From: Gammaproteobacteria bacterium
GTDB taxonomy: Bacteria > Pseudomonadota > Gammaproteobacteria > Pseudomonadales > UBA5518
Assembly: GCA_016718385.1 (NCBI GenBank)
Contig: JADKDK010000009.1
Coordinates: 44,311 to 108,310 of the forward strand
Length of the DNA stretch: 64,000 bases
Reading direction: 5' to 3'
Shown: piece by piece, positions 1-64,000 of the stretch
Position numbering within the stretch: position 1 is the first letter of the stretch
How the letters are laid out: the number at the start of each line of letters is the position of its first letter
Program-made: the position numbers and the translations under genes
The notes under the pieces: model-generated
Seen by the model: only the letters and a program-made list of their open reading frames with translations
Database searches by the model: none
What the model was told of the DNA's origin: nothing

Positions 1-1
1 A

Positions 2-1039
2 ATGGAGCCCGGCACCTTCAAGGACCGCATGCTGCTCGAACAGCTGCCGCACCAGCTCATCGAGTCGATGGTCATCGCGGCCTGGGCGATCCAGGCCACG
101 CGCGGCTACATCTTCCTGCGCGGCGAATACGTGCTGGCCGCCGAACGCCTGCAGCGCGCGCTGGCCGAGGCGCGCGACAGCGGCTACCTGGGCGAGAACA
201 TCCGCGGCACCGGCTGGAGTTTCGATCTCTTCCTGCATACCGGGGCCGGGCGCTACATCTGCGGCGAGGAGACGGCGCTGATCAACTCGCTCGAGGGCCG
301 GCGCGCCAACCCGCGCGCCAAGCCGCCGTTCCCGCAGATCGCCGGCGCCTGGGGCCGGCCGACGATCGTCAACAACGTCGAGACCTTCTACAACCTGCCC
401 GAGATCCTGCTGCAGGGCGCCGACTGGTACAAGGGCCTGTCGCTGGGGCGCAGCACCGACGGCGGCACCAAGATCTACGGCGCCTCGGGGCGCGTGAAGC
501 GTCCCGGGCTGTGGGAACTGCCGATGGGTACCACGGGGCGCGAGATCCTCGAGCAGCACGCCGGCGGCATGCAGGACGGCCTGCGGCTGAAGGCCTGGCT
601 GCCGGGCGGCGCCTCCACCGACTTCCTGCTCCCCGAGCACCTCGACCTCGCGATGGACTTCGACACCATCGCCAAGGCGCGCAGCCGCCTCGGCACGGGC
701 CTGCTCGCCGTGGTCGACCACACCCAGGACATCGTCCCCGCGGTGCGCAACCTGCTGGAGTTCTTCGCACGCGAGTCCTGCGGCTGGTGCACGCCGTGCC
801 GCGACGGGCTGCCATGGTCGGTGAAGCTGCTGCGCGCGATCGAGCGCGGCGAGGGGCAGCCGGGCGACATCGAACGGCTCGAGCGCCTGACCGTGCAGCT
901 CGGGCCGGGCAAGACCTACTGCGCGCTCGCGCCCGGGGCCGTGGAGCCGCTGCAGAGCGCGCTGCGCTTCTTCCGCGCCGAGTTCGAGCGCGGCATCAAG
1001 GGCGGCGCGCAGGGCGCCGCGCGCAAGGAACACGCGTAA
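2..1039 (+). CDS. nuoF: NADH-quinone oxidoreductase subunit F (5' end lies outside the window)
   Basis: ORF 2..1039. It carries NuoF/51-kDa hallmarks [19 protein letters not shown] and [12 protein letters not shown] (4Fe-4S). Its stop overlaps the next start (TAATG). Confidence 0.92.
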
Positions 1040-3741
1040 TGGCAACGATCCATATCGACGGCAAGAGCTACGAGGTCGAGGGCAGCGACAACCTGCTGCA
1101 CGCCTGTCTCTCGCTCGGGCTGGACATCCCCTACTTCTGCTGGCACCCGGCGCTGGGCTCCGTGGGCGCCTGCCGCCAGTGCGCGGTGAAGCAGTACGCC
1201 AACGCCGACGACACGCGCGGGCGGCTGGTCATGTCGTGCATGACACCCTCGAGCGACAACACGTATATCTCGATCGGCGACGAGGAAGCGCGCGAGTTCC
1301 GCAAGGGCGTGATCGAGTTCCTGATGACCAACCACCCGCACGACTGCCCGGTGTGCGAGGAAGGCGGCCACTGCCACCTGCAGGACATGACGGTGATGAG
1401 CGGGCACAACAGCCGCCGCTACCGCTTCACCAAGCGCACGCACCAGAACCAGGATCTCGGCCCGTTCGTCAACCACGAGATGAACCGCTGCATCGCCTGC
1501 TACCGCTGCGTGCGCTACTACAAGGACTATGCCGGGGGCAGCGACCTCGGCGTGTTCGGCGCCCACGACAACGTCTACTTCGGGCGCGTCGCCGACGGCC
1601 AGCTCGAGAGCGAGTTCTCCGGCAACCTCACCGAGGTCTGCCCCACCGGCGTCTTCACCGACCGCACCCATTCCGAGCGCTACAACCGCAAGTGGGACAT
1701 GCAGTTCGCCCCCAGCGTCTGCCAGCAGTGCGCGGTGGGCTGCAACACCAGCCCGGGCGAGCGCTACGGCGAGCTGCGCCGCATCGAGAACCGCTTCAAC
1801 GGCGAGGTGAACCACTATTTCCTCTGCGACCGCGGCCGCTTCGGCTACGGCTACGTGAACCGCGCCGACCGCCCGCGCCAGATGCTGGCGCGCGCGGGCA
1901 GCGAGTTCGAGGCCGCCACGCTGCAGGGCGGGCTGGAGCGCCTGGCCGAGGCGATGCGCTCGGCCTCGCGCCTGGTCGGCATCGGCTCGCCGCGCGCGAG
2001 CCTGGAGGCCAACTTCGCGCTGCGCCACCTGGTCGGCGCGGACAACTATTCGACCGGCATGGACGGCACGGAGGCCGCGCTGCTCGCGCGCGCGCTCGGG
2101 ATCCTGCGCACCGGTGCGGCGCGCACGCCGTCGCTGCGCGAGATCGAGACTTTCGACGCGATCCTGGTGCTCGGCGAGGACCTGACCCAGACCGCGCCGC
2201 GCATCGCGCTGGCGCTGCGCCAGGCCGTGCGCGGCCAGGCCACCGAGCTCGCGGCCTCGAAGAAGATATCCGCCTGGCAGGCCGAGGCAATCGCCACCAT
2301 CGGGCAGAAGGAACGCAACCCGCTGTTCATCGCCAGCGTCGATGCCACGCGCCTCGACGACGCCGCGCACGCCACCTGGCGCGCCACGCCGGCACGCATC
2401 GCCGCCCTCGGCGCGGCGGTCGCCCGCGCGCTCGATCCCGCGGCCCCTGCCAGCGGCAGCGATGCGGAAATCGATGCCTTCGCCGAGCAGGTCGCCGCGG
2501 CGCTCGCCGGCGCGAAGAAGCCGCTCGTCGTCTCCGGCACGGGGCTGCGCTCGGGGGCGATCCTCGACGCCTGCGCCAACATCGCCGTGGCGCTGAAGGC
2601 GCGCGGACAGGAGCCCGCGCTGACGCTGGCGCTGCCCGAGGCCAACAGCCTCGGGGTCGCGATGCTCGGCGGCAACGCCGTCGAGGCCGCGCTGGCCGGC
2701 GTCGACGAGGGCAGCGTGCTGGTGGTGCTGGAGAACGATCTCTACCGCCGCGCCGATGCCGCGCTGGTCGATGCCGCGCTGGCGCGCGCGCGCTGCGTGG
2801 TCGTGATCGACCACCAGCTGAGCGCCACCGGCGCGAAGGCGCACCTGCTGCTGCCGGCGGCGAGCTTCGCCGAGGGCGACGGCACGCTGGTCAGCAACGA
2901 GGGCCGCGCGCAGCGCTATTTCCAGGTCTACGATCCCGCCTACTACAACCTCGCCACCCAGGTGCGCGAGAGCTGGCGCTGGCTGGCCGGCATCCAGAGC
3001 GCGGAGAACCGCGTGCCGGTGGAATGGGAGACGCTGGACCAGATCACCGCGGCCTGCGCGCGCGAGAACCCCGCGCTCGCCGGCATCGTGGCTGCCGCGC
3101 CGGGGGCCGACACCCGCGTGCACGGGCGCCGCGTGGCACGCCAGCCGAACCGCTATTCGGGCCGCACCGCGATGCGCGCGAACATCTCGATGCACGAACC
3201 GCGTGCCCCGCAGGATCCCGACAGCGCGCTGGCCTTCTCGATGGAGGGCTACGGCGGCCCCGACGAGCCGGGTCCGCTGGTGCCCTTCGCGTGGAGCGCG
3301 GGCTGGAACTCGCCGCAGTCCTGGAACAAGTTCCAGGACGAGGTCGGCGGGCACCTGCGCCAGGGCGATCCCGGCATCCGCCTGATCGAGCCGGCGGCGA
3401 GCGCGGGCTACGTGCCCGTCGCCACCGCCGCCGCGAGCGATCTCGCGGTCGCGCCGCTGCACCACATCTTCGGCAGCGAGGAACTGTCGGCGCGCGCGCC
3501 GGTGACCGCGCAGAACGTGCCGGCGCCCTACGTGGCGCTGCATCCGCGCGAGGCCCGGCGCCGCGGCCTCGGCGCCGGCGTGACCGTGCGCGTCAGCGTC
3601 GGCGCGGTGCAGTTCGAGGCGCCGCTGGCGCTGCGCGAATCGCTCAGCGAAGGCGTCATCGGCATCCCCGCCGGGCTACCGGGCATGGGCTTCGCCTTCG
3701 TCGCCGCCACTGCCAGCGTCAGCACCGGAGGGCAGTCATGA
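1039..3741 (+). CDS. nuoG: NADH-quinone oxidoreductase subunit G (about 900 aa)
   Basis: ATG 1039 is in the frame of ORF 511..3741; the upstream part of that ORF is Arg/Ala-rich read-through over nuoF. The protein starts [13 protein letters not shown] and has the Cys clusters [24 protein letters not shown] and [10 protein letters not shown]. Confidence 0.92.
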
Positions 3742-4718
3742 GCTTCCTCTCGCCCGAAGTGGCCGCGGTGCTGTGGGCCGTCGTGAAGGCGGTCATCATC
3801 CTGCTGGCCGCGGTGATCTTCGCCGCCTACCTCAGCTTCATCGAGCGCCGCGTGCTGGCGCTGTGGCAGGACCGCTACGGCCCGAACCGCGTCGGCCCCT
3901 TCGGCATCTTCCAGCTGCCGGCCGACGTGGTGAAGATGCTGTTCAAGGAGGACTGGATCCCGCCGTTCGCGGACAAGCTGACGTTCCTGATCGCGCCGAT
4001 CATCGCGATGAGCGCGCTGTTCATCTCGTACATCATCATCCCGGTCACGCCGACGTGGTACGTGGCGGACTTCGACATCGGCATACTGTTCTTCCTGGCG
4101 ATGGCGGGCCTGGCGGTCTACGCGGTGCTGTTCGCCGGCTGGTCCAGCAACAACAAGTATTCGCTGCTCGGCGGCCTGCGCTCGGCCGCGCAGACCGTGA
4201 GCTACGAGGTGTTCATGGGGCTGTCGCTGATGGGCGTGGTGGCGCAGAGCGGTTCGTTCAACATGCGCGAGATCGTCGAGGCGCAGCGCGATCTGTGGTT
4301 CATCGTGCCGCAGTTCCTCGGCTTCTGCACCTTCGCGCTCGCGGGCATCGCGGTCACGCACCGCAGCCCCTTCGACCTGCCGGAAGCCGAGCAGGAACTC
4401 GCCGCGGGCTACCACACCGAGTACGCCGGGATGAAATGGGCGATGTTCTTCGTCGGCGAGTACATCGGCATCGTGGTGCTGTCCTCGCTGCTCGCCACGC
4501 TGTTCCTCGGCGGCTGGCTCGGGCCGGGGCCGGACTGGCTGGCGCCGCTGTGGTTCGTGGCGAAGACGCTGGTCTTCGTGATGCTGTTCATCCTGGTGCG
4601 CGCCGCGCTGCCGCGCCCGCGCTACGACCACCTGATGACGGCGGGCTGGATGGTCTGTCTCCCGATCACGCTGCTGAACCTGCTGGTGACCGGCGCCGTG
4701 CTGCTGGCCAAGGGTTGA
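3738..4718 (+). CDS. nuoH: NADH-quinone oxidoreductase subunit H
   Basis: ATG 3738 overlaps the nuoG stop (ATGA). Polytopic membrane protein with ND1-like motifs [21 protein letters not shown] and [23 protein letters not shown]. Confidence 0.92.
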
Positions 4719-4722
4719 ACAC

Positions 4723-5268
4723 ATGAACCTGCTCCTGAAAATACTCGCGGGCATCGGCACCAACCTGCGCAGCATGTGGATGATCTTCTCGCGCGCCACG
4801 CGCGCGCGTGCCACGATCCAGTACCCCGAGCAGGCCGTGTACCTGCCCCCGCGCTACCGCGGGCGCATCGTGCTGACGCGCGACCCGGACGGCGAGGAGC
4901 GCTGTGTCGCCTGCAACCTGTGCGCCGTGGCGTGTCCCGTGGGCTGCATCGCGCTGCAGAAGGCCGAGAAGGACGACGGGCGCTGGTATCCGGAGTTCTT
5001 CCGCATCAATTTCTCGCGCTGCATCTTCTGCGGCATGTGCGAGGAAGCCTGCCCCACGACCGCGATCCAGCTCACGCCGGATTTCGAGCTGGCCGAGTAC
5101 AGGCGCGAGGACCTCGTGTACGAGAAAGAGGACCTGCTGATCGCGGGCAGCGGCAAGAACCCGGAATACAATTTCTACCGCGTCGCGGGCATGGCGATCG
5201 CGGGCAAGCCCAAGGGCGCCGCGCAGGACGAAGCCCTGCCCATCGACGTCCGGACGCTGCTGCCATAG
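4723..5268 (+). CDS. nuoI: NADH-quinone oxidoreductase subunit I
   Basis: 181-aa ORF with two 4Fe-4S ferredoxin motifs, [12 protein letters not shown] and [12 protein letters not shown]. Operon position fits. Confidence 0.92.
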
Positions 5269-5281
5269 GGGGTCGGACACG

Positions 5282-5773
5282 ATGGAGCTGACTTTCTACA
5301 CCTGCGCCCTGGTGGCGATCCTCGCGACGCTGCGCGTCGTGACCAACGCCAACCCGGTGCACGCGCTGCTCTACCTCGTGGTCTCGCTGCTGGCGGTGGC
5401 GGGCGTGTTCTTCGCGCTCGGGGCGCCCTTCGCGGGCGCGCTCGAGGTGATCGTCTATGCCGGCGCCATCATGGTGCTGTTCGTGTTCATCGTGATGATG
5501 CTGAACCTCGGACCCGAAACGACGGCGCAGGAGCGGCAATGGCTGAAGCCGGCGACCTGGATCGGCCCGATGCTGCTGTCGGCGCTGCTGCTCGGCGCCC
5601 TGGTGTTCACGCTGGTCGGCGCCGACGCCCCGACGGGCAGCGCGACGGTGGGCCCGAAGGCGGTCGGCATCGCGTTGTTCGGCCCCTACGTGCTCGTCGT
5701 CGAGCTCGCCTCGCTGCTGCTGCTGGGGGCGCTGGTCGCGGCGTACCACCTCGGCCGCGACGACCACCACTGA
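5282..5773 (+). CDS. nuoJ: NADH-quinone oxidoreductase subunit J
   Basis: 163-aa hydrophobic ORF, ND6-like (LYLVVSLLAVAGVFFALGAPFAGALEVIVYAGAIMVLFVFIVMML). Operon position fits. Confidence 0.88.
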   Translation: MELTFYTCALVAILATLRVVTNANPVHALLYLVVSLLAVAGVFFALGAPFAGALEVIVYAGAIMVLFVFIVMMLNLGPETTAQERQWLKPATWIGPMLLSALLLGALVFTLVGADAPTGSATVGPKAVGIALFGPYVLVVELASLLLLGALVAAYHLGRDDHH

Positions 5774-5805
5774 GCGCCGGGAACAACCAATGATGGAATC
5801 GCGCC

Positions 5806-6123
5806 ATGATTGAAGCCGCATCGGTCCCCCTGGAGCACGCCCTCGCGCTGGCGACCGTGCTGTTCTGCACCGGCCTCGCGGGCCTGATGGTGCGGCGCAA
5901 CTTCCTGTTCATGCTCATGAGCCTCGAAGTCATGACCAACGCCGCGGCGCTCGCCTTCGTCGCCGCCGGCAGCCGCTGGGCGCAGCCCGACGGCCAGATC
6001 ATGTTCATCATGGTGCTGGCGCTGGCGGCCGCCGAGGCCTCGATCGGGCTCGCGCTGCTGCTGCAGCTCTATCGCCGCTTCCATACCCTCGATATCGACG
6101 TCGCCAGCGAGATGCGCGGATGA
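5806..6123 (+). CDS. nuoK: NADH-quinone oxidoreductase subunit K
   Basis: 105-aa ORF with three TM segments, ND4L-like ([17 protein letters not shown] ... [15 protein letters not shown]). Its stop overlaps the nuoL start (ATGA). Confidence 0.88.
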
Positions 6124-7956
6124 GCTTCCTCTACCTCACTTTCCTCGCGCCGCTCGCCGGCTTCCTGCTGCTCGCCTTCTCGCGCGGGCGCCTCGGCGAG
6201 AACGCCGCCGCCATCATCGGCGCGGGCTCGGTCGGCGTGAGCGCGCTGGTCACGGCACTCGCGGCCGCGCAGTTCAGCGTCCCGGTGACGCAGGTGCTGT
6301 GGACCTGGATGCATATCGGCGACTTCGCGCCGCGCTTCGCCCTTTACCTCGACGGGCTCTCGCTCACGATGCTCGGCGTGGTCACCGGGGTCGGCTTCCT
6401 GATCCACGTGTTCGCCTCCTGGTACATGCGCGGCGAGGAGGGCTACTCGCGCTTCTTCGCGTACATGAACCTCTTCGTCGCCAGCATGGTGATGCTGGTG
6501 CTGGCCGACAACCTCGCCTTCCTCTACCTCGGCTGGGAAGGCGTGGGCATCTGCTCCTACCTGCTGATCGGCTTCTACTACCGCACGGTCGCCAACGGCA
6601 ACGCCGCGATCAAGGCCTTCCTGGTCACGCGCGTGGGCGATGTGTTCATGGCCATCGGCCTGTTCATCCTGCTGTCGCAACTCGGCACCCTCGACATCCA
6701 GGAACTGCTCGCGCGCGCGCCCGAGCGCTTCGCCAGCGGCGACCCGCTGATCGTCGCGGCCACGCTGATGCTGCTCGGCGGCGCGGTGGGCAAGTCCGCG
6801 CAGCTGCCGCTGCAGACCTGGCTCGCCGACGCCATGGCCGGCCCCACGCCGGTATCGGCGCTCATCCACGCCGCCACCATGGTGACCGCCGGCGTGTACC
6901 TGATCGCGCGCACGCACGGCCTGTTCGAGCTCGCGCCGCACGTGCTGGAACTGGTCGGCGCGGTGGGCGCCGTGACGCTGCTGATCGCCGGCCTGTGCGC
7001 GCTGGTGCAGACCGACATCAAGCGCGTGCTGGCCTACTCGACCATGAGCCAGATCGGCTACATGTTCCTCGCGCTCGGCGCCGGCGCGTATTCCGCCGCG
7101 ATCTTCCACCTGATGACGCACGCCTTCTTCAAGGCGCTGTTGTTCCTCGCGGCCGGCGCCGTGATCGTCGCCTGCCACCACGAGCAGAACATCTTCCGCA
7201 TGGGCGGCCTGCGCAAGCGCCTGCCGCTCGAATACGCGAGCTTCCTCGTGGGCGGCGGCGCGCTGTGCGCCCTGCCCTTCGTGACCGCGGGCTTTTTTCT
7301 CGAAGGACGAGATCCTCTGGGCCGAGTACACCACCGGACACCAGTTCCTGTTCCTGGCCGGGGTGGCAGGCGCGTTCCTGACCTCGCTCTACACCTTCCG
7401 CCTGATCTTCACCGTGTTCCACGGCGAGCAGCACACCGAGGCACACGCGGGCCGCGGTCTTGCCTACAGCGTGCCGCTGATCACGCTGCTCGTGCTGTCC
7501 ACCGGGCTCGGCGCGATGATCCACCCGCCGCTCGCCGAGGTCCTGCCGGTGCTGAAGGGACAGGTCGCGGAAGGCGAGCGCCACTTCGTGGAGATCCTCG
7601 CGGCCGGCGTCGGCATCGCCGGCATCGCGCTCGCGGCAGTGCTGTTCCTCGGCAAGCGCACGCTGGTCACCGGGCTCGCGAACAGCGCCGCAGGACGCTT
7701 CGTCGGCAACTGGTGGCTGAACGCCTTCGGCTTCGACGCGCTGTACAACGCGCTGTTCGTGCGTCCGTTCCTGTTCCTTGCGCGTTCCGGGCGCCGCGAC
7801 GCGCTCGACGGCACGATCGGCCTGCTGCCGGTCGGCGTGCGCGCGCTGAACCGCCTGGTGGTGCTGCCGCAGACCGGCAGGCTGCGCTGGTACGTGGCGT
7901 CGATAGCGCTGGGCGCGGTGCTGGTGGTGGGTTTCGTCGTGATCAACCTCGTCTAA
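6120..7956 (+). pseudogene. nuoL: NADH-quinone oxidoreductase subunit L, reading frame interrupted at a T6 run (7293-7298)
   Basis: The N-terminal part is in frame 0 up to ...[10 protein letters not shown]. The conserved continuation [37 protein letters not shown]... runs in frame +1 (ORF 7363..7956) to the stop at 7956. The span is 1837 nt (3n+1), and removing one T gives a NuoL of about 611 aa. Confidence 0.9.
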
Positions 7957-7971
7957 GGAAACGCTCGGCCC

Positions 7972-9501
7972 ATGCTGCTCGCCTGGCTGATACTCATCCC
8001 GATCCTCGGCGGCCTGCTGTGCTGGCAGACCGACCGCTTCGGCAACCTGCCGCGATGGATCGCGCTCGGCGCCATGACCGCGGTCTTCGCGCTGTCGCTC
8101 GAGCTCTGGGCGACCGGCGACTACAGCCTCGCGCACGGCATCCACGACGTGCCGCAGTGGCAGATGGAATTCGTGATGCCGTGGATTCCGAGCCTCGGCA
8201 TCAGCATCCACCTCGGCGTCGACGGCCTCTCGCTCGCGCTGATCGTGCTCACCGGCTTCCTCGGCATCCTGTCGGTGCTGTGCTCCTGGCGCGAGATCCA
8301 GCGCCGCACCGGCTTCTTCCACCTGAACCTGATGTGGATCATCGGCGGCGTGGTCGGGGTGTTCCTCGCACTCGACCTGTTCCTGTTCTTCCTGTTCTGG
8401 GAAATGATGCTGGTGCCGATGTACTTCCTGATCGCGCTGTGGGGACACCGCGCCGCGAGCAGCAAGTCGCGCATCTCCGCAGCCACCAAGTTCTTCATCT
8501 ACACGCAGGCCTCGGGCCTGGTGATGCTGCTGTCGATCCTCGGGCTGGCATTCGCGCATTTCGACGCCACCGGCGTGCTCAGCTTCGACTACGAGGTACT
8601 GCGCGGCACGGTGCTCTCCCCGGCGCTGGAATTCGTGCTGATGCTGGGCTTCTTCGTCGCCTTCGCGGTGAAGCTGCCGATCGTGCCGCTGCATGGCTGG
8701 CTGCCCGACGCGCACTCGCAGGCGCCGACCGCCGGCTCCGTCGACCTCGCCGGCCTGCTGCTGAAGACGGCCGCCTACGGCCTGCTGCGCTTTGGCCTGC
8801 CCTTCTTCCCCAACGCCTCCGAGGCCTTCGCGCCCATCGCGATGTGGCTCGGCATCGCCGGCATCTTCTACGGTGCCGTGCTGGCCTTCGCGCAGACCGA
8901 CATCAAGCGCCTGGTCGCCTACACCTCGATCTCGCACATGGGCTACGTGCTGATCGGCATCTACGCCGGCGGCGAGATGGCGCTGAAGGGCGCCGTGGTG
9001 CAGATGATCGCGCACGGCCTCTCGGCCTCGGCGCTGTTCATCCTGTGCGGCCAGCTCTACGAGCGCCTTCACACCCGCGACATGCGCGAGATGGGCGGTC
9101 TGTGGGCACGCCTGCCGTGGATTCCGCCCCTGGCGCTGTTCTTCGCCGCGGCCTCGCTGGGGCTGCCGGGCACCGGCAACTTCGTCGGCGAGTTCCTGAT
9201 CCTCGCGGGCAGCTACGCGGCGGCACCGCTGGTCGTGGTGCTCGCCACGGGCGGCCTCGTGCTCGCCTCGGCCTACTCGCTGATCATGGTCCACCGCAGC
9301 ATGTTCGGGCCCTCGCGCTCCGACGCCCCGATTGCCGCCGCTTCCACGCGCGAGGTCCTGATGCTGCTCAGCCTCGTGGCCACCATCGTGGGCCTCGGTC
9401 TCTATCCCCAGCCGGTGCTCGACCTCGCCGAGCGTCCGGTCGCGCTGGTGCAGCAGTATTACGCACCGGCGTCGAGCCAATCCGGAGCCACCTCGCCATG
9501 A
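7972..9501 (+). CDS. nuoM: NADH-quinone oxidoreductase subunit M
   Basis: 509-aa ORF with ND4/antiporter-like motifs WEMMLVPMYFLIALWG and LPDAHSQAPTAGSVDLAGLLLKTAAYGLLRF. Confidence 0.9.
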   Translation: MLLAWLILIPILGGLLCWQTDRFGNLPRWIALGAMTAVFALSLELWATGDYSLAHGIHDVPQWQMEFVMPWIPSLGISIHLGVDGLSLALIVLTGFLGILSVLCSWREIQRRTGFFHLNLMWIIGGVVGVFLALDLFLFFLFWEMMLVPMYFLIALWGHRAASSKSRISAATKFFIYTQASGLVMLLSILGLAFAHFDATGVLSFDYEVLRGTVLSPALEFVLMLGFFVAFAVKLPIVPLHGWLPDAHSQAPTAGSVDLAGLLLKTAAYGLLRFGLPFFPNASEAFAPIAMWLGIAGIFYGAVLAFAQTDIKRLVAYTSISHMGYVLIGIYAGGEMALKGAVVQMIAHGLSASALFILCGQLYERLHTRDMREMGGLWARLPWIPPLALFFAAASLGLPGTGNFVGEFLILAGSYAAAPLVVVLATGGLVLASAYSLIMVHRSMFGPSRSDAPIAAASTREVLMLLSLVATIVGLGLYPQPVLDLAERPVALVQQYYAPASSQSGATSP

Positions 9502-10928
9502 CGATAGGATCCACTGAGCTGCTCGCGCTCTCGCCGCTGCTCGTCACCGTGGCGACCGCGGTCATCGTGATGCTGTCGGTGGCCTGGCGCCGCCACCACT
9601 TCCTGAACGCCACGCTCACCGTCGCGGGCCTCAACGCGGCGCTGCTGGCGACTTTCATCACCAACGAGCAGATACCCGGTGTCATGGCCGTCACCGGGCT
9701 GCTGGTGCACGACGGCTATTCGCTGTTCGGCACCGCGGCGGTGCTGGTGTCCACGCTCGGCTGCGCGACGCTCGCGCACGCCTATCTCGAGGGCGTGAAC
9801 GACAACCGCGAGGAAATGTACCTGCTGCTGCTGATCGCGGCGGCCGGCGCCATCGTGCTGGTCAGCGCGCGCCACATGGTGTCGTTCCTGATCGGCCTCG
9901 AGCTGATGTCGATCCCGCTCTACGGCATGGTGGGTTACATCTACCGCGACAAGCGCTCGCTGGAGGCCAGCATCAAGTACCTGGTGCTGTCGGCCGCGGC
10001 CTCGACCTTCCTGCTGTTCGGCATGGCGCTGGTCTACGCGCAGACCGGCTCGCTCGCCTTCGCCTCGCTCGCGGGCGCCGTGCAGATGGGCGCGCCGCTG
10101 GTCACCATGGGCCTGGCCATGATCCTGGTCGGCATCGCCTTCAAGCTCTCGCTGGCGCCGTTCCACCTGTGGACCCCGGACGTCTACCACGGCGCGCCGG
10201 CGCCGGTGGGCGCCTTCCTCGCCACGGTGAGCAAGATCGCGGTGCTGCTGGTGCTGCTGCGCTGGTGGAACATGCTCGGCCTGGGCCAGACGGCGGTGTT
10301 CACCACGCTGCTGGCGACGCTCGCGGCGCTGTCGATCCTGGCCGGCAACCTGCTCGCCCTGCAGCAGGCCAACGTCAAGCGCCTGCTCGGCTACTCCTCG
10401 ATCGCGCATTTCGGCTACGTGCTGGTGGCGATCATCGCGGGCAACGAGCTCAGCTCCGACGCCGTGAAGGTCTACCTGCTGACCTACATGGCCGCCACCC
10501 TCGGCGCCTTCGGCGTGCTGACGCTGCTGTCCTCGCCCTACCGCGGCGACGACGCCCAGGGGCTCGCGGACCTGCGCGGCCTGTTCTGGCAGCGCCCATT
10601 CCTCGCGGCCGTGCTCACCCTGTCGGTGCTGTCGCTGGCCGGCGTACCGCTCACCGCGGGTTTCATCGCGAAGTTCTACGTGATCGCGACCGGCGTGAAG
10701 GCCGGCCTGTGGTGGCTGATCGCCGCCCTCGTGGCAGGCAGCGCGATCGGGATCTACTTCTACCTGCGCGTCATGGTGACCATGTTCCTGGCCACCCCGG
10801 GCAAGCGCCGCCTCGATGCCGCGCGCGACTGGGGCCAGCACTCCGGAGGCATCATGACGGTCATGCTCGCCCTGTTCACGCTGGCGGTCGGCCTGTACCC
10901 CCAGCCGCTGATCGACCTGCTGCAGTAG
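9498..10928 (+). CDS. nuoN: NADH-quinone oxidoreductase subunit N
   Basis: ATG 9498 overlaps the nuoM stop (ATGA) and lies in frame with the tail of ORF 6120..10928. ND2-like motif FKLSLAPFHLWTPDVYHGAPAPVGAFLATVSK. Confidence 0.9.
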   Translation: MTIGSTELLALSPLLVTVATAVIVMLSVAWRRHHFLNATLTVAGLNAALLATFITNEQIPGVMAVTGLLVHDGYSLFGTAAVLVSTLGCATLAHAYLEGVNDNREEMYLLLLIAAAGAIVLVSARHMVSFLIGLELMSIPLYGMVGYIYRDKRSLEASIKYLVLSAAASTFLLFGMALVYAQTGSLAFASLAGAVQMGAPLVTMGLAMILVGIAFKLSLAPFHLWTPDVYHGAPAPVGAFLATVSKIAVLLVLLRWWNMLGLGQTAVFTTLLATLAALSILAGNLLALQQANVKRLLGYSSIAHFGYVLVAIIAGNELSSDAVKVYLLTYMAATLGAFGVLTLLSSPYRGDDAQGLADLRGLFWQRPFLAAVLTLSVLSLAGVPLTAGFIAKFYVIATGVKAGLWWLIAALVAGSAIGIYFYLRVMVTMFLATPGKRRLDAARDWGQHSGGIMTVMLALFTLAVGLYPQPLIDLLQ

Positions 10929-10942
10929 GTTCTGCGGCCTCA

Positions 10943-11032
<90 letters not shown>

Positions 11033-11046
11033 CGCGCCTACGACGC

Positions 11047-11481
11047 TCAGTAGCGTCCGGTGATATAGCCTTCCAGCTGCTCGATGTGGTTGCGCTGCTG
11101 CGTGATCATGTGCATCACGACGTCGCCGATGGTCACCATGCCCACGAGCTCCTCGTCGTCGATGACCGGCAGGTGGCGGATGCGCCGTTCCGTCATCAGC
11201 TGCATGCACTCCTCGATCGACTGTTCCGGCGACACGGTGATCAGCGGCGAGCTCATCAGCTCGCTCACCAGCGTCTTGTGCGCCCGGCGACCCCGGATGA
11301 TGCCCTTGCGCGCGTAGTCGCGTTCCGAAAACATGCCGACCGGGCGGCCGTCGTCGACCACCACGAGCGCGCCGATCTGGTGGCTCGCCAGCAGCGTGAC
11401 CGCCGCATAGACCGTGAGCGAAACGTCCACGGTCCGCACGCCGGAGGGTTTGGCCGCCAGGATCTGGGTCACGTTGAGCAT
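11047..11481 (-). CDS. CBS domain pair protein
   Basis: 144-aa ORF with two CBS-like repeats (GALVVVDDGRPVGMFSERD and RHLPVIDDEELVGMVTIGDV). Confidence 0.8.
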   Translation of the reverse strand: MLNVTQILAAKPSGVRTVDVSLTVYAAVTLLASHQIGALVVVDDGRPVGMFSERDYARKGIIRGRRAHKTLVSELMSSPLITVSPEQSIEECMQLMTERRIRHLPVIDDEELVGMVTIGDVVMHMITQQRNHIEQLEGYITGRY

Positions 11482-11517
11482 GGACTCCCCCGCCGAATCT
11501 TGCGTAAAGCGCCGTTA

Positions 11518-13287
11518 TCATGACCCATGCGATTCGCGCGTGACAAGCGCGGGGCGCGCCTGTACCGGCACCGCCTGCTCTCCCCGGATCAGGCGTCCCG
11601 GCAGCGCGCCGGTGGGCTTTCCCCCGCGCTGCACCACCGCCCCGCTGACGATGGTCGCGACATAACCGCGCGCATCCTGCACCATGCGCCGCCCGCCGGC
11701 CGGCAGGTCGTAGCGCACGCGCGGCGGCTCGAGCGCGAGGCGCGCGAAATCGATGAGGTTGACGTCGGCCTTGTAGCCCGACGCCAGCACGCCGCGATCG
11801 TTCAGCCCCACCGCCTGCGCGGTACGCTGCGTCAGTCCGTGCACCACCTGCGCCAGCGGCAGGCGCTCGCCGCGGCTGCGCTCGCGCACCCAGTACTGCA
11901 GCATGTAGGTCGGCAGGCTCGCGTCGCACAGGAACCCGAGGTGCGCCCCGCCATCGCCGAGACCATAGATCGCGTGCGGATGGCGCATCATCGTGAGCAG
12001 GTCGTCCAGCGAGTTGCCCACGAAGTTCACGGTGGGCGCCATCAGCACGGCCTGTGCGTCCTGCTCGAGCATCAGGTCGTAGGCCATCTCCTGCGGCGTC
12101 ACGCCGCGAAGCGCGGCCAGGCCCGCGACGCTGCCCTCGGCCGTGGGCTCGTAGAAGGGCTGTTCGCCGAGCGGGTACATGCCCGCCCACATCCGCAGCA
12201 GCGCCTCGCCCGGGAAGCCGGAGGACTCGGGCGTCTCGGTCACGATGCGCGCGCGGATCTCGGGGCGCCGCAACTGCTCGCGGCGCTGCGCCACGCTCAG
12301 CCCGGACAGCGACTTGAAGGTCGGCGTGTAGCTGAACGGGTTGAAGCTCAGCTCGAAGCCGAGGTTCAGCCCGATGGGGCGCCCGCTGACCTGGGCCTTG
12401 ATGTCCATCCCGTCGGCATTGCAGGCGTCGATCCAGGCGAGGATCTTGCGCCACTTGTCGGGGGCGTGGTGCCACTGCAGCAGGGACACCGACAGCGGCC
12501 GGCCCGAACGCTGCACAACGCGGCGCAGCATCGGCAGCTCGGTGTCCAGGTCGGTGAAATCGGAGACCAGCTGCAGCACGCCGCGCCCCCTGACGCCCAG
12601 CGCGGCACCGATGGCCGCGAGTTCGTCCTCGGCCGCGGTCAGCGTGGGCACCGGGATGCCGTCGCTGGCGCGGTGGTTGATCGTGCGCGAGGTGCCGAAG
12701 CCCAGCGCCCCGGCGTCGATCGCCTCGCCCGCCAGCCGTGCCATCAGCGCGCAGTCCCCGGCGTTGGCCGCCTCGCGCGCCACCGCGCGCTGCCCCATCG
12801 CGAAGACGCGCAGCGCCGCGTGCGGGATCTGGGTCGCTATGTCGCAGTCGTAGCGTCGCGCGTCCAGCGCATCCAGGTACTCGGGGAAGCTCTCCCAGTT
12901 CCACGGCAGCCCGGTGGCGAGCACCACCTCGGGCAGGTCCTCGACGCCTTCCATGAGCTTCACCAGCCGCTCGCGGTCCGCGGGGCGGCAGGGCGCGAAG
13001 CCGACGCCGCAATTGCCGAGCAGCGCGGTGGTGACGCCGTGCGAGGTCGAGGGCACCAGGCGGTTCTCCCAGGTGACCTGGCCGTCGTAGTGCGTGTGGA
13101 TGTCGACGAAGCCGGGCGTGACCAGCAGGCCGCGCGCGTCGATCTCCTCGCGCCCGCGCTGCGCGAGCCTCTCGCCCACCGCGCTGATCCGCCCTCCCGT
13201 GATCGCGACATCGCCGGTGAAGGGCTCCGCCCCGGTGCCGTCGACGACGGTGCCGCCGCGGATGATCAGGTCTGCTGTTTCGCGCAT
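11518..13287 (-). CDS. N-acyl-D-amino-acid deacylase (D-aminoacylase) family amidohydrolase
   Basis: ATG 13287 (MRETADLIIRGGTVVDG) within ORF 11518..13347. Metal-dependent amidohydrolase signatures GFVDIHTHYDGQ and HGVTTALLGNCG. Confidence 0.75.
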   Translation of the reverse strand: MRETADLIIRGGTVVDGTGAEPFTGDVAITGGRISAVGERLAQRGREEIDARGLLVTPGFVDIHTHYDGQVTWENRLVPSTSHGVTTALLGNCGVGFAPCRPADRERLVKLMEGVEDLPEVVLATGLPWNWESFPEYLDALDARRYDCDIATQIPHAALRVFAMGQRAVAREAANAGDCALMARLAGEAIDAGALGFGTSRTINHRASDGIPVPTLTAAEDELAAIGAALGVRGRGVLQLVSDFTDLDTELPMLRRVVQRSGRPLSVSLLQWHHAPDKWRKILAWIDACNADGMDIKAQVSGRPIGLNLGFELSFNPFSYTPTFKSLSGLSVAQRREQLRRPEIRARIVTETPESSGFPGEALLRMWAGMYPLGEQPFYEPTAEGSVAGLAALRGVTPQEMAYDLMLEQDAQAVLMAPTVNFVGNSLDDLLTMMRHPHAIYGLGDGGAHLGFLCDASLPTYMLQYWVRERSRGERLPLAQVVHGLTQRTAQAVGLNDRGVLASGYKADVNLIDFARLALEPPRVRYDLPAGGRRMVQDARGYVATIVSGAVVQRGGKPTGALPGRLIRGEQAVPVQARPALVTRESHGS

Positions 13288-13331
13288 GTGCCGTGCCGTT
13301 CCACTTCTGCCGCCAATTATCGATTCATGAC

Positions 13332-13383
13332 TGTAGGAGCGGCCCATGGCCGCGAATCATCGCGCGCATGGCGCGCTCCTACA
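13332..13383. repeat. Head-to-head pair of REP-like units (TGTAGGAGCG-hairpin-CGCGAAT type)
   Basis: The unit tgtaggagcggcccatggccgcgaat faces its inverted partner (tgtaggagcgcgccatgcgcgcgatg on the other strand). The outer arms tgtaggagcg/cgctcctaca are perfect, and each unit has a 6-bp stem with a CAT loop. Intergenic. Confidence 0.7.
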
Positions 13384-13410
13384 CAAGGACGCACCGGCGC
13401 GCACCGATCA

Positions 13411-14613
13411 TCAGACAATGCGGTAGAGCTCGGCCGCGTTGTCGTGGAGAATCCACGCCTTCTGCTGCTCCGTCAGGTGCTGCGTCTGCCCCAGCAGCAG
13501 CTCGCGGCTCCACGGCCAGGTCGAATCGCTGTGCGGGAAATCGTTGGCCCACATCAGGCGGCGCGGATTCAGCATGTCGACGAGCTTCAGCGCGACCCAG
13601 TCGTCCTGGAAGGTCATGTACACGTTCTCGTAGAAGTACTCGCTCGGCGTGCGCGCCATGTCGCCCATCTTCAGCCAGAAGCGGTGGCGGTTGTAGCCAT
13701 GGTCCATGCGGTAGGCAAAGTGCGGCGCCCAGCCCGCGTCGGCCTCGACGCAAACCACCTTCAACGCCGGGTGGCGCTCGAACACGCGGCCCCAGATGAA
13801 GGTGCCGATGATGTCCTGGATCGATTTGATCAGCATCTGCGCGGCGTTCTGCGGCGGCCCGCGGTGCGCCGAAGCCCCGCGCTGGCCGCTGGCGCCGATG
13901 GCGTTGGCGCCATCGCTGCGGCTGGTGAGGATGTGGAAACCGAGCGGCAGCCCGAGATCGACCGCGGCGCGCCACAGCGGATCGAAGCTCGGGTGGTCGT
14001 AGTCCTCCGCGGTAGCGGGGTTGCCCGGCATCATCACGCCCCTGAAGCCCATTTCGCTGAAGCGGCGGAACTCCTCGATGGTCTCCGCCACCGAGCGCAC
14101 CGCGGTCTGGCCCATGCCGAACAGCCGATCGGGCGCCGCAGCGCAGAACTCCTCCTGCAGCCAGCGGTTGTAGGCCCACATGCACGCGTGCTTGTAGTCG
14201 GCGTCCGGGTGGTTGCAGATCACCATGCCGACGGAAGGGTAGATGATCTCCGCCGCGATGCCGTCGCGGTCCTGGTCGGCGAGGCGCGCCTTGCCGTCCC
14301 AGCCGCCGCGGTGCAGGTCCTCGACGCGGCTCTCGCTCTTCCTGATCTCGCGCGGATCCTTGCCCGCCGCCGCCACGATGCCCAGCGGCACCGCAGACGC
14401 CATGCCGTCGATCACGAACACGTCGCCGCCGTCGGCATCGCGCACCACTTTCGGCGCGCGGTCGCGGAAGGCCGGATCGATGCGGTCGATATAGCAGTGC
14501 GGCGGCTCGGTGACGTGCGAGTCGGCCGAGATCAGCCGCGGCGGCAGCGCGTTGCCCAGCGCCGCGGCAGCGGATTTTTCAATGCTCGCCAGGATAGGGT
14601 TCGTCACTGCCAT
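13411..14613 (-). CDS. Amidohydrolase-2 (ACMSD-like) family metal-dependent hydrolase
   Basis: 400-aa ORF with ISADSHVTEPP at the N-terminus and a WANDFPHSDSTWP C-terminal motif typical of the family. Confidence 0.7.
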   Translation of the reverse strand: MAVTNPILASIEKSAAAALGNALPPRLISADSHVTEPPHCYIDRIDPAFRDRAPKVVRDADGGDVFVIDGMASAVPLGIVAAAGKDPREIRKSESRVEDLHRGGWDGKARLADQDRDGIAAEIIYPSVGMVICNHPDADYKHACMWAYNRWLQEEFCAAAPDRLFGMGQTAVRSVAETIEEFRRFSEMGFRGVMMPGNPATAEDYDHPSFDPLWRAAVDLGLPLGFHILTSRSDGANAIGASGQRGASAHRGPPQNAAQMLIKSIQDIIGTFIWGRVFERHPALKVVCVEADAGWAPHFAYRMDHGYNRHRFWLKMGDMARTPSEYFYENVYMTFQDDWVALKLVDMLNPRRLMWANDFPHSDSTWPWSRELLLGQTQHLTEQQKAWILHDNAAELYRIV

Positions 14614-14970
14614 CGCACTGCTCTCCTGTAATGGTTGTCATGGAGCCCCGCCAGCCAGCGCGGGAGCCAGCGGAGATTACGCCAGTCGCGCCGCCGGAAT
14701 AAACGCTTGCGCACGCTTTGTATGGCGCCGCCGGAGCACGCGCGACAGGCGTGGCGAGGATGTCGCCTTACCGCCTGCAGGTTTGCCTTCCCTGGATCCG
14801 GCTCCGGCCGGACATCGGCTTGTCGCGGGACCCAACGAGCCGCTGCTGTGCCCACTTGCCTGTGCCGCGATTGCCACGCCGCGCTGGAGAAGATCGATCC
14901 CCGCCGGATCGAGCTGGCGGGCGATCGCGACGCATCGACCCTGCAGGCGCTCCCCGAAGCGATCCTGCCG

Positions 14971-14997
14971 CTGTCGATGTCCCGCGACAGTTTTTTT
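14971..14997 (+). terminator. Weak orphan terminator-like element (6-bp stem + T7)
   Basis: ctgtcg-N8-cgacag followed by ttttttt. A T7 tract is rare in this GC-rich DNA. It has no convincing upstream + strand gene (only the doubtful ORF 14635..15003). Confidence 0.25.
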
Positions 14998-15141
14998 CGT
15001 TGAATCCGTCACGGGCGGCAACTTGCCCCGGTGACGGCGCGTCATGCCTGTGCTCCAATCGTGCCCGGTTCGTCCACCGGCCGGGCGACATGCCGAAATC
15101 GTGTAAAGGGTGAGGAGCGCGCACCACGCGCGAAGGCCGTC

Positions 15142-18100
15142 ATGAGCATTTCGAGAAATCAGCCTTGCCCCTGCGACAGCGGCAAGCGCTACAAGCATTG
15201 TTGTGGCGCCAGGGGCGACGCGCCGCCTACGGCTCCTGCGCCGACCGCTGCCATCGAACTCAGGCTGATCATGCAGCGCGCGATGGCGCACCAGACGCAA
15301 GGTTCTGCCGGCTGGCCCTGAGCAACGCCGACAGCGCGCGTGCCGCCCGCCTGATGGGCGCATACCAGTCGTGGCTCGATTCGGTTCGCGGCGAAGTCCC
15401 CGGGACAAGGTGGATCAGCGTCATCCTCCATGCGTGCGATACTCCCTCCGCCCTGAGTCGCACTCTCGCGGTTCTGGCACGTGCCTCGGTTGCGCCAATC
15501 GAGGTCGTGATACCCGCGGACCTGCTGGCCAGCATCGAAGCGCCTCCGCCTTCGCTGGCGATGTGCGTCGTCACGGTGGCCGCGGGCGATGAGGGCGAGC
15601 GGCTCAATGCCTTGTGCGACGCGGCCGCCGGCGACTACCTGCTGGCGCTGCGTGCGACGGAGTCGATCGACGAGTCACGCTTCGCCGCGTTGGCGTCATC
15701 CCCAGCCACTGCGGACTGCTGGTCGATCGCGATAGCGGACGACCCGGCAGATCGGCGGCTGGACGCACTCCTGGCGCAATCGCCCACCCTCGGCTTTGCG
15801 CTGCTGGTCGCGGGAGACCGATTCGCCCTCGACGGTGCGATGCTCGTGCCGCGCGAGCTGCACCGGAGGACAGGCGGCTATCGCGCCGGGAGTGCCAGCG
15901 CGCTGCTGGATTACGCGTTGCGCCTGCTCTGGCAGGCCGAGCCCTTGCCGCTTCGTTACCTGCCGCAGTCCGCCCCGGCGACCCGCGATGGCCCGAAGGC
16001 ACTCCCGGCGTGCATCAGCGATTACCTTCGAACGGCACTCGACGGCGAGACGGCGGCCAACGCCTTTGCGCCCGCGTTCGACTCGTGGGGGATATATCTT
16101 TGCCGCCAGGTGGTGAGCAGCGGCTTGTTTCCGGCCCCGGACGTGATGGCCCGCGTCAACAACGCCATCGCGAATTACCTGGAACACAAGCACGGACGAG
16201 TGATCCGGACCGAGGCGGGGTTGAACCTGGTTGGGCCGGCGCGCGGTGAATTCGGCCTTGCGGAGAACATGCGGGCTTTTGCCCGGGCGTGCCTCGAAGG
16301 CGGCATTCCCTGCGCCGTCAGGGACCTGAACCTTGCGCTGAGAACGCGCCAGGGCGATGTGTCCCTCGCCGAGCACTTCGCGGAGGAGGCACCCCACGAT
16401 TGTTCGGTGTTTTTCCTGAACCCGGATTCACGCCAACTCTACGATCAGTCACTCGATGCCGTCGTGTTCGAACGCACGACGCTCGATTTCCGGCACTACA
16501 AGATCGGCTACTGGTTCTGGGAGCTGGAGAAGATCCCGACGCAGTGGGACTACGCAATGTCGAAGGTGGACGAGATATGGGTCGCCACCGAGTTCGTTGC
16601 CACGGCAATCCGTGCCGTAACGGACAAGCCGGTCATCAAGATTCCCACCCCCATCGCCTTCGGGGTGACCGGCGATTACGACCGCCGCTATTTCGATCTG
16701 CCCGAAGACAAGTTCCTGTTCCTGTTCAGCTTCGACTTCAATTCATTTTCCGCGCGCAAGAACCCGCACGGGCTCGTGCGCGCGTTCCGCAAGGCGTTTC
16801 CCGCGCACCGGCGCGACGTTGCCCTCGTCATCAAGTCGATAAACGGCGGCAACCGGCCCGATGCCGTGGAGGCGCTGTTCGACATGGCCCAGCACGATCC
16901 GCGCATCCTGCTGCGCGACGCGTTCCTGGGTCGCGACGAGGTATTCGGCTTGCAGAGTGTCATCGACTGCTTCGTGTCGCTGCACCGCGCCGAGGGCCTG
17001 GGCCTGGGGCTCGCTGAGTGCATGTACCAGGGCAAGCCCGTGATCGGCACGGGCTACTCCGGCAACCTGGAGTTCATGAACGAGCACAACAGTGCCCTGG
17101 TCCGGTACGCGCTCGTGCCCATCGAGCGCGGCGAGTACCTGTACGACGATCCCGGATTCTTCTGGGCCGAGCCGGACGAGGATCATGCCGCGCAACTGAT
17201 GCGCAGGATGGTGGACGACGTGGAATACCGTCGGCGCCTGGCCTTGCGCGGCCAGCAGGACCTGCGCGCCCGCTTCAGCAACGCATCGGCCGCGAAAGGC
17301 ATTGCGCAACGGCTCGAGCAACTGGGCCTTCGCGATTCCACCGGAAAGGCGATGGGGAATCGCGAACGCAAGGCCGGAACCGACACTGAACCGGGCGATC
17401 TCGACCAGGCATATCGCGCTCGCGGCAGCCATCCCGGGCTGGTTCACCTGCTGTCCAAGAGCCTGCCCAGATCCGGGCATCACCACCTGGTCGACATGCT
17501 CTCCTCGCTCTACGGGAAGGCGTTCGATTACTGCGAGTACTACCAGGTCCCGGAAGCGGAGTGCTGCAAGCAGGAACCATGCACGAGGTTCTGCAATCCG
17601 GCGCGATTCGCGGACCGTGGTGGTCACGTGTCGATGCAAAAGAGCCACGATTTCCAGCTCGCAGACCCGATCATGGCGGGGCGCCATTGGCTGAAGTACC
17701 TGGTCATGACGCGGGATTTCAGCTCCGCCGTTCAATCGGAGATCAAGCTGCTGCTGATCGATCGCCATGCCGGCTTCCTGGCAGGACACGGGATCGATGC
17801 GAAGCGCCTGTTGCAGCGCCATGAGAAATCGCTTTACCGCCGCGCGCTCGAACTCATCGACGGGGAAGGGCTGCGCCTGCCGCTGGCCACTATCGACACC
17901 TTCCTGGACGAGCGTTTCGTCTATTATCGGCACTTCGCCCGGAAATGGCTGCAGTTCGCCCGGCGCCACCCCACCGATGCGCTCGTTATCCGTTACGACC
18001 ATCTCGTCGGAGAACATCGCCGCGCGACCGTGGAGTCGCTCGTCGCGTTCATCGGCATCGATCCCGTGGTAGCCATCGACCGCGCGCTGGCCGACTGGCC

Positions 18101-18227
18101 CGTCCTGTCTATACACGACAGGAAAGCCGAGCAAAGCCAGGCAGCCGCGGAACTGGTCGAGGCCAGGCGCGGGATCCTGTCGCTCTACGACGGCCAGCTG
18201 AGGCGGATGCAGCAACACTCCGGATGA
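15142..18227 (+). CDS. SEC-C motif / glycosyltransferase (GT-A-like + GT4-like) / sulfotransferase-like multidomain protein; apparent 1-nt frame shift near 15308 (alternative: separate 59-aa SEC-C ORF plus GT starting at ATG 15354)
   Basis: MSISRNQPCPCDSGKRYKHCCG (SEC-C zinc motif) is in frame 1 and stops at 15321. Frame 0 then continues ...RLALSNADSARAARLMGAYQSWL..WISVILHAC.. (GT-A-like). The GT-B domain shows KFLFLFSFDFNSFSARKNP...HRAEGLGLGLAECMYQGKPVIGTGYSGNLEFM. The C-terminus shows LPRSGHHHLVDML and IRYDHLVGEHR (sulfotransferase-like). Confidence 0.6.
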
Positions 18228-18374
18228 CAGGTGCCGAAGGCGCTTCCTGCGCGCCTTCGACGGCATCCCGGCCCCGGCCCTTGCGATCCGAGGCGCGCGG
18301 ACCGTAGCATCGGCGCCTCGATGTGAACCCGTGGCGCACACCGGCGCGAACACACTGCAGGGAGACGCAGGACA

Positions 18375-19598
18375 ATGAACCATTGCCCGATGCACACGCT
18401 GCTGGACTTCGAGCGCTTTCGCCACGGCACGCCGCGCGAGCTGATCAACCGGCTGCGCGAGGAGCACCGCATCCTGTGGGAGACCGATGACTACTCCGGC
18501 GGGCACTGGCTGCTGTTCCACCAGGACGACATCGACCACGTGCTGAAGACGCCGGAGCTGTTCACGAACAACTACAGCCCGATCCTCGACGACTTCCCTG
18601 CGGAGATCCTCGCCGAACAGCAACAGAGCATGACCTTCATGGATCCGCCCGGGCACCGCAAGTACCGCTCGCTGGTGGATTACGCGTTCCGCCTGAAGCA
18701 GCTCGAGGCGCGCAAGCCGCTGATGCACCGGATTGCGCGGGAAACCGTCGACCGCGTGATCGATCGTGGCGAGTGCGAGTTCGTGAACGAGATCGCGATG
18801 CAGATGCCGATGCGCGTGATGTTCGCGCTGCTCGGCGTACGCGACCAGGACTTCGGCTACGTCGTGGACCTGGTGAACACGCTTGCGCTCGCCGACGACC
18901 CGGAGTTCGCCGAGAACCGCGCGCTCGGCTTCCAGGCCTCGATGGAGCTGATCGAATTCGGCACGCGCCTGGCCGCCGATCACCGCCGGAACCCGCGCGA
19001 CAGCATGACGATGGACGTGATCAACACCGCGATCGATGGTCGCGCGCTCGGCGACCGCGAATTCGGCCGCTTCTTCAACAACCTGGTCGTCGGCGGCCTC
19101 GAGACTACGCGCAACACGCTCGCGCTCGGCCTGCACCAGCTGATCCTGCACCCCGAGCAGTACCGCCTGCTCGAACAGGACCCGGGGCTGGTAGCCGGGG
19201 CGGTGGAGGAATTCCTGCGCCACCAGAACACCGTGGTCTACCTGCGCCGCACCGCGACGCGCGACATGGAGTACCTGGGCCAGCAGATCAGGAAAGGCGA
19301 CAAGCTGGTGTGCGTACTCGGTGCGCCGAACCGCGACCCGGCCCTGTTCCCGGACCCCGACGCCTTCGACATCACGCGCCCGGTCAACAACACGCGCAAG
19401 AACTACCGCACCTTCGGCCAGGGTCCGCACTACTGCGTGGGCGTGCACCAGGCGCGGCTCAACCTCGAGGTGATGCTGGAGGAGATCGTGCGTCGCATGA
19501 CGGACTTCCGCCTGCTCGCCGCGCCGCGCCACGCGCGCTCGATCTTCATGGAGGGCTACAAGGAAATGCGCGTGGGCTTCGCGAGGCGTGCGGCATGA
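18375..19598 (+). CDS. Cytochrome P450
   Basis: 407-aa ORF with I-helix VVGGLETT, the ExxR motif in EEFLRH, and the heme-Cys loop FGQGPHYCVG. Confidence 0.9.
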   Translation: MNHCPMHTLLDFERFRHGTPRELINRLREEHRILWETDDYSGGHWLLFHQDDIDHVLKTPELFTNNYSPILDDFPAEILAEQQQSMTFMDPPGHRKYRSLVDYAFRLKQLEARKPLMHRIARETVDRVIDRGECEFVNEIAMQMPMRVMFALLGVRDQDFGYVVDLVNTLALADDPEFAENRALGFQASMELIEFGTRLAADHRRNPRDSMTMDVINTAIDGRALGDREFGRFFNNLVVGGLETTRNTLALGLHQLILHPEQYRLLEQDPGLVAGAVEEFLRHQNTVVYLRRTATRDMEYLGQQIRKGDKLVCVLGAPNRDPALFPDPDAFDITRPVNNTRKNYRTFGQGPHYCVGVHQARLNLEVMLEEIVRRMTDFRLLAAPRHARSIFMEGYKEMRVGFARRAA

Positions 19599-19640
19599 AC
19601 GACTGGGAACAACGTCTGCGCGCGGCGCCGGTCGGCTGTT

Positions 19641-22304
19641 TCAGATCGTGCTCTGGACGAACGCCGCGACGGCCGCCGGATCGATCAACGGACGCGGGTT
19701 GAACATCGAACTGGGGTCGCTCATCGTGCCGGCGACGATCTGTTCGAAGTTTTCCAGAATGCGCTCCTGCGTCACGATCTCCGACATGCGTGTCGGATGC
19801 CCGATCGCCTTCATCAGCGCCTCCACCGCGTCGGCCGCGGCATCGGCCGCCTCGGCCCCGCTCATGCCGGCCGTCTCCACGCCCATCGCGCGAGCCACCT
19901 CGGCCAGCCGGGCCGAGGCGTGCTCGCGGTTGAAGCGCATCGCCGCCGGCAGCGCTATCCCGCATCCGGTGCCGTGATGCACGCCGAGCAGCATGCCGAT
20001 CGTATGCGCGTAGCAGTGCGCCATGCCGAGCCCGGGTCCGAGCGCCAGACCGCCCAGCGTCGAGGCCACCAGCATGTCCTGGCGCGCGCACAGGTCGCTG
20101 CCGTCGGCCACCACGCGCGGCAGGCTGTCGCGGATCATGCGCACGGCCTGCAGGCCCAGCCCCACCGTGATCGGGTTGCCCGAGGGGTTGACCACGCTCT
20201 CGATCGCATGCGTCAGCGCGTCCATGCCGGTGCCGATCGTGATGTGTCTCGGCAGTCCGGTCACCAGGGTCGGATCGAGAATCGCGACGTTGGGGCACAG
20301 GTGCACGTCGTTGATGAAGAACTTGCGGTGCAGGCGGCCGTTGGTGATCACACCCGCCGTCGTGACCTCGCTGCCGGTGCCGTGCGTGGTGGGAATCGCG
20401 ACATGCGGCAGCTGCGGTCCGTCGAGCCGCATCAGGTTCATGTTCTGCAGCGCCGAGCCGCCATTGGTGAGTGCCACCAGCGTGAGCTTGGCACAGTCGA
20501 TCGAACTGCCCCCGCCGAGGCTGATCACGCTGTCGGCGCCGACCGAGCGGCAGTAATCGAGCGCGGCCTGCGCGCAATCGTAGGTGGGGTCGGGCACCAC
20601 GCCATCGAACACCCCGACACAACGGTCACCCGCGGCGAGCAGCGCACGATCCACGAGCCCCGCCGCGCGCACGCCCGCGTCGGTTATGATCACCGCGCGC
20701 CGCGCACCGAGCATGCGCAGCTCGTTGCCGAGTCCCGCGACAGTCTTCGCGCCGCAGACGATTCGCGTCGGCGCCTTGTGGACGAAGCTCTGGCCGGGCG
20801 GGTACGAGAACACCGCACCGAAAGTGCCGCGGTTCGCACTGCCCTCGTTGGAGGTATAGATCGATTTCGTCTGCGTGTAGCTCTTCAACCCTTCCTCGCC
20901 GAACTCGCGGCCGATGCCGCTGCTCTTGTAGCCGCCGAAGGGCACGAAGTCGGCGAGCATGGCGATATCGTTGATCGAGAGGATCCCGGTGCGGATCCGG
21001 TTCGCGACGCGCCGCGCACGCCGCGTGTCGGTGGAGAACACCGCTCCGGCGAGGCCGAAATCGCTGTCGTTGGCGATCGCCACCGCCTCGTCGTCGTCAT
21101 CGAACGGGATCACCGTCAGCACCGGCCCGAAGATCTCCTCGCGCGCTACCTGCATCCGGTTGTCCACGCCGCTCAGGATCGTAGGCGCGTAGAAGAAGCC
21201 GTCGTCGTACCCCGGCCCGCTCAGCCGATGGCCACCGCAGGCGATCCGGGCACCTTCGCTGCGCGCGATGTCGACATAGCGCTCTACGGTCTCGAGCTGC
21301 TTGCGGCTCGCGAGCGGACCCATCTTCGTGTCCGGTAGCAGCTGGTAACCGACCTTCAGCGCCTGGATCCGCGCCGTCAGGCGCTCCACGAACTCGTCGT
21401 GGATCCCGCGCGCGAGCAGCAGGCGCGAGCCGGAGATGCAAACCTGTCCCGCATTCTGGAAGTTGGCCGCGATCGCGCCATCGACTGCCAGGTCGAGATC
21501 GGCATCGTCGAGAATGATGTTCGCCGATTTTCCGCCGAGTTCGAGCGTGACCTGCTTGAGCCCCTGCGCAGCCATCGCCATCGTCTGCCTGCCCACCTCG
21601 CTGCTGCCGGTCAGAGAGATCTTGTCCACACCGGGATGCGAGCACAGCGCCTCGCCGACACTCCCGCCGGGCCCCGTGATCACGTTCAGCACGCCACGCG
21701 GAATTCCCGCCTGCTCCGCCAGTGCGGCGATCATCAGCGCCGAGATCGGCGTGGACGATGCCGGTTTGAGCACCAGCGTGTTGCCCATGACCAGCGCGTG
21801 AGCGATCTTCCACATCGCCATCGCGTACGGAACGTTCCACGGCGCGATCGCGGCGCAGACGCCGATCGGTTCGCGGCGGATCACGTTCTCGCCCCACGCG
21901 AAGACAGAACCCGAAAGCCCTACTTCCTCTTCCCACGGAAACCTGTTCGCGGCGTACCACGCGAGGTTGCGCATGGTGTTGCACGACACCCACAGGCCGC
22001 CGGCCGCCCACGCCAGCGGCGAGCCGTTGCTGCGACTGTCGGCAAACGCGATGCTGCCCGAGTTGGCCTCGACGAGATCGGCGAAGTGGAACATGACGTC
22101 GGCACGCTCACCCGGCGACAGATCGCTCCACACGCCCGAGTCGAAGGCCGCGCGCGCAGCGCGCACCGCGGCATCGACGTCGTCGCGGTCGCAGCACGGC
22201 ACTTGCGCGAAGACCTGCCCGTTGCCCGGATCGACGACCTGCATCGTCCTGCCGCCACGCGCATCGACGAGCTCGCCGCCGATCAACATCTTGTAAGTGT
22301 CCAC
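19641..22304 (-). CDS. Fusion protein: aldehyde dehydrogenase (N) + iron-containing alcohol dehydrogenase (C), 887 aa
   Basis: GTG 22304 is preceded by AAGGAGG-N5. ALDH motifs LELGGKSANI and FQNAGQVCISGSR. Fe-ADH motifs GGGSSIDCAK, GMDALTHAIES and HCYAHTIGMLLGVHHG. The ORF 19641..22406 is trimmed to the start shared with the paralogue. Confidence 0.85.
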   Translation of the reverse strand: MDTYKMLIGGELVDARGGRTMQVVDPGNGQVFAQVPCCDRDDVDAAVRAARAAFDSGVWSDLSPGERADVMFHFADLVEANSGSIAFADSRSNGSPLAWAAGGLWVSCNTMRNLAWYAANRFPWEEEVGLSGSVFAWGENVIRREPIGVCAAIAPWNVPYAMAMWKIAHALVMGNTLVLKPASSTPISALMIAALAEQAGIPRGVLNVITGPGGSVGEALCSHPGVDKISLTGSSEVGRQTMAMAAQGLKQVTLELGGKSANIILDDADLDLAVDGAIAANFQNAGQVCISGSRLLLARGIHDEFVERLTARIQALKVGYQLLPDTKMGPLASRKQLETVERYVDIARSEGARIACGGHRLSGPGYDDGFFYAPTILSGVDNRMQVAREEIFGPVLTVIPFDDDDEAVAIANDSDFGLAGAVFSTDTRRARRVANRIRTGILSINDIAMLADFVPFGGYKSSGIGREFGEEGLKSYTQTKSIYTSNEGSANRGTFGAVFSYPPGQSFVHKAPTRIVCGAKTVAGLGNELRMLGARRAVIITDAGVRAAGLVDRALLAAGDRCVGVFDGVVPDPTYDCAQAALDYCRSVGADSVISLGGGSSIDCAKLTLVALTNGGSALQNMNLMRLDGPQLPHVAIPTTHGTGSEVTTAGVITNGRLHRKFFINDVHLCPNVAILDPTLVTGLPRHITIGTGMDALTHAIESVVNPSGNPITVGLGLQAVRMIRDSLPRVVADGSDLCARQDMLVASTLGGLALGPGLGMAHCYAHTIGMLLGVHHGTGCGIALPAAMRFNREHASARLAEVARAMGVETAGMSGAEAADAAADAVEALMKAIGHPTRMSEIVTQERILENFEQIVAGTMSDPSSMFNPRPLIDPAAVAAFVQSTI

Positions 22305-22453
22305 GCTCACCTCCTTGCAGGGAGTTCTACTGCCCGAAATCCGCACCAGGCCGCTCGGTCGAGGGTCGAACATGCCCGGTCCGGGACCTGAACCGCCATC
22401 GAGCATCGCGTGCCGCTCCAGGCACGATTCGATCGAGTCGGACTACCCGCCGG

Positions 22454-22493
22454 CAGATTAAACTTAGTCGTAAGGATTATCCAGTGAACATTT
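22454..22493 (-). promoter_or_regulatory. Conserved AT-rich 40-nt element upstream of the ALDH::ADH gene (copy 1)
   Basis: cagattaaacttagtcgtaaggattatccagtgaacattt matches 35808..35847 at 35/40 positions, while the flanking intergenic DNA does not align. It lies 150-189 nt upstream of the start. Confidence 0.4.
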
Positions 22494-22595
22494 ATCGGGG
22501 TTCCGTCGGCAGTGATCTGCGACAACCGGTCGCGGCGCCGCGCGCGTCCGATCTGCATGGACGGCTACCAGGGAGATGCGCGGCGGCGATGCCGC

Positions 22596-23015
22596 CTAGC
22601 GCAGCAGGATCAGCTGCGCCCGCGCATCCGGTCCGGCCCAGACCAGCGCGTTCTGGCGGTATGAATCCGCGATGAGCATGGCCTCGGCCAGGCCCATGGC
22701 GGGTGCCAGCACGCTGTCCTCGCCGCACCATTGCCCGCCGGGATCCTCGCCGACGCCGGGAATGCAGGCATAACCTCGGGCAGCTATATCGCGCAACAGC
22801 GCGGCCTGCGCGGCCTGGTTCGCCGCCACCTCATGCCGTTCGCCGCGCGGATTCCACGCCGTCAGGAAGGCCGCGCAATCGCAGCCCGAGCGCTCGAACA
22901 GTGCCGCGAGCGCCGCGCTGCGCTCACCGATGCGCAACGTAAACGGCGGCGCCTCGAGCACGCGGTAGTGGCAGCGCAGGTAGGCCAGCAGGGTCGCTTC
23001 GTCGATCGTGCTCAT
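22596..23015 (-). CDS. DUF3293-like protein
   Basis: 139-aa ORF. The pattern YRV...F.LRIG...AAFLTAWNP ... QNALVW recalls the DUF3293 family. Recognition is by eye only. Confidence 0.5.
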   Translation of the reverse strand: MSTIDEATLLAYLRCHYRVLEAPPFTLRIGERSAALAALFERSGCDCAAFLTAWNPRGERHEVAANQAAQAALLRDIAARGYACIPGVGEDPGGQWCGEDSVLAPAMGLAEAMLIADSYRQNALVWAGPDARAQLILLR

Positions 23016-23029
23016 GGCTATCCCCGTGG

Positions 23030-23071
23030 ATCCGGCTTCAGCCGGACGACGATGTCCGGATAAATCCGGAC
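23030..23071 (-). terminator. Two small stem-loops (REP-like) immediately 3' of the meaB stop
   Basis: tccggc-ttca-gccgga (23030-23045) and gtccgga-taaa-tccggac (23054-23071). The second abuts the TAG at 23072-23074 and resembles the palindromes at 63293-63344. Confidence 0.4.
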
Positions 23072-24055
23072 CTACGAGATCCGCTCGAGCAGCAGGTCGG
23101 CCGCGGCGTGCGGATCGAGGCGGCAGGCTGCGACGTCGGCCAGCACGGCGGCCGCATCCGGGCGCGCGAGCGCGGACGCCAGGATCTTCTTCGCCGCCGC
23201 GTCGCGCAGCAGCTTCACGAACACCTCGTGCGCGCGGCGCGCGCGCTGTGCCGCGAAGGCGCCGCTGGCGCGCAGGAACTGCGCGTGCCGGTCGAGCACG
23301 TCGACGATCCCGGCGCCGCCCTCGCCACGCGCGGCAACGGCCTGCAGCACCGGCGGCTTCCAGGCGTCCGCGGCCACCGATTGCTCGCGCAGGTGCAGCG
23401 ACATCTCGAGCTGGCGCAGCGTCTGCAGCGCGCCGTCGCGATCGGCCTTGTTCAGCACGAACAGGTCTCCCGCCTCCATCAGGCCGGCCTTGATCGCCTG
23501 GATCTCGTCGCCCAGACCGGGTGCGGCGACGATGATCGTCGAATGCGCGAGCGCGACGATCTCGATCTCGTCCTGCCCCACGCCGACGGTCTCGACGAAG
23601 ATCACCTCGTAGCCCATCGCGTCCAGCACCAGCATCGCGTCGTAGCTGGCGCGTGCCAGTCCGCCCAGCTGCCCGCGCGTGCCCATCGAGCGGATGAACA
23701 CGCCCTCGTCCGCGGCGTGGCGCTGCATGCGCACGCGATCGCCGAGGATCGCACCGCCGGTGAAGGGACTCGAGGGATCGACCGCGACCACGCCGACGCG
23801 CCGCCCGCGCCGGCGCTGCTCGGTGATCAGCATGTCGACCAGCGTGGACTTGCCGACACCGCCCGGACCGGTGACGCCGACGAGATGCGCGCGCCCGGTG
23901 TGCGGGTAGACCTGCCCGAGCGCGACGCGTCCGCGCGGATCATCGTCCTCGAGCCAGCGGATCAGCCGCGCGCCGGCGGCCACCTGGCCGGCCAGCACGC
24001 CGGCGACCACGTCCACGCTCAACAAGCCCCTGCGGCGTCGCGCGTGGCGCGCCAC
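23072..24055 (-). CDS. meaB: Methylmalonyl-CoA-mutase-associated G3E GTPase (MeaB/ArgK family)
   Basis: P-loop GVTGPGGVGKST, then VETVGVGQ and the NKAD motif (VLNKADRD). The start is uncertain: GTG 24055, or TTG/GTG at 24016-24025 just after the upstream stop. Confidence 0.85.
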   Translation of the reverse strand: MARHARRRRGLLSVDVVAGVLAGQVAAGARLIRWLEDDDPRGRVALGQVYPHTGRAHLVGVTGPGGVGKSTLVDMLITEQRRRGRRVGVVAVDPSSPFTGGAILGDRVRMQRHAADEGVFIRSMGTRGQLGGLARASYDAMLVLDAMGYEVIFVETVGVGQDEIEIVALAHSTIIVAAPGLGDEIQAIKAGLMEAGDLFVLNKADRDGALQTLRQLEMSLHLREQSVAADAWKPPVLQAVAARGEGGAGIVDVLDRHAQFLRASGAFAAQRARRAHEVFVKLLRDAAAKKILASALARPDAAAVLADVAACRLDPHAAADLLLERIS

Positions 24056-24438
24056 TCGTTCAGGTACGCGACGATCTCGCCCGTATCGGCGCCCATCGTG
24101 AAGATGCGCGCCACGCCGGCCGCACGCAGCACCGCCTGGTCCTCCTCGGGAATCACGCCGCCCACGATGAGCAGCTTGTCGCCGCCGCCCTTCTGGCGCA
24201 GCAACTGCGCCAGCAGCGGTATGTTGCGCATATGCCCGGCCGAGAGCGAGGAGACGCCGACCACGTCGACGTCCTCCTGGATCGCGGTGTTGGCGACCAT
24301 CTCGGGCGTCTGTTTCAGACCGGTGAAGATCACCTCCATCCCGGCGTCGCGCAGCGCGTGCGCGATCACGGTGACGCCGACGGTATGGGTGTCGAGGCCG
24401 AGCTTGGCCAGCAGCACGCGGATGGGTGGCTGCGCCAT
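24019..24438 (-). CDS. Cobalamin-binding small subunit of a split acyl-CoA mutase
   Basis: ATG 24438 (MAQPPIRVLLAKLGLDTHTVG) carries the DxHxxG B12-binding motif, followed by GVSSLSAGH. It starts 3 nt after the large-subunit stop. Confidence 0.85.
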   Translation of the reverse strand: MAQPPIRVLLAKLGLDTHTVGVTVIAHALRDAGMEVIFTGLKQTPEMVANTAIQEDVDVVGVSSLSAGHMRNIPLLAQLLRQKGGGDKLLIVGGVIPEEDQAVLRAAGVARIFTMGADTGEIVAYLNEWRATRDAAGAC

Positions 24439-24440
24439 GC

Positions 24441-26204
24441 TCACACCCCCGCCGTCTGGCTGTCGGCGTGGTGCACTCCGAAGACCTCGCGCATCGCGTC
24501 GCACAGCTCGCCGTGCGTGGCGTACACCTTCACCGCCGCCAGGCAGGGCTCGACCAGGTTGGTGCCGGTGCGCGCAGCCTCGCGCACCTTCTCCAGCGCC
24601 ACCTGCACCGCGGCGTTGTCACGCCGCGCGCGCAGCGCCTTCAGCTTCTGCACCTGCTGCGACTCCATCTCGTCGTCGAGGCGCCAGATCTCCATCTCGC
24701 GTTTCGGCTCCGGCACCACCAGGTGATTCACGCCGACCAGCTTGCGCCGGCCCTGCTCCATCTCGCGCTGGCGCCGGTACTGCTCGTTGCCCAGCTCGCG
24801 CTGGAAATAACCCTGCTCGATGGCTTTCAGCGCACCGCCCATGTTCATGATCCGCTCGATCTCCGCGAACGATTCGTCCTCGATTCGTTTGGTCAGCGAC
24901 TCGACGTAATACGAGCCGGCCAGCGGATCGATGGTGTCGGCCACCCCGGTCTCGTGCGCGACCAGGTGCTGGATCGCGGCACCCACGCGGATCGCGTCCT
25001 CCGCGGGCAGCGCGTGCGCCTCGTCGTGCAGCGGCGTGGTCATGGTCTCGCCGGCACCGGCCAGCGCGCAGGCGGTCGCCATGATCGCGAGCCGCCCGAT
25101 GTTGTTCAGCGGCTGCTGCAGCGTGAGCGAACTGGTGCTCGGCGATGTCATCACGCGCAGCTTCATCGCCTCGGGGCGTGTCGCTCCGTAGCGCTCCTTC
25201 ATCAACCGCGCCCACACCTTGCGGAAGGCGCGCAGCTTGCAGATGCCCTCGAAGAAATCCATGTCGACGTTGATCACGAAATGGAAGTACGGCGCCACGG
25301 TGTCGATGTCGAAGCCGCGCGCGAGCATCGCGTCGATGTAGGCCATGGCGATCGTCACCGAGAACGCGAGCTCCTGCACCACGTTCGCGCGCGCCGGCTG
25401 CAACTGCGCAGCGATGATCGAGATCGGCTGCCAGTGCGGGTGGTGGCGCACGATGTACTCAGAAGCAGTCGGTGGCGATGCGCAGCCCGTGCCCGGGCGG
25501 GTAGATGTAGCGCCCGACGCAGGTGTACTCGATCAGGATGCCGTTGACGATGTGCAGCGCGAGCTGGCCCGGGTCGACGCCCTTCTTCTCCAGCGCGGCA
25601 ATGATCATCGCGAGGTTGACCGGCTGCGGCGCGTTGCACACGCTCATCAGGTACTTGAGCTTGTCGAAGGGCAGGTCGAAGGCTTCCTCCAGGTCCTCGA
25701 GGCTGTCGAGCGCCATGCCGGCGCGACCCACCTCGCCCGCCACCAGCGGGTTGTCGCTGTCGTAGCCATTGGTGGTGGGCAGGTCGTACTCGAGGATCAG
25801 CCCCTGCAGGCCCCGGGTCGAGCATGTAGCGCGCGCTTGGCCCACGCCATGCCCTTGCCGAAGCCGGTGACCTGCGCCATGGTCCACAGCCGCGAGCGGT
25901 TGCCGTTGGCATCCACGCCGCGCGTGAACGGGTACTCGCCGGGAAAGCCGGCATCCATTGCGTAATCGAAACCGCTGTCCGCGAGATCGAGCGGCGTGTA
26001 CAGCGGCTTTATCTCCCAGTCCATGGTCTGGGTGCGAAAGGATTCCTTGCGCTCGCCCTGGGCGCCGACGACGGGGCCCCGCGTCTCGGCCTGCCAGCGC
26101 GCCTCCTCGCGCCGCAATGCCTGGAGCCGCGCCGTTTCGGACTCGTGCGCGCCGGCGTCAGGCTCGACAGTTCCTGCTTGCCCGATTTCTTCGACCTTGC
26201 CCAT
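24441..26204 (-). pseudogene. Acyl-CoA mutase large (substrate-binding) subunit, MCM family; middle third is out of frame
   Basis: Three ORF pieces, 25797..26204, 25459..25887 and 24441..25451, tile the family order: GEYPFTRG..RLWTMAQVTGFG / GLILEYDLPTTNGYDSDNPLVAGEVG..YIYPPGHGLRIATDCF / EYIVRHHPHWQPISI...HDEAHALPA. The first and last pieces share a frame (span 1764 nt = 3n), so the two shifts compensate each other. Confidence 0.8.
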
Positions 26205-26308
26205 GCCAGCATCTCCCGACTTCGATCGGCGCCATCATAGGCACAACGCCCGGTTGCGCCAATCGGGGCTCGCGACGAGGCCTCGCCCGCCGCGAGCCCC
26301 TGCGCGAA

Positions 26309-28625
26309 TCAGAAGTTCTTGCGCACCTGCAGCGCGTAGGTGCGCGGCATGTTGATCGCCCCGAACTGGCCGCCCTGCAGCAGGTCGTTGTCCTGGCGCA
26401 GGATCAGCTTGCGCTCGTCGGTGAGGTTGTTGCCCTTCAGTGCCACCATCCAGCCGTTGTCCGCGTTGCTGAACGAGAGCCGCGCGTCCAGCAGCTCGAG
26501 GCTGTCGGCGCCGAACTCGTTGGAGATCACCGTGGTGGACTCGTCGCGGAAGGTGTAGCCGGTGTAGGCGTCCATGTCCCAACCGCCGCCGACTTCGTGC
26601 GTGTACTCGAGGTAGACCGTGCCGGAATAGTCCGGCGCGCGCTGCAGCGTCTCGCCACTCAGGTCCTGGCCATCCACGCAACCCGCCGCATCTGCCGCCC
26701 GCAGGAAGGGTCCGCAGGGCGCGTTCTCGAAGTCCTCGTACTCGGCGTTCAGCCAGGCGATGCTGCCGCCCAGCGTGAAGGTATCCGTCAGGCGCCACGC
26801 GCCGTCGAGCTCGACGCCCTTGGTCACGGCCTCGGCCGCGTTGGTGGTCACGATCACGCCCGTGGTGTCGGACCGCGCGACCTGCAGGTCGTCGAAGGTG
26901 GTGTGGAAGATCGCGAGGTTGAGTCGGCCGCGGCCGTCGGCGAGGTCCATCTTGGCGCCTGCCTCGAAGGAGATCGAGTCCTCCTCCTCGACCACCTTGT
27001 CCTGGATGATCAGCGTGTTGCCCGCGTTGTTGAAGCCGCCCGACTTGTAGCCGGTCGCGGCGGTCACGTACAGCATCGTGTCGTCGTTCATCTGGTACTG
27101 CAGCTTGGCCGACCACGTCGAGTAGTCGTCATCGCGCTGCAGCGGCTGGATGATCTGCTGGCCGTAGAAGATCGTGCCACCATCCTCGGTGTAGACGCCG
27201 CTGGGGTCGTCGAAGTCCCCGTCGAAGACCAGCTCCAGGCCCACGTAATCGGTGAAGTCCTTGTCTTCCTTGCCGACACGCAGACCGGCCGTGGCCGTCC
27301 ACTGCTCGTTGATGTTGTAGGTGCCCTCGAAGTAGCCGGAGTAGGACTCGACCTTCTCGATGTCGCCGTTGCGCGCCAGCAGGCCGATGCCCTGGGAAGG
27401 CACGTTGATGATCGCGCCGCCGCCGTCGTCCCACGGCGTCTGCACCATCTCCAGGTCGTCGTAGTAGACGCCCGCCACCCAGTGGAACCTGTCGTCCACC
27501 GGCGACTGCAGGCGCAGCTCCTGGCTCCAGAACTCGCCGGTGTCGCCTTTTTCGCCGCGCAGGCCGATGATGTTGATCGCGCCGCCGGAGAACTCCATCA
27601 CGCTCTGGGCTTCCCAGTCGGCGTAGCCGGTCTGCGCCGTCAGGGGTGTAACCGTTGAAATCCCAGGCCAGCACCAGCGAACCGAGGTCGGTCTTGTTCT
27701 GCTGGCGCGGATCGTCCGCCACGAAGCCGAAGTCGCCCGTGCCGTTCACTATCTGCGTGTCGTCGACCTTGAAATCCTCGCCCGCCGCCTCGTAGAGGTC
27801 GTTCATGATGTTCGCCACGCCGGGCACGAAGGGATCGGGGCCGCGGCCGACGAGCTGGATCGTGTGGCCTTCGGTGGAGTGGTCGATCTGCTCCCACTTC
27901 AGGTTGGCGCGGAAGCAGTCGTTGGGCTGCCACTGCAACTGCGCGCGATAGGCTTCGCTGTCGATGCCGCCGCCATCGGGTGCGATACCGTCATTGTCGA
28001 GGTAGCCGTCGCGCTCGGCCTTGTAGAGCGATAGGCGCCCGCTCAGGGTATCGACGATCGGGCCGGATACCGCCCCCTCGACCTGGTAGGCGTCGTAGTT
28101 GCCGGCTTCGCCACTCACGTAGCCGGACAGCTCCTCGCTCGGGCGCGCCGTGAGCATGTTGATGGCACCGGCAATCGTGTTGCGACCCCACAGCGTGCCC
28201 TGCGGGCCTCTCAGCACCTCGATGCGCTCCATGTCGTAGAAGGGATTCTGGGTGACGCCGCGTGGACGCGCGAAGGAGATGTTGTCGATGTACAGGCCTA
28301 CCGAGGGCTCGATCGACTCGATGCCCGGGCTGCCGAGGCCGCGCATCGCGATGTTCGCGGTGGCACCGCCATCCTCGATGAACAGGTTGGGCGTGCGCAC
28401 GGCCAGCCCGGCAAGTTCGGCAATGCCCTTTTTCTCGAGGGTGGCGGCCGTCTCGACCACCACCGAAATCGGCACGTTCTGCAGGCTTTGCTCGCGCTTC
28501 TGGGCCGTGACGACGATCTCCTCCAGGGCGAGGCGGTCGGACTGGGCGAGCGAATGATTCGCGCCTCCGGCCGCGGCGATGGCGAGCACCAGGGCGGACT
28601 GGATATGTATATGCTTGCGGTTCAT
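26309..28625 (-). pseudogene. TonB-dependent receptor, frame interrupted at a G4 run (27643-27646)
   Basis: ATG 28625 with signal peptide MNRKHIHIQSALVLAIAAAGGANHSLA and plug motif LEEIVVTAQKREQSLQNVPISV. The barrel continues in ORF 26309..27601 and ends ...YALQVRKNF. The span is 2317 nt (3n+1). Confidence 0.85.
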
Positions 28626-28829
28626 GCGAATCCCCTGTGCGATGTTAGATGTTATCTGGCATAAGCCGAGGGCGATGCTGCGCGCGCCGCGCGAGCCCGG
28701 CCTCATGCAAAAGGGTGAGGCAGTCGCACGCCGTGCAGGCGACAGTGAAATGGGTAGTGCAGTCGGCCGATCCCGGCGCGGCGCGCACCGTCACCGTGTG
28801 ATTACTTGTCGATACCGGGGGATGCAGTC

Positions 28830-29879
28830 ATGAGCCGATGGAACAGGGAAGAGATCGACACCTGCTTTCGCCGCTTCATGGACATCACGGACCGCGCGTT
28901 CATCGAGGGGGATCTGGAACCCTGGGTGCAGTGCTTCACCGAGGACGCCGTCTACAGCGACCTCGGCTACGGCTTCAATGGCGGCTGGGACACCGGGATC
29001 CGCGGCCGGGATGCGATCCGCGCCTGGATCAACGGCCACTTCGCGAGCTTTCCCAACAACCAGATGGCGTTCTGGCCCGTGCCCTGGTACGTGATCGACG
29101 CGCAGCGCGGCTGGGTGATCTGCGAGTGGCGCAACCGCATGCGCGATCCCGGCAACGGCATGGTCTTCGAGGAGAAGAACTACAGCCGCCTCAAATACGC
29201 GGGCAACATGCGGTGGAGCTTCGAGGAGGACATCTACAACCCGCTGCGCATGCGCACGATGATCGAGCTCTGGCGCCACGAACGCGCGCGCTGCGAGGCG
29301 GGCGGCCTGCCGATGCCCGAGCCCCGGCCGGAGCAGGCACTCGCAATGCACGAGGCCGCATGGGAGCACGACCTGAACCCGGGCTGGTCGCGCGCCGAGA
29401 TCGAGGACGCCGTGAGGCGATTCGAGGACGCCGGCAACCGCGCCTTCCAGACGGGCGACCACAGCGAGTGGCTGCAGTTCTACACGCCGGACGTGCAGTA
29501 CCGTGAGCTCGGCTTCGGCTTCGCGGGCGGCTGGGAGCACGAGATCCACGGCCGCGCCGCGGTCAAGCAGTGGATCGACCCGCACTGCGACGCCTGGCCG
29601 ATCAACCGCATGGTCGACTTCCCGATCGAATGGCACGTGATCGACGAGCAGCGCGGCTGGGTGCTGCTGGAGTACCGCAACATCATGGCCGACCCCGGCG
29701 ACGGCACCCGCCTCGAAACGCGCAGCTACACGCGGCTGAAGTACGGCGGCAACGGGCAGTGGCGCTTCGAGGAGGACATCTACAGCCCGCTGCGCATGCG
29801 CGCCATGCTGGACGCCTGGGTGCTGCTGAATTCGCGGGCGGGAGGATCGGGCGGCGCCGGGCAGAACCGTGCGACGTGA
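28830..29879 (+). CDS. Tandem double NTF2/SnoaL-like domain protein
   Basis: ATG 28830 (TTG 28806 is also possible). The two halves are clearly homologous, for example YSRLKYAGNMRWSFEEDIYNPLRMRTMIE against YTRLKYGGNGQWRFEEDIYSPLRMRAMLD. Confidence 0.6.
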   Translation: MSRWNREEIDTCFRRFMDITDRAFIEGDLEPWVQCFTEDAVYSDLGYGFNGGWDTGIRGRDAIRAWINGHFASFPNNQMAFWPVPWYVIDAQRGWVICEWRNRMRDPGNGMVFEEKNYSRLKYAGNMRWSFEEDIYNPLRMRTMIELWRHERARCEAGGLPMPEPRPEQALAMHEAAWEHDLNPGWSRAEIEDAVRRFEDAGNRAFQTGDHSEWLQFYTPDVQYRELGFGFAGGWEHEIHGRAAVKQWIDPHCDAWPINRMVDFPIEWHVIDEQRGWVLLEYRNIMADPGDGTRLETRSYTRLKYGGNGQWRFEEDIYSPLRMRAMLDAWVLLNSRAGGSGGAGQNRAT

Positions 29880-29903
29880 CAGCTACCGCGGAGGAACGCG
29901 ACG

Positions 29904-30773
29904 ATGGACGGGCGGGACAGAGGTACACCGGTAGGAGTCATCGGGCTCGGGCTCATCGGCGGGGCCTTGGCGAGACGCCTCGTCCAGACCGGCGAGGCGC
30001 CGGTGGTCTTCGATCTGCGCGCCGACGCCGTGGATGCCGCTGTCGGCGCCGGCGCGATCGCGGCGCCGTCTGCACGCGCGGTGGCCGAGCGCTGCGAGAT
30101 CGTGCTCCTGTGCGTGCAGACCGACGAGCAGTGCATGGCCGCCGTGTGCGGCGACGACGGTGCGCTCGCCGGTGCGCGGCCCGGCGGCTGCATCGCGGTG
30201 ATCTCGACGGTGCTGCCCGCGACGATCGCCACGCTTGCCGCGCAGGCCGCCGGGCGCAGCGTCGCGCTGGTCGACACGCCCGTGGCCGGGCGCGGCATGT
30301 TCAGCATTGGCGAGGGCAACATGTCGGTGCTGGTCGGGGACGACGGCGAGCTCGCCGCACGGCTCGAACCCACGCTGCTGCGCTTCGCCTCACGCGTGGT
30401 GCGGGCCGGACGTCTCGGCAGCGGCGCGGCGGTGAAGCTCGCGCACAACGTGATCGTCTTCGCCGGCTTCGCCGCGACGATCGAGGCGGTCGAACTGGCG
30501 CGGGCCGCCGGCGTGCGCGACGGGCTCGTCGAGGAGGTCGCGCAGGGCAGCGGGGCGCTGTCGGCGCTGAGCGCGTTCCACGCCCCGTTCTACAAGCACT
30601 TTCGCGACGACCCGCACCGCGTCGACGAGGACGCGATGCTCGAGGTCGCCGCGGCGCTCCTCGAGAAGGACCTCTCCGATGCTGTCGCGCTCGCCGAAGC
30701 GCACGGTCTCGAGCTCCCGGTCGCGCGGCTGCTGCGCCACTCCGGCGCGGCGATCTTCCAAGCCCGTCGCTGA
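29904..30773 (+). CDS. NAD(P)-dependent oxidoreductase, 3-hydroxyisobutyrate/6-phosphogluconate dehydrogenase-like
   Basis: GGAGGA-N8-ATG start. Rossmann motif VGVIGLGLIGGALARRL and the central GSGAAVKLAHN motif. Confidence 0.75.
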   Translation: MDGRDRGTPVGVIGLGLIGGALARRLVQTGEAPVVFDLRADAVDAAVGAGAIAAPSARAVAERCEIVLLCVQTDEQCMAAVCGDDGALAGARPGGCIAVISTVLPATIATLAAQAAGRSVALVDTPVAGRGMFSIGEGNMSVLVGDDGELAARLEPTLLRFASRVVRAGRLGSGAAVKLAHNVIVFAGFAATIEAVELARAAGVRDGLVEEVAQGSGALSALSAFHAPFYKHFRDDPHRVDEDAMLEVAAALLEKDLSDAVALAEAHGLELPVARLLRHSGAAIFQARR

Positions 30774-30917
30774 CTGAGCCCGATCCGCGCCCCGCGACCG
30801 CGAGCATGGCGCCAGGCTCGCGCGCTGCTTGCGCGGGCAACACGCTCGGGCCGTATACTCGCCGCCGCCGCGCCCGGTGCGCGGCGATGACAATCCCCCA
30901 CACAGGAAGCAGGCATC

Positions 30918-32011
30918 GTGTACCCCAGACTCTTCTCCCCCTTGCAGCTCGGCGCGATCGAGCTGAAGAACCGCATCGTCATGGCCGCGATGACGCGGGC
31001 GCGCTCACCAGCCACGGTACCCAACGCGGCCAACGCGACCTACTACGCGCAGCGCGCGGGTGCCGGCCTGATCATCACCGAGGCCACGCAGGTCTCGATC
31101 CAGGGCCGCGGCGCCTGGGCGACGCCCGGCATCCATACGCCGGAGCAGATCGCGGGTTGGCGGCGGGTCACGGACGCCGTGCACGCCGCCGGCGGGAAGA
31201 TCTTCTGCCAGCTCCAGCACTCGGGCCGCGTCTCGCACACCTTCTACCAGAGGACGGGCGACCGCCCGTTTCCTCCTCGGCGGTCAAGGGAGCGGTGAAG
31301 ACCTTCATCGACACCGGCTTCGTCGATACGCCCGCGCCGCGTGCACTCGGCATCGAGGAGATCCCCGGCGTCGTCGAGCAGTATCGCGCCGGTGCGCTCA
31401 ATGCGATCGCCGCGGGCTTCGACGGCGTCGAGATCCACGGTGCGAACGGCTACCTGGTCGAACAGTTCCTGCGCGACGGCGTGAACCGCCGCGCCGACGC
31501 CTACGGTGGCACCGTCGAGAACCGCTGCCGCTTCCTGCTCGAGGTCACCGACGCGGTCTGCGCGGCGGTTGGCGCGCAGCGCACCGCGGTGCGGCTCTCG
31601 CCGTTCTCCGTGACCTGGGACTGCAGCGACAGCGACCCCAAGCCGCTCTACTCGCACGCCGTCGCGCAACTCGCCACGCGCGACCTCGCGTTCCTCGAGG
31701 TGGTCGAGGCCATCAACGAGGCCGGTGACATCAGCTCCGGGGGCGCGAGCAACGCCTTCAACATCACGCACATCCTGGCGGCGTACAACGGACGGCTGGT
31801 CATCAACGGCGGCTATGACGCCGTGCGTGCCGAGGCGGTGCTCGCGCGGCCGGGCATCGACGCCGTCTCCTTCGCCCGGCCGTTCATCTGCAATCCCGAT
31901 CTCGCGGAGCGCTTCGCGCGCGGCGCGCCGCTCACGCCGATGGCCGATCCGGCGGTGATCTACGGCGGCGGCGAGGCGGGCTACATCGATTTTGCGCGCA
32001 TGGCGGGCTGA
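30918..32011 (+). pseudogene. Old Yellow Enzyme family NADH:flavin oxidoreductase (NemA-like), 1-nt frame shift near 31245-31256
   Basis: GTG 30918 (MYPRLFSPLQLGAIELKNRIVMAAMTR ... QLQHSGRVSHTFYQ). The protein then continues in the frame of ORF 29570..32011 (EDGRPPVSSSAVKG...GFDGVEIHGANGYLVEQFLRD...). The span is 1094 nt (3n+2). Confidence 0.85.
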
Positions 32012-32021
32012 ACCGGCCACA

Positions 32022-32117
32022 GAAGAAGCGGGCGCGCTCGGCCCACGCCATGCCCTTGCCGAAGCCGGTGCGCGGAACGTTCATGCCGTACCGTCCCTCG
32101 GGGTGCAGCCGCGACAG
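32022..32117 (-). pseudogene. Short remnant of a mutase-like gene (about 30 codons)
   Basis: The - strand reads ...EGRYGMNVPRTGFGKGMAWAERARFF. Positions 32032-32070 match 25831-25869 (inside the mutase gene, ...TGFGKGMAWAKRA) at 38/39 nt. It is wedged between the OYE stop and the SDR stop. Confidence 0.4.
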
Positions 32118-32120
32118 GGT

Positions 32121-32894
32121 TCAATTGTGCACGCCACCGTCGATCTTGACGACCTCCCCGGTCATGTGGGCGCCGTCGTCGGAGGCGAGCATCGCGACCA
32201 CCCCGGCGACGTGCTCCGGCTTGCCGAACACCCCGTCCGGGCGCGACAGGTGCCCGAACAGGCTGAGATCCAGCCTGCCCATGCTTTCCCCCTGCGCGGC
32301 CGTCATCGGGGTGGCGATACCGCCGGGCGCCACCGCGTTCACGCGCACGCCCTGCTTCAGGTACTCCCACGCCAGAGTGCGCGTCAGTGCGAACACCCCG
32401 CCCTTGCTGGCGGCGTAGGCGGCCATGTAGGGGTGCCCGAACAGCGACGAGGTCGAGGCCGCGTTGACGATATTGCCGCGCGTGGCAACCAGGGCCGGGA
32501 GCGCCTCGCGGCAGAACAGGAAGGTGCCGACCAGGTTCACGTCGAGCAACTGGCGGAACAGTTCGAGCGTGGTGCTGGTGGTTGCTTCGGAACGCAGGAT
32601 GCCCGCCAGGTTCACCAGCACGTCGAGCTTGCCTTCGGTGGCCAGCACGTCGGCGACCACGCGCTGCGCGGTGGACTCCTCGGCGACCGAGCCGCTCAGG
32701 TAACGTGCGCTGCCCCCGGCGCCGGCGCCCGCGTTGGCGCGCGTCACGGTCTCGCACAGACCGGTCTCGTTGGTATCGACACCGATCACGGTCGCGCCCT
32801 CGGCGACCAGGCGCACCACGGTCGCCTGCCCGATCCCCGATGCCGCGCCGGTAAGGATCACCGTCCTGCCGGTGAAACGCTGCAATGCCGTCAT
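32121..32894 (-). CDS. Short-chain dehydrogenase/reductase (SDR)
   Basis: ATG 32894 (MTALQRFTGRTVILTGAASGIG), the catalytic YAASKGGV, and the C-terminal GEVVKIDGGVHN. Confidence 0.88.
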   Translation of the reverse strand: MTALQRFTGRTVILTGAASGIGQATVVRLVAEGATVIGVDTNETGLCETVTRANAGAGAGGSARYLSGSVAEESTAQRVVADVLATEGKLDVLVNLAGILRSEATTSTTLELFRQLLDVNLVGTFLFCREALPALVATRGNIVNAASTSSLFGHPYMAAYAASKGGVFALTRTLAWEYLKQGVRVNAVAPGGIATPMTAAQGESMGRLDLSLFGHLSRPDGVFGKPEHVAGVVAMLASDDGAHMTGEVVKIDGGVHN

Positions 32895-33060
32895 AGGTTC
32901 ACCTTCTGTCTGTCTGCAATGGATGAAAACGCGCGCGGCGGCGCCTGCACGCCCGAACGGCGCGCCGTATGCATGGTCGACGCACGCGCGACGGTGTGCG
33001 GCGCCCGCATCATGTGAAAGCAACGGCCGCGGCAGACATGCGCAACGCCGCGGCCGGCGC

Positions 33061-35724
33061 TCAGATCGTGCCCTGGACGAACTCCGCGACCGCCACCGGA
33101 TCGATCACCGGACGCGGATTGAACATCGTGCTGGGGTCGCTCATCGTGCCGACGACGATCTGCTCGAAGTTCTGCCTGATGCGTTCGGCCGGCACCAATT
33201 CCGATAGACGCGTGGGCTGCCCGATGCGCTTCATCAACGCTTCGACCGCATCGGCCGCGGCGTCGGCCGCCTCGGCATCGCTCATGCCGTGCGTGTTCAC
33301 GCCGAGCGCCTGCGCCACCTCGGCCAGCCGCTTCGAGGCGTGGTCGCGGTTGAAACGCATCGCCGCCGGCAACGCGATGCCGCAGCCCGTGCCGTGATGC
33401 ACGCCGAGCAGCATGCCGATCGTGTGCGCATAGCAGTGCGCGATGCCGAGTCCCGGCCCCAGCGCCATGCCGCCCAGCGTGGAGGCAACCAGCATGTTCT
33501 GACGCGCCTCGAGGTCGGCGCCGTCGGCCACTACGCGCTCGAGGTTGTCGCGCACCAGGCGCACCGACTGCAGGCCGAGCCCGACCGTGATCGGGTTGCC
33601 GGTCGGATTCACGACGCTCTCGATCGCGTGCGTCAGCGCGTCCATGCCGGTACCGATCGTGATGTGCTTCGGCAGCCCCGTCACCAGCGTCGGATCGAGG
33701 ATCGCGACGTCGGGACACAGGTTCACGTCATTGATGAAGAACTTGCGGTGCAGCCGGCTGTTCGTGATCACGCCCGCGGTCGTGACCTCGCTGCCGGTGC
33801 CGTGCGTCGTGGGAACCGAGACGTGCGGCAGTTGCCGGCCCTCGAGACGCATCAGGCTCATGGCCTGCAGCGCCGAACCGCCGCCCGTGAGCGCGACCAG
33901 AGTCAGCTTCGCGCAGTCGATCGAGCTGCCGCCGCCGAGGCTGACCAGGCTGTCGGCCTGCACCGAGCGGCAGTAATCGAGCGCCTCCTGCGCGCACTCG
34001 TAGGTCGGATCCGGCACCACGCCGTCGAAGACGCCCACGCAGCGCTCGCCGGCGGCGAGCAGCGCACGGTCCACCAGCCCGGCGGCGCGCACGCCGGCGT
34101 CGGTGATGATCACCGCGCGGCGCGCGCCGAGGATGCGCAGCTCGTTGCCTAGCCCGGCCAGCGCCTTCGCTCCGCACAGGATCTTGCTCGGCACCTTGTA
34201 GACGAAGTTCTGCCCCGGCGGATACGCGAACAACGCGCCGAAGGTGCCGCGATTCGCGTTGCCCTCGTTGGAGATGTAGATCGACTTGGTCTGCGTGTAG
34301 CTCTTCAGCCCTTCCTCGCCGAACTCGCGCCCCATGCCGCTGCTCTTGTAGCCGCCGAAGGGCACGAAGTCGGCCAGCATCGAGATGTCGTTGATCGACA
34401 GGATGCCGGTGCGCACGCGGTTCGCGAGGCGCCGCGCGCGCCGCGTGTCGGTCGAGAACACGCAACCCGCGAGGCCGAAATCGCTGTCGTTGGCGATCGC
34501 CACCGCCTCGTCGTCACCGTCGAAGGGGATCACCGCCAGCACCGGCCCGAAGATCTCCTCGCGCGCGACACGCATCGAGTTCGTGACCCCGATCAGGATG
34601 GTCGGCGCGAAGTAATACCCGCTGTCGTAACCGGGCCCGCTCACCCGGTGCCCGCCGCAGGCGAGCTGCGCGCCTTCCTCGCGCGCGAGTTCCACGTAAC
34701 GCTCCACCGTCTCGAGTTGCTTGCGGCTGGCGAGGGGGCCCATCTTCGTGTCGGGCAGCAGCTGGTAGCCGACCTTCAGGTCCTGGATCCGCCGCGTCAG
34801 GCGCGCGACGAACTCGTCGTGGATGCCGCGCGCGAGCAACAGTCGCGAGCCCGAGATGCACACCTGGCCCGCGTTCTGGAAATTGGCCGTGATCGCACCG
34901 TCGACCGCCACGTCGAGATCGGCGTCGTCGAGCACGATGTTGGCGGACTTGCCGCCGAGTTCCAGCGTCACCGGCTTCAGCCCGCCGGCCGCCGCGTTCA
35001 TGGTCGACTTGCCGACGTCGCTGCTGCCGGTGAACGAGATCTTGTCGACGCCGGGATGCGAGGACAGCGCCTCGCCGACGCTGCCGCCCGGCCCCGTGAT
35101 CACGTTGAGCACGCCCGGCGGTATCCCGGCCTGGTTCGCCAGCGCGGCGATCACCAGCGCCGACAGCGGCGTGGACGAGGCCGGCTTCAGCACCAGTGTG
35201 TTGCCCATCACCAGCGCGTGGGTGATCTTCCACATCGCCATCGCGTAGGGAACGTTCCACGGCGCGATCGCGGCGCACACACCGATCGGCTCGTGCCGGA
35301 TCACGTTCTCGCCCCACGCGAACACCGATCCCGAATGCGCGACCTCCTCCTCCCAGCGGAACTTGTTGGCCGCGTACCAGGCGAGGTTGCGCATGGTGTT
35401 GCACGACACCCACAGACCGCCGGCGACCCACGCCAGCGGCGACCCGTTGCTGCGGCTGTCGGCCATCGCGATGGCGCCCGCGTTCGCCTCGACGAGATCG
35501 GCGAAGTGGAACATGATGTCGGCCCGCTCGCCGGGCGCGAGGCCGCTCCAGACACCCGAATCGAAGGCCGCGCGCGCGGCACGCACGGCGGCGTCCACGT
35601 CGCGCTGGTCGCAGCTCGGCACTTCGGCGAAAGCCTCGCCGGTGCCGGGGTCGATGACCTGCATCGTCTTGCCGCCGAGCGCGTCGGCGAACCCGCCGCC
35701 GATGAACATCTGGTATTTGTCCAT
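33061..35724 (-). CDS. Fusion protein: aldehyde dehydrogenase + iron-containing alcohol dehydrogenase, 887 aa (paralogue of 19641..22304)
   Basis: ATG 35724 (MDKYQMFIGG). It has the same length and the same motifs as the first copy, and roughly 80-90% aa identity by eye. Confidence 0.85.
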   Translation of the reverse strand: MDKYQMFIGGGFADALGGKTMQVIDPGTGEAFAEVPSCDQRDVDAAVRAARAAFDSGVWSGLAPGERADIMFHFADLVEANAGAIAMADSRSNGSPLAWVAGGLWVSCNTMRNLAWYAANKFRWEEEVAHSGSVFAWGENVIRHEPIGVCAAIAPWNVPYAMAMWKITHALVMGNTLVLKPASSTPLSALVIAALANQAGIPPGVLNVITGPGGSVGEALSSHPGVDKISFTGSSDVGKSTMNAAAGGLKPVTLELGGKSANIVLDDADLDVAVDGAITANFQNAGQVCISGSRLLLARGIHDEFVARLTRRIQDLKVGYQLLPDTKMGPLASRKQLETVERYVELAREEGAQLACGGHRVSGPGYDSGYYFAPTILIGVTNSMRVAREEIFGPVLAVIPFDGDDEAVAIANDSDFGLAGCVFSTDTRRARRLANRVRTGILSINDISMLADFVPFGGYKSSGMGREFGEEGLKSYTQTKSIYISNEGNANRGTFGALFAYPPGQNFVYKVPSKILCGAKALAGLGNELRILGARRAVIITDAGVRAAGLVDRALLAAGERCVGVFDGVVPDPTYECAQEALDYCRSVQADSLVSLGGGSSIDCAKLTLVALTGGGSALQAMSLMRLEGRQLPHVSVPTTHGTGSEVTTAGVITNSRLHRKFFINDVNLCPDVAILDPTLVTGLPKHITIGTGMDALTHAIESVVNPTGNPITVGLGLQSVRLVRDNLERVVADGADLEARQNMLVASTLGGMALGPGLGIAHCYAHTIGMLLGVHHGTGCGIALPAAMRFNRDHASKRLAEVAQALGVNTHGMSDAEAADAAADAVEALMKRIGQPTRLSELVPAERIRQNFEQIVVGTMSDPSTMFNPRPVIDPVAVAEFVQGTI

Positions 35725-35807
35725 GATGACCTCTGTATACCGTGAGTCGAATTGCCACCTGCCACGGGGGAGCCGCACCGGTCGGCACGCCCCGCAGCGA
35801 CCGGCCA

Positions 35808-35847
35808 CAGATTAAACTTAGCCGTAAGCCTGATCCAGTGAAGATTT
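35808..35847 (-). promoter_or_regulatory. Conserved AT-rich 40-nt element upstream of the ALDH::ADH gene (copy 2)
   Basis: cagattaaacttagccgtaagcctgatccagtgaagattt lies 84-123 nt upstream of the start and matches copy 1 at 35/40 positions. Confidence 0.4.
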
Positions 35848-36123
35848 GGTGAGGGGCCGTGCCGGCACTAGGGCCTGCGGCAGCCCGAAACTCACCGAAT
35901 CCCGGGCCGCGGGATACCCGATCGCTCGCCGCGGCATGTACTCGAAGCGATCGTCGCGCTACTCGTACAGCGCCACCTTGATTGCCGCCACGACACCGGC
36001 CACGAGCACCAGCGCGGTGATGACCAACACGGTGACGGGCAATGACCGGCCCAGTCGTCTTGGGATACCCGTCGATTACGTCAGCCGGGCCGCGGGTGGA
36101 CTCTGGCCGCATCGATCCAGCAC

Positions 36124-38622
36124 TCAACCGCCTCCGAACGCGTAGCGGACGCTGAGTCCGAGCTCGCGCTCCGGCAGCACCGATACACCGCGATAGCCCG
36201 ATGAGAATTCTGCCAGAGTCGCATCGGAATCGAGCTGCAGCAACGTATCCTCGTCGAGCGCGTTCTTGGCCCACAACGTCACGTCCCAGACGCCGTCGCT
36301 GCTGCGCACACCCGCATACAGATTCAGCATCGTGTACGCCTTTCGCTCGAACCCCGTGCTGAAATTGTCATTGTCGGGCTGGTAGTTCAACAGCCCGCGC
36401 AGGTAGTACTCCACGGTGTCGCGTGGCATCACGTACTCCGACTGCAGCGTCGCGTTCCAGTCGGGCAGGTTCGAAATCGCGTCGTCGGACCGGCAGAATG
36501 CGACCACTGTGCCTTGCGGCCATGCCGCAACCGGTGGATTCGATCCGTTGTCGGACTTGCCGTCGAAGTCCGAATCACGACACGGCACCTCGGCATCGTC
36601 GTACTCGCCCTTCTGCGTGCTGAACATGAACTGCGTGGTCCAGTCCGGCGTGATCATCCAGAACACATCGGCCTCGAAGCCGTAGGCGATCGCATCGGCG
36701 TTGTACGTGAAACCGCCCTCGCTCACCGTCTGGGTGTTCGTGTCCAGGTAAGGGACATCCTCGAAGCGACCGATGAAGCCCTCGAAACTCTGGTGGAACA
36801 GGGCCGCGTTCAGGCGCAGCCGGCGATCCAGCCACTCGGACTTGATGCCGAGTTCGAACGCGTCCGATTCCTCCGGCGCTCCGAATACCAGATCGTCGGG
36901 CACATCCGCCGTGATTCCCACCGTGATCCCCGGCGGCCGCCACGAGTGCGCTGCCGTAAAATAGACCATCACGTCATCGCTCACACGGTACTTCACGGAA
37001 GCGTCGTACACCCACTCCTTGTAGGTGTCTCCAGCCGGGGTAAACGTCGACGGCAACGCGATTCTGATATCGCAGTAGCCTGTGTAGAACTCGCGCACCC
37101 ACTCCGAACCTGGACCCGCGGGCGCAGGCGCCACGCTATTCAGTATCGTCGGACAAAGACCGGACGCCAGATTGTCGAGCGGCACACCCGGGGTAATCGG
37201 CGCCGGATTCAGAAACGGAGCGAATACGAACGTCTCGGAACGATCGCTTTCCTCCTCGAGATAGCGCGCACCGACGCCGATATCGAGCCGATCGTTCACG
37301 TGAAAGTCGAGGTGCCCGAACACTGCCTTGTTCTCGGCTCCCGCCGGAATCCGGATATCGAGCCCGAGCAGATACTCCTGCACCGCGGGGCCACGAGGTA
37401 CCGCAGGAATACCGAAGGCTCCGGTGAGTTCGGCGGACTGGTGCAATTTCGTATCGGTTTCGGTGTCGCTGTACCAGAGCCCGAGGTTGTAGTCCACGCG
37501 GCGCTCGCCGGCGGACTCGAGCCGCAGTTCGTGCGACGTAACCTCGAAGTCGGTGCGCACCTGCTGCAGTTGCAAATGGTCGACGATCGCATTGCCGACG
37601 TCGAGATCACTAGCGAAGCGGTTCTTCAGGTCCTGATAGCCGCCGATATAGACCAGCCTGTGCCCAGCGCCTTCCCAACTCGCCTGAAGCGATGTCAAAG
37701 CGATATCCTGCTCCTGCGTACCGATCCCCTCGACGACGCTCCGACGATCACTGGCGGACAATGCGGGGCCGTTGTAACCGGCGCCCGGTCCCTGCACGAA
37801 ATCGAAACGCTCGACGTCGCGATCCATTTGGTGATGCGTGAACAGGAAGCTCAGGTTCTCGACGGGCTCGAACAGCACGGTCGCTCTCACGCCCTCGTCA
37901 TCCACTTCCTGCTCGTCACCGGCCAACGTCCTGCCACCGGGCCCTTCGTTGACGTTCCTGATCGCGGCAACGCGCAGCGCCAGTTTGTCCTGCACCAACG
38001 GCACGTTCAGCGCGGCCTGGAGGTTCTGCGCGTCCGCGTCCGAGAACGAGGCCGACACAGTGCCACCGACGTCGTTCAGGTCCGGGCGCCGCGTGATCAC
38101 CGTAACCGCCCCGGCCGGCGCCGGACGCCCGCGCAGCGTGCCCTGCGGGCCGCGCAGCAATTCCATCTGCTGGACATCGAACAGGCTGTTGAACACGTAG
38201 ACGGCGTCGACCGGCAGTTCGTTGATGTAGACGTCGACCGCCGGCGGCGCCGAGGAGTTCGGTGCGAAACCGATGCCGCGCACCGCGATCACACCGGGTT
38301 CGCGCGCGGTGCTGGTCATCGCGAGGCCCGGAGTCACGGCAGCGAAATCGTCGAACTCGAACAGCTTGAGCTCATCCAGTTGCTGCCCGGTCAGCGCGGT
38401 CACCGACAGCGCGACTTCCTGCAGATTCTGTGCGCGCCGCGTCGCGGTGACGACGATTTCCTCCAGGACAGCGTCGTCGCCGCTTGGCTGAGCGGACGCG
38501 GGGTGTACGGCCGCTACAGCGGCCGCTACGGCGAAGAATAGCGCGCCGCGGCGCATGTGATGGCCGTACCGTCGCGAACGCCCCGCTGCGTAAGGCAGCC
38601 GTGTGGTCGACAGTGTGTTCAT
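36124..38622 (-). CDS. TonB-dependent receptor
   Basis: 832-aa ORF. The likely start is ATG 38556 (MRRGALFFAVAAAVAAVHPASA signal peptide). Plug motif LEEIVVTATRRAQNLQEVALSV. It begins 42-108 nt downstream of the cluster A isomerase-like gene. Confidence 0.9.
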   Translation of the reverse strand: MNTLSTTRLPYAAGRSRRYGHHMRRGALFFAVAAAVAAVHPASAQPSGDDAVLEEIVVTATRRAQNLQEVALSVTALTGQQLDELKLFEFDDFAAVTPGLAMTSTAREPGVIAVRGIGFAPNSSAPPAVDVYINELPVDAVYVFNSLFDVQQMELLRGPQGTLRGRPAPAGAVTVITRRPDLNDVGGTVSASFSDADAQNLQAALNVPLVQDKLALRVAAIRNVNEGPGGRTLAGDEQEVDDEGVRATVLFEPVENLSFLFTHHQMDRDVERFDFVQGPGAGYNGPALSASDRRSVVEGIGTQEQDIALTSLQASWEGAGHRLVYIGGYQDLKNRFASDLDVGNAIVDHLQLQQVRTDFEVTSHELRLESAGERRVDYNLGLWYSDTETDTKLHQSAELTGAFGIPAVPRGPAVQEYLLGLDIRIPAGAENKAVFGHLDFHVNDRLDIGVGARYLEEESDRSETFVFAPFLNPAPITPGVPLDNLASGLCPTILNSVAPAPAGPGSEWVREFYTGYCDIRIALPSTFTPAGDTYKEWVYDASVKYRVSDDVMVYFTAAHSWRPPGITVGITADVPDDLVFGAPEESDAFELGIKSEWLDRRLRLNAALFHQSFEGFIGRFEDVPYLDTNTQTVSEGGFTYNADAIAYGFEADVFWMITPDWTTQFMFSTQKGEYDDAEVPCRDSDFDGKSDNGSNPPVAAWPQGTVVAFCRSDDAISNLPDWNATLQSEYVMPRDTVEYYLRGLLNYQPDNDNFSTGFERKAYTMLNLYAGVRSSDGVWDVTLWAKNALDEDTLLQLDSDATLAEFSSGYRGVSVLPERELGLSVRYAFGGG

Positions 38623-38663
38623 GGTTCGCCTCCGATGTTATGGGTGTGATGTGGAACCTGGTT

Positions 38664-39908
38664 TCAACTGCGAAACGCCTCCCTGCCATGGCCCTGCACT
38701 GCGATCCCCTGCACCGCGAGCACGTCGTGCTGCAGCGCATGCATCGCCGCGGCTGCCTCGTCGATCGCCTTCACGAACGCCAGCGAGCCGGCCAGGATCG
38801 GCGCCAGCCGGGTGCGATCCTGCACCCGCGCCGGTGGATACTCGTGTTCCACGACCAGGAAGGTCTGCGCCGGATCGAGCGTGAGGTACTCGCGCGCGGC
38901 GAGCTGATGATCGAGCCAGTCGACCGAGCGGTTCTGCAGGTACGCCAGCGGGTCGTGCCGGGCGGTGCCCGGCAGTTCGTGCTCGCAGAACACGGTCTGC
39001 TTTTTCCACGCGTTGGCGCGCGCCGACGGCGCCGCCAGCGGCTGCGCGCCCTCCCAGTCCCCGCGCAGCATCGTCTGCCCGCCGTAGCCCCACGCGGAGA
39101 TACCGCGAGCGTCGATCACCTGGCCCTTGACGTGAAAGCCGCCGATGAGGAACGGGTAGCCCATGTCGCGCAGGTAACGGAACACCGAACGCGAGTCCTG
39201 TCCGATCAGGATCGCGTGCGACGGGTCGTAGTGGATGCGGAACTGGTCCGCGACGCCGTGCCGCTCGCAGATGCGGTGCAGCGCGATCCATGGGCCGGGT
39301 GCGTAGGCGATGTTGTTGTGCCAGAGGTCGTTGGCGGTCCAGCCCGGCATCGGGCAGGGTTCGACCCGGTAGACCAGCCCGCGCTCCTTCGCCGCCGCGA
39401 GCAAGGGCACGAACACGTCCTCGAACATCACCAGGTTCGCGTCCATCGACAGCAGCGCGTTGCGACCCACGAAGCCACACACCGCATCCACACCGAGCAG
39501 CACCGCGGCGTCGAACACCCGGCGCATGAACTCGTGCTTGCGCCGGCGCAGCCCCGCGTCGGCGATCAGCATGTTGTCGAAGTACCCGAGGTCGCAGATC
39601 CCTGCCCCGCTGGTGCGTGTCGCGGCCAGCACACGCGCGGCGCGCGCGGAATCGAACGGCCGGCGCAGGTCGAGCGTGTTCGCGACCGGGTCGAGCATCG
39701 CCTCGGTCGGCACATCGCTGTGCTCGGGGTGCAGCGCGGCCGAGAGCTGGATGTACGGCGCGCCGATCCCGGCCGCGAACGCGAGCCAGTCCTCGATCGC
39801 GCGATCGGGGTCGGCGTCGCGCACGGCACGTGGCGTCAGCTCCTGCAGCGCGGCCGTCAGGATGCCGAGCTTCATGTGGCGGGGACGAAACGACGGCTCC
39901 GCGCTCAT
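38664..39908 (-). CDS. Cluster A gene 6: sugar phosphate isomerase/epimerase-like TIM-barrel protein with long C-terminal extension (414 aa)
   Basis: ATG 39908 overlaps the upstream stop (ATGA). Sequence [21 protein letters not shown]..., ...[12 protein letters not shown].... The upstream part of ORF 38664..40724 is rejected as read-through. Confidence 0.65.
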
Positions 39909-41050
39909 TCCCCGAGCTCCGTCCAGACCGAACCGCCGCGGTTGGATTCGATCACGGCCTCGAGGAAGCGCATGCCGCGCACTCCCGCCTCGATGCCGCG
40001 AAAGCGCTCGTGCGCACCGGCGTCGCCGTCGAGCGCGTCGGCGAAACCGCGGTAGAGGTTCGCCATCGCCTCCACCAGACCTTGCGGATGTCCGGGCGGC
40101 AACTGGCTCGCGCCCCGCCCCAGTGCTTCGTTGAACGCGTGCGCCGGCGTAAACACCTGCATCGGCGCGTCTTCGCGCAGATGGATCAGCTGCGCCGGCG
40201 CGTCGTGGCACCACTTCAACGCGCCGTGGCTGCCGTACACCGCGAGGCCCACGCTGTTCTCCTCGCCCGTCGCGACCTGGCTCGCGCGCAGCACACCGGG
40301 CACGCCGTCTGTGGTCCGCAGCAGCGTGGTGCCGTCGATGTCGAGCCCGCCTGCACCGGGCATCGCACGCAGATCGGCCAGCACGCGCTGCACGCGCAGC
40401 CCGGTGGTGTACTCGACGAGGTCGAAGGCGTGCACGCCGATATCGCCGTAGCAGCAACTCGGCCCGGAGCGCGCCGGATCGAGGCGCCAGATCGCGGCGC
40501 GCGACCCGGCGTCCTGCAGCGCCGGATTGATCCAGCCCTGGTAATAGCGCGCATCGATCTTCTGCACCGTCCCGATCGCGCCGGCCGCGATCAGCGCACG
40601 CATCTGGCGCACCATCGGGTAGCCGGTGTAGGTGTGCGCCACGCAGACCAGACGGTCGTTCGCCGCGGCCACGCGCGCCAACTCGTCGGCCTGCCCGGCG
40701 GTCACCGTGAACGGCTTCTCGCAAATGACATGCAGACCTGCGCGCAACGCGCCGAGCACCTGCTCGAAGTGCAGGTGGTTGGGGGTGAGCACCGCGATCG
40801 CCTCGATGCGCTCACCCCGCGGGAGCGCGCGTTCGGCCGCGAACAGCGCGGGCAGATCGGCATGGACGCGGCGCTCGTCGAGTCCGAGCGCGTGCGCCCA
40901 GGCGCGCTCGCGCGCGGGATCGGTACCGAACACCCCGCCCTTCAACGCGAAGCGCTCCGACAAGGCCGCCGCCGCGCGGTGCACCCCACCGATCAGCGAT
41001 CGCCGCCCACCGCCGACGAAGGCAAGCGGAATCCGCCGTCCCGCAGCCAT
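39905..41050 (-). CDS. Cluster A gene 5: Gfo/Idh/MocA family oxidoreductase (381 aa)
   Basis: ATG 41050 overlaps the MFS stop (TGATG). Rossmann [18 protein letters not shown], then the family motif [10 protein letters not shown]. Confidence 0.85.
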
Positions 41051-42273
41051 CACCGCACCCCTTCCGTACGACTGGCAGCGTCACGGAACAGCAACAGGAA
41101 CAGCACGAAAACCACAAAGGCCAGTCCCGCCGGGAACAACCAGACCGATTGCCATGCGTGAGCGCCGTCCTGCGCGTGGCGATCGGTGATCTGGCCGGCG
41201 ACGGCGAAGCCGATCAGCATACCGAGCCCGTAAGTCGCGAGCGTCAACAAGCCCTGCGCCGACGCCTTGAAGCGCTCGCCGGCACGCGCATCGGTATAGA
41301 CCTGGCCGGCCACGAAGAAGAAGTCGTAACAGACGCCGTGCAGCGCGATGCCGAGCAGCAGCATCCACAACCCCTCGCCGGCATCGCCGAAGCCGAACAG
41401 CGCGTAGCGAAGACTCCAGGCGAGCATTCCCGCCAGCAGCGTGGCCTTGATGCCGATGCGACGGAAACACCACGGCAGCAGCAGGATGAACCCCGCCTCG
41501 GAGATCTGCCCGAGCGTCATCTTGCCGGTCGGGTTCGTGACGCCGGCTTCCGAGAGGAACAGGTTCGCATTTTGGTAGTAGAACGCGAGCGGCACGCAGA
41601 TGAGGATCGCCGAGCAGAAGAAGACCGCGAAATTGCGGTCGCGCAGCAGACCGAGCGCATCGGCGCCGAAGAGTTCGCGCAGTTCCTGCACCCCGTGCGC
41701 GCGCGGCGGCGTGGCCGGCAGCGTGAAGCTGTAGAGTCCCTGCACCACCGAGGCGATCGCCGCCAGCAGGAAGGTGTTGCGCAGCATGCCCTGCGCCATG
41801 CGCGCGGCATCGTCCCAAGCGAACACGTAACTGATCGCCAGCCCCGCGACGATCCAGCCGATGGTGCCCCAGATGCGCACCGCGGCGAACTCGGCCGCCG
41901 GATCGCTCATCTGGCGGAACGCCACCGCGTTCACGAGCGCCAGCGTCGGCATGTAGACGGCCATGTAGGCCAGCGCCGACGGATAGAATGCCGCGAAGTC
42001 GCCCGCCACGTGCATCGTCCACAGCAGCGCGGCACCCGCGAGGTGCAGCAGACCGAGGATGCGCTCGGCATTGAAAAAGCGATCGGCGATCAGGCCGATG
42101 AACAGCGGCGCGACGATCGCCCCCCACGACTGGGTAGCGAACGCCATGCCGGTCTGCGCACCGGTGGCGTCCAGGTTGGTCGCGAGAAAGGTACCCAGCG
42201 TCACGAACCAGGCGCCCCAGACGAAGAACTGCAGGAACATCATGATGCCCAGACGCAGGCGGATCGTGATCAT
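41050..42273 (-). CDS. Cluster A gene 4: MFS transporter, nucleoside:H+ symporter-like family (407 aa)
   Basis: 12-TM-like ORF starting MITIRLRLGIMMFLQFFVWGAWFVTLGTFL, typical of the NupG/XapB-like Nuc_H_symport family. Confidence 0.8.
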   Translation of the reverse strand: MITIRLRLGIMMFLQFFVWGAWFVTLGTFLATNLDATGAQTGMAFATQSWGAIVAPLFIGLIADRFFNAERILGLLHLAGAALLWTMHVAGDFAAFYPSALAYMAVYMPTLALVNAVAFRQMSDPAAEFAAVRIWGTIGWIVAGLAISYVFAWDDAARMAQGMLRNTFLLAAIASVVQGLYSFTLPATPPRAHGVQELRELFGADALGLLRDRNFAVFFCSAILICVPLAFYYQNANLFLSEAGVTNPTGKMTLGQISEAGFILLLPWCFRRIGIKATLLAGMLAWSLRYALFGFGDAGEGLWMLLLGIALHGVCYDFFFVAGQVYTDARAGERFKASAQGLLTLATYGLGMLIGFAVAGQITDRHAQDGAHAWQSVWLFPAGLAFVVFVLFLLLFRDAASRTEGVR

Positions 42274-42294
42274 GGGCGGTTCGCTCCGTGTCGT

Positions 42295-42651
42295 TCAGCG
42301 CTGCGCGGACACGCCGGGCAGGCCGCGCTGCGCCAGCCAGGCATCGAGCAAGCCAGGCCACGCACCCAGCGTGCGATCGCGCATGGCAAGCTCGAGACCG
42401 TGACGACCGTGTCCGAAGACGTGCAACCCGGCGGGCACCTTCGCGGCGAACCAGTCGGCGACCTGCCGTCCTTCGTGGCCGGTCGCGAGCGCCTGGTAGC
42501 CGCCGCCCGGTGCGACGATGATCGCCGAGCCGTTCGTCACCGCGCCATCGGTGCCGCTCAGCGTCAGCTTGGGCGTGTCCTGCGGCGCGTCACCGCGTGC
42601 GTGCGGTGCATGCCCGCCCGATGGCAACTTCCCGGCCGCGCTTGCGATCAC
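42295..42651 (-). pseudogene. Collapsed alpha/beta-hydrolase remnant (118 aa ORF), present only in cluster A
   Basis: GSAIIVAPGGGYQALATGHEGRQVADWF (N-terminal esterase-like block) is joined directly to LHVFGHGRHGLELA...WLAQRGL (C-terminal His block). The nucleophile-elbow region is absent. Confidence 0.35.
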
Positions 42652-42660
42652 GTCCGCCTC

Positions 42661-44352
42661 CTACACCTGCCCGTCGCGCCAGCGCGTCGCCGCGTGATCG
42701 GCCGCGCGCGCCGTCAACGCCATGAAGGTGAGCGAGGGATTCACCACCCCGCAGGAACTCATGCTGGCACCGTCGGTGACGTAGAGGTTCGGCACCTCGT
42801 GCGCACGGTTCCAGGCATCGAGCACCGAAGTCTTCGGATCACGGCCCATGCAGGCGCCGCCCATCTCGTGGATCGCGTCGCCGGGCACCGACGGCCGCGC
42901 GAGCGCCACCACGTTCTGCATGCCGGCGGCTTTCAGCATCGCCTCGGCCTGCGCCGCCGAATCGGCGTTGAGCTTGGCCTCGTTTTCTCGAAAGCGCACA
43001 TCGAAGCACAGCTGCGGAACTCCGTGTCTGTCGACCAGCCGCTCATCCAGCGTGACGCGGTTGTCGTGGTACGGCAGGCATTCGGTGAATGCCGCAAGGA
43101 ACATCGCCCACGCCGGCGGCTGGCGCAGCGACTCCTTGAACGCGGCACCGAATCCGGGCAGTGCGGTTGCAATCAGTTTGCCCTCGAGGGGCGTGGCCTG
43201 GCCCTGATAGCCATAGCCGCGCAGAAAATCGCCGTCTGCGCGTACCGGATCAAGATTACGGAAGCGAGGTATGTAGATCCCGTTCGGGCGGTAGCCACGG
43301 TAATACCTGCCGATGAACTCGGTCGTGATACCGAAGGCGAACGCCCCGTTCTGGTGGTCCATCACGTAGCGGCCAAGCATCCCGCTGCCATTCGCCAAAC
43401 CGGCCGGAAAACTGTCCGAGCGTGAGTTCAGCAGGATCTGCAGGCTGCTGATCGTCGACGCACACAGAAACACCAGTCTCGACGTGAAGCGCATGCGTTC
43501 ACCGCTCACGGTATCGATCACCCGCACGCCACTTACGCGTCGCCGCAGAGGATCGTAGTCCAGCCCTTCGACCACGCTGTTCGCGCGCAGCGTCAGTCGA
43601 CCGGTCTTGCGCGCCGCCGGCAGGGTCGAACTGAGACTGCTGAAGTAGGCGCCTGGCGAGCAACCGCGCTGACATATACCGCAGTAATGACAGGCTCCTC
43701 GATCACCGAGCGGCTTCGTCAGGTTGGCGACACGCCCGATCGTCACCGGCCGCTCAGGGAACTGCGCTTCGATGCGCTGCTTGAGGGCCTTCTCGACCGC
43801 ATACATCATCATCGGTGGCTGGAAGATGCCGTCCGGCAGGTGTGGCAGTCCTTCCGACTGACCGCTGACCCCGATAAAACGCTCCACGTGCGCGTACCAC
43901 GGATCGAGGTCACGGTAGCGGATCGGCCAGTCGACACCGTGTCCATCGCGCCGGTTGGCCTCGAAATCGAGGTCGCTCCATCGGTAGACCTGCCGGCCCC
44001 ACAACAGCGACTTGCCGCCGACGACGTCGGCACGCAACCAGTTGAATGGCGCCTCGGAGGCGGTCGTGTACGGATAATCGGAGTCCTTGATCCAGAAGTG
44101 CCGCGTGGTCTCGTCGAACGCGTAGGACTGGCTCTGTACCGGATAATCCCGCGCGTAGAGCTCGCGCAGCGGCTTGCCGCCGAACGGGATCTCCCACGGC
44201 GGCATGTGTTCGGTCACGTAATCCCTGCCGTGCTCGAGCGGTCGTCCGCGCTCGAGCACCAGCACCTTCAGTCCCTTCTCGGTGAGTTCCTTCGCGGCCC
44301 AGCCTCCCGAGACGCCGGAACCCACCACGATCGCGTCGAACTCGTCACTCAT
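42661..44352 (-). CDS. Cluster A gene 3: GMC family FAD-dependent oxidoreductase (563 aa)
   Basis: AGGAGG-N8-ATG 44352. FAD fold FDAIVVGSGVSGGWAAKELTEKGLKVLVLERG and a C-terminal NLYVTDGASMSS block. It has no signal peptide of its own. Confidence 0.88.
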   Translation of the reverse strand: MSDEFDAIVVGSGVSGGWAAKELTEKGLKVLVLERGRPLEHGRDYVTEHMPPWEIPFGGKPLRELYARDYPVQSQSYAFDETTRHFWIKDSDYPYTTASEAPFNWLRADVVGGKSLLWGRQVYRWSDLDFEANRRDGHGVDWPIRYRDLDPWYAHVERFIGVSGQSEGLPHLPDGIFQPPMMMYAVEKALKQRIEAQFPERPVTIGRVANLTKPLGDRGACHYCGICQRGCSPGAYFSSLSSTLPAARKTGRLTLRANSVVEGLDYDPLRRRVSGVRVIDTVSGERMRFTSRLVFLCASTISSLQILLNSRSDSFPAGLANGSGMLGRYVMDHQNGAFAFGITTEFIGRYYRGYRPNGIYIPRFRNLDPVRADGDFLRGYGYQGQATPLEGKLIATALPGFGAAFKESLRQPPAWAMFLAAFTECLPYHDNRVTLDERLVDRHGVPQLCFDVRFRENEAKLNADSAAQAEAMLKAAGMQNVVALARPSVPGDAIHEMGGACMGRDPKTSVLDAWNRAHEVPNLYVTDGASMSSCGVVNPSLTFMALTARAADHAATRWRDGQV

Positions 44353-44403
44353 ACCGCACTCCCCTCCTGACCGGCTTCGTCGATACCCGCCTCGCACGCA
44401 TAC

Positions 44404-45009
44404 TCAGTAGCTCCATTGCCTGCCTAGTTCAGCGTAATCGAGGTCTCCGTCGAAGCGCATCGGCATCGGCTCGTAAATCATGAACTTCGTGGCGCCGACC
44501 TCGGAGCTGAAGTAGCCGATCACCGTGAGTTCCTTCAGCTTGGTGAAGAACGGCGTGTGCTCGTCGACCAGCTTGCTCATGCCGCCGAGCGCACCGCCGG
44601 GAAGCGGACTGACGTAGCGCGCGGCGTCCTGCTCGGCGGCGGACAGCAAGGCTGTGCGCTGCGCTTCGTCGGCCGCCACGAAGCTCTTGCCGTGCGCGGT
44701 GCGACTGGCCTGATCGAGTGCCGCCAGGCCCTGCACGAAGATCGTGCGCTCGGTGTCGGTGTACCAGTCCGCGACCATCGTCTCGATGAACGCGGGCACG
44801 CCGGCCTCGAGCGCGCCGGGCGTATCGGTCGCCGGAACGATCATTTCGGCGAGCAGGTCGACCAGTTGCCGCTGGGCGGCGTCGAACACGGCGCGCGATG
44901 CCTGCGCGTGCGGCTTCTCCCCTGCGATCGCGCGCAAGGTCGGCGAACCCGGCAGCGCCGCGGTACCGAGCGCCGCGACCACGAGGTGCAGCAGATGACG
45001 TCGATTCAT
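44404..45009 (-). CDS. Cluster A gene 2: gluconate 2-dehydrogenase subunit 3-like small subunit with Tat signal (201 aa)
   Basis: ATG 45009, MNRRHLLHLVVAALGTAALPG (twin-arginine). The conserved blocks ATDTPGALEAGVPAFIE and ELTVIGYFSSEVG are typical of the family. Confidence 0.7.
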   Translation of the reverse strand: MNRRHLLHLVVAALGTAALPGSPTLRAIAGEKPHAQASRAVFDAAQRQLVDLLAEMIVPATDTPGALEAGVPAFIETMVADWYTDTERTIFVQGLAALDQASRTAHGKSFVAADEAQRTALLSAAEQDAARYVSPLPGGALGGMSKLVDEHTPFFTKLKELTVIGYFSSEVGATKFMIYEPMPMRFDGDLDYAELGRQWSY

Positions 45010-45031
45010 GGTAACCAGTCCCTCTGTTTGC

Positions 45032-45925
45032 TCAGGGTTCACACGCCAGCGGCGCTGGAGAGGCCAGCGGCGGGTCCTGCCGGCCGGCCCAGTCGAGCGC
45101 GCGCTCGAGCATCGCGCGGTACGGCGGTTCGGCGTAGGTTTCGGCCGTGTGCCCGGGCGCGGCGTAGAACACGCGCCCGCGGCCCACGCAATGCTTCCAC
45201 ACCATCGGATGATCCGGGCCCATCGCGAGCTCCTTGCTGAAGAAACTCCCGGGCCGGTAGGTGTTCTCGTCGATGGTCGCCAGCACGCGCAGATCGCTGG
45301 CACGCGGACTGGCGGCGAAGGAATACCACTCGTCGGTACGCACCCACGCGGCCGGGATGCCGTCCATGATCGGATCCGCGGGCTGCTCGATACGCAGCGT
45401 CGCCTGCTGGAACTGCGGATCCATCGGATGACCGGTGAACTGTGCACGGATCACCGTGTCGAGGTACCACGGCCACGCGGCATGGCTGTTGTCACCGGCC
45501 GCGTGCAGGCCGATATACCCACCGCCCGCCTCGAGCCAGGCCTGGAACGCCTCGCGCTGCTCGGGCAGCAGTACATCGCCGGTGACGTTGTTCCAGACCA
45601 CCACGTCGAACTTCGCGAGATCGTCGGCGTTGAACACGGCGCCGCTGTCGCTCACGAAGACGCCCCAGTCGCGCGCGCCCGCGATGTCCTGCAGCAGGCG
45701 CTTCGCGGCGGGAATCGCGTCCTCGTGGATGAACGAATTGGTCTTCGAGAACACCAGCATCGACGGACGCGGCAACGCCGGCACGGCAGGCCGTTCGGTT
45801 TCGAACACCGGCGCGCGGAAAAAGCCCATCGCGCGCATCTGCCAATACGTGTAGCCGGCGAACAGCAACCCGCCGACGATCACGACGACGAGTGACCTCC
45901 GGACCCATTTCCAACCGGCTTGCAT
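45032..45925 (-). CDS. Cluster A gene 1: ThuA-domain (trehalose-utilisation-like) protein with N-terminal membrane anchor (297 aa)
   Basis: GGAGGG-N5-ATG 45925. TM segment SLVVVIVGGLLFAGY, then VLVFSKTNSFIHEDAIPAA, FDVVVWNNVTGD and GGGYIGLHAAGD. Confidence 0.7.
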   Translation of the reverse strand: MQAGWKWVRRSLVVVIVGGLLFAGYTYWQMRAMGFFRAPVFETERPAVPALPRPSMLVFSKTNSFIHEDAIPAAKRLLQDIAGARDWGVFVSDSGAVFNADDLAKFDVVVWNNVTGDVLLPEQREAFQAWLEAGGGYIGLHAAGDNSHAAWPWYLDTVIRAQFTGHPMDPQFQQATLRIEQPADPIMDGIPAAWVRTDEWYSFAASPRASDLRVLATIDENTYRPGSFFSKELAMGPDHPMVWKHCVGRGRVFYAAPGHTAETYAEPPYRAMLERALDWAGRQDPPLASPAPLACEP

Positions 45926-46034
45926 CGGCACCCTCCGGCTGCTTCGGCAGCGGTAGTTATCGTTGCTCTGTGCGGCGCCACGCCCGGTCGTTGCCGCGAC
46001 ACGGGCACGGGCGGGACGATCGGGCATCCCGAAT

Positions 46035-46052
46035 GATGTAATCGTTTACATC
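46035..46052. promoter_or_regulatory. LacI-family operator-like palindrome in the cluster A / lacI divergent region
   Basis: GATGTAATCGTTTACATC is self-complementary at 16/18 positions. It lies 110 nt upstream of thuA-like A1 and 131 nt upstream of the LacI gene. Confidence 0.6.
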
Positions 46053-46182
46053 GTACCAGACGTTCTTCGGACGTCAACCCTGCGATTTCGATCGCCCGGC
46101 CGACCATTGCACACCGCTCTCCCTGCGAACACACGCGCGGGTGATAGCATGCGCGGCGACGCAATATAAGGAATACACTCCG

Positions 46183-47193
46183 ATGGCGAATATCAAGGAC
46201 GTCGCGCGGCTCGCGGGCGTCTCGGTGGCGACGGTATCGCGCACCCTGGACGGATCCCCCAAGGTCACCGCAGCGACGCGCGCGCGGGTGCTCGAGGCGG
46301 TCGCCGCCTGCGGCTACGTGACCAACGCGCTGGCGCGCAATTTCCGCCAGCGGCGCACCCACACCGTGCTGGTGCTGGTGCCCGACATCGCCAATCCGTT
46401 CTTTTCCAGGATCATCCGCGGCATCGAACGCGTCGCGCTGGAGCACGGTTACCGCATCCTGCTCGGCGACACCCAGTACAACGCCGAGCGCGAACGCGCC
46501 TACGCGGCCCTGGTCACGCAACGCCAGGCCGACGGCATCATCTGCCTCGGCATGAACATCCCGTTCGCGACGGGCCGCAGTCGCTCGCGGCTGGATCCGG
46601 ACTGGCCCCCGTTCGTGATGGCCTGCGAGTACGACGGAGAGATTCCGGCACCCACCGTGTGCATCGACAACGTCCGGGCGGCCACCGAGGCGACCCGGCA
46701 TCTGCTGGACCTGGGGCACCGCGACATCGCGTTCATCAGCGGGCCGCGCGCCTCCCCGCTGTGCCGTGACCGCCTGGCCGGCTTCACGGAGGCGATGACG
46801 GCAGCAGGGTTGCGCGTGCGGCGCGAACGGGTGCGCTACGGCGACTTCTCGCTCGCGGCCGGTCACCAGCAGATGCGCGCGCTGCTGGGCGGCGCTCGAA
46901 CACCCAGCGCGGTTTTCTGCGCCAACGACGAAATGGCGATAGGCGCGCTGCGCGCCGCCCGCCAGGCCGGCCTGTCGCTGCCGCGTGAACTGTCGATCGT
47001 CGGCTTCGACGACATCGCGTTCGCCGAGTTCGCAACGCCGGCGCTGACGACGATCCGCCAGCCCCGCGAACAGATCGGCGTTCGCAGCATGCATTTGATG
47101 CTCGAGATCCTGCGCGATGGCCAGCAGCCGGGGCGGCGGATCGTGCTCACGCACGAACTGGTGGTGCGTGAATCGAGCGTGGCGGCGCCGTGA
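46183..47193 (+). CDS. LacI family transcriptional regulator
   Basis: ATG 46183, MANIKDVARLAGVSVATVSRTL (HTH), with a periplasmic-binding-protein-like core (...IVGFDDIAFAEFATPALTTIRQP). Confidence 0.92.
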   Translation: MANIKDVARLAGVSVATVSRTLDGSPKVTAATRARVLEAVAACGYVTNALARNFRQRRTHTVLVLVPDIANPFFSRIIRGIERVALEHGYRILLGDTQYNAERERAYAALVTQRQADGIICLGMNIPFATGRSRSRLDPDWPPFVMACEYDGEIPAPTVCIDNVRAATEATRHLLDLGHRDIAFISGPRASPLCRDRLAGFTEAMTAAGLRVRRERVRYGDFSLAAGHQQMRALLGGARTPSAVFCANDEMAIGALRAARQAGLSLPRELSIVGFDDIAFAEFATPALTTIRQPREQIGVRSMHLMLEILRDGQQPGRRIVLTHELVVRESSVAAP

Positions 47194-47205
47194 GGCCGCC
47201 GCGCG

Positions 47206-47602
47206 TCACGGTGACACGTAACGCAGGCCGTCGACCGTCTCGCCTGCGCGCAGACGCTCCTTGACGCGCGCCAGGTCCTCGGCGAAGCCCGCAGTTGGCC
47301 GCGTGGACCGCGGTATCCTCGATGTTCTCGACCCTGAACACGACATGCGAGATCCCCTGGCCGTGGTCACGGATGTGCTCGGGGGCCTGGTCGGAATCAC
47401 CGCCGGGCTGAAACACGTCCGGGAACGACGGCGTCATCCCTTTCGCGGGAAAATGGACGCTGGCGTTGTATGCCCCCAGTTGCGCCAACTGCGAGATCGG
47501 CTTGATGTCCGCACCGAACAGTCGCTCCATGATCTCGAGGAAGCGCTTGATCCGCAGCACATTGAAATGAACGTGGTCGATACCGAACGTGCGGATGGTC
47601 AT
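47206..47602 (-). pseudogene. VOC (glyoxalase/dioxygenase) family protein, 1-nt frame shift near 47285-47300
   Basis: ATG 47602 (MTIRTFGIDHVHFNVLRIKRFLEIMERLFG...ISHVVFRVENIEDTAVHAA). The C-terminus GFAEDLARVKERLRAGETVDGLRYVSP is in the frame of ORF 47206..47400. The span is 397 nt (3n+1). Confidence 0.6.
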
Positions 47603-47706
47603 GTCGCGTTCTCCGTCGAAGGGGTACGGTGCGTGTGACGCCAGCTCGGCACACTGCCGCGCGGCACGTGCGGGTGTACCTCGCGCTCCCAGAGTCGCAG
47701 CATTTT

Positions 47707-48213
47707 TCAGGCGCGCCGCGGGTCGGCGCCACCCATCAGCGGGGTCAGGTACAGTGAACTGTGGTCCCCCAGATCTCCGATCAGCGTTACCGCCTGCTCC
47801 GGGGTCAGCACCTGGTACTTGCCGCTGGCGCGGATCGTTTCGGCCGTGACCCCGCCGGCGTACACGCCGGTGGGCTTGCCGTAGGCCGACTCGGTCCAGC
47901 GGACATGGGATTCGAGCACGTGCACGATGTGCGGCGTCAGCCGGTGCCAATCACGCTCCGGATCTTCCGAAACCCAGAGGAAGGTCGGCCTCTGCCGCGA
48001 GTACTCGCCGGGGTCGGGCTTGCCCAGCTTCAGGCATTCGTCGCGGTACGGCTGCCGCACGCGCGGGCTCTGCGGCGGAACCAGGAAGCCGTCGGCGATG
48101 CGCGCCGCCGCCCGCGCCACCGCCGGCGCGTTCGCGCCTAGCAACAGCGGCATGGGCGTCTCCGGCACCGGCTGCACCTGGCACGGCCGGCCTTCGTACT
48201 CGTAGAGTTCCAT
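47707..48213 (-). pseudogene. Luciferase-like (LLM) flavin monooxygenase, C-terminal half only
   Basis: MELYEYEGRPCQVQPVPETPMPLLLGANAPAVARAAARIADGFL... corresponds to the second half of LLM proteins. No N-terminal half is found in any frame upstream. Confidence 0.5.
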
Positions 48214-48263
48214 TGCCGTCTCCTTCGCCGACGCCGGAAAAATGATAGAGTCGGCAGGGCACG

Positions 48264-48455
48264 ATGCGACGCGCGGCGTATGTAGCCGAGGTCCGCATGA
48301 CCAAGGCCAGGAGCCTGCTCGCCGAGACGAGTCTGTCGCAAAAGGAGATCGCATACCGCCTGGGATTTGCCGGCCCCAGCAGCTTTTGCGCCGCGCTCGG
48401 CAAGGCGGCCGGAATGACGCCGAATCGGTACCGTCGCACGCACAGGCGTGAGTAG
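48264..48455 (+). pseudogene. AraC-family regulator, last HTH only (63 aa)
   Basis: ARSLLAETSLSQKEIAYRLGFAGPSSFCAALGKAAGMTPNRYRR is the C-terminal AraC HTH. The sensor domain and first HTH are missing. Confidence 0.55.
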
Positions 48456-48559
48456 CGCCCCCGCATGCCACGCTCGCGACACCGTTTACCGCTGCCGGGC
48501 GAACCCGGCTCGGCAGACAAGCGGGGGCGATCACACGGATACCGCGTGAACGTACACAA

Positions 48560-50164
48560 TCACGGCGCCGCAGCGTGGGTGATGGCAAGCAGTTCGATCG
48601 ACGGGGGAGCCAATGTCTGCGCAATCCTGACGTCGCCACCCTTGAGTGTCACCGTACTGAGTAGGCGAAAATCCCAGACGTCGTTGATCCGAAAGCGCTG
48701 CACCCGATAGAACTTTCGAGGATCCAACCCGGTCACGCGAAGATCGAAGCCGTCATTTCGCGCGTAACTCAGCGGGCGGCGCGGCAGCAGGTTTATCTTA
48801 TATCCGGCCCCGGCAATCGTGTCGCCATCAGGTCGTGGAGCGCGCAGACTGGCCGGCACCTCATAGTTGCTGATGATTATGTTGATCGTGTTGCTGTCCG
48901 TCGATTTTCCGGCCAGGACCGCCAGACCCTGATTGTCGTCGCCACTGACGTGGAGGCGAACCGGCGTATCCTTCATGCTTCCCAGCGCGACCATGGCCTG
49001 CCCGATCTTGTTGGGTGTACTCCCGTGCTCGCCGAACAGATTGGGGCCCATGTAGAAGGTCTGCTCGTCGATCGGGGAATCCTGCATGTAGATGATCGCC
49101 GATGCCGTGAAAGCCGCGCGTCCTCCCAGCGTCAGCAGTTCCGGATCGATACCGAGGACATTCCACTCGCTGAGCACGAGCCTGGTCTTCCTGAACCCGT
49201 GCGCGTCGAGCAGCGCGCGCATGTCGCGGGCAATACGCACGTACTGATACGGGTCCGCGGAATCTATCGCATAGTCGTGAAAGGACCAGAAATCGAGCGG
49301 CAACTTGTTGCGTCGCAGGTACTTCAGGAAATCTTCCCGATAGTCGGGGCCGTTGTAGTTGAACATCAGCGCCGGTCCTCCGATCGCGGCTTCAGGGTCA
49401 GCCGACTTCACTGCCCTCGCCAACTTCGCATACAGCGTGTAGTACTTGAGCGAATCGAAACGGCCATCCGGTTCGTTCAGGACTTCCCAATGCTCGACCC
49501 CGTAATTGAAGCCACTGTTCCATCCCTTGTTGTAATGCAGGACGATGTGACGGACGATTTCCGCATAATGTTCGAAATCCCGTTCGCTGGTGAAGGAATC
49601 CGGCACGCCGCTGTGTTCCCCCGCGCTGGCTCCGATCCTGAACAGCGGCTTGGCGCCAATGCCGTAGATGGACTGCAGCAGCCGGTCGGTGGGCCCGAAG
49701 TTGTAGCTGGCCGCATCGGCGGGGTCCGCATCAGGCTTCGGGAACATCACGAGTGCATTGAAGGCAGACGCAGGCACGAACGTGCCATCGGCCATTTCGC
49801 GTGTCCCCGTGAAGTTCGCATACACATCTCCCGGGCCGTAATTGTCGTGAATGCGGACCAGTTCGATGTTCGCCGCGCGATAACCGCTCGATGCATCCGC
49901 TCCGAGCGACCGATAACCTGTGCGATCGGACACCTCCACCACGTCATGGAGGCGCTCCACGGCCGGCCGGTCGCTCCATGGAAGCGGTCCCGAATTGACG
50001 CCGCGCAATGGCTTCATCGGTCCCAGGTCGCTCGACGCATCGACAGTGATCTCGCGCAACTCAGCCATGGTGCCCACTGCAACTGCCTGGGAATGGGCGG
50101 CCTGCGTGACAACCAGCAGGCACATGAATGCTGCCGCATTGATCGGATTGAATCGGCTCATCAT
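48560..50164 (-). CDS. Secreted glycoside hydrolase, clan GH-A (GH39-like)
   Basis: Signal peptide MMSRFNPINAAAFMCLLVVTQAAHSQA. The acid/base motif is HWEVLNEPD and the nucleophile motif is VLSEWN. Family-level assignment is by eye only. Confidence 0.55.
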   Translation of the reverse strand: MMSRFNPINAAAFMCLLVVTQAAHSQAVAVGTMAELREITVDASSDLGPMKPLRGVNSGPLPWSDRPAVERLHDVVEVSDRTGYRSLGADASSGYRAANIELVRIHDNYGPGDVYANFTGTREMADGTFVPASAFNALVMFPKPDADPADAASYNFGPTDRLLQSIYGIGAKPLFRIGASAGEHSGVPDSFTSERDFEHYAEIVRHIVLHYNKGWNSGFNYGVEHWEVLNEPDGRFDSLKYYTLYAKLARAVKSADPEAAIGGPALMFNYNGPDYREDFLKYLRRNKLPLDFWSFHDYAIDSADPYQYVRIARDMRALLDAHGFRKTRLVLSEWNVLGIDPELLTLGGRAAFTASAIIYMQDSPIDEQTFYMGPNLFGEHGSTPNKIGQAMVALGSMKDTPVRLHVSGDDNQGLAVLAGKSTDSNTINIIISNYEVPASLRAPRPDGDTIAGAGYKINLLPRRPLSYARNDGFDLRVTGLDPRKFYRVQRFRINDVWDFRLLSTVTLKGGDVRIAQTLAPPSIELLAITHAAAP

Positions 50165-50206
50165 CGTGTTGTCTCTCCCCTGTGGTACGCAGGCGCCTCT
50201 GGATCG

Positions 50207-51187
50207 TCAGACGCCACAAACGGTGATTGCCTGACGCAGTCCCTGTCTCGGATCACGCGTAGGGATGAATTCGTGACCGACGTAGCCCGAGTAGCCCGTT
50301 TCGACCAGCGTCCGCATTACCGCCGGATAATTGATCTCTTGACGATCGTCGAGTTCCCCGCGCCCGGGGTTGCCTGCCGTGTGCACGTGGCCTATGTGAT
50401 CCTTGCACTGGTGTATGCGACGGATCAGGTCACCATCCATGATCTGAACGTGATAGACGTCGAACAGAAGCTTGAGACGGGGTGATCCGACTCGTCGAAT
50501 GATGTCGATGCAGTAATCGACATGATCGCCCTGGTAGCCCGGATGCCCTTTCATCGGGTGCGAGTCGTCACGGCTGTTCAGCATCTCCAGGCACAGGGTC
50601 ACTCCTTTCTCCTCGGCGTGAGCGATGATTTGCCTGAAACCGTCGACGCAATTCCGCGCGCCCTCTTCAGGGGAGAGATGCGTGCTGTTCGGATCTTCCG
50701 GATTCCGTGTGCTGTAGCCCGTGAAGCAAACGACGTTCGGCGCCCCGAACGCCGACGCTGCATCGATGGCCTCGCGGGTTGCCCCGATCACGCGCGGCCA
50801 ATGCTCCGGGTTATTGAAACCCCGCAGGAATGGCGGCGCGGAGCCCATGTCGATCTGAGCGATCGCGCAGGTGAGACCATATCGTCCGAGGGTAGCGAAA
50901 TGTTCCGGCGTGACCAGTTCGACGCTATGGCAACCAAGCTCCCGAGCCACACGGCACGTTTGCTCCACGCTCCATCGTTCGCCGAATTGCCCGAAGCACC
51001 ACTGGACAATCGACTGCCTGATCCGGCCGCGGGCAGCGACCAGATCCGGCGCGGGTCCGGCATCCACCACCGACGCCTGCGTAGCGAGCAAGGTGCCAGT
51101 CATGGCCAGCGTGGCGGCGCGTTCCAGCAAGACGCGCCGGCTGACTTGCTCGACAAGCGGAGCAGAAGGAGGAATCGGTTTAGTCAT
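50207..51187 (-). CDS. Tat-exported TIM-barrel sugar isomerase/epimerase (hydroxypyruvate-isomerase-like)
   Basis: Twin-arginine signal VSRRVLLERAATLAMTGTLLA. Family blocks VTLCLEMLN, LKLLFDVYHVQIMDGD and HVHTAGNPGRGE. Confidence 0.7.
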   Translation of the reverse strand: MTKPIPPSAPLVEQVSRRVLLERAATLAMTGTLLATQASVVDAGPAPDLVAARGRIRQSIVQWCFGQFGERWSVEQTCRVARELGCHSVELVTPEHFATLGRYGLTCAIAQIDMGSAPPFLRGFNNPEHWPRVIGATREAIDAASAFGAPNVVCFTGYSTRNPEDPNSTHLSPEEGARNCVDGFRQIIAHAEEKGVTLCLEMLNSRDDSHPMKGHPGYQGDHVDYCIDIIRRVGSPRLKLLFDVYHVQIMDGDLIRRIHQCKDHIGHVHTAGNPGRGELDDRQEINYPAVMRTLVETGYSGYVGHEFIPTRDPRQGLRQAITVCGV

Positions 51188-51528
51188 GGCTGATTACCGG
51201 CATTGGAGGTTTCAGTGCATGTGGTACGACAACGATTACGGATTGACCCGAGCCGGCAGGTGCGACACACAATTTCCATCACCGCATGAAATCACCAGCC
51301 GTGCGAATCCGCTGCACACAAGGTCATCTCCCTGGCGGTCCGACCCGTCACCGAGCCCGAAGGTTGAACCCGACGGTTCGACGGACGCCGCATGGCGCAC
51401 GCAGCATGAGTGGTGGAGGCGCTTCCGCGCGACCGTGGGAGCGTACACATCTTTGCTCGCGTTGCCTCTTATCGTTGATAGGCCGTGCGCTTGCGCTGTC
51501 GCGATTCGGGAGCAGTCACTCGCTATCG

Positions 51529-51544
51529 ATGTAAACGTTTACAT
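51529..51544. promoter_or_regulatory. Perfect 16-bp LacI-family operator-like palindrome
   Basis: ATGTAAACGTTTACAT is perfectly self-complementary and is related to the 46035-46052 site. It lies about 340 nt upstream of the Tat TIM-barrel/GH operon start, in a 480-bp spacer. Confidence 0.6.
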
Positions 51545-51638
51545 TCTATCGACCAAAAAAACCAGGTGTCAACTCGTGAAAGAGCGTCCTCCTGTGCGCC
51601 AACCGCGGCGGGCTGGATTCGACCCGGAAGCGCTTCAC

Positions 51639-52096
51639 TCAGTCGGCGTCGAGCTGAACGACCTGGTTCACATGCCCTTCCGGATCGAGCACGAACGCTC
51701 AACTGAGCCGATGCGACTCGACGCGACGGATCGGATCGGATCGGATCGGCTCGGCTCGGCTCGGCTCGGCTCGGCCAGCGTGCCGCCGGCTGCCTCGGCG
51801 CGCCGCGCGAGAGCGTCGATATCGGCGGTGATGAAGCCCTGCACCGACTCGCCAACCGTCGGGGCGGCGGAATCCAGGTACTTGATCAGCGTCAGCGAAC
51901 CGCCACCGGGGTAGGTGGCCTGGAACGTGATCTCGTCGATCCTGCACCTGAGCATGACGTCCTGGTGCCGATCGAAACGGACCAGACCGAACACCTCCTC
52001 GTAGAACCCGGCCATTCCCTCCAGATCGTGCACGAAGATTTTGCTGAAGCCGTACTGCGCGTCGCGGGTGGCGCCGGATGGGCGAATTTCTGCCAT
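51639..52096 (-). pseudogene. VOC (glyoxalase/dioxygenase) family protein containing a pentanucleotide microsatellite; C-terminus out of frame
   Basis: ACGGAG-N6-ATG 52096 (MAEIRPSGATRDAQYGFSKIFVHDLEGMAGFYEEVFG...). The repeat encodes EPSRAEPSRSDPIRS. The family-typical end FVLDPEGHVNQVVQLDAD-stop (51639) is in another frame. The span is 458 nt (3n+2). Confidence 0.6.
51727..51775. repeat. Compound pentanucleotide microsatellite (CGGAT)4(CGGCT)5+CGGC
   Basis: Counted directly on the + strand. It contains four GATC sites at 5-nt spacing and lies inside the VOC ORF. Confidence 0.95.
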
Positions 52097-52132
52097 GGTC
52101 ACTCCGTTATTTCCAAAAATCGCTGAGCACAC

Positions 52133-52396
52133 TCAGCGCATCAGTGCACCACCATTGACGTGGCACACCTGTCCGTTGATCCAACGCCCGTCTTCAGAAA
52201 GCAGCATCGCGACCACTCCGGCGATGTCCTCTGGCTTGCCGACGCGACGCCCCGGAATCTTCGCCAGTTCCGAATCGATGAATTCCCGCGGAAGTTGTTC
52301 GCTCGCCCGCATGGCATCCGTCAAGGTGAAGCCGGGATCCCGCGTTGCACCCCGGCCCCGCCAGCAGGCGCCGTTGCCGCTTTTGGCACACGGCAC
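52133..52396 (-). pseudogene. SDR C-terminal fragment
   Basis: PGFTLTDAMRASEQLPREFIDSELAKIPGRRVGKPEDIAGVVAMLLSEDGRWINGQVCHVNGGALM is only the last 70 aa or so of an SDR. No Rossmann or catalytic part is found upstream. Confidence 0.55.
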
Positions 52397-52470
52397 GCCG
52401 GCATACAGCGCCCCCGCAACTCACCGAAACCACCACACCTGACGGGCACCGCGACACGGGAAGCTAAGTC

Positions 52471-52971
52471 ATGATCGAGTGCATTTTCCAGGGCAGCCGG
52501 GCGCTGGTACTGATCGCGGTGTTCGTGACCGCGGTGTCGTCCCTGCTGCTCTACGCGAGCAGGCTGAACGTGCTCGCGAACGTCGTGCTCGATTTCGCGC
52601 GGCAGGTGCCCGCAATGGTCGCCGAAGGCAAGGTGCTCGCGGTGCAGTTCCTGAAGTTGCTGAACCTCGATCACGCTGCACCTTATCGCGGCGAGCCTCT
52701 ACTGGCTGTTCGTGACGCCGCTGCGCGCGCGCGACAGTGCATTGCTATATATGCGTTGCAGATCACCACGTTCCACGACCTCGAGATCACGCTGGCGCCG
52801 GTGGCCGTCGTGATCATGGTGATCCTGTTCCTCGAGCAGATCGTGGCGAACGGAGCCTCGGTGGTCATGCTGGGCGCCGACGCGTACCAGACCAAGGCCG
52901 AGATCGCCGCCGACCGCTCGCGCGGAGTGCCCCCGATCGGCGTGGGGTACAGCTGCAGCATCCGGCGGTGA
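52471..52971 (+). pseudogene. YqhA/UPF0114-like membrane protein, at least two frame shifts and 3' truncation
   Basis: MIECIFQGSRALVLIAVFVTAVSSLLLY...FLKLLNLD is in frame 1. ITLHLIAASLYWLFVTPL is in another frame. Frame 1 then resumes with LQITTFHDLEITLAPVAVVIMVILFLEQ. The gene runs into the OYE-tail scar at about 52960. Confidence 0.45.
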
Positions 52972-53024
52972 TCTACGGCGGCGGCGAGGCGGGCTACATC
53001 GACTTTGCGCGCATGGCTGGCTGA
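52960..53024 (+). pseudogene. Orphan 3' end of an OYE gene (last 20 codons or so plus stop)
   Basis: Positions 52960-53030 match 31947-32017 (the end of the OYE gene plus 6 nt) at 69/71 nt and encode ...PAVIYGGGEAGYIDFARMAG-stop. Confidence 0.7.
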
Positions 53025-53061
53025 ACCGGCGGCGGCGCCATCGAATGCGGGAGAGCCCCGC

Positions 53062-54306
53062 TCAGGATCGGTAAGCCTCCCTGCCCACACCCTGCACGGG
53101 AATTCCCTGGCGCGGCAGCATCTCGTGCTGCAGCGCGTACATCGCGGCAGCAGCCTCGTCGATCGCCTTGACGAAGGCGATCGAACCGGCGAGCAGCGGC
53201 GCGAGCAGCGCGCGATCCTGGACCCGCGCCGGCGGATACTCGTGCTCGACCACGAGGTACGTGTTCGCCGGATCCAGCGGCAGCAGTTCGCGCGCCGCGA
53301 GCTGGTGATCCAGCCAGTCGACGGTCCGGTTCTGCAGATACCCCAGCGGATCGTGGCGCGCGGTGCCGGGCAGCTCGTGCTGGCTGAACACGGTCTGCTT
53401 CTTCCACGCGCTGGACTGCGCGGCGGGATCATCGGCGGGCATCGCGCCGTGCCAGTCGCCGCGCTGCAGGGTCTGCCCGCCGTAGCCCCAGGCGGCGAGG
53501 CCGCGCGGATCTATCACCTGCCCCTTCACATGGAACCCCGCCACCAGGAAGGCGTAGCCCGCGTCCTTCAGGTACTGGAAGACCGAGCGCGTATCCTGGC
53601 CCATGAGGATCGCGTGCGAGGGGTCGTAATGGATGCGGAACTGATCGCCGACGCCATGTTTCTCGCAGATCCGGTGCAGCGCGATCCACGGACCCGGAGC
53701 GTAGGCGATGTTGTTGTGCCAGGCGTCGTTCACCGTCCAGCCGGGCATCGGGCACTGCTCGACCCGGTAGGTGAGTCCGCGCGCCTTCGCTGCCGCGAGC
53801 AGTGGCACGAAGACTTCCTCGAACATCACCAGATTGGCGTCCATCTGCAGTTGCGGATTGCGCCCGACGAAGCCGCAGACGCCATCCACGCCGAGCATTG
53901 CCGCGGCGTCGAACACGCGCAGCATGAACTCGTGCTTGCGCCGGCGCACCCCTGCGTCGGCGGCCAGCATGTTGTCGAAGTACGCGAGATCCGAGAGCCC
54001 GACCGCGCTGGCGCACATCGCCGCGCGCACGCGTGCCGCTCGCCGCGCGTCGAAGGGTTCGCGCAGGTCGAGCGTATTGGCGACCGGATCGAGCAGCGCC
54101 GCGGCGGGCACGTCGCTGACGTCGGGATGCAACGCCGCGGAGAGCTGTATGTTCGGCGCGCCGATCTCGCGCGCGTACTCCAGCCACTCCTCGATGGCGA
54201 GATCCGGATCCGGGTCGCGCCGCTCGCGCGGCGTGAGTTCCTGCAGTGCCGCCGTGAGCACGCTGAGCTTCATGTGCCGGGGACGGAACGGCGCGCTCGC
54301 GCTCAT
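53062..54306 (-). CDS. Cluster B gene 6: TIM-barrel isomerase/epimerase-like protein (414 aa), paralogue of 38664..39908
   Basis: ATG 54306 overlaps the upstream stop (ATGA). [21 protein letters not shown]... is colinear with the cluster A copy. Confidence 0.65.
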
Positions 54307-55448
54307 GCGCTGATCTCCATCCAGGTCTGGCCCGCGCGACTGGACGCCAGCGTCGCTTCGATGAAGCGCATGCCCCGGACTCCGGCTTCGATGCCGGGGA
54401 AGCGCTCCTCCGCACCCGGCACGCCGTGGATCGCATCGGCAAAGCCGCGGTAGAGATTGGCCATGGCCTCGGCCAGCCCCTGCGGATGTCCGGGCGGGAG
54501 CTGGCTCGCCGTGCGCGCCAGCTCCGCATTGAAGCGTTGGCCGGGCGTGAACACCTGCCGCGGCGCGTCTTCGCGCAGATGCGTCAGGATCGCCGGCGTC
54601 TCGTGACTCCATTTCAATGCGCCGCGGCTGCCATAGACGGCGATCTGCACGCCGTTCTCCTCGCCCGTGGCGATCTGGCTCGCGCGCAGCACTCCATGCA
54701 CGCCGCAGGCCGTGCGCAACAGCGTCGTGCCGTCCACGTCCAGCGCATTGTCGGGACGGAAGGTGTCGAGATCCGCCAGCACGCGCGCAATGCGCAAGCC
54801 CGTGGTGTACTCCGCCAGGTTGAAGGCATGCACGCCGATGTCGCCATAGCAGCAACTCGGCCCCGATCGCGCCGGATCCAGCCGCCAGATCGACTGGCGC
54901 ATCGCCGCATCGTGCATGGCCGCGTTGATCCAGCCCTGGTAGTACTGCGCGTCGATCTTCTGCAGCGCACCGATCTCGCCGGCCGCGATCATCGCGCGCA
55001 TCTGCCGCACCATCGGGTAGCCCGTGTAGGTGTGAGCGATGCACACCTTGCGCCCGCCGTCCCGCGCGCGCCGTTCCAGCTCGAGCGCCTCGCTCGCGGT
55101 CATCGTGAACGGCTTCTCGCAGATCACGTGCAGCCCCGACTCCAGGGCCCGCAGCACCATCGGGTAGTGCAGGTGATTCGGCGTCAGCACCGCGAGCACC
55201 TCGATGCGCTCACCCTCGGCGAGCCGGCTCTCGGCCGCGAGCATCTCGTCGAGGCCTGCATATGCGCGCTCGGGGTCGAGACCGAGCGCCCGCGCGTGCG
55301 CGCGATTGCGCGAGACGTCGGTGCCGAATGCGCCCCCCTTCAGCTCGAAGCGCTCCGACAGCGCCGCCGCGGCGCGATGCACGCCGCCGATCAGCGAGCG
55401 CGGGCCACCGCCGACCAGGCCGAGCGGAATACGACGCGAGACGTTCAT
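54303..55448 (-). CDS. Cluster B gene 5: Gfo/Idh/MocA family oxidoreductase (381 aa)
   Basis: ATG 55448 overlaps the MFS stop (ATGA). [34 protein letters not shown]. Confidence 0.85.
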
Positions 55449-56674
55449 TGCTCCGCCTCGGGCGCCACGGTCGCCACCGTATCGCGGAACAGCAACAGGA
55501 AGGCCCCGGAAACGACGAGTGCGAAGCCCGACGGGAACAGCCACACCTCGCGCCAGTCGTGCCCGGCGGCGAGCGTGTAGCGGTCGGTGATCATGCCCGC
55601 GATCCAGAAGCCGATCAGCATGCCGAGCCCGTAGGTGGCCAGCGTGACCAGTCCCTGCGCCGAGGCCTTGAAGCGCGGGCCTGCGCGCGCGTCGGTGTAG
55701 ACCTGCCCGGCCACGAAGAAGAAGTCGTAGCACACACCGTGCAGCGCGATGCCGACCAGCAGCATCCACAGCAGCTCGCTGGCGTTGCCGAAGGCGAACA
55801 GCGCGTAGCGCAGGGCCCACGCGAGCATGCCCAGCAGCAGCGTGCGCCTGAAACCGAAACGGTGGAAGAACCACGGCAGCAACAGGATGAAGCCGGCCTC
55901 CGATATCTGCCCGATCGTCATCTTGCCCGTCGGATTCGCCACGCCCGCCTCGGCGAGGAACAGGTTCGCATTCTGGTAGTAGAACGCGAGCGGCACGCAG
56001 ATCAGCACGGCCGAGCAGAAGAACACCGCGAAATTCCGCTCCTTCAGCAGGCCCAGGGCCTCGACCCCGAGCAGCGCGCGCACCTGCGACTCGCCGCCAC
56101 GCACCGGCGGCGTCGCCGGCAGCGAGAAGCCGTAGAGACCGAGCACAGCCGAGGCAACAGCCGCGAGCAGGAAGGTGTTGCGCAACGCGCCCGCGGCGAT
56201 GTTCGCGCGATCGTCCCACGCGAACGCGTAGCTGATCGCGAGCCCTGCGACGATCCAGCCCACGGTGCCCCACATGCGCACGGGCGGGAACTCCGTCGTG
56301 GTGTCGCGCATCTGGCGGAAGCACACCGCGTTGGCGAGAGCGAGCGTCGGCATGTAGACGATCATGTAGGCGAGCGCCAACGGATAGAACGAGGCGAACT
56401 CCGGCGCCGCGTACATGCGCCACAGCAGCACCGCGCCGGCCAGGTGCAGCAGCGCGAATATGCGCTCGGCGTTCACGAAGCGGTCGGCGACCAGGCCCAC
56501 GAAGAGCGGCGCGACAATGGCACCCCAGGACTGCGTCGCGAAGACCAGGCCGGTCTGCTCCCCGCTGGCGCGCAGGTTGGTCGCGAGGAATGTACCCAGC
56601 GTCACGAACCAGGCTCCCCACACGAAGAACTGCAGGAACATCATCAGGCACAGCCGCGCGCGCATCCTGGACAT
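55445..56674 (-). CDS. Cluster B gene 4: MFS transporter, nucleoside:H+ symporter-like (409 aa)
   Basis: ATG 56674, MSRMRARLCLMMFLQFFVWGAWFVTLGTFL. Confidence 0.8.
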   Translation of the reverse strand: MSRMRARLCLMMFLQFFVWGAWFVTLGTFLATNLRASGEQTGLVFATQSWGAIVAPLFVGLVADRFVNAERIFALLHLAGAVLLWRMYAAPEFASFYPLALAYMIVYMPTLALANAVCFRQMRDTTTEFPPVRMWGTVGWIVAGLAISYAFAWDDRANIAAGALRNTFLLAAVASAVLGLYGFSLPATPPVRGGESQVRALLGVEALGLLKERNFAVFFCSAVLICVPLAFYYQNANLFLAEAGVANPTGKMTIGQISEAGFILLLPWFFHRFGFRRTLLLGMLAWALRYALFAFGNASELLWMLLVGIALHGVCYDFFFVAGQVYTDARAGPRFKASAQGLVTLATYGLGMLIGFWIAGMITDRYTLAAGHDWREVWLFPSGFALVVSGAFLLLFRDTVATVAPEAEQ

Positions 56675-56691
56675 GAGGCCGGCTCCCCGCG

Positions 56692-58382
56692 TCACACCCT
56701 GCCGCCACGCACTTGTTCGACCGCATGGTTCGCAGCCCGCGCGGTGAGCGCCATGAAGGTGAGCGAGGGATTGACCACGCCGCAGGAGCTCATGCTGGAA
56801 CCATCGGTGACGAAGAGATTGGGCACGTCGTGCGACTGGTTCCAGCCGTTCAGCACCGATCGCTGCGGGTCGCGGCCCATGCAGGCCCCGCCCATTTCGT
56901 GAATCGCGTCCCCGGGCGTGGAGGGCGTCGCCACCGACAGCACGTTCTGCAGGCCCGCGCCCTCGAGCATCGCCCGTGCCTGCTGCGCCGCGTCCTGCAG
57001 GAGCTTCTTCTCGTTGTCGCGAAAGCGCACGTCGAAGCGCACCTGCGGCATGCCGTGCCGGTCGACGAGCTTCGGATCCAGCGTGATCCGGTTCTCCGCG
57101 TAGGGAAGGCACTCCCCAAAGCCGGCGAGGAAGAACGCCCAGGCGGGCGGCTGGCGCAGCGCCTGCTTGAAGCCCGCGCCGAAGCCCGGGATCGCGGTGG
57201 CGATCATCGGCGCCTCCAGCGCCATCGCGCCGCCCTGGAAGCCGTAGCCGCGCAGGAATTCGCCGTCGGGCTCCTGTGCATCGAGGTTGCGAAAGCGTGG
57301 TATGTAGATCCCGTTGGGGCGATAGCCGTAGTAATACCTGCCCATGAACTCGGTGGTGATGCCGAAGGCGATGGCGCCGTTGACGTGATCCATCACGTAG
57401 CGCCCGAGCATGCCGCTGCGGTTCGCGAGACCCTGGGGGAAGCTCTCGGAGCGCGAGTTCAGCAGCACCTGCACGCTGCCGATGGTGGAACCGCAGAGAA
57501 AGACGAGCCTCGACCCGAAGCGCGTACGCGCGCCGGTTTCCGTGTCGATGACGCGCACGCCCGTGACACGCCCGCGTGCCGCGTCGTAGTCGATTCCTCG
57601 ACGAGGCTGTTCGCGCGCAGCGTGAGATTGCCGGTGCGGCTCGCTGCCGGCAGCGTCGAGCTCAGGCTGCTGAAGTACGCACCCGGCGAACAACCGCGCT
57701 GGCACACGCCGCAGTAGTGGCAGGCGGCGCGGTCGCCGAGCGGTTCGGTGAGATTCGCGACCCGGCCGATGGTCATGCGCCGCGCGGGAAACTGTGCCTC
57801 GATCCGCTGTTTCATGGCCTTCTCGACCACGGACATCTGCATCGCCGGCTGGAACACGCTGTCCGGCAGTTGCACCAGCTGCTCGGCCTGGCCGCTCACG
57901 CCGATGAAACGCTCGACGTGTGCGTACCACGGCTCGAGGTCGCGGTAACGGATCGGCCAGTCGACGCCGTGGCCGTCGCGCCGGTTTGCCTCGAAGTCCA
58001 GATCGCTCCAGCGATAGACCTGCCGCGCCCAGAGCAGCGACTTGCCGCCGACCACGTCGGCGCGAAGCCAGTGGAAAGGTGCATCCTGCGCTTGCGTGTA
58101 CGGGTAGTCCGAATCCTTGACCCAGAAGTGCCGCGTGGTCTCGTCGAAAGCATAGGATTTGCTCTGCACCGCGTAATCGCGCGCGTAGAGCTCGCGCAGC
58201 GGCTTGCCGCCGAAGGGAATCTTCCACGGCGGCGTGTGTTCGGTGGTGTAACCGGAACCGTGCGTCAGCGGCCTGCCGCGATCGAGGACCAGCACCTTCA
58301 GGCCCTTCTCGGTGAGCTCCTTCGCGGCCCAGCCCCCCGTGACACCCGAACCGACCACGATGACGTCGAAATCCATGCTCAT
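56692..58382 (-). pseudogene. Cluster B gene 3: GMC family FAD-dependent oxidoreductase, 1-nt deletion near 57596-57597
   Basis: ATG 58382 (MSMDFDVIVVGSGVTGGWAAKELTEKGLKVLVLDRG) runs to ...LRANSLVE in ORF 57459..58445. The continuation (G)IDYDAARGRVTGVRVID... is in ORF 56692..58227. The span is 1691 nt against 1692 nt for the intact cluster A paralogue. Confidence 0.85.
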
Positions 58383-58463
58383 TCCCCGATCCTCTTGTCG
58401 TTTTCGCGCGTCAGGCCCGTTACGCCCCTCGACCTTGCGCCGCACTACACGCCCTGCCGGCGC

Positions 58464-59066
58464 TCAGTGACTCCAGTGCGTCCCCACCTTGGCGAAGTCG
58501 AAGTCACCGTCGTAGCGCATGGGCATGGGGTTGTATTCGAGGAACTCCGTGGCCCCGAGTTCGGAGCTGAAATAGCCCACCACTGTCAGCTCCTTGAGCT
58601 TGGCGAAGAACGGCGTGCGCTCATCGATCAGTTTCGCCATCGTCGCCAGGAATCCCGGCGGAAGCGGACTCACGTAAGCGGCGGCGTTCTTCTCGGCCTC
58701 GGAGAGTGCCGCAACACGCTGCTCGGCGGTGCACCCGAGGAAATCCGTGCCGTAGGCGGTGCGGCAGGACGCATCGAGCGCCGCGAGGCCGTCGAGAAAG
58801 ATCCCGCGCTCGGTATCGGTGTACCAGTCGGCGACCATCATCTCGATGAAACGCGGCACACCGGCCTCGATGGCGCCCGGCGTATCCGTCGCGGGGAGGA
58901 TCATCTCGGCGAGCACGCGCACCATCTCCGGCTGGTGGCCCTGCAGCACCACCCGGGATGCCGAGGTGGTCGGCGCCTCGCCGGCAATCACGCGCAGCGT
59001 GGGCGAGCCGACCATGACCCCGGCCATCGTGGATATGGCCGCCAGCATCATTTCACGTCGGTTCAT
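58464..59066 (-). CDS. Cluster B gene 2: gluconate 2-dehydrogenase subunit 3-like Tat small subunit (200 aa)
   Basis: MNRREMMLAAISTMAGVMVG..., ATDTPGAIEAGVPRFIE, ELTVVGYFSSELG. Confidence 0.7.
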   Translation of the reverse strand: MNRREMMLAAISTMAGVMVGSPTLRVIAGEAPTTSASRVVLQGHQPEMVRVLAEMILPATDTPGAIEAGVPRFIEMMVADWYTDTERGIFLDGLAALDASCRTAYGTDFLGCTAEQRVAALSEAEKNAAAYVSPLPPGFLATMAKLIDERTPFFAKLKELTVVGYFSSELGATEFLEYNPMPMRYDGDFDFAKVGTHWSH

Positions 59067-59089
59067 CGCGATTCACTCCCTGTAGGCAT

Positions 59090-59983
59090 TCATTCACAAT
59101 CGAGCGGCATCGGCGAGGCCGCGGGAGAGCCGATACGACCTGCCCAGGCGATCGCGCGCTGCAGCAGCCCACGGTACTGCGGCTCGGCGAATGTCTCCGC
59201 GGTATGCCCCAGCGCGGCATAGAACACCCGGCCCTGGCGCACGCAGTGCTTCCAGATCATCGGGTGGTCCGCGCCCATCGCGAGCGAGGTGCCGTCGAAG
59301 AATTCGCCCGGTGCGTAGCTGCTCTCGTCGATCGTCGCCAGCACGCGGATATCCGGCGCGCGCGGGCTCTTCGCAAAGGAGTACCACTCGTCGGTACGCT
59401 GCCATTCCGTGCCGAGCGGCGCGACGATCGGGTCCGCGGGCTGCTCGATGCGCAGGGTCGCCTGCTGGAATTGCGGGGCCATCGGATGACCGATGAACTG
59501 CGCGCGGATCACCGTGTCGAGGTACCACGGCCACGGCGCGTGACTGTTGTCGCCGGCGGCATGGATGCCGACGTAGCCGCCGCCCTGCTCCAGCCAGGAC
59601 TGGAACGCCTCGCGCTGTTGCGGCAGCAGCACGTCGCCGGTGACGTTGTTCCACACGACCACGTCGAAGTGCGCCAGATCCTCTGCATTGAACACGGCGC
59701 CGCTGTCGGTGAGGAAGACGCTCCAGCCCTGCTCGCCCGCCATCTGCTGCAGCAACTGCTTCGCGGCAGGTATCGCTTCCTTGTGGATAAAGGAGTTTGT
59801 CTTGGAGAACACCAGCACCGCCGGGTGCTGCAACGGCGGCAGCTGCGGGCGCTCGGTCTCGAACACGGGGCTGCGCAGGAATCCCATCGATCGTACCTGC
59901 CAGACGCCATAGCCGGCAAACGCCAGTGCGGCCACCAGCAGAACCCCGAGCACGCGCCAGCACCAGCGCCAACGTGTAGTCAT
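59090..59983 (-). CDS. Cluster B gene 1: ThuA-domain protein with N-terminal membrane anchor (297 aa)
   Basis: ATG 59983 (MTTRWRWCWRVLGVLLVAALAFAGY), VLVFSKTNSFIHKEAIPAA, GGGYVGIHAAGD. Confidence 0.7.
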   Translation of the reverse strand: MTTRWRWCWRVLGVLLVAALAFAGYGVWQVRSMGFLRSPVFETERPQLPPLQHPAVLVFSKTNSFIHKEAIPAAKQLLQQMAGEQGWSVFLTDSGAVFNAEDLAHFDVVVWNNVTGDVLLPQQREAFQSWLEQGGGYVGIHAAGDNSHAPWPWYLDTVIRAQFIGHPMAPQFQQATLRIEQPADPIVAPLGTEWQRTDEWYSFAKSPRAPDIRVLATIDESSYAPGEFFDGTSLAMGADHPMIWKHCVRQGRVFYAALGHTAETFAEPQYRGLLQRAIAWAGRIGSPAASPMPLDCE

Positions 59984-60138
59984 CGTCGCTGCCCTCTCTC
60001 GAGAAATGAGCCAATGCACCGATCGCTCATGGATGCTCCCGGACTTCGTTATCGTCTTTCTTTTGCATGATACAGCCGGCAATTGACTTATCCATACCGC
60101 GCGCACGCACCGCTGCCCCTGGCGCGCGCTCGGCTCTG

Positions 60139-63100
60139 CTACGGCGAAACCTCCGCCAGGATCGCCGGCCCGATCAGCCCGGCGGCCACCAGCTGGTGCT
60201 CGTAGCCCTTCATGTGCGAGTAGTGCGGGTCGCCGGCCAGCGCACGGCCCACGAAATAATTCCGCAGCGGCGCCAGCACCTCGACCTCGACGCTGTTCTC
60301 ACCCTGCTGCAGCGCCGTGGTGACATCGAGCAGAAAGGGTGGAACCCCCGCGCGACCGATGTCCCGACCGTTGACCCGAACCATGGCCGTGCCCTGCACC
60401 AGCCCCAGATCCAGCAGATAGCGCGCGCCCGGGCGGGGCCCGTCGAGGACGAAACGATGCGTATACACGCCGGGGCCGCGTGCGTGACGGAGCAGCGGAT
60501 CCTCGCGCCAGTCCCCGAGTTCCGTGGACTGCCCCGGCGCACCGTCCATCGCCAGTTCCCAGTCCGCGAGCGGCCAGCTGCGCGCGGGATGCTGCAGCGC
60601 CACGCTGTCGGCAATGCGCAGGGGCAACGTCGCCGGCATCGGCACGCCGCGGATCAGGAAGCGGCTCTCGTAACCCAGCAGCGCCAGGGACAAGCTGCCG
60701 TCGGTCGTCTCGGCCGGCCATGCCGCGCCGCTCATCGCATCGAACCACCATAGCGCCTGGCCGGCCTCGGCCTGCAACTGCAGCGTCTGCGCTGTCGCGC
60801 CCTGATTGGCAAACAGGAGGATGTCCTGCTGCGCGTCGAGCTGGCGCCGGAAGCTGCGGATCGCTCCCCGGGTGAGATGGCGCACCGGCGCCAGGATCCG
60901 CTCCTGCAGCGCATCGGCCAGCGACGCCGCGTCCAGGGAGCGCTGCTCGGCGCCGTCCGCGATCAGTTGCGACACGAGTTGCTGCACCTCGCGATCGCCC
61001 TGCGCCGCGTCCAGATAGCCCGGTTGACGTTCGGGAAGCGCTCCGGCGAATACGACGGGAACGCCCTCGGCCTCGAGGCCCGCGAGCGCGTGCAGCGTCT
61101 GCTGCTCGATCATCGGCGCATTGGCCACCAGCACCGCCTGGTAACTGCCGCCAGAGGCCGTCAGCGTGCGCGCGCCGATCTTCCCGCCCTGCAGCGCGTG
61201 GTCGTTGACCCAGCCCCAGCTGATGCCGCGCCGGTCGAGTTCTCGCACCAGCGGCAGCAGCGTGCGCACCCACGCGTCGCGCTCGTCTTCCTGCTTCGGC
61301 GGAAGCGTGAACACCGCATCCAGCGTCTTTTTGCCACTGGTCAGCACCGGATCCTCGCGCACATCGACCGGCGGATCCGCATCGGGAATGGAGCCGTTCA
61401 GCAGCGGCTCGGGCTCGCCGGCCTCGGGGTTGGCCCCGTGAAAGCCGAGGAACGGGTAGTAGATCAGCACGTCGATCGCGGGACGCCCCTGGCGCAGCAG
61501 GTTCTGGCTGCGCGCGATATAGCGATTGATCGCCGGCACGTCCGCCCAGAGCACCGGGTTGTTCGGACCGACGATCGACGAGAAATGCGCCGGGTTCTGC
61601 GGCCCGCTGAACGGCGTCCAGCCCTCTTCGCCGTAGGGCTTCGACGCGTCAGCTGTCCACGGGTAGGGCGTGCCGTGGTGGACGATGTGGTTCACGCCCG
61701 CGAGCAGCAGCTTGTCGGCGGCGGCCTTGAGCTTGCGCGGCGTGGTGGTCCAGTCGCGCTGGATCCACACGAAGGACTCGGCGCTCACCAGCGGCCTCCC
61801 GTAGAGCGCCGCCGCGGAGCTCGCCATCTTGAGCCCGAGGTCTGAGCCTCCGGCCCAGAGCTGCTCGGTCTCGGGGATCGTGTTCGCCCCCAGCGCGCGC
61901 AGCACATCGAGATCCATGCCGTAGCTCTGCCCGCGCGAGACGAGTCCGCGCTGCGCCGCCCATGAGGCTGACGTCTCGACGAAGCGCTCGATCACGAGAT
62001 CCGACAAGGTCTTCTGGTAGTCGTGGCGGATGCGCTCGTCCTGCGCCGTCAACTCGAACTCCGGTGCCGCGTGGATGCCGACGATCTCGCGAAAATACAC
62101 GTTGTCCTTGCCCTCGACGTAGATCGCGGGCAGCAGCGGCTCCAGGTCGTAGCCGCGGCGCGCCCTGAACTCCGGCAGGATGTCCTCGACGCTCATGCGC
62201 TTGAGGCGGAATTCCAGGCTGTCGTTGAAGAAGCCGCGCAAGCCCTTGCCATAGTGCGCGGGCAGCCCGGTGCGTTTGCCGAAGGCGTATTCGTAGTGGC
62301 CCAGCACCTGCGGCTTGCGCAGGTGATCCACGACGAAGCCCTGCGGCTTTTGCGCCGCGCCCATCGGCACCTCGCCCGAGGGCAGCAGGTAGCTCGCGAT
62401 GATCTGCCACTCGCCGGGCGGCGCCTCCCAGTGGAGCACACCGCTCTCGACCCGGGCCGTCAGCACCTGCACCGAGGCCGGATCGAGCGTGACGGTATCG
62501 TCGAGATCGAAGGGACTCCAGCCGTGTTCGCCCGCAACCACTCGCGCGGCGAGCACGCTGAGCAGGCGTGCGTTCGCGGCCGGGAAGTTGATGAAGTCGG
62601 CTCCCGTGAATTCCATCGCCGTGAAGATGTATTCGCTCGCGCCCGCGCCCGGCTTCGGAAGTTCGAGCGCGACGGTCCTGCCGCCCTTCACCCTGTGCGC
62701 GGCGTGGGCGATCACCGTGAGGCTGTCGGCCAGATTGATTTCGGGACCGCCCGGCGGCCAGCCACTGAAGTGCGTGAGGTCGAGTTGCATGCCTCGCTCG
62801 GCGGCCGCGAACATCACGGCATCCAGCGTCCGGTAGTACGGCGGCTTGTCGAAACCGTAGACACGCTCCCAGGTGGCCTCGTTCTCGATATTGAGCATGC
62901 CGCTGAGGAAGGGCTGCACCTCGCCGCCACCGAAGCCCGCGGCGTCGAGTTCGTCGAGCTGACGCGTGAGCGTGGCGGCATCCACGTCGCCGCCCGGCCA
63001 CCACCAGCGCGTCCAGGGCCGCGCCGACTTCGGCGGCGTGAGTATCGTGTCCCAGCTGAAACCGGAGACCAGCTCGGGCGGTTGCGCCGGCGCCACGGGC

Positions 63101-63267
63101 GCGGGCTCGACGTAAGAGGCGATGCTCGGCTGCCCTGAAGGATCCGGCGGCGGCGCGAGGTGCTGGCTCGTCTTGTGGACGACCCAACCGACGCCGCCGA
63201 GCGCGAGCAAGATCAGCAGCGCGATCAGCACCGCGATGACAGACGCGATACGCTTCACGATTGACAT
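60139..63267 (-). CDS. Large membrane-anchored glycoside-hydrolase-like protein (GH106 / alpha-L-rhamnosidase-like)
   Basis: GAGGG-N8-ATG 63267 (GTG 63276 is also open). TM anchor IASVIAVLIALLILLALGGVGWVV. The N-terminal block ARPWTRWWWPGG...LDELDAAGFGGGEVQPF recalls this family. The assignment is tentative. Confidence 0.45.
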   Translation of the reverse strand: MSIVKRIASVIAVLIALLILLALGGVGWVVHKTSQHLAPPPDPSGQPSIASYVEPAPVAPAQPPELVSGFSWDTILTPPKSARPWTRWWWPGGDVDAATLTRQLDELDAAGFGGGEVQPFLSGMLNIENEATWERVYGFDKPPYYRTLDAVMFAAAERGMQLDLTHFSGWPPGGPEINLADSLTVIAHAAHRVKGGRTVALELPKPGAGASEYIFTAMEFTGADFINFPAANARLLSVLAARVVAGEHGWSPFDLDDTVTLDPASVQVLTARVESGVLHWEAPPGEWQIIASYLLPSGEVPMGAAQKPQGFVVDHLRKPQVLGHYEYAFGKRTGLPAHYGKGLRGFFNDSLEFRLKRMSVEDILPEFRARRGYDLEPLLPAIYVEGKDNVYFREIVGIHAAPEFELTAQDERIRHDYQKTLSDLVIERFVETSASWAAQRGLVSRGQSYGMDLDVLRALGANTIPETEQLWAGGSDLGLKMASSAAALYGRPLVSAESFVWIQRDWTTTPRKLKAAADKLLLAGVNHIVHHGTPYPWTADASKPYGEEGWTPFSGPQNPAHFSSIVGPNNPVLWADVPAINRYIARSQNLLRQGRPAIDVLIYYPFLGFHGANPEAGEPEPLLNGSIPDADPPVDVREDPVLTSGKKTLDAVFTLPPKQEDERDAWVRTLLPLVRELDRRGISWGWVNDHALQGGKIGARTLTASGGSYQAVLVANAPMIEQQTLHALAGLEAEGVPVVFAGALPERQPGYLDAAQGDREVQQLVSQLIADGAEQRSLDAASLADALQERILAPVRHLTRGAIRSFRRQLDAQQDILLFANQGATAQTLQLQAEAGQALWWFDAMSGAAWPAETTDGSLSLALLGYESRFLIRGVPMPATLPLRIADSVALQHPARSWPLADWELAMDGAPGQSTELGDWREDPLLRHARGPGVYTHRFVLDGPRPGARYLLDLGLVQGTAMVRVNGRDIGRAGVPPFLLDVTTALQQGENSVEVEVLAPLRNYFVGRALAGDPHYSHMKGYEHQLVAAGLIGPAILAEVSP

Positions 63268-63292
63268 CTTGCTCACCCTCTCGATTCGTTCG

Positions 63293-63344
63293 ATGTCCGA
63301 CTGAAGTCGGACCTACGGGACCATGTCCGACTGAAGTCGGACCT
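63293..63344. repeat. Two identical 22-nt units, each containing the palindrome GTCCGAC-TGAA-GTCGGAC
   Basis: atgtccgactgaagtcggacct occurs at 63293-63314 and at 63323-63344, 30 nt start to start. It lies 26-77 nt upstream of the GH106-like start. Confidence 0.9.
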
Positions 63345-63461
63345 TGTACGTTTGCTGCGGGCGTGTTTTGTTCATGCCCGGCTTCCGGGGAAGCCGATCG
63401 GCAAGAGCAGGAAACGAACGACCCGTGGCATGACTCGACGGCCCTGCGACATAGGAGAAGC

Positions 63462-63502
63462 GCGCCAGCGGTCGCCGCCAAGGCGTCGGCGACCGCTGGC
63501 GC
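63462..63502 (-). terminator. Strong stem-loop 3' of the TonB receptor gene
   Basis: Perfect 16-bp stem gcgccagcggtcgccg / cggcgaccgctggcgc with a 9-nt loop. It starts 10 nt after the stop at 63512 and is followed on the - strand by CUUCUCCUAU. Confidence 0.6.
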
Positions 63503-63511
63503 CGCTCGGGA

Positions 63512-64000
63512 TCAGTCAGACCCGAAGGCGTAGCGCACGCTGACCCCGATTTCCCGCTCCGGCAGCACGGCCACGCCGCGATAACCCGAGGCGAAGCCGG
63601 CCACCACGCCTTCCGAATCGAGCTGAAGGACCGTGTCCTCGTCGAGCGCATTCTTCGCCCACAGCGTGACGTCCCAACGGCCATCGCTGCTGCGCACCCC
63701 GGCATACAGGTTCATGAGCGCGAAGGAGTCACGCTCGAAGCCCGTCGTGAAGTTGTCGTTCTCGGGCTGGTAGTTGAGCAGGCCGCGCAGGTAGTACTCC
63801 AGCGCGTCGCGCGGGATCACGTACTCGGACTGCAGCGTCGCATTCCACTCGGGCAGGTTCGAGATGGGATCGTCGCTCACGCAGAAGGCCACCGGGCCCG
63901 ATGCACCCCAGTCGGCATAGGCCGGGTTGGCGCCGTTATCGGGCTTGCCGTCGAAATCCGTATCCCGGCACGGCACGCTGGCGTCGTCGAACTCGCCCTT
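63512..64000 (-). CDS. TonB-dependent receptor, C-terminal part only (gene continues beyond the window end)
   Basis: ORF 63512..63976 continues in frame to 64000 (KGEFDDASVPCRDTDFDG...). It is a close paralogue of the C-terminus of 36124..38622 (...NLYAGVRSSDG.WDVTLWAKNALDEDT...). Confidence 0.85.
   Translation of the reverse strand, partial: KGEFDDASVPCRDTDFDGKPDNGANPAYADWGASGPVAFCVSDDPISNLPEWNATLQSEYVIPRDALEYYLRGLLNYQPENDNFTTGFERDSFALMNLYAGVRSSDGRWDVTLWAKNALDEDTVLQLDSEGVVAGFASGYRGVAVLPEREIGVSVRYAFGSD

Follow-up and report, generated by a model that had tools for sequence, protein, structure and literature searches.

Organization and regulation of the locus

The window, by which we mean the whole 64,000-nucleotide stretch of contig JADKDK010000009.1 that was analyzed, contains a real, regulated gene cluster, here termed cluster A. 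The original prediction of a unit encoding a ThuA-domain protein, a Tat small subunit, a GMC flavoprotein, an MFS permease, a Gfo/Idh/MocA enzyme, a TIM barrel and a TonB receptor, with a divergent LacI gene, is upheld by gene calls and Pfam, and all seven minus-strand genes (45925-36124) as well as the LacI gene were recovered at the positions it gave. The overlaps it described at two junctions are likewise present in the sequence, with TGATG joining the MFS and Gfo genes and ATGA the Gfo and TIM414 genes. The features of cluster A and of a second operator are as follows:

46141-47193, plus strand: LacI-family repressor (Pfam LacI and Peripla_BP)
46037-46050, no strand: operator 1, exact match to the palindrome TGTAATCGTTTACA
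45032-45925, minus strand: ThuA-domain protein, 297 aa (PF06283, 195 bits), with an N-terminal hydrophobic anchor
44404-45009, minus strand: small "hitch-hiker" subunit, 201 aa (PF13618 Gluconate_2-dh3, 127 bits), with an MNRRHLL twin-arginine motif
42661-44352, minus strand: GMC flavoprotein, beginning right at the FAD-binding motif and lacking a signal peptide
42295-42651, minus strand: esterase (alpha/beta-hydrolase) remnant, 118 aa, with coding-like GC3 of 0.83 and no match in a Pfam search
41050-42273, minus strand: MFS permease of the nucleoside:H+ symporter (NHS) family, 407 aa (PF03825, 378 bits)
39905-41053, minus strand: Gfo/Idh/MocA oxidoreductase (Gfo), 381/382 aa (Pfam)
38664-39908, minus strand: TIM414, xylose-isomerase-like TIM barrel, 414 aa (PF01261, 38 bits, partial)
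36124-38622, minus strand: TonB-dependent receptor A (TBDR-A; Pfam plug and beta-barrel domains)
51530-51543, no strand: operator 2, palindrome TGTAAACGTTTACA, intergenic, upstream of TIM2
50207-51187, minus strand: TIM2, xylose-isomerase-like TIM barrel, 326 aa (PF01261, 111 bits), with an SRRVLL Tat motif
48560-50164, minus strand: secreted GH39-like glycoside hydrolase, 534 aa (PF01229, 54 bits), downstream of TIM2, with a Sec-type signal peptide

The arrangement recurs in other lineages; for example, in the locus L091 ThuA is 66% identical and the receptor, which occupies the position of TBDR-A after TIM414, is 64% identical. TBDR-A, whose translation probably starts at Met23, is 67% identical to the receptor TBDR-B associated with a second cluster (see below) and is not present in the relative L004 when that locus is compared with cluster A. 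The 390-bp "gap" between the GMC and MFS genes contains the previously overlooked esterase remnant, of which just 175 bp align with the full-length gene at the same position in L004. L005 has no esterase gene at this position, and BD-FAE/Abhydrolase_3 esterases are annotated in the related loci L090, L092, L093 and L095.

Operators 1 and 2 are identical; the window thus holds two copies of a perfect LacI-type palindrome for which chance alone would predict 0.04. Operator 1 abuts or overlaps the -10 element of a predicted promoter (46077-46050, minus strand), the sole sigma-70-like promoter found in the interval 35.7-47.3 kb. Its motif is also seen upstream of ThuA in L004, L005, L090 and L093, the operator 2 site is also found in L097, and operator and LacI are both retained in the Pseudomaricurvus and Aestuariicella loci. 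The LacI protein itself is 53-55% identical to those encoded in the ThuA-type loci L090, L092 and L093. As operator 2 lies upstream of TIM2, it places TIM2 and the GH39-like protein in the regulon of cluster A. TIM2 distantly resembles hydroxypyruvate isomerase, and its homologues (36% identity) flank GMC, small subunit, Gfo, MFS and TIM414 genes in L029, L053 and L065; it is a candidate for an exported, periplasmic keto-glycoside lyase, hydratase or isomerase.

Cluster A is one of two paralogous copies within the window, the second of which (cluster B) had been overlooked:

53062-63276, minus strand: cluster B as a whole, a complete paralogue of cluster A headed by a GH106 rhamnosidase
within 53062-63276, minus strand: GH106 (PF17132, 166 bits)
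59090-59983, minus strand: ThuA
58464-59066, minus strand: small subunit
56692-58382, minus strand: GMC, with a 1-nt deletion at 57595
55445-56674, minus strand: MFS
54303-55448, minus strand: Gfo
53062-54306, minus strand: TIM414

Proteins of the two clusters are 64-78% identical. In other assemblies of the same species the cluster B GMC is intact (563 aa), and TBDR-B, a FucP-like MFS and an FGGY kinase are encoded upstream. The original prediction saw no classical glycosidase in the core; the idea that none takes part is not supported, since the GH39-like gene shares the operator and GH106 heads the paralogous copy.

A candidate periplasmic dehydrogenase and its cytoplasmic partners

The GMC protein aligns over its full length, with 46% identity (E 8e-163), to GlycDH, the characterized glycoside 3-dehydrogenase of Rhizobium sp. 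GIN611 (sequence from the supplement of PMC10628242), and is a candidate for the catalytic subunit of such an enzyme. This match supports the central idea of the original prediction, namely that the GMC protein and the Tat small subunit oxidize in the periplasm, followed by cytoplasmic chemistry of the Gfo and TIM-barrel type. The GMC protein is not a choline or alcohol oxidase, a grouping that would have spoken against that prediction. Its closest solved structures are the catalytic subunits of FDH and FAD-GDH (E 1e-40), to whose Fe-S cluster cysteines its Cys motif ACHYCGICQRGC aligns. The Tat signal of the small subunit, MNRRHLLHL...AIA-G, can be read directly from the sequence, and the ThuA anchor, a KWVRR motif followed by an 18-residue hydrophobic stretch, is conserved among homologues; the ThuA domain is predicted to be periplasmic. 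Genes for the small subunit and GMC adjoin ThuA in all six homologue contexts sampled. A cytochrome c gene was looked for in the window and not found, and a search for an electron acceptor of the GMC complex identified none. A close GMC homologue (51% identity) on a Sphingomonas plasmid is part of a canonical cluster that also encodes DUF1080, TIM barrels, an MFS, Gfo, cytochrome c and LacI.

On the cytoplasmic side, the MFS protein (354 bits against TIGR00889, under the cutoff of 446) is a candidate keto-sugar importer and Gfo a candidate keto-sugar reductase. The best solved structures for Gfo (3v5n, 7d5m and 3dty) represent an uncharacterized clade, and it scores far under the cutoff of all NCBIfam equivalogs. 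TIM414 has no match at all among NCBIfam models and none in a sequence search of the PDB. In a Foldseek search its AF2 model (pLDDT 88) recovered SCO6571, ketose 3-epimerases and AtHYD at E ~1e-10; the likeness to AtHYD is at the level of the fold only and no better than that to the ketose epimerases. This xylose-isomerase-like metalloenzyme is very conserved (72-81% identity across phyla; 165 of 414 residues invariant, including E183, D228, H231, H259 and E354/E356). In a sample of 80 species-level genome loci, for which all counts are lower bounds, TIM414 is adjoined by Gfo in at least 39, by NHS-type MFS proteins (homologues at 61-64% identity) in at least 37, by GMC in at least 32, by DUF1080 (a 3-keto-glycoside lyase/hydratase family) in at least 24, by the small subunit in at least 16 and by a TBDR in at least 12. 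The notion of an MFS-Gfo-TIM414 module partnering the oxidation complex agrees with this co-occurrence. Several observations count against a glycoside-oxidation reading: the search for an electron acceptor came up empty, neither TIM barrel is similar in sequence to the known lyase AtOGE, the match of TIM414 to AtHYD does not stand out from those to ketose epimerases, TIM414 has no nearby pathway partner in about 20 of the 80 genomes, and DUF1080 is absent from the window.

The last point lends itself to an alternative wherein the GMC complex would oxidize a monosaccharide or sugar acid freed by GH106 or GH39 and feed the respiratory chain, with MFS, TIM414 and Gfo importing and re-reducing the product and no oxidative bond cleavage taking place. 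The model for such a shuttle is the Pseudomonas gluconate 2-dehydrogenase with kguE/T/K/D under the LacI-type PtxS. In its favor, the small subunit is a member of the gluconate 2-dehydrogenase subunit 3 family, and the solved structures nearest to GMC are fructose and glucose dehydrogenases that use free sugars, with the Fe-S cysteines conserved. Classical glycosidases also occur in the regulon and the paralogous copy, and in L094 the trio lies between XylA and XylB. Nevertheless, we regard this shuttle as unlikely: GMC is far nearer to GlycDH than to FDH or GDH, the partners of TIM414-MFS-Gfo elsewhere include DUF1080, and the operon has neither a kinase nor a cytochrome c subunit.

The transporter and repressor raise the prospect of a nucleoside-type substrate, or of aryl C-glycosides cleaved as by CarA/CarBC and DgpA/DgpBC. 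The MFS score on the nucleoside symporter Pfam model is high, CytR is the best NCBIfam model for LacI by a wide margin (365 bits), a nucleoside hydrolase lies near one related locus (L095), and GlycDH also oxidizes C-glucosides. We nonetheless hold this to be quite improbable, as both MFS and LacI fall under the curated cutoffs (436 for CytR), the locus lacks nucleoside phosphorylase, deaminase and deoxyribose genes as well as a second small CarC/DgpB-type subunit, the PDB sequence search gave no C-glycoside lyase match, and the same MFS family is conserved beside DUF1080/GMC clusters. Cyclitol catabolism, with Gfo as an inositol dehydrogenase, TIM414 as an inosose dehydratase or isomerase and GMC acting on a cyclitol or its glycoside, could draw on the presence of a scyllo-inositol/L-glucose dehydrogenase in the broader clade of Gfo and on IolE and IolI being TIM barrels of the same superfamily as TIM414, but is barely credible, given that identities as IolG and IolE are ruled out (Gfo scores 60 bits on TIGR04380 against a cutoff of 355; TIM414 matches no family), iolB, iolC and iolD type genes were not found in the window, and the gene neighborhoods feature GH106, GH39, DUF1080 and rhamnose genes.

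Rhamnose context and a proposed pathway

The original prediction held that the substrate could not be read from the sequence, a view we revise, as the gene context points to rhamnose-containing glycosides. In L091, verified genes for L-rhamnose isomerase and rhamnulose-1-P aldolase/dehydrogenase lie directly 5' of the same seven genes and GH106, and GH106 is found in 4 of 7 ThuA-type contexts. The FGGY kinase, FucP-like MFS, TBDR and GH106 that precede cluster B in the species of the window add to this link. These associations suggest, as the most likely natural substrate, a glycan or plant glycoside that contains rhamnose and may be acetylated. On the other side, the ThuA-small subunit-GMC trio of L094 is embedded among xylose rather than rhamnose genes. 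We know of no precedent for the oxidation of rhamnosides, which counts against rhamnose, as does the activity of the characterized GlycDH on glucosides (PMC10628242).

Cluster A most likely serves to degrade sugar-linked compounds by first oxidizing the sugar rather than hydrolyzing the bond. We favor, with moderate confidence, C3 oxidation of imported rhamnose-containing glycosides in the periplasm, followed by keto-sugar uptake and cytoplasmic processing. A glycoside or oligosaccharide would enter the periplasm via the TonB-dependent receptor, and the signal-less GMC, carried through the Tat system by the twin-arginine small subunit, would oxidize its sugar ring, most likely at C3 by analogy with its homologue GlycDH. 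The conserved Fe-S site could be the electron exit, and the membrane-anchored periplasmic ThuA protein, the invariable third partner in place of a cytochrome c subunit, may tether the enzyme to the membrane or act on the keto-product. The activated bond might then be cut in the periplasm, for which Tat-exported TIM2 under the shared operator is a candidate, with hydrolyzable parts trimmed by the GH39-like and GH106 enzymes. The resulting keto-sugar or 2-hydroxy-3-keto-glycal would be imported by the NHS-type MFS, hydrated, isomerized or epimerized by TIM414 in the cytoplasm, and reduced by Gfo back to an ordinary sugar.

Comparison with known oxidative sugar systems

On balance, this LacI-repressed oxidative glycoside system appears to be a variant form of the established 3-keto-glycoside pathway, which runs through oxidation, elimination, hydration and reduction. 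The presence of all parts in one locus, earlier deemed unusual, is not so, because the Caulobacter lacABC cluster, the Sphingomonas plasmid and the Agrobacterium GlycDH operon share its logic; the oxidize-first strategy and the two-compartment logic were already known from the Caulobacter and Agrobacterium systems and BT2156-60.

The GlycDH operon of Rhizobium sp. GIN611/Agrobacterium tumefaciens encodes the GMC GlycDH, a Tat-signal small protein along with which it was purified, the AtOGE lyase, the AtHYD hydratase and a Gfo reductase, and its dehydrogenase accepts C-glucosides (PMC10628242). Cluster A shares with it the GMC, the adjacent Tat-signal small subunit, and a Gfo/Idh/MocA enzyme with two xylose-isomerase-like TIM barrels in one regulon. 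In contrast, neither TIM2 nor TIM414 has sequence similarity to AtOGE, resemblance to AtHYD is confined to the fold, the anchored ThuA, NHS-type MFS and TonB receptor are additions, and the pathway appears divided between periplasm and cytoplasm.

The Caulobacter crescentus lacABC cluster combines a periplasmic lactose/glycoside 3-dehydrogenase, of three known components and described as cytochrome-c dependent, with DUF1080 and an adjoining transporter, two epimerases and a reductase that are required for growth on lactose (PMC9007349, PMC8121099). It resembles cluster A in its two-compartment logic, with a membrane-associated GMC dehydrogenase in the periplasm and a transporter/TIM-barrel/reductase set on the cytoplasmic side; the window has ThuA instead of cytochrome c and DUF1080 genes. 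The Bacteroides thetaiotaomicron BT2156-2160/Alistipes cluster uses the same chemistry: after C3 oxidation, a TIM-barrel or DUF1080 enzyme carries out the 1,2-elimination, and hydration and reduction by a Gfo/Idh/MocA enzyme follow. However, its oxidase is a Tat-exported Gfo/Idh/MocA protein (bioRxiv 2024.03.25.586180), whereas that of cluster A would be a GMC flavoprotein, and the NCBIfam models BT_2158 and BT_2159 score only 30 and 19 bits against Gfo.

Gluconate 2-dehydrogenase, fructose dehydrogenase and Burkholderia FAD-glucose dehydrogenase also have a GMC subunit with Fe-S cysteines and a Gluconate_2-dh3 hitch-hiker, but similarity to them is just E ~1e-40, their substrates are free sugars, and their third subunit is a multihaem cytochrome c that is absent here. 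Sinorhizobium/Agrobacterium ThuAB, which convert trehalose to 3-ketotrehalose, were also invoked originally: a ThuA-domain protein does accompany a putative sugar 3-dehydrogenase here, yet the parallel is a loose one because this ThuA, membrane-anchored and apparently facing the periplasm, partners GMC and the small subunit and not a ThuB-type Gfo enzyme, and there is no thuEFGK ABC transporter. New relative to all these systems are the membrane-anchored ThuA partner, where known complexes carry cytochrome c, and the very conserved, uncharacterized TIM414.

Organization, regulation and duplication of the cluster

ORF listing, codon-position GC and Pfam and NCBIfam scans of the window, which has a G+C content of ~68%, bore out the gene list of the original prediction for the minus strand of cluster A, and the TGATG and ATGA overlaps that it described are present. 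The features are as follows:

45032-45925, minus strand: ThuA-domain protein (PF06283, 195 bits), with a KWVRR motif and an 18-residue hydrophobic anchor
44404-45009, minus strand: Gluconate_2-dh3 small subunit (PF13618, 127 bits), with an MNRRHLL twin-arginine signal and the start MNRRHLLHL
42661-44352, minus strand: GMC flavoprotein, N-terminus at the FAD motif, signal peptide absent, start MSDEFDAIVVGSG
41050-42273, minus strand: Nuc_H_symport MFS permease (PF03825, 378 bits)
39905-41053, minus strand: Gfo/Idh/MocA enzyme (Gfo)
38664-39908, minus strand: xylose-isomerase-like TIM barrel of 414 aa (TIM414)
36124-38622, minus strand: TonB-dependent receptor (TBDR-A)
46141-47193, plus strand: LacI regulator, divergent from cluster A

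A perfect LacI-type palindrome, TGTAAACGTTTACA, lies at 46037-46050 and abuts the -10 element of a sigma-70-like promoter, which is the sole one in the 11.6-kb stretch of cluster A; no terminator-like site was found at any gene end in this stretch. Thus, cluster A is predicted to behave as one repressible operon. An identical second operator at 51530-51543 lies upstream of the genes for a Tat-exported TIM barrel, TIM2 (50207-51187), and a secreted GH39-like protein (48560-50164), both of which are probably in the same regulon. In Pseudomaricurvus and Aestuariicella loci the LacI regulator is 53-55% identical and the operator is also retained. Cultured carriers of ThuA-type loci are Pseudomaricurvus sp. 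HS19 and Aestuariicella hydrocarbonica. The apparent gap between the GMC and MFS genes (42295-42651, minus strand) is occupied by a 118-aa remnant of an alpha/beta-hydrolase (esterase) gene, which is full-length at this position in the closest relative, locus L004, and wholly absent in L005. BD-FAE-type esterases recur in most of the related ThuA-type loci.

A complete paralogous copy, cluster B (53062-63276, minus strand), codes for GH106, ThuA, small subunit, GMC, MFS, Gfo and TIM414 proteins, with 64-78% identity to the cluster A counterparts, and continues beyond 64000. It is preceded by an ORF (63512-63976) that represents the C-terminus of a TonB receptor (TBDR-B), a paralog of TBDR-A. 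Other assemblies of this species, 99.4-99.7% identical in nucleotide sequence, carry this receptor upstream of the copy, along with a FucP-like permease and an FGGY kinase. The GMC gene of cluster B is split by a 1-nt deletion at 57595 (GGG to GG), and an Old-Yellow-Enzyme (OYE) gene by a like deletion at 31249 (CC to C). As the frameshift in the GMC gene is absent from three other assemblies, and a like deletion, again relative to three other assemblies, affects the OYE gene, we rejected the interpretation of the former as a pseudogene; both deletions are most likely long-read assembly errors. Elsewhere on the minus strand, a methylmalonyl-CoA mutase gene in two ORFs and a barrel-only TonB receptor ORF of 430 aa (24441-25887, 26309-27601) may be frameshift artifacts or real pseudogenes.

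The lower GC3 of TBDR-A (0.79) and the absence of the receptor from L004 hint at a recent insertion. However, this was rejected because a receptor with 64% identity occupies the equivalent position in L091, a more distant locus, and a 67% identical paralog is found at cluster B. The likeness of the L091 receptor to both TBDR-A (64%) and TBDR-B (74%) indicates that the receptor link is ancestral, with the gene most likely having been lost in L004. Two paralogous genes coding for fused aldehyde dehydrogenase and iron-type alcohol dehydrogenase domains (33061-35808 and 19641-22406, minus strand; about 890-920 aa) were also observed, one of which immediately follows TBDR-A in the window and TIM414 in L004. 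A candidate role for the fused dehydrogenase is that it might handle lactaldehyde from 6-deoxyhexose catabolism.

The GMC dehydrogenase and its ThuA neighbor

In BLASTP comparisons the GMC flavoprotein aligned over its full length with GlycDH, the glycoside 3-dehydrogenase of Rhizobium sp. GIN611 (46% identity, 254/556 residues, E 8e-163; the reference sequence is an OCR reading of the PMC10628242 supplement). GlycDH catalyzes C3 oxidation of O- and C-glucosides and was produced along with a Tat-signal partner (PMC10628242). Likewise, the signal-less GMC protein of cluster A adjoins a small subunit with a twin-arginine signal, as in glycoside 3-dehydrogenases of the GlycDH/G3DH/LacA type. At the level of sequence, the two proteins can be classed as a glycoside 3-dehydrogenase, with C3 regiochemistry as a prediction. 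The full-length match also sets the flavoprotein apart from the choline and alcohol oxidases, an affiliation that the original prediction had held to speak against it, and a choline dehydrogenase assignment was rejected with a score far below the curated NCBIfam cutoff. The closest solved structures are the catalytic subunits of fructose dehydrogenase (FDH) and Burkholderia FAD-glucose dehydrogenase (FAD-GDH; E about 1e-40), with whose Fe-S cysteines the motif ACHYCGICQRGC of the GMC protein aligns. This motif has one cysteine more than FDH or GDH.

The ThuA protein of cluster A adjoins the small subunit and the GMC protein. Its N-terminal anchor is retained in all ThuA homologs compared (50-74% identity), and these adjoin GMC and small-subunit genes in 6/6 sampled contexts, albeit in varying order, which makes ThuA, small subunit and GMC a conserved trio. 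In six homologs (P0286, P0287, P0308, P0345, P0346 and P0371) and the window protein (45032-45925) the anchor is followed by the motif R..GF.R.PV[FY]ET; all seven also possess a cysteine among the final ~5-13 residues, and an inter-subunit disulfide between ThuA and GMC, or a role as cluster ligand, is conceivable. The parallel to ThuA/ThuB drawn in the original prediction is supported by the ThuA domain itself, but the adjoining ThuB-type Gfo partner is lacking: the ThuAB system combines an adjacent partner of this type with the thuEFGK ABC transporter, whereas here the Gfo gene is four genes off and there is no ABC transporter. For a GMC-ThuA pairing, literature searches gave a single match, the biochemically undissected deoxynojirimycin cluster of Pseudomonas fulva, and we found no literature description of a cluster combining ThuA, GMC and GH106.

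TIM414 and its family, and a possible connection to rhamnose

A sequence search of the PDB recovered no relative of TIM414. With the family profile the best PDB match was AtHYD (8ro4), the Agrobacterium tumefaciens 2-hydroxy-3-keto-glucal hydratase, at a non-significant E of 0.6. In Foldseek searches the AF2 model (pLDDT 88) matched SCO6571, ketose 3-epimerases and AtHYD about equally, the match to AtHYD (E 4e-10, TM 0.57/0.68) being no better than those to the ketose 3-epimerases. TIM414 and TIM2 were both rejected as orthologs of AtOGE, the A. tumefaciens lyase, as they show no pairwise sequence similarity to it. The TIM414 family is compact, with 648 matches among 1.8 billion cluster representatives, and its members are 72-81% identical across the gammaproteobacterial Steroidobacteraceae, Woeseiaceae, Cellvibrionaceae and Lysobacterales, the Acidobacteriota and the Fibrobacteria. 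As many as 165 of the 414 positions are invariant, including a Glu-Asp-His-Glu set such as commonly forms the metal site in this superfamily. In loci L006-L083, which include complete-chromosome MAGs, TIM414 is retained at 72-78% identity between the three groups and the neighboring Gfo protein at only 37-39%, a disparity that points to unusual constraint on TIM414 or its repeated horizontal transfer.

Across 80 species-level loci, the neighbors of TIM414, with minimum numbers of loci in parentheses, include Gfo (39), the same MFS family (37), GMC (32), DUF1080 (PF06439; 24), small subunits (16) and TonB receptors (12). The usual gene order is Gfo-MFS-TIM414-GMC-small-DUF1080, and TIM414 stands on its own in ~20 of the 80. 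DUF1080, which is absent from the window, comprises the 3-keto-alpha-glucoside lyase and keto-glycal hydratases of the Bacteroides/Alistipes pathway (bioRxiv 2024.03.25.586180), and DUF1080 proteins are lactose-specific fitness genes in Caulobacter (PMC9007349, PMC8121099). Together, the neighbor counts and the roles of DUF1080 offer strong evidence by association that the MFS-TIM414-Gfo set deals with the product that 3-keto-glycoside chemistry yields in the periplasm. The Gfo protein itself is a Gfo/Idh/MocA family member whose nearest structures (3v5n, 7d5m and 3dty) form an uncharacterized clade; it falls far below the cutoffs of IolG, levoglucosan dehydrogenase and BT2158/9, and a levoglucosan dehydrogenase assignment was rejected on its score against the curated NCBIfam cutoff.

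As for the substrate, the seven genes recur in unchanged order in L091, where they are joined by GH106. Directly upstream lie genes for an L-rhamnose isomerase (TIGR02629) and a bifunctional rhamnulose-1-phosphate aldolase/dehydrogenase (NF006189), which exceed the model cutoffs at 699 and 1114 bits, respectively, and for a DeoR regulator and a kinase. The rhamnose link is seen again in L092, and GH106 is present in 4/7 ThuA-type contexts. In L094 the trio is situated between XylA and XylB, and is therefore not tied exclusively to rhamnose. A conserved protein of 550-562 aa with no Pfam or NCBIfam match lies between DeoR and the FGGY kinase in L091 (5913-7601) and L092 (169-1821), within the rhamnose catabolic clusters next to the ThuA-type loci.

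A putative oxidative pathway and its relation to known systems

From the homologies, signals, operators and synteny observed at the locus we infer the substrate and every catalytic step of a scheme that we consider reasonably probable. A glycoside would enter by TonB-dependent uptake. In the periplasm the complex of GMC and small subunit, exported via Tat, would oxidize it at C3, with the membrane-anchored ThuA protein either tethering this complex or servicing it. Bond cleavage or trimming in the periplasm might involve TIM2, the GH39-like protein and GH106, and the MFS permease would bring in the resulting keto-sugar or keto-glycal. TIM414 would then catalyze a metal-dependent hydration, isomerization or epimerization, followed by reduction by the Gfo enzyme. 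The presence of GH39-like and GH106 proteins means that the locus does not avoid glycosidases, contrary to the earlier emphasis on the lack of a classical one.

Of the rival readings the foremost, albeit unlikely, is a keto shuttle acting on free sugars, as with gad/kgu in Pseudomonas; gluconate 2-DH, FDH and FAD-GDH share with the locus a GMC subunit with Fe-S cysteines and Gluconate_2-dh3, but their cytochrome c subunit is absent here. A nucleoside or C-glycoside substrate is much less probable. The permease meets the PF03825 family but scores below the curated nucleoside permease threshold (TIGR00889, 354.5 bits versus 446.1). The Gfo enzyme gives a weak match to DgpA2 (29 bits), and the suggested parallel to CarA/CarBC, as well as that to DgpA/DgpBC, did not hold up: neither PDB sequence nor profile searches linked TIM414 to these lyases, and no ORF for their type of small beta-subunit partner is present. 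Least probable of all is a cyclitol, as an inositol assignment was rejected with a Gfo score of 60 bits against the TIGR04380 cutoff of 355 and no NCBIfam match for TIM414, iolB/C/D-type domains are lacking in the window, and the grouping with IolG/IolE that the original prediction had named as adverse to it was not recovered.

Within the oxidative glycoside scheme, a more elaborate combination of three proposals is tentative and, taken jointly, doubtful. ThuA would be the membrane-anchoring third subunit of a new heterotrimeric periplasmic glycoside dehydrogenase, replacing cytochrome c; TIM414 would be a new enzyme, namely a cytoplasmic 2-hydroxy-3-keto-glycal hydratase or 3-keto-sugar isomerase; and rhamnoside cleavage would be oxidative and non-hydrolytic. 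If true, the first would give ThuA proteins their first mechanistic role and the second would close the 3-keto-sugar fate step of periplasmic G3DH pathways. If the rhamnose link holds, the 3-keto pathway would extend to 6-deoxyhexosides, which are abundant in pectins, algal ulvans, bacterial exopolysaccharides and plant flavonoid glycosides. The source organism is common in activated-sludge metagenomes.

Oxidative glycoside cleavage, which lies outside classical Koshland hydrolysis, has only recently been seen as widespread. The locus bears on the electron acceptor of the periplasmic enzyme, the fate of the keto-sugar and the function of ThuA proteins, and offers as candidates the conserved ThuA-small-GMC trio and the highly conserved pair of TIM414 and an NHS-type permease. 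In Caulobacter, the fate of 3-ketogalactose was stated as unknown by Price et al. (PMC9007349). Three features appear to be undescribed, literature searches having returned nothing on them: the trio when it lacks cytochrome c, TIM414 and its family, and the connection to rhamnose. The two-compartment oxidative logic itself already exists in the Caulobacter lac cluster, for which there are fitness data, as well as in the GlycDH operon of Agrobacterium and in BT2156-60, and hence the finding is not categorically new. One contrast lies in the third component: LacABC has been described with a cytochrome c in this capacity, whereas none of the ORFs of the window that show coding-like codon bias contains a CxxCH motif, and in Sphingomonas- and Caulobacter-type clusters the place of the trio is taken by cytochrome c and/or DUF1080.

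Follow-up and report, generated by a model that had tools for sequence, protein, structure and literature searches.

The window (the whole stretch of DNA that was analysed, 64 kb in length) holds two colinear six-gene clusters, A (45925-38664) and B (59983-53062), which keep the same gene order across ~6.9 kb. In the reading that we consider probable, B is the resident copy, A is a xenolog from a close relative of the MAG that L093 stands for, both are glycoside 3-keto operons, and the lesion found in B3 is an error. To judge from their sequences, A and B are xenologous copies of one operon type rather than sisters. The insertion that brought in A is directly supported by the sequence, and its donor is what we infer. 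The resident locus would have been B together with a GH106 gene and the receptor TBDR-B. A would have arrived later, within a 21-kb segment that entered the 3' end of an Oxidored_FMN gene directly downstream of B6 and left a 71-bp direct repeat. This segment, donated by a lineage close to the L093-type MAG, would have added a further receptor, another AdhE and more sugar genes, together with its own LacI repressor and two operators, and its esterase would have decayed since arrival. The import of a second operon would then be a fairly ordinary example of bacterial diet expansion.

Cluster B and its upstream neighbours comprise the following features.

59090..59983, minus strand: B1, ThuA-domain protein anchored in the membrane by its N-terminus (hydrophobic in the translation), 297 aa, 72% identical to A1
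58464..59066, minus strand: B2, small subunit with a twin-arginine signal (starts MNRR), Gluconate_2-dh3 family, 200 aa, 64% identical to A2
56692..58382, minus strand: B3, catalytic subunit of a GMC-family FAD dehydrogenase, broken by a 1-nt deletion at 57596; the repaired product (563 aa) is 79% identical to A3
55445..56674, minus strand: B4, NupG/LacY-like MFS permease, 409 aa, 75% identical to A4
54303..55448, minus strand: B5, Gfo/Idh/MocA NAD(P)-dependent oxidoreductase, 381 aa, 71% identical to A5; best PDB sequence match 3v5n, 3e-77
53062..54306, minus strand: B6, xylose-isomerase-like TIM-barrel protein, 414 aa, 78% identical to A6
60139..63276, minus strand: glycosidase of the GH106 family (alpha-L-rhamnosidase family), 1045 aa, PF17132 at 2.4e-48; NCBIfam AlphaRhamBT4145 also matches, under its cut-off
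63512..64000, minus strand: TBDR-B, 3' end of a TonB-dependent receptor gene running off the window, 162 aa present, 75% identical to the TBDR-A C-terminus; in other assemblies the full protein has 825 aa, Plug plus barrel

Cluster A and the receptor gene downstream of it are as follows.

45032..45925, minus strand: A1, ThuA-domain protein, 297 aa, Pfam ThuA at 1.7e-57; the L093 homologue is 93% identical, dS 0.22
44404..45009, minus strand: A2, Tat small subunit, 201 aa, PF13618 at 7e-37, starts MNRR
42661..44352, minus strand: A3, GMC dehydrogenase (Pfam), 563 aa, dS 0.63 vs L093
42295..42660, minus strand: esterase remnant with two internal deletions, aligning piecewise to an intact 410-aa Abhydrolase_3/BD-FAE gene in L093; a Pfam search of the remnant gave no match
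41050..42273, minus strand: A4, MFS permease, 407 aa, PF03825 at 8e-113
39905..41050, minus strand: A5, Gfo/Idh/MocA oxidoreductase (Pfam families), 381 aa
38664..39908, minus strand: A6, TIM-barrel protein, 414 aa, weak PF01261 match at 1.6e-9
36124..38622, minus strand: TBDR-A, TonB-dependent receptor (Pfam)

The gene-for-gene homology proposed in the sequence-only reading is borne out by two colinear BLASTN blocks of the window against itself, one of 77.9% identity over 3617 bp (38677-42274 vs 53075-56675) and one of 75.1% over 3221 bp (42690-45863 vs 56721-59921). The 3' ends of the receptor genes match at 77.2% (36134-36612 vs 63522-64000). DNA identity between A and B is thus 75-78%. The copies are diverged at the protein level as had been judged by eye, but the measured identity of 64-79% is slightly lower than the 70-85% estimated. 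All six pairs of product lengths agree with the values given earlier (B3 after one G is added), and gene calls from other assemblies confirm the overlapping start and stop codons at the last two junctions of both copies, with overlaps of 1 and 4 nt in A and of 4 nt each in B. Also genuine are the paralogous receptors, A's LacI operator and esterase remnant, and the glycosidase-like gene between B and its receptor. Between A and B genes dS is 0.57-0.98, with a per-gene dN/dS of 0.15-0.30 across the pairs, and pN/pS within the species is ~0.2 for A and for B; purifying selection appears still to act on both operons.

The segment that carries A is bounded by a direct repeat.

32018..53030, no strand: inserted segment, 21,013 bp, precisely missing from L010 and L183, mostly syntenic with L093
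31947..32017, plus strand: left copy of the 71-bp repeat, made up of the terminal 65 nt of the Oxidored_FMN gene (old-yellow-enzyme family) and 6 nt more
52960..53030, plus strand: right copy of the repeat, 31 bp from the B6 stop codon
33061..35808, minus strand: AdhE2, fused aldehyde/alcohol dehydrogenase on the insert, dS 0.21 vs L093 AdhE and 0.53 vs AdhE1
19641..22406, minus strand: AdhE1, resident paralogue of AdhE2 outside the insert, dS 0.49 vs L093 AdhE

The cargo consists of an SDR, AdhE2, TBDR-A, cluster A, LacI, glyoxalases, GH39, a 326-aa TIM barrel and several gene remnants; gene annotations place no integrase or transposase within the 21,013 bp. At its end the insert matches the methylmalonyl-CoA mutase gene (25831-25869) over 39 bp at 97%, and it also holds a 3' fragment of an SDR there. 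The repeat copies agree at 69 of 71 bases (97%), and since A and B are only 77% identical, their juxtaposition should be much younger than the split between them. The empty site is seen in sequence in two conspecific contigs, L010 (99.2-99.5% identical to the window) and L183 (95-98% identical, from a different project), where one repeat copy joins Oxidored_FMN straight to the sequence downstream of B6. The two repeat copies of the window share at most 43 bp without a mismatch, so a k=55 assembly graph should not fuse them in error. A 789-kb contig of GCA_016705225.1 also appears to be without the insert, as suggested by the spacing of accession numbers, with a NuoM-B3 gap of 19 against 39 in an insert-bearing MAG; the same assembly carries the insert on a separate 29.9-kb contig.

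Comparison with L093 points to the source of the segment. The order of genes in L093 is LacI-ThuA-small subunit-GMC-esterase-MFS-Gfo-TIM-AdhE-SDR, and most of the insert is syntenic with it at 87-95% nucleotide identity; the proteins are 90-98% identical, with dS of 0.13-0.26. A3 is mosaic in this comparison, a block from ~44,500 to 43,050 having 69-88% identity and the remainder 93-97%. TBDR-A is not in L093 and has a lower GC3 (0.79). The NuoM of the L093-type MAG, tied to its cluster via the adjacent GenBank accessions MCG3169564/MCG3170544/MCG3170548, is 86% identical to that of the window, and nuoM dS is 0.47, a value taken from the cluster representative L100 as a proxy for the MAG's own nuoM. 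The low dS of the insert, against ~0.5 for the nuoM proxy and AdhE1, therefore argues that A is a horizontally acquired xenolog. The dS of GH106 against L093 is 0.68. The B genes give 0.55-0.97 (about 0.75) against the L093 cluster, exceeding nuoM, so B would not be a case of simple vertical descent either.

The sequence-only reading had left the choice between old paralogy and a second acquisition; A and B are indeed old relative to the assembly, and the evidence favours acquisition. An ancient tandem or segmental duplication of operon, receptor and AdhE within the genome, followed by slow divergence and sub-functionalisation, is nevertheless the strongest alternative, although we regard it as unlikely. 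It would account for adjacent copies in the same orientation, each with a paralogous receptor and with a paralogous AdhE nearby, both under purifying selection, and for GH106 adjoining the A-type cluster in L093 as it adjoins B in the window. The empty sites would then be secondary deletions between the 71-bp repeats, a common type of event that could in principle recur, and L093 would be a close relative retaining A only. However, this reading has to accommodate a repeat far better conserved than A and B themselves, an empty site that two datasets show in sequence and a third implies, among them a more diverged strain at 95-98% identity, and a segment much closer to L093 than the nuoM proxy and AdhE1 are. 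In addition, the neighbour-joining tree of GMC proteins places A3 with P0002/P0005 and B3 with P0009/P0007, not as sisters. Sub-functionalisation toward two related substrates is plausible, but it implies divergence after in-genome duplication; as duplication in place is not what appears to have happened, that proposal is unsupported as it was stated.

Less likely still is a relocation within the genome, in which A and B would be old paralogues at distant loci, the A-segment would have moved beside B recently, and the empty-site strains would keep A elsewhere. The insert does end with short pieces resembling resident genes (methylmalonyl-CoA mutase and SDR), and the GC3 of A genes is similar to that of B genes. 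Yet the A-segment contig of GCA_016705225.1 runs into the left flank of the window (SnoaL), not into another locus, and the segment is closer to the L093-type MAG than housekeeping genes are.

A replacement in progress, with B pseudogenised because the acquired A makes it redundant, seems very doubtful. It draws on the intact state of A and on the interruption of the catalytic subunit of B: alignment of B3 to A3 shows one G absent in GAGGGAATC, at 57596, within a GGG run. The earlier one-base repair was right in that a G is missing and 563 aa result once it is restored. The lesion is, however, private to the source assembly: in seven of the seven other assemblies compared at this position the G is present and B3 is intact, and outside the deletion B3 is identical to L007, L010, L011 and L012, free of further lesions. 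Oxidored_FMN has another private deletion, at 31250, and the methylmalonyl-CoA mutase gene is broken into three ORFs, as is typical of error-prone assemblies. The frameshift is thus most likely an error of the source assembly, probably of sequencing, rather than biology.

A chimera of assembly or binning, with an A-segment from another population misjoined beside B, is hardly credible: misjoins at repeats do occur in MAG assemblies and in one MAG the two haplotypes occupy separate contigs, but both junctions recur across independent assemblies made by different methods (on 3.03-Mb, 513-kb and SPAdes contigs among others), a 42-kb contig runs from B through the entire insert to Oxidored_FMN, and the arrangement or one junction is found in at least five other independent conspecific assemblies, in keeping with the earlier claim that this is not an assembly duplication.

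Under the favoured acquisition from an L093-like lineage, the insert would also have brought its own regulation.

46183..47193, plus strand: LacI-family repressor (Pfam), divergent from A1, 98% identical to the L093 LacI; start codon set from 336-aa calls in other assemblies
46037..46050, no strand: perfect LacI-type operator TGTAATCGTTTACA (motif match) in the LacI/A1 intergenic region
51530..51543, no strand: second LacI-type operator, the perfect palindrome TGTAAACGTTTACA (motif match), upstream of the 326-aa TIM barrel/GH39 pair

These two operator matches are the only ones in the window and both lie within the insert, whose regulation by its own LacI and two predicted operators appears self-contained.

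Both clusters, with their TonB-dependent receptors, are predicted to encode a variant of the glycoside 3-dehydrogenase/3-keto-glycoside pathway. The glycoside would enter the periplasm through the receptor, where a Tat-exported flavoprotein dehydrogenase, its GMC catalytic subunit carried by the small twin-arginine subunit, would oxidise the sugar ring, presumably at C3, possibly assisted by the membrane-anchored ThuA-like protein. The NupG/LacY-like permease would take up the keto-glycoside or its keto-sugar, the cytoplasmic 414-aa TIM-barrel enzyme would cleave or rearrange it by beta-elimination and/or hydration, and the Gfo/Idh/MocA enzyme would reduce the keto-sugar to an ordinary hexose. 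In the PDB the GMC protein comes closest to the catalytic subunits of fructose dehydrogenase and FAD-glucose dehydrogenase (1e-40), and the cysteine motif CHYCGxCQRGC is kept in both copies. None of the six cluster proteins reached an NCBIfam equivalog cut-off. The AF2 model of A6 (pTM 0.81) finds ketose 3-epimerases, UlaE, xylose isomerase and AtHYD (8ro4) by Foldseek at 10-18% identity, matches at the level of the fold superfamily; the 414-aa protein may act as a lyase, hydratase, epimerase or isomerase.

[quoted passage not shown] Caulobacter LacABC, with a neighbouring transporter, epimerases and a reductase, is needed for the use of lactose and salicin (PMC9007349, PMC8121099). The cluster described here differs from the characterised systems in being without a cytochrome c subunit, a DUF1080 hydrolase and a second TIM barrel. 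Its grouping of 414-aa TIM barrel, MFS, Gfo and GMC genes recurs in dozens of metagenome contigs.

Clusters A (45925-38664) and B (59983-53062) both lie on the minus strand and carry six genes in the same order. The gene products are listed below with their Pfam matches, and the percentages are protein identities between the A and B copies:

Gene 1 (A1, B1): ThuA-like protein, Pfam ThuA, with a hydrophobic N-terminal anchor; 72%
Gene 2 (A2, B2): Tat small subunit, Pfam Gluconate_2-dh3 (PF13618, 7e-37), with a twin-arginine motif at the start of both copies; 64%
Gene 3 (A3, B3): GMC dehydrogenase, Pfam GMC_oxred_N/C, signal peptide absent; 79%
Gene 4 (A4, B4): NupG-type MFS permease, Pfam Nuc_H_symport / LacY-like MFS; 75%
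Gene 5 (A5, B5): Gfo/Idh/MocA protein, Pfam Gfo/Idh/MocA, signal peptide absent; 71%
Gene 6 (A6, B6): 414-aa TIM barrel, weak match to Pfam AP_endonuc_2 (xylose-isomerase-like TIM barrel), signal peptide absent; 78%

Comparison of the window with itself returned two colinear A/B blocks, 38677-42274 against 53075-56675 (77.9% identity, 3.6 kb) and 42690-45863 against 56721-59921 (75.1% identity, 3.2 kb), in agreement with the six-gene colinearity claimed in the sequence-only reading. The 3' ends of the TonB-dependent receptor (TBDR) genes also match in this comparison (36134-36612 against 63522-64000, 77.2% identity). The gene lengths given in that reading were reproduced by translation, whereas the amino-acid identity, put there at 70-85%, is lower as measured (64-79%). 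For the individual gene pairs, the Nei-Gojobori dS is 0.57-0.98 and dN/dS is 0.15-0.30. The sole structural difference within the clusters is the gap between genes 3 and 4, about 370 bp in A versus a 17-bp spacer in B. An esterase remnant had also been claimed for A, and the intact esterase (410 aa) of L093, a contig of another MAG with an A-like cluster, indeed aligns piecewise to 42295-42660.

Cluster A is carried on an insert of 21,013 bp. The self-comparison of the window revealed a direct repeat of 71 bp at its boundaries, with 69 of the 71 bases identical between the two copies:

31947-32017: left repeat copy, the 3' end of the Oxidored_FMN gene
32018-53030: insert, carrying a short-chain dehydrogenase (SDR), the fused dehydrogenase AdhE2, the receptor TBDR-A, cluster A, LacI, glyoxalases, GH39 and a 326-aa TIM barrel
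52960-53030: right repeat copy, 31 bp from the stop codon of B6

Two contigs from different projects, L010 (99.2-99.5% identical to the window) and L183 (95-98%), show the empty site: the sequence runs from B6 through a single repeat copy into Oxidored_FMN, and exactly the 21,013 bp between the repeats are missing. From the spacing of accession numbers we infer a third empty site on the 789-kb contig of GCA_016705225.1, on which NuoM and B3 are 19 accession numbers apart versus 39 in an insert-bearing MAG, and DUF3293 and B3 are 11 apart, matching the expectation for a contig with no insert. The same assembly also has the insert, joined to the left flank, on a separate 29.9-kb contig, so both haplotypes coexist in one community. 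A k=55 misjoin at the repeats in L010 is unlikely, since no stretch of more than 43 identical bases is common to the repeat copies and since this contig shows Oxidored_FMN-type variants followed by B6-side sequence. An assembly chimera is excluded, because the insert of the window recurs with the same junctions in GCA_017988445.1, GCA_964267855.1 (on a 3.03-Mb contig), GCA_016716075.1 and the ENA contig L011; this recurrence across independent assemblies also upholds the earlier statement that the two clusters are not an assembly duplication.

The repeats are 97% identical versus 77% between A and B, which shows that A came to lie next to B long after the two had diverged. Single-crossover (Campbell-type) integration at a 71-bp homology would produce such a repeat structure; no integrase, transposase or other mobility gene was found among the called genes of the insert or their Pfam matches. 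The insert also contains several gene stumps, namely the remnant of the esterase, fragments of HTH_18 and luciferase genes and the 3' end of an SDR. Close to its right boundary, 52132-52311 (minus strand) codes for a C-terminal piece (59 aa) of a short-chain dehydrogenase that is related to the intact SDR (32121-32894). At the left end, in the stretch from the 71-bp repeat to the stop codon of the SDR, 32032-32070 matches 25831-25869 (39 bp, 97% identity), which is mutase coding sequence (peptide TGFGKGMAWA) 6 kb off; 32032-32070 resembles a piece of a gene that the insert carries at its edge.

In a neighbour-joining tree of the GMC subunits with their closest database relatives, A3 groups with P0002 and P0005, and B3 with P0009 and P0007. 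Considering this grouping, and that A resembles L093 far more than it resembles B, the two clusters are not sister copies. L093, which carries P0002, has the order GH5-GH106-glyoxalase-luciferase-glyoxalase-LacI-ThuA-small subunit-GMC-esterase-MFS-Gfo-TIM-AdhE-SDR. The amino-acid identities of the A region to L093 are 98% for LacI, 93% for ThuA, 95% for both MFS and Gfo, 96% for both TIM and AdhE, and 96.5% for SDR, and the insert genes have dS values of 0.13-0.26 to it. The nearest relatives of B (contigs L096 and L097) have the order LacI-cluster-TBDR and a dS to B of 0.35-0.78.

As a housekeeping yardstick for the dS comparison, nuoM was used; the nuo operon for NADH:quinone oxidoreductase (nuoG, nuoL, nuoM, nuoN) occupies 1-10928 at the left end of the window. 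Shared sample identifiers gave no link from the L093 organism to a housekeeping gene, and an exact look-up of the NAD_binding_2 protein of the window returned no record. Three proteins were linked to one 'Pseudomonadales bacterium' MAG by consecutive GenBank accession numbers only (L093-type GMC MCG3170544.1, its TIM barrel MCG3170548.1, NuoM MCG3169564.1). Its TIM barrel falls within the 90% cluster of A6, and its NuoM is 86% identical to that of the window. The nuoM dS to the window is 0.47, with the gene of the cluster representative as a proxy. The resident AdhE1 has a dS of 0.49 to the AdhE of L093, and the insert AdhE2 a dS of 0.21. Housekeeping and resident genes are thus near 0.5 and insert genes near 0.2, which argues that the two organisms came to share the insert only after their divergence. 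The B genes have dS values of 0.55-0.97 to the L093 cluster, above that of nuoM; B, too, is no simple ortholog of this cluster, and the operon family evidently moves among related bacteria. These comparisons point to another lineage as the origin of the insert, with B as the resident and A as the horizontally acquired copy. Between old paralogy and a second acquisition, left as alternatives in the sequence-only reading, the insert, the empty sites and the low dS to L093 favour the acquisition. B is the resident operon, and A is a xenolog gained by horizontal transfer on a 21-kb insert for which the population is polymorphic. As a phenomenon, side-by-side xenologous catabolic operons are ordinary. 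A resident operon beside an imported xenolog, in a population polymorphic for the import, provides a dated natural experiment, and whether the copies are redundant or specialised is testable through the polymorphism.

The insert is a mosaic. L093 lacks TBDR-A, GH39 and the 326-aa TIM barrel, whose GC3 is also lower (0.70-0.79 versus about 0.87-0.92). Only these three genes deviate; in GC3 and codon composition the six genes of A and B are alike, so that composition is uninformative on a foreign origin of the six. Within A3, a block at 43050-44500 (about 1.4 kb, the 5' two-thirds) is 69-88% identical to L093, versus 93-97% for the rest of the A region, and reads as a recombinant block. A3-B3 gene conversion was rejected as the cause of the divergence of A3 from L093, the divergent block being no closer to B3, L096 or L099. 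It is noted that the fused aldehyde/alcohol dehydrogenases of the window, resident (19641-22406) and on the insert (33061-35808), are 83% identical in amino acids and 84% in nucleotides, and that their upstream 40 bp (22454-22493 and 35808-35847) are 87.5% similar.

Within-species differences are mainly synonymous in both clusters (summed pN/pS about 0.2 both in A, compared with other assemblies, and in B, compared with L183), and the cofactor and metal-site motifs are kept in both copies; on these grounds both copies appear functional. Gene by gene, cluster B of the window matches that of GCA_017988445.1 exactly (B3 once the G at 57596 is restored), whereas cluster A and GH106 show pS values of up to 0.04 to this assembly. 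Such unequal divergence suggests that strains have recombined recently.

Two matches to the LacI-family operator consensus TGNAANCGNTTNCA were found in the 64-kb window, both within the insert:

46037-46050: predicted operator in the LacI/A1 intergenic region
51530-51543: predicted operator, a perfect palindrome TGTAAACGTTTACA, 343 bp upstream of the 326-aa TIM barrel / GH39 pair

The second match suggests that the 326-aa xylose-isomerase-like TIM barrel (hydroxypyruvate-isomerase-like) and GH39 belong to the same LacI regulon as cluster A. This separate TIM barrel, at 50207-51187 on the insert, is under its own LacI-type operator, and its counterpart is absent from B. No comparable LacI-type operator was found upstream of B1 or GH106, and an inverted-repeat search near B1 gave no operator-like palindrome. 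Since the only LacI-type operators in the window lie inside the insert, the imported module is predicted to be self-regulated; on this prediction, the regulator of B must be encoded beyond the window.

The small subunits A2 and B2 begin with MNRRHLL and MNRREMM, respectively, each followed by a hydrophobic stretch. The GMC subunits have the N-terminal FAD-binding GxGxxG motif (GSGVSGG in A3 and GSGVTGG in B3), and the best PDB matches of A3, over the full length, are the catalytic subunits of fructose dehydrogenase (7w2j) and FAD-glucose dehydrogenase (6a2u), at 1e-40 to 8e-38. Both A3 and B3 contain the Cys motif CHYCGxCQRGC, which we take to bind the 3Fe-4S cluster in these two enzymes. A5 has three Gfo/Idh/MocA Pfam domains and finds its best PDB match, among uncharacterised Gfo-family structures, in 3v5n (3e-77). 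None of the six products reached an NCBIfam equivalog cut-off. No cytochrome Pfam family was found in the genes of either cluster or in the called neighbours, and no CXXCH motif was seen by eye in the six products.

When a genome collection was scanned with the GMC alignment, the relatives among the matches listed were at most 62% identical, the species of the window and its close relatives not being among them. Among the matches listed, the GMC/small-subunit pair is widespread, unlike the complete six-gene set. In more distant relatives (L099, which is ENA contig_28454, L014, L016 and L019), ThuA, small subunit and GMC are kept together, with other TIM barrels, Gfo genes and transporters substituted downstream, so the dehydrogenase module seems interchangeable.

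Family membership and gene context suggest how A and B might operate. The TBDR would take up a glycoside, the GMC/Tat complex would oxidise it at C3 in the periplasm, the MFS permease would then import the oxidised product, and the TIM barrel and the Gfo reductase would act in the cytoplasm. Neither a second TIM barrel (hydratase) nor a DUF1080 hydrolase is among the six genes, and the pathway would be a new architectural variant of the known 3-keto-glycoside route. This oxidative mode of glycoside cleavage was recognised only recently as a widespread alternative to glycoside hydrolases. The combination of a ThuA-like protein, GMC-Tat pair, NupG-type permease, Gfo protein and one large TIM barrel with TonB-dependent receptors is an uncharacterised layout, common in environmental Gammaproteobacteria and soil metagenomes. 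The locus is of the TonB-dependent-receptor carbohydrate utilisation (CUT) type, in which a TBDR is encoded together with an inner-membrane transporter, with degradative enzymes and with a regulator. In A these are TBDR-A, the MFS permease, the enzymes, and LacI plus operator; in B they are TBDR-B, GH106, the permease and the enzymes, with no regulator found within the window. Given the differing receptors, regulators and accessory enzymes, different substrates for A and B are plausible. The neighbours (GH106, of the rhamnosidase family, by B; GH39 and the 326-aa TIM barrel by A; and the esterase intact in the relatives of A) suggest plant-type glycosides in general rather than a particular substrate.

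Rhizobium and Agrobacterium deglycosylate natural-product glycosides by oxidation, elimination, hydration and reduction, using an FAD glycoside 3-dehydrogenase (co-expressed with a TAT-signal protein), a beta-eliminase and a hydratase (both sugar-phosphate-isomerase-like TIM barrels) and a Gfo reductase (PMC10628242). The GlycDH operon of A. tumefaciens / Rhizobium sp. GIN611 shares with A and B an FAD dehydrogenase with a small twin-arginine protein, a Gfo/Idh/MocA protein and a xylose-isomerase-like TIM barrel in one operon, and its four-step logic fits their gene set. In contrast, A and B have one TIM-barrel gene each, whose 414-aa product is much longer than AtOGE (C-terminal region ends at Gln259, PMC10628242), and have the ThuA-like protein, the NupG-type permease and the TonB-dependent receptors as extras.

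The LacABC 3-dehydrogenase of Caulobacter crescentus acts on several glycosides (lactose, salicin, raffinose), and growth on lactose and salicin requires it along with the transporter, epimerases and reductase encoded nearby (PMC9007349, PMC8121099). The likeness lies in a periplasmic membrane-associated GMC-type 3-dehydrogenase encoded beside a transporter, epimerase-like proteins and a reductase. Caulobacter also has periplasmic DUF1080 3-keto-glycoside hydrolases, which are absent in A and B. LacABC has three components, one of them presumably a cytochrome c going by GapMind step names, whereas A and B have no cytochrome c gene. Likewise, the fructose dehydrogenase of Gluconobacter (7w2j) and the FAD-glucose dehydrogenase of Burkholderia (6a2u) resemble the clusters in the small Tat 'hitch-hiker' subunit; they differ in having a multi-haem cytochrome c subunit, in oxidising free sugars rather than glycosides and in their low identity to A3.

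In gut bacteria, BT2156-BT2160 of Bacteroides thetaiotaomicron and the AL cluster carry out stepwise oxidation, elimination and hydration by a non-Koshland route (PMC8121099; bioRxiv 10.1101/2024.03.25.586180). Their Gfo/Idh/MocA and sugar-phosphate-isomerase-like modules, interchangeable between organisms, recall A and B; however, Gfo-family enzymes perform the oxidation there in place of a GMC flavoprotein, DUF1080 is present, and ThuA and the NupG-type permease are absent. ThuAB, the trehalose/sucrose 3-dehydrogenase of Sinorhizobium/Agrobacterium, is similar, as cited in PMC8121099, in that a ThuA-domain protein and a Gfo/Idh/MocA protein are co-encoded and 3-keto-disaccharides are made. 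The ThuA of A and B differs in being membrane-anchored and in adjoining the GMC gene rather than Gfo, and the clusters have no ThuEFGK ABC transporter.

We regard the 414-aa TIM barrel as the most interesting unknown of the locus. A PDB sequence search found no relative, and no NCBIfam model matched. Its AlphaFold model (30 homologues) has a pLDDT of 76 and a pTM of 0.81, with residues 265-322 forming a disordered, low-confidence insertion. Foldseek placed the model in the xylose-isomerase-like superfamily with ketose 3-epimerases, UlaE and xylose isomerase, at 10-18% identity. The best fold matches are epimerases and isomerases; AtHYD (8ro4, a 2-hydroxy-3-keto-glucal hydratase) ranks 31 at 16% identity, and AtOGE and the C-glycoside eliminases are outside the top 50. 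The protein is strongly conserved: hundreds of database proteins, including those of Steroidobacter species, are 75-81% identical, and this identity is maintained across Gammaproteobacteria and many soil-metagenome contigs. Among the matches listed from a metagenome scan with the TIM-barrel alignment, its usual neighbours are this MFS permease (about 62% identity) and genes for a Gfo and a GMC protein; the scan also yielded L183, the second of the empty-site contigs. The lack of a PDB sequence relative or NCBIfam model, the high conservation and the NupG-like permease that is almost always adjacent make it conceivable, if rather doubtful, that the protein represents an uncharacterised enzyme class, a candidate 3-keto-glycoside lyase/hydratase that would do in a single polypeptide what the separate eliminase and hydratase do in Agrobacterium. 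If so, the resident and imported operons, with their different regulators and outer-membrane receptors, would form two substrate channels, one of which might take rhamnosylated glycosides (GH106) and the other formerly acylated glycosides (decayed esterase).

In B3 a GGG run is short of one G, at 57596. The G and a 563-aa product are present in each of the seven other assemblies compared at this position, and B3 is otherwise identical to four of the seven. A second private deletion, of a single C at 31250, breaks the Oxidored_FMN gene (old-yellow-enzyme family); the C and a 364/365-aa product are present in 4/4 compared assemblies. At 24441-26204 (minus strand), the large-subunit gene of a methylmalonyl-CoA mutase appears broken up into three ORFs that overlap (135, 142 and 336 aa), reflecting either indel errors of this assembly or a pseudogene; its neighbours are a B12-binding small subunit (24019-24504) and a MeaB/ArgK-like GTPase (23072-24055), all three names resting on the reading of translations. 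Considering the second deletion, the split mutase gene and the intact B3 elsewhere, the B3 frameshift is treated as an assembly artefact, which fits the pattern of an error-prone assembly. For MAG annotation this is a caution that a 'pseudogene' frameshift can be an assembly error, exposed through sister assemblies. Finally, a SnoaL-like gene contains an internal 340-bp repeat (28923-29261 and 29469-29807, 71% identity), which corresponds to its two SnoaL domains.
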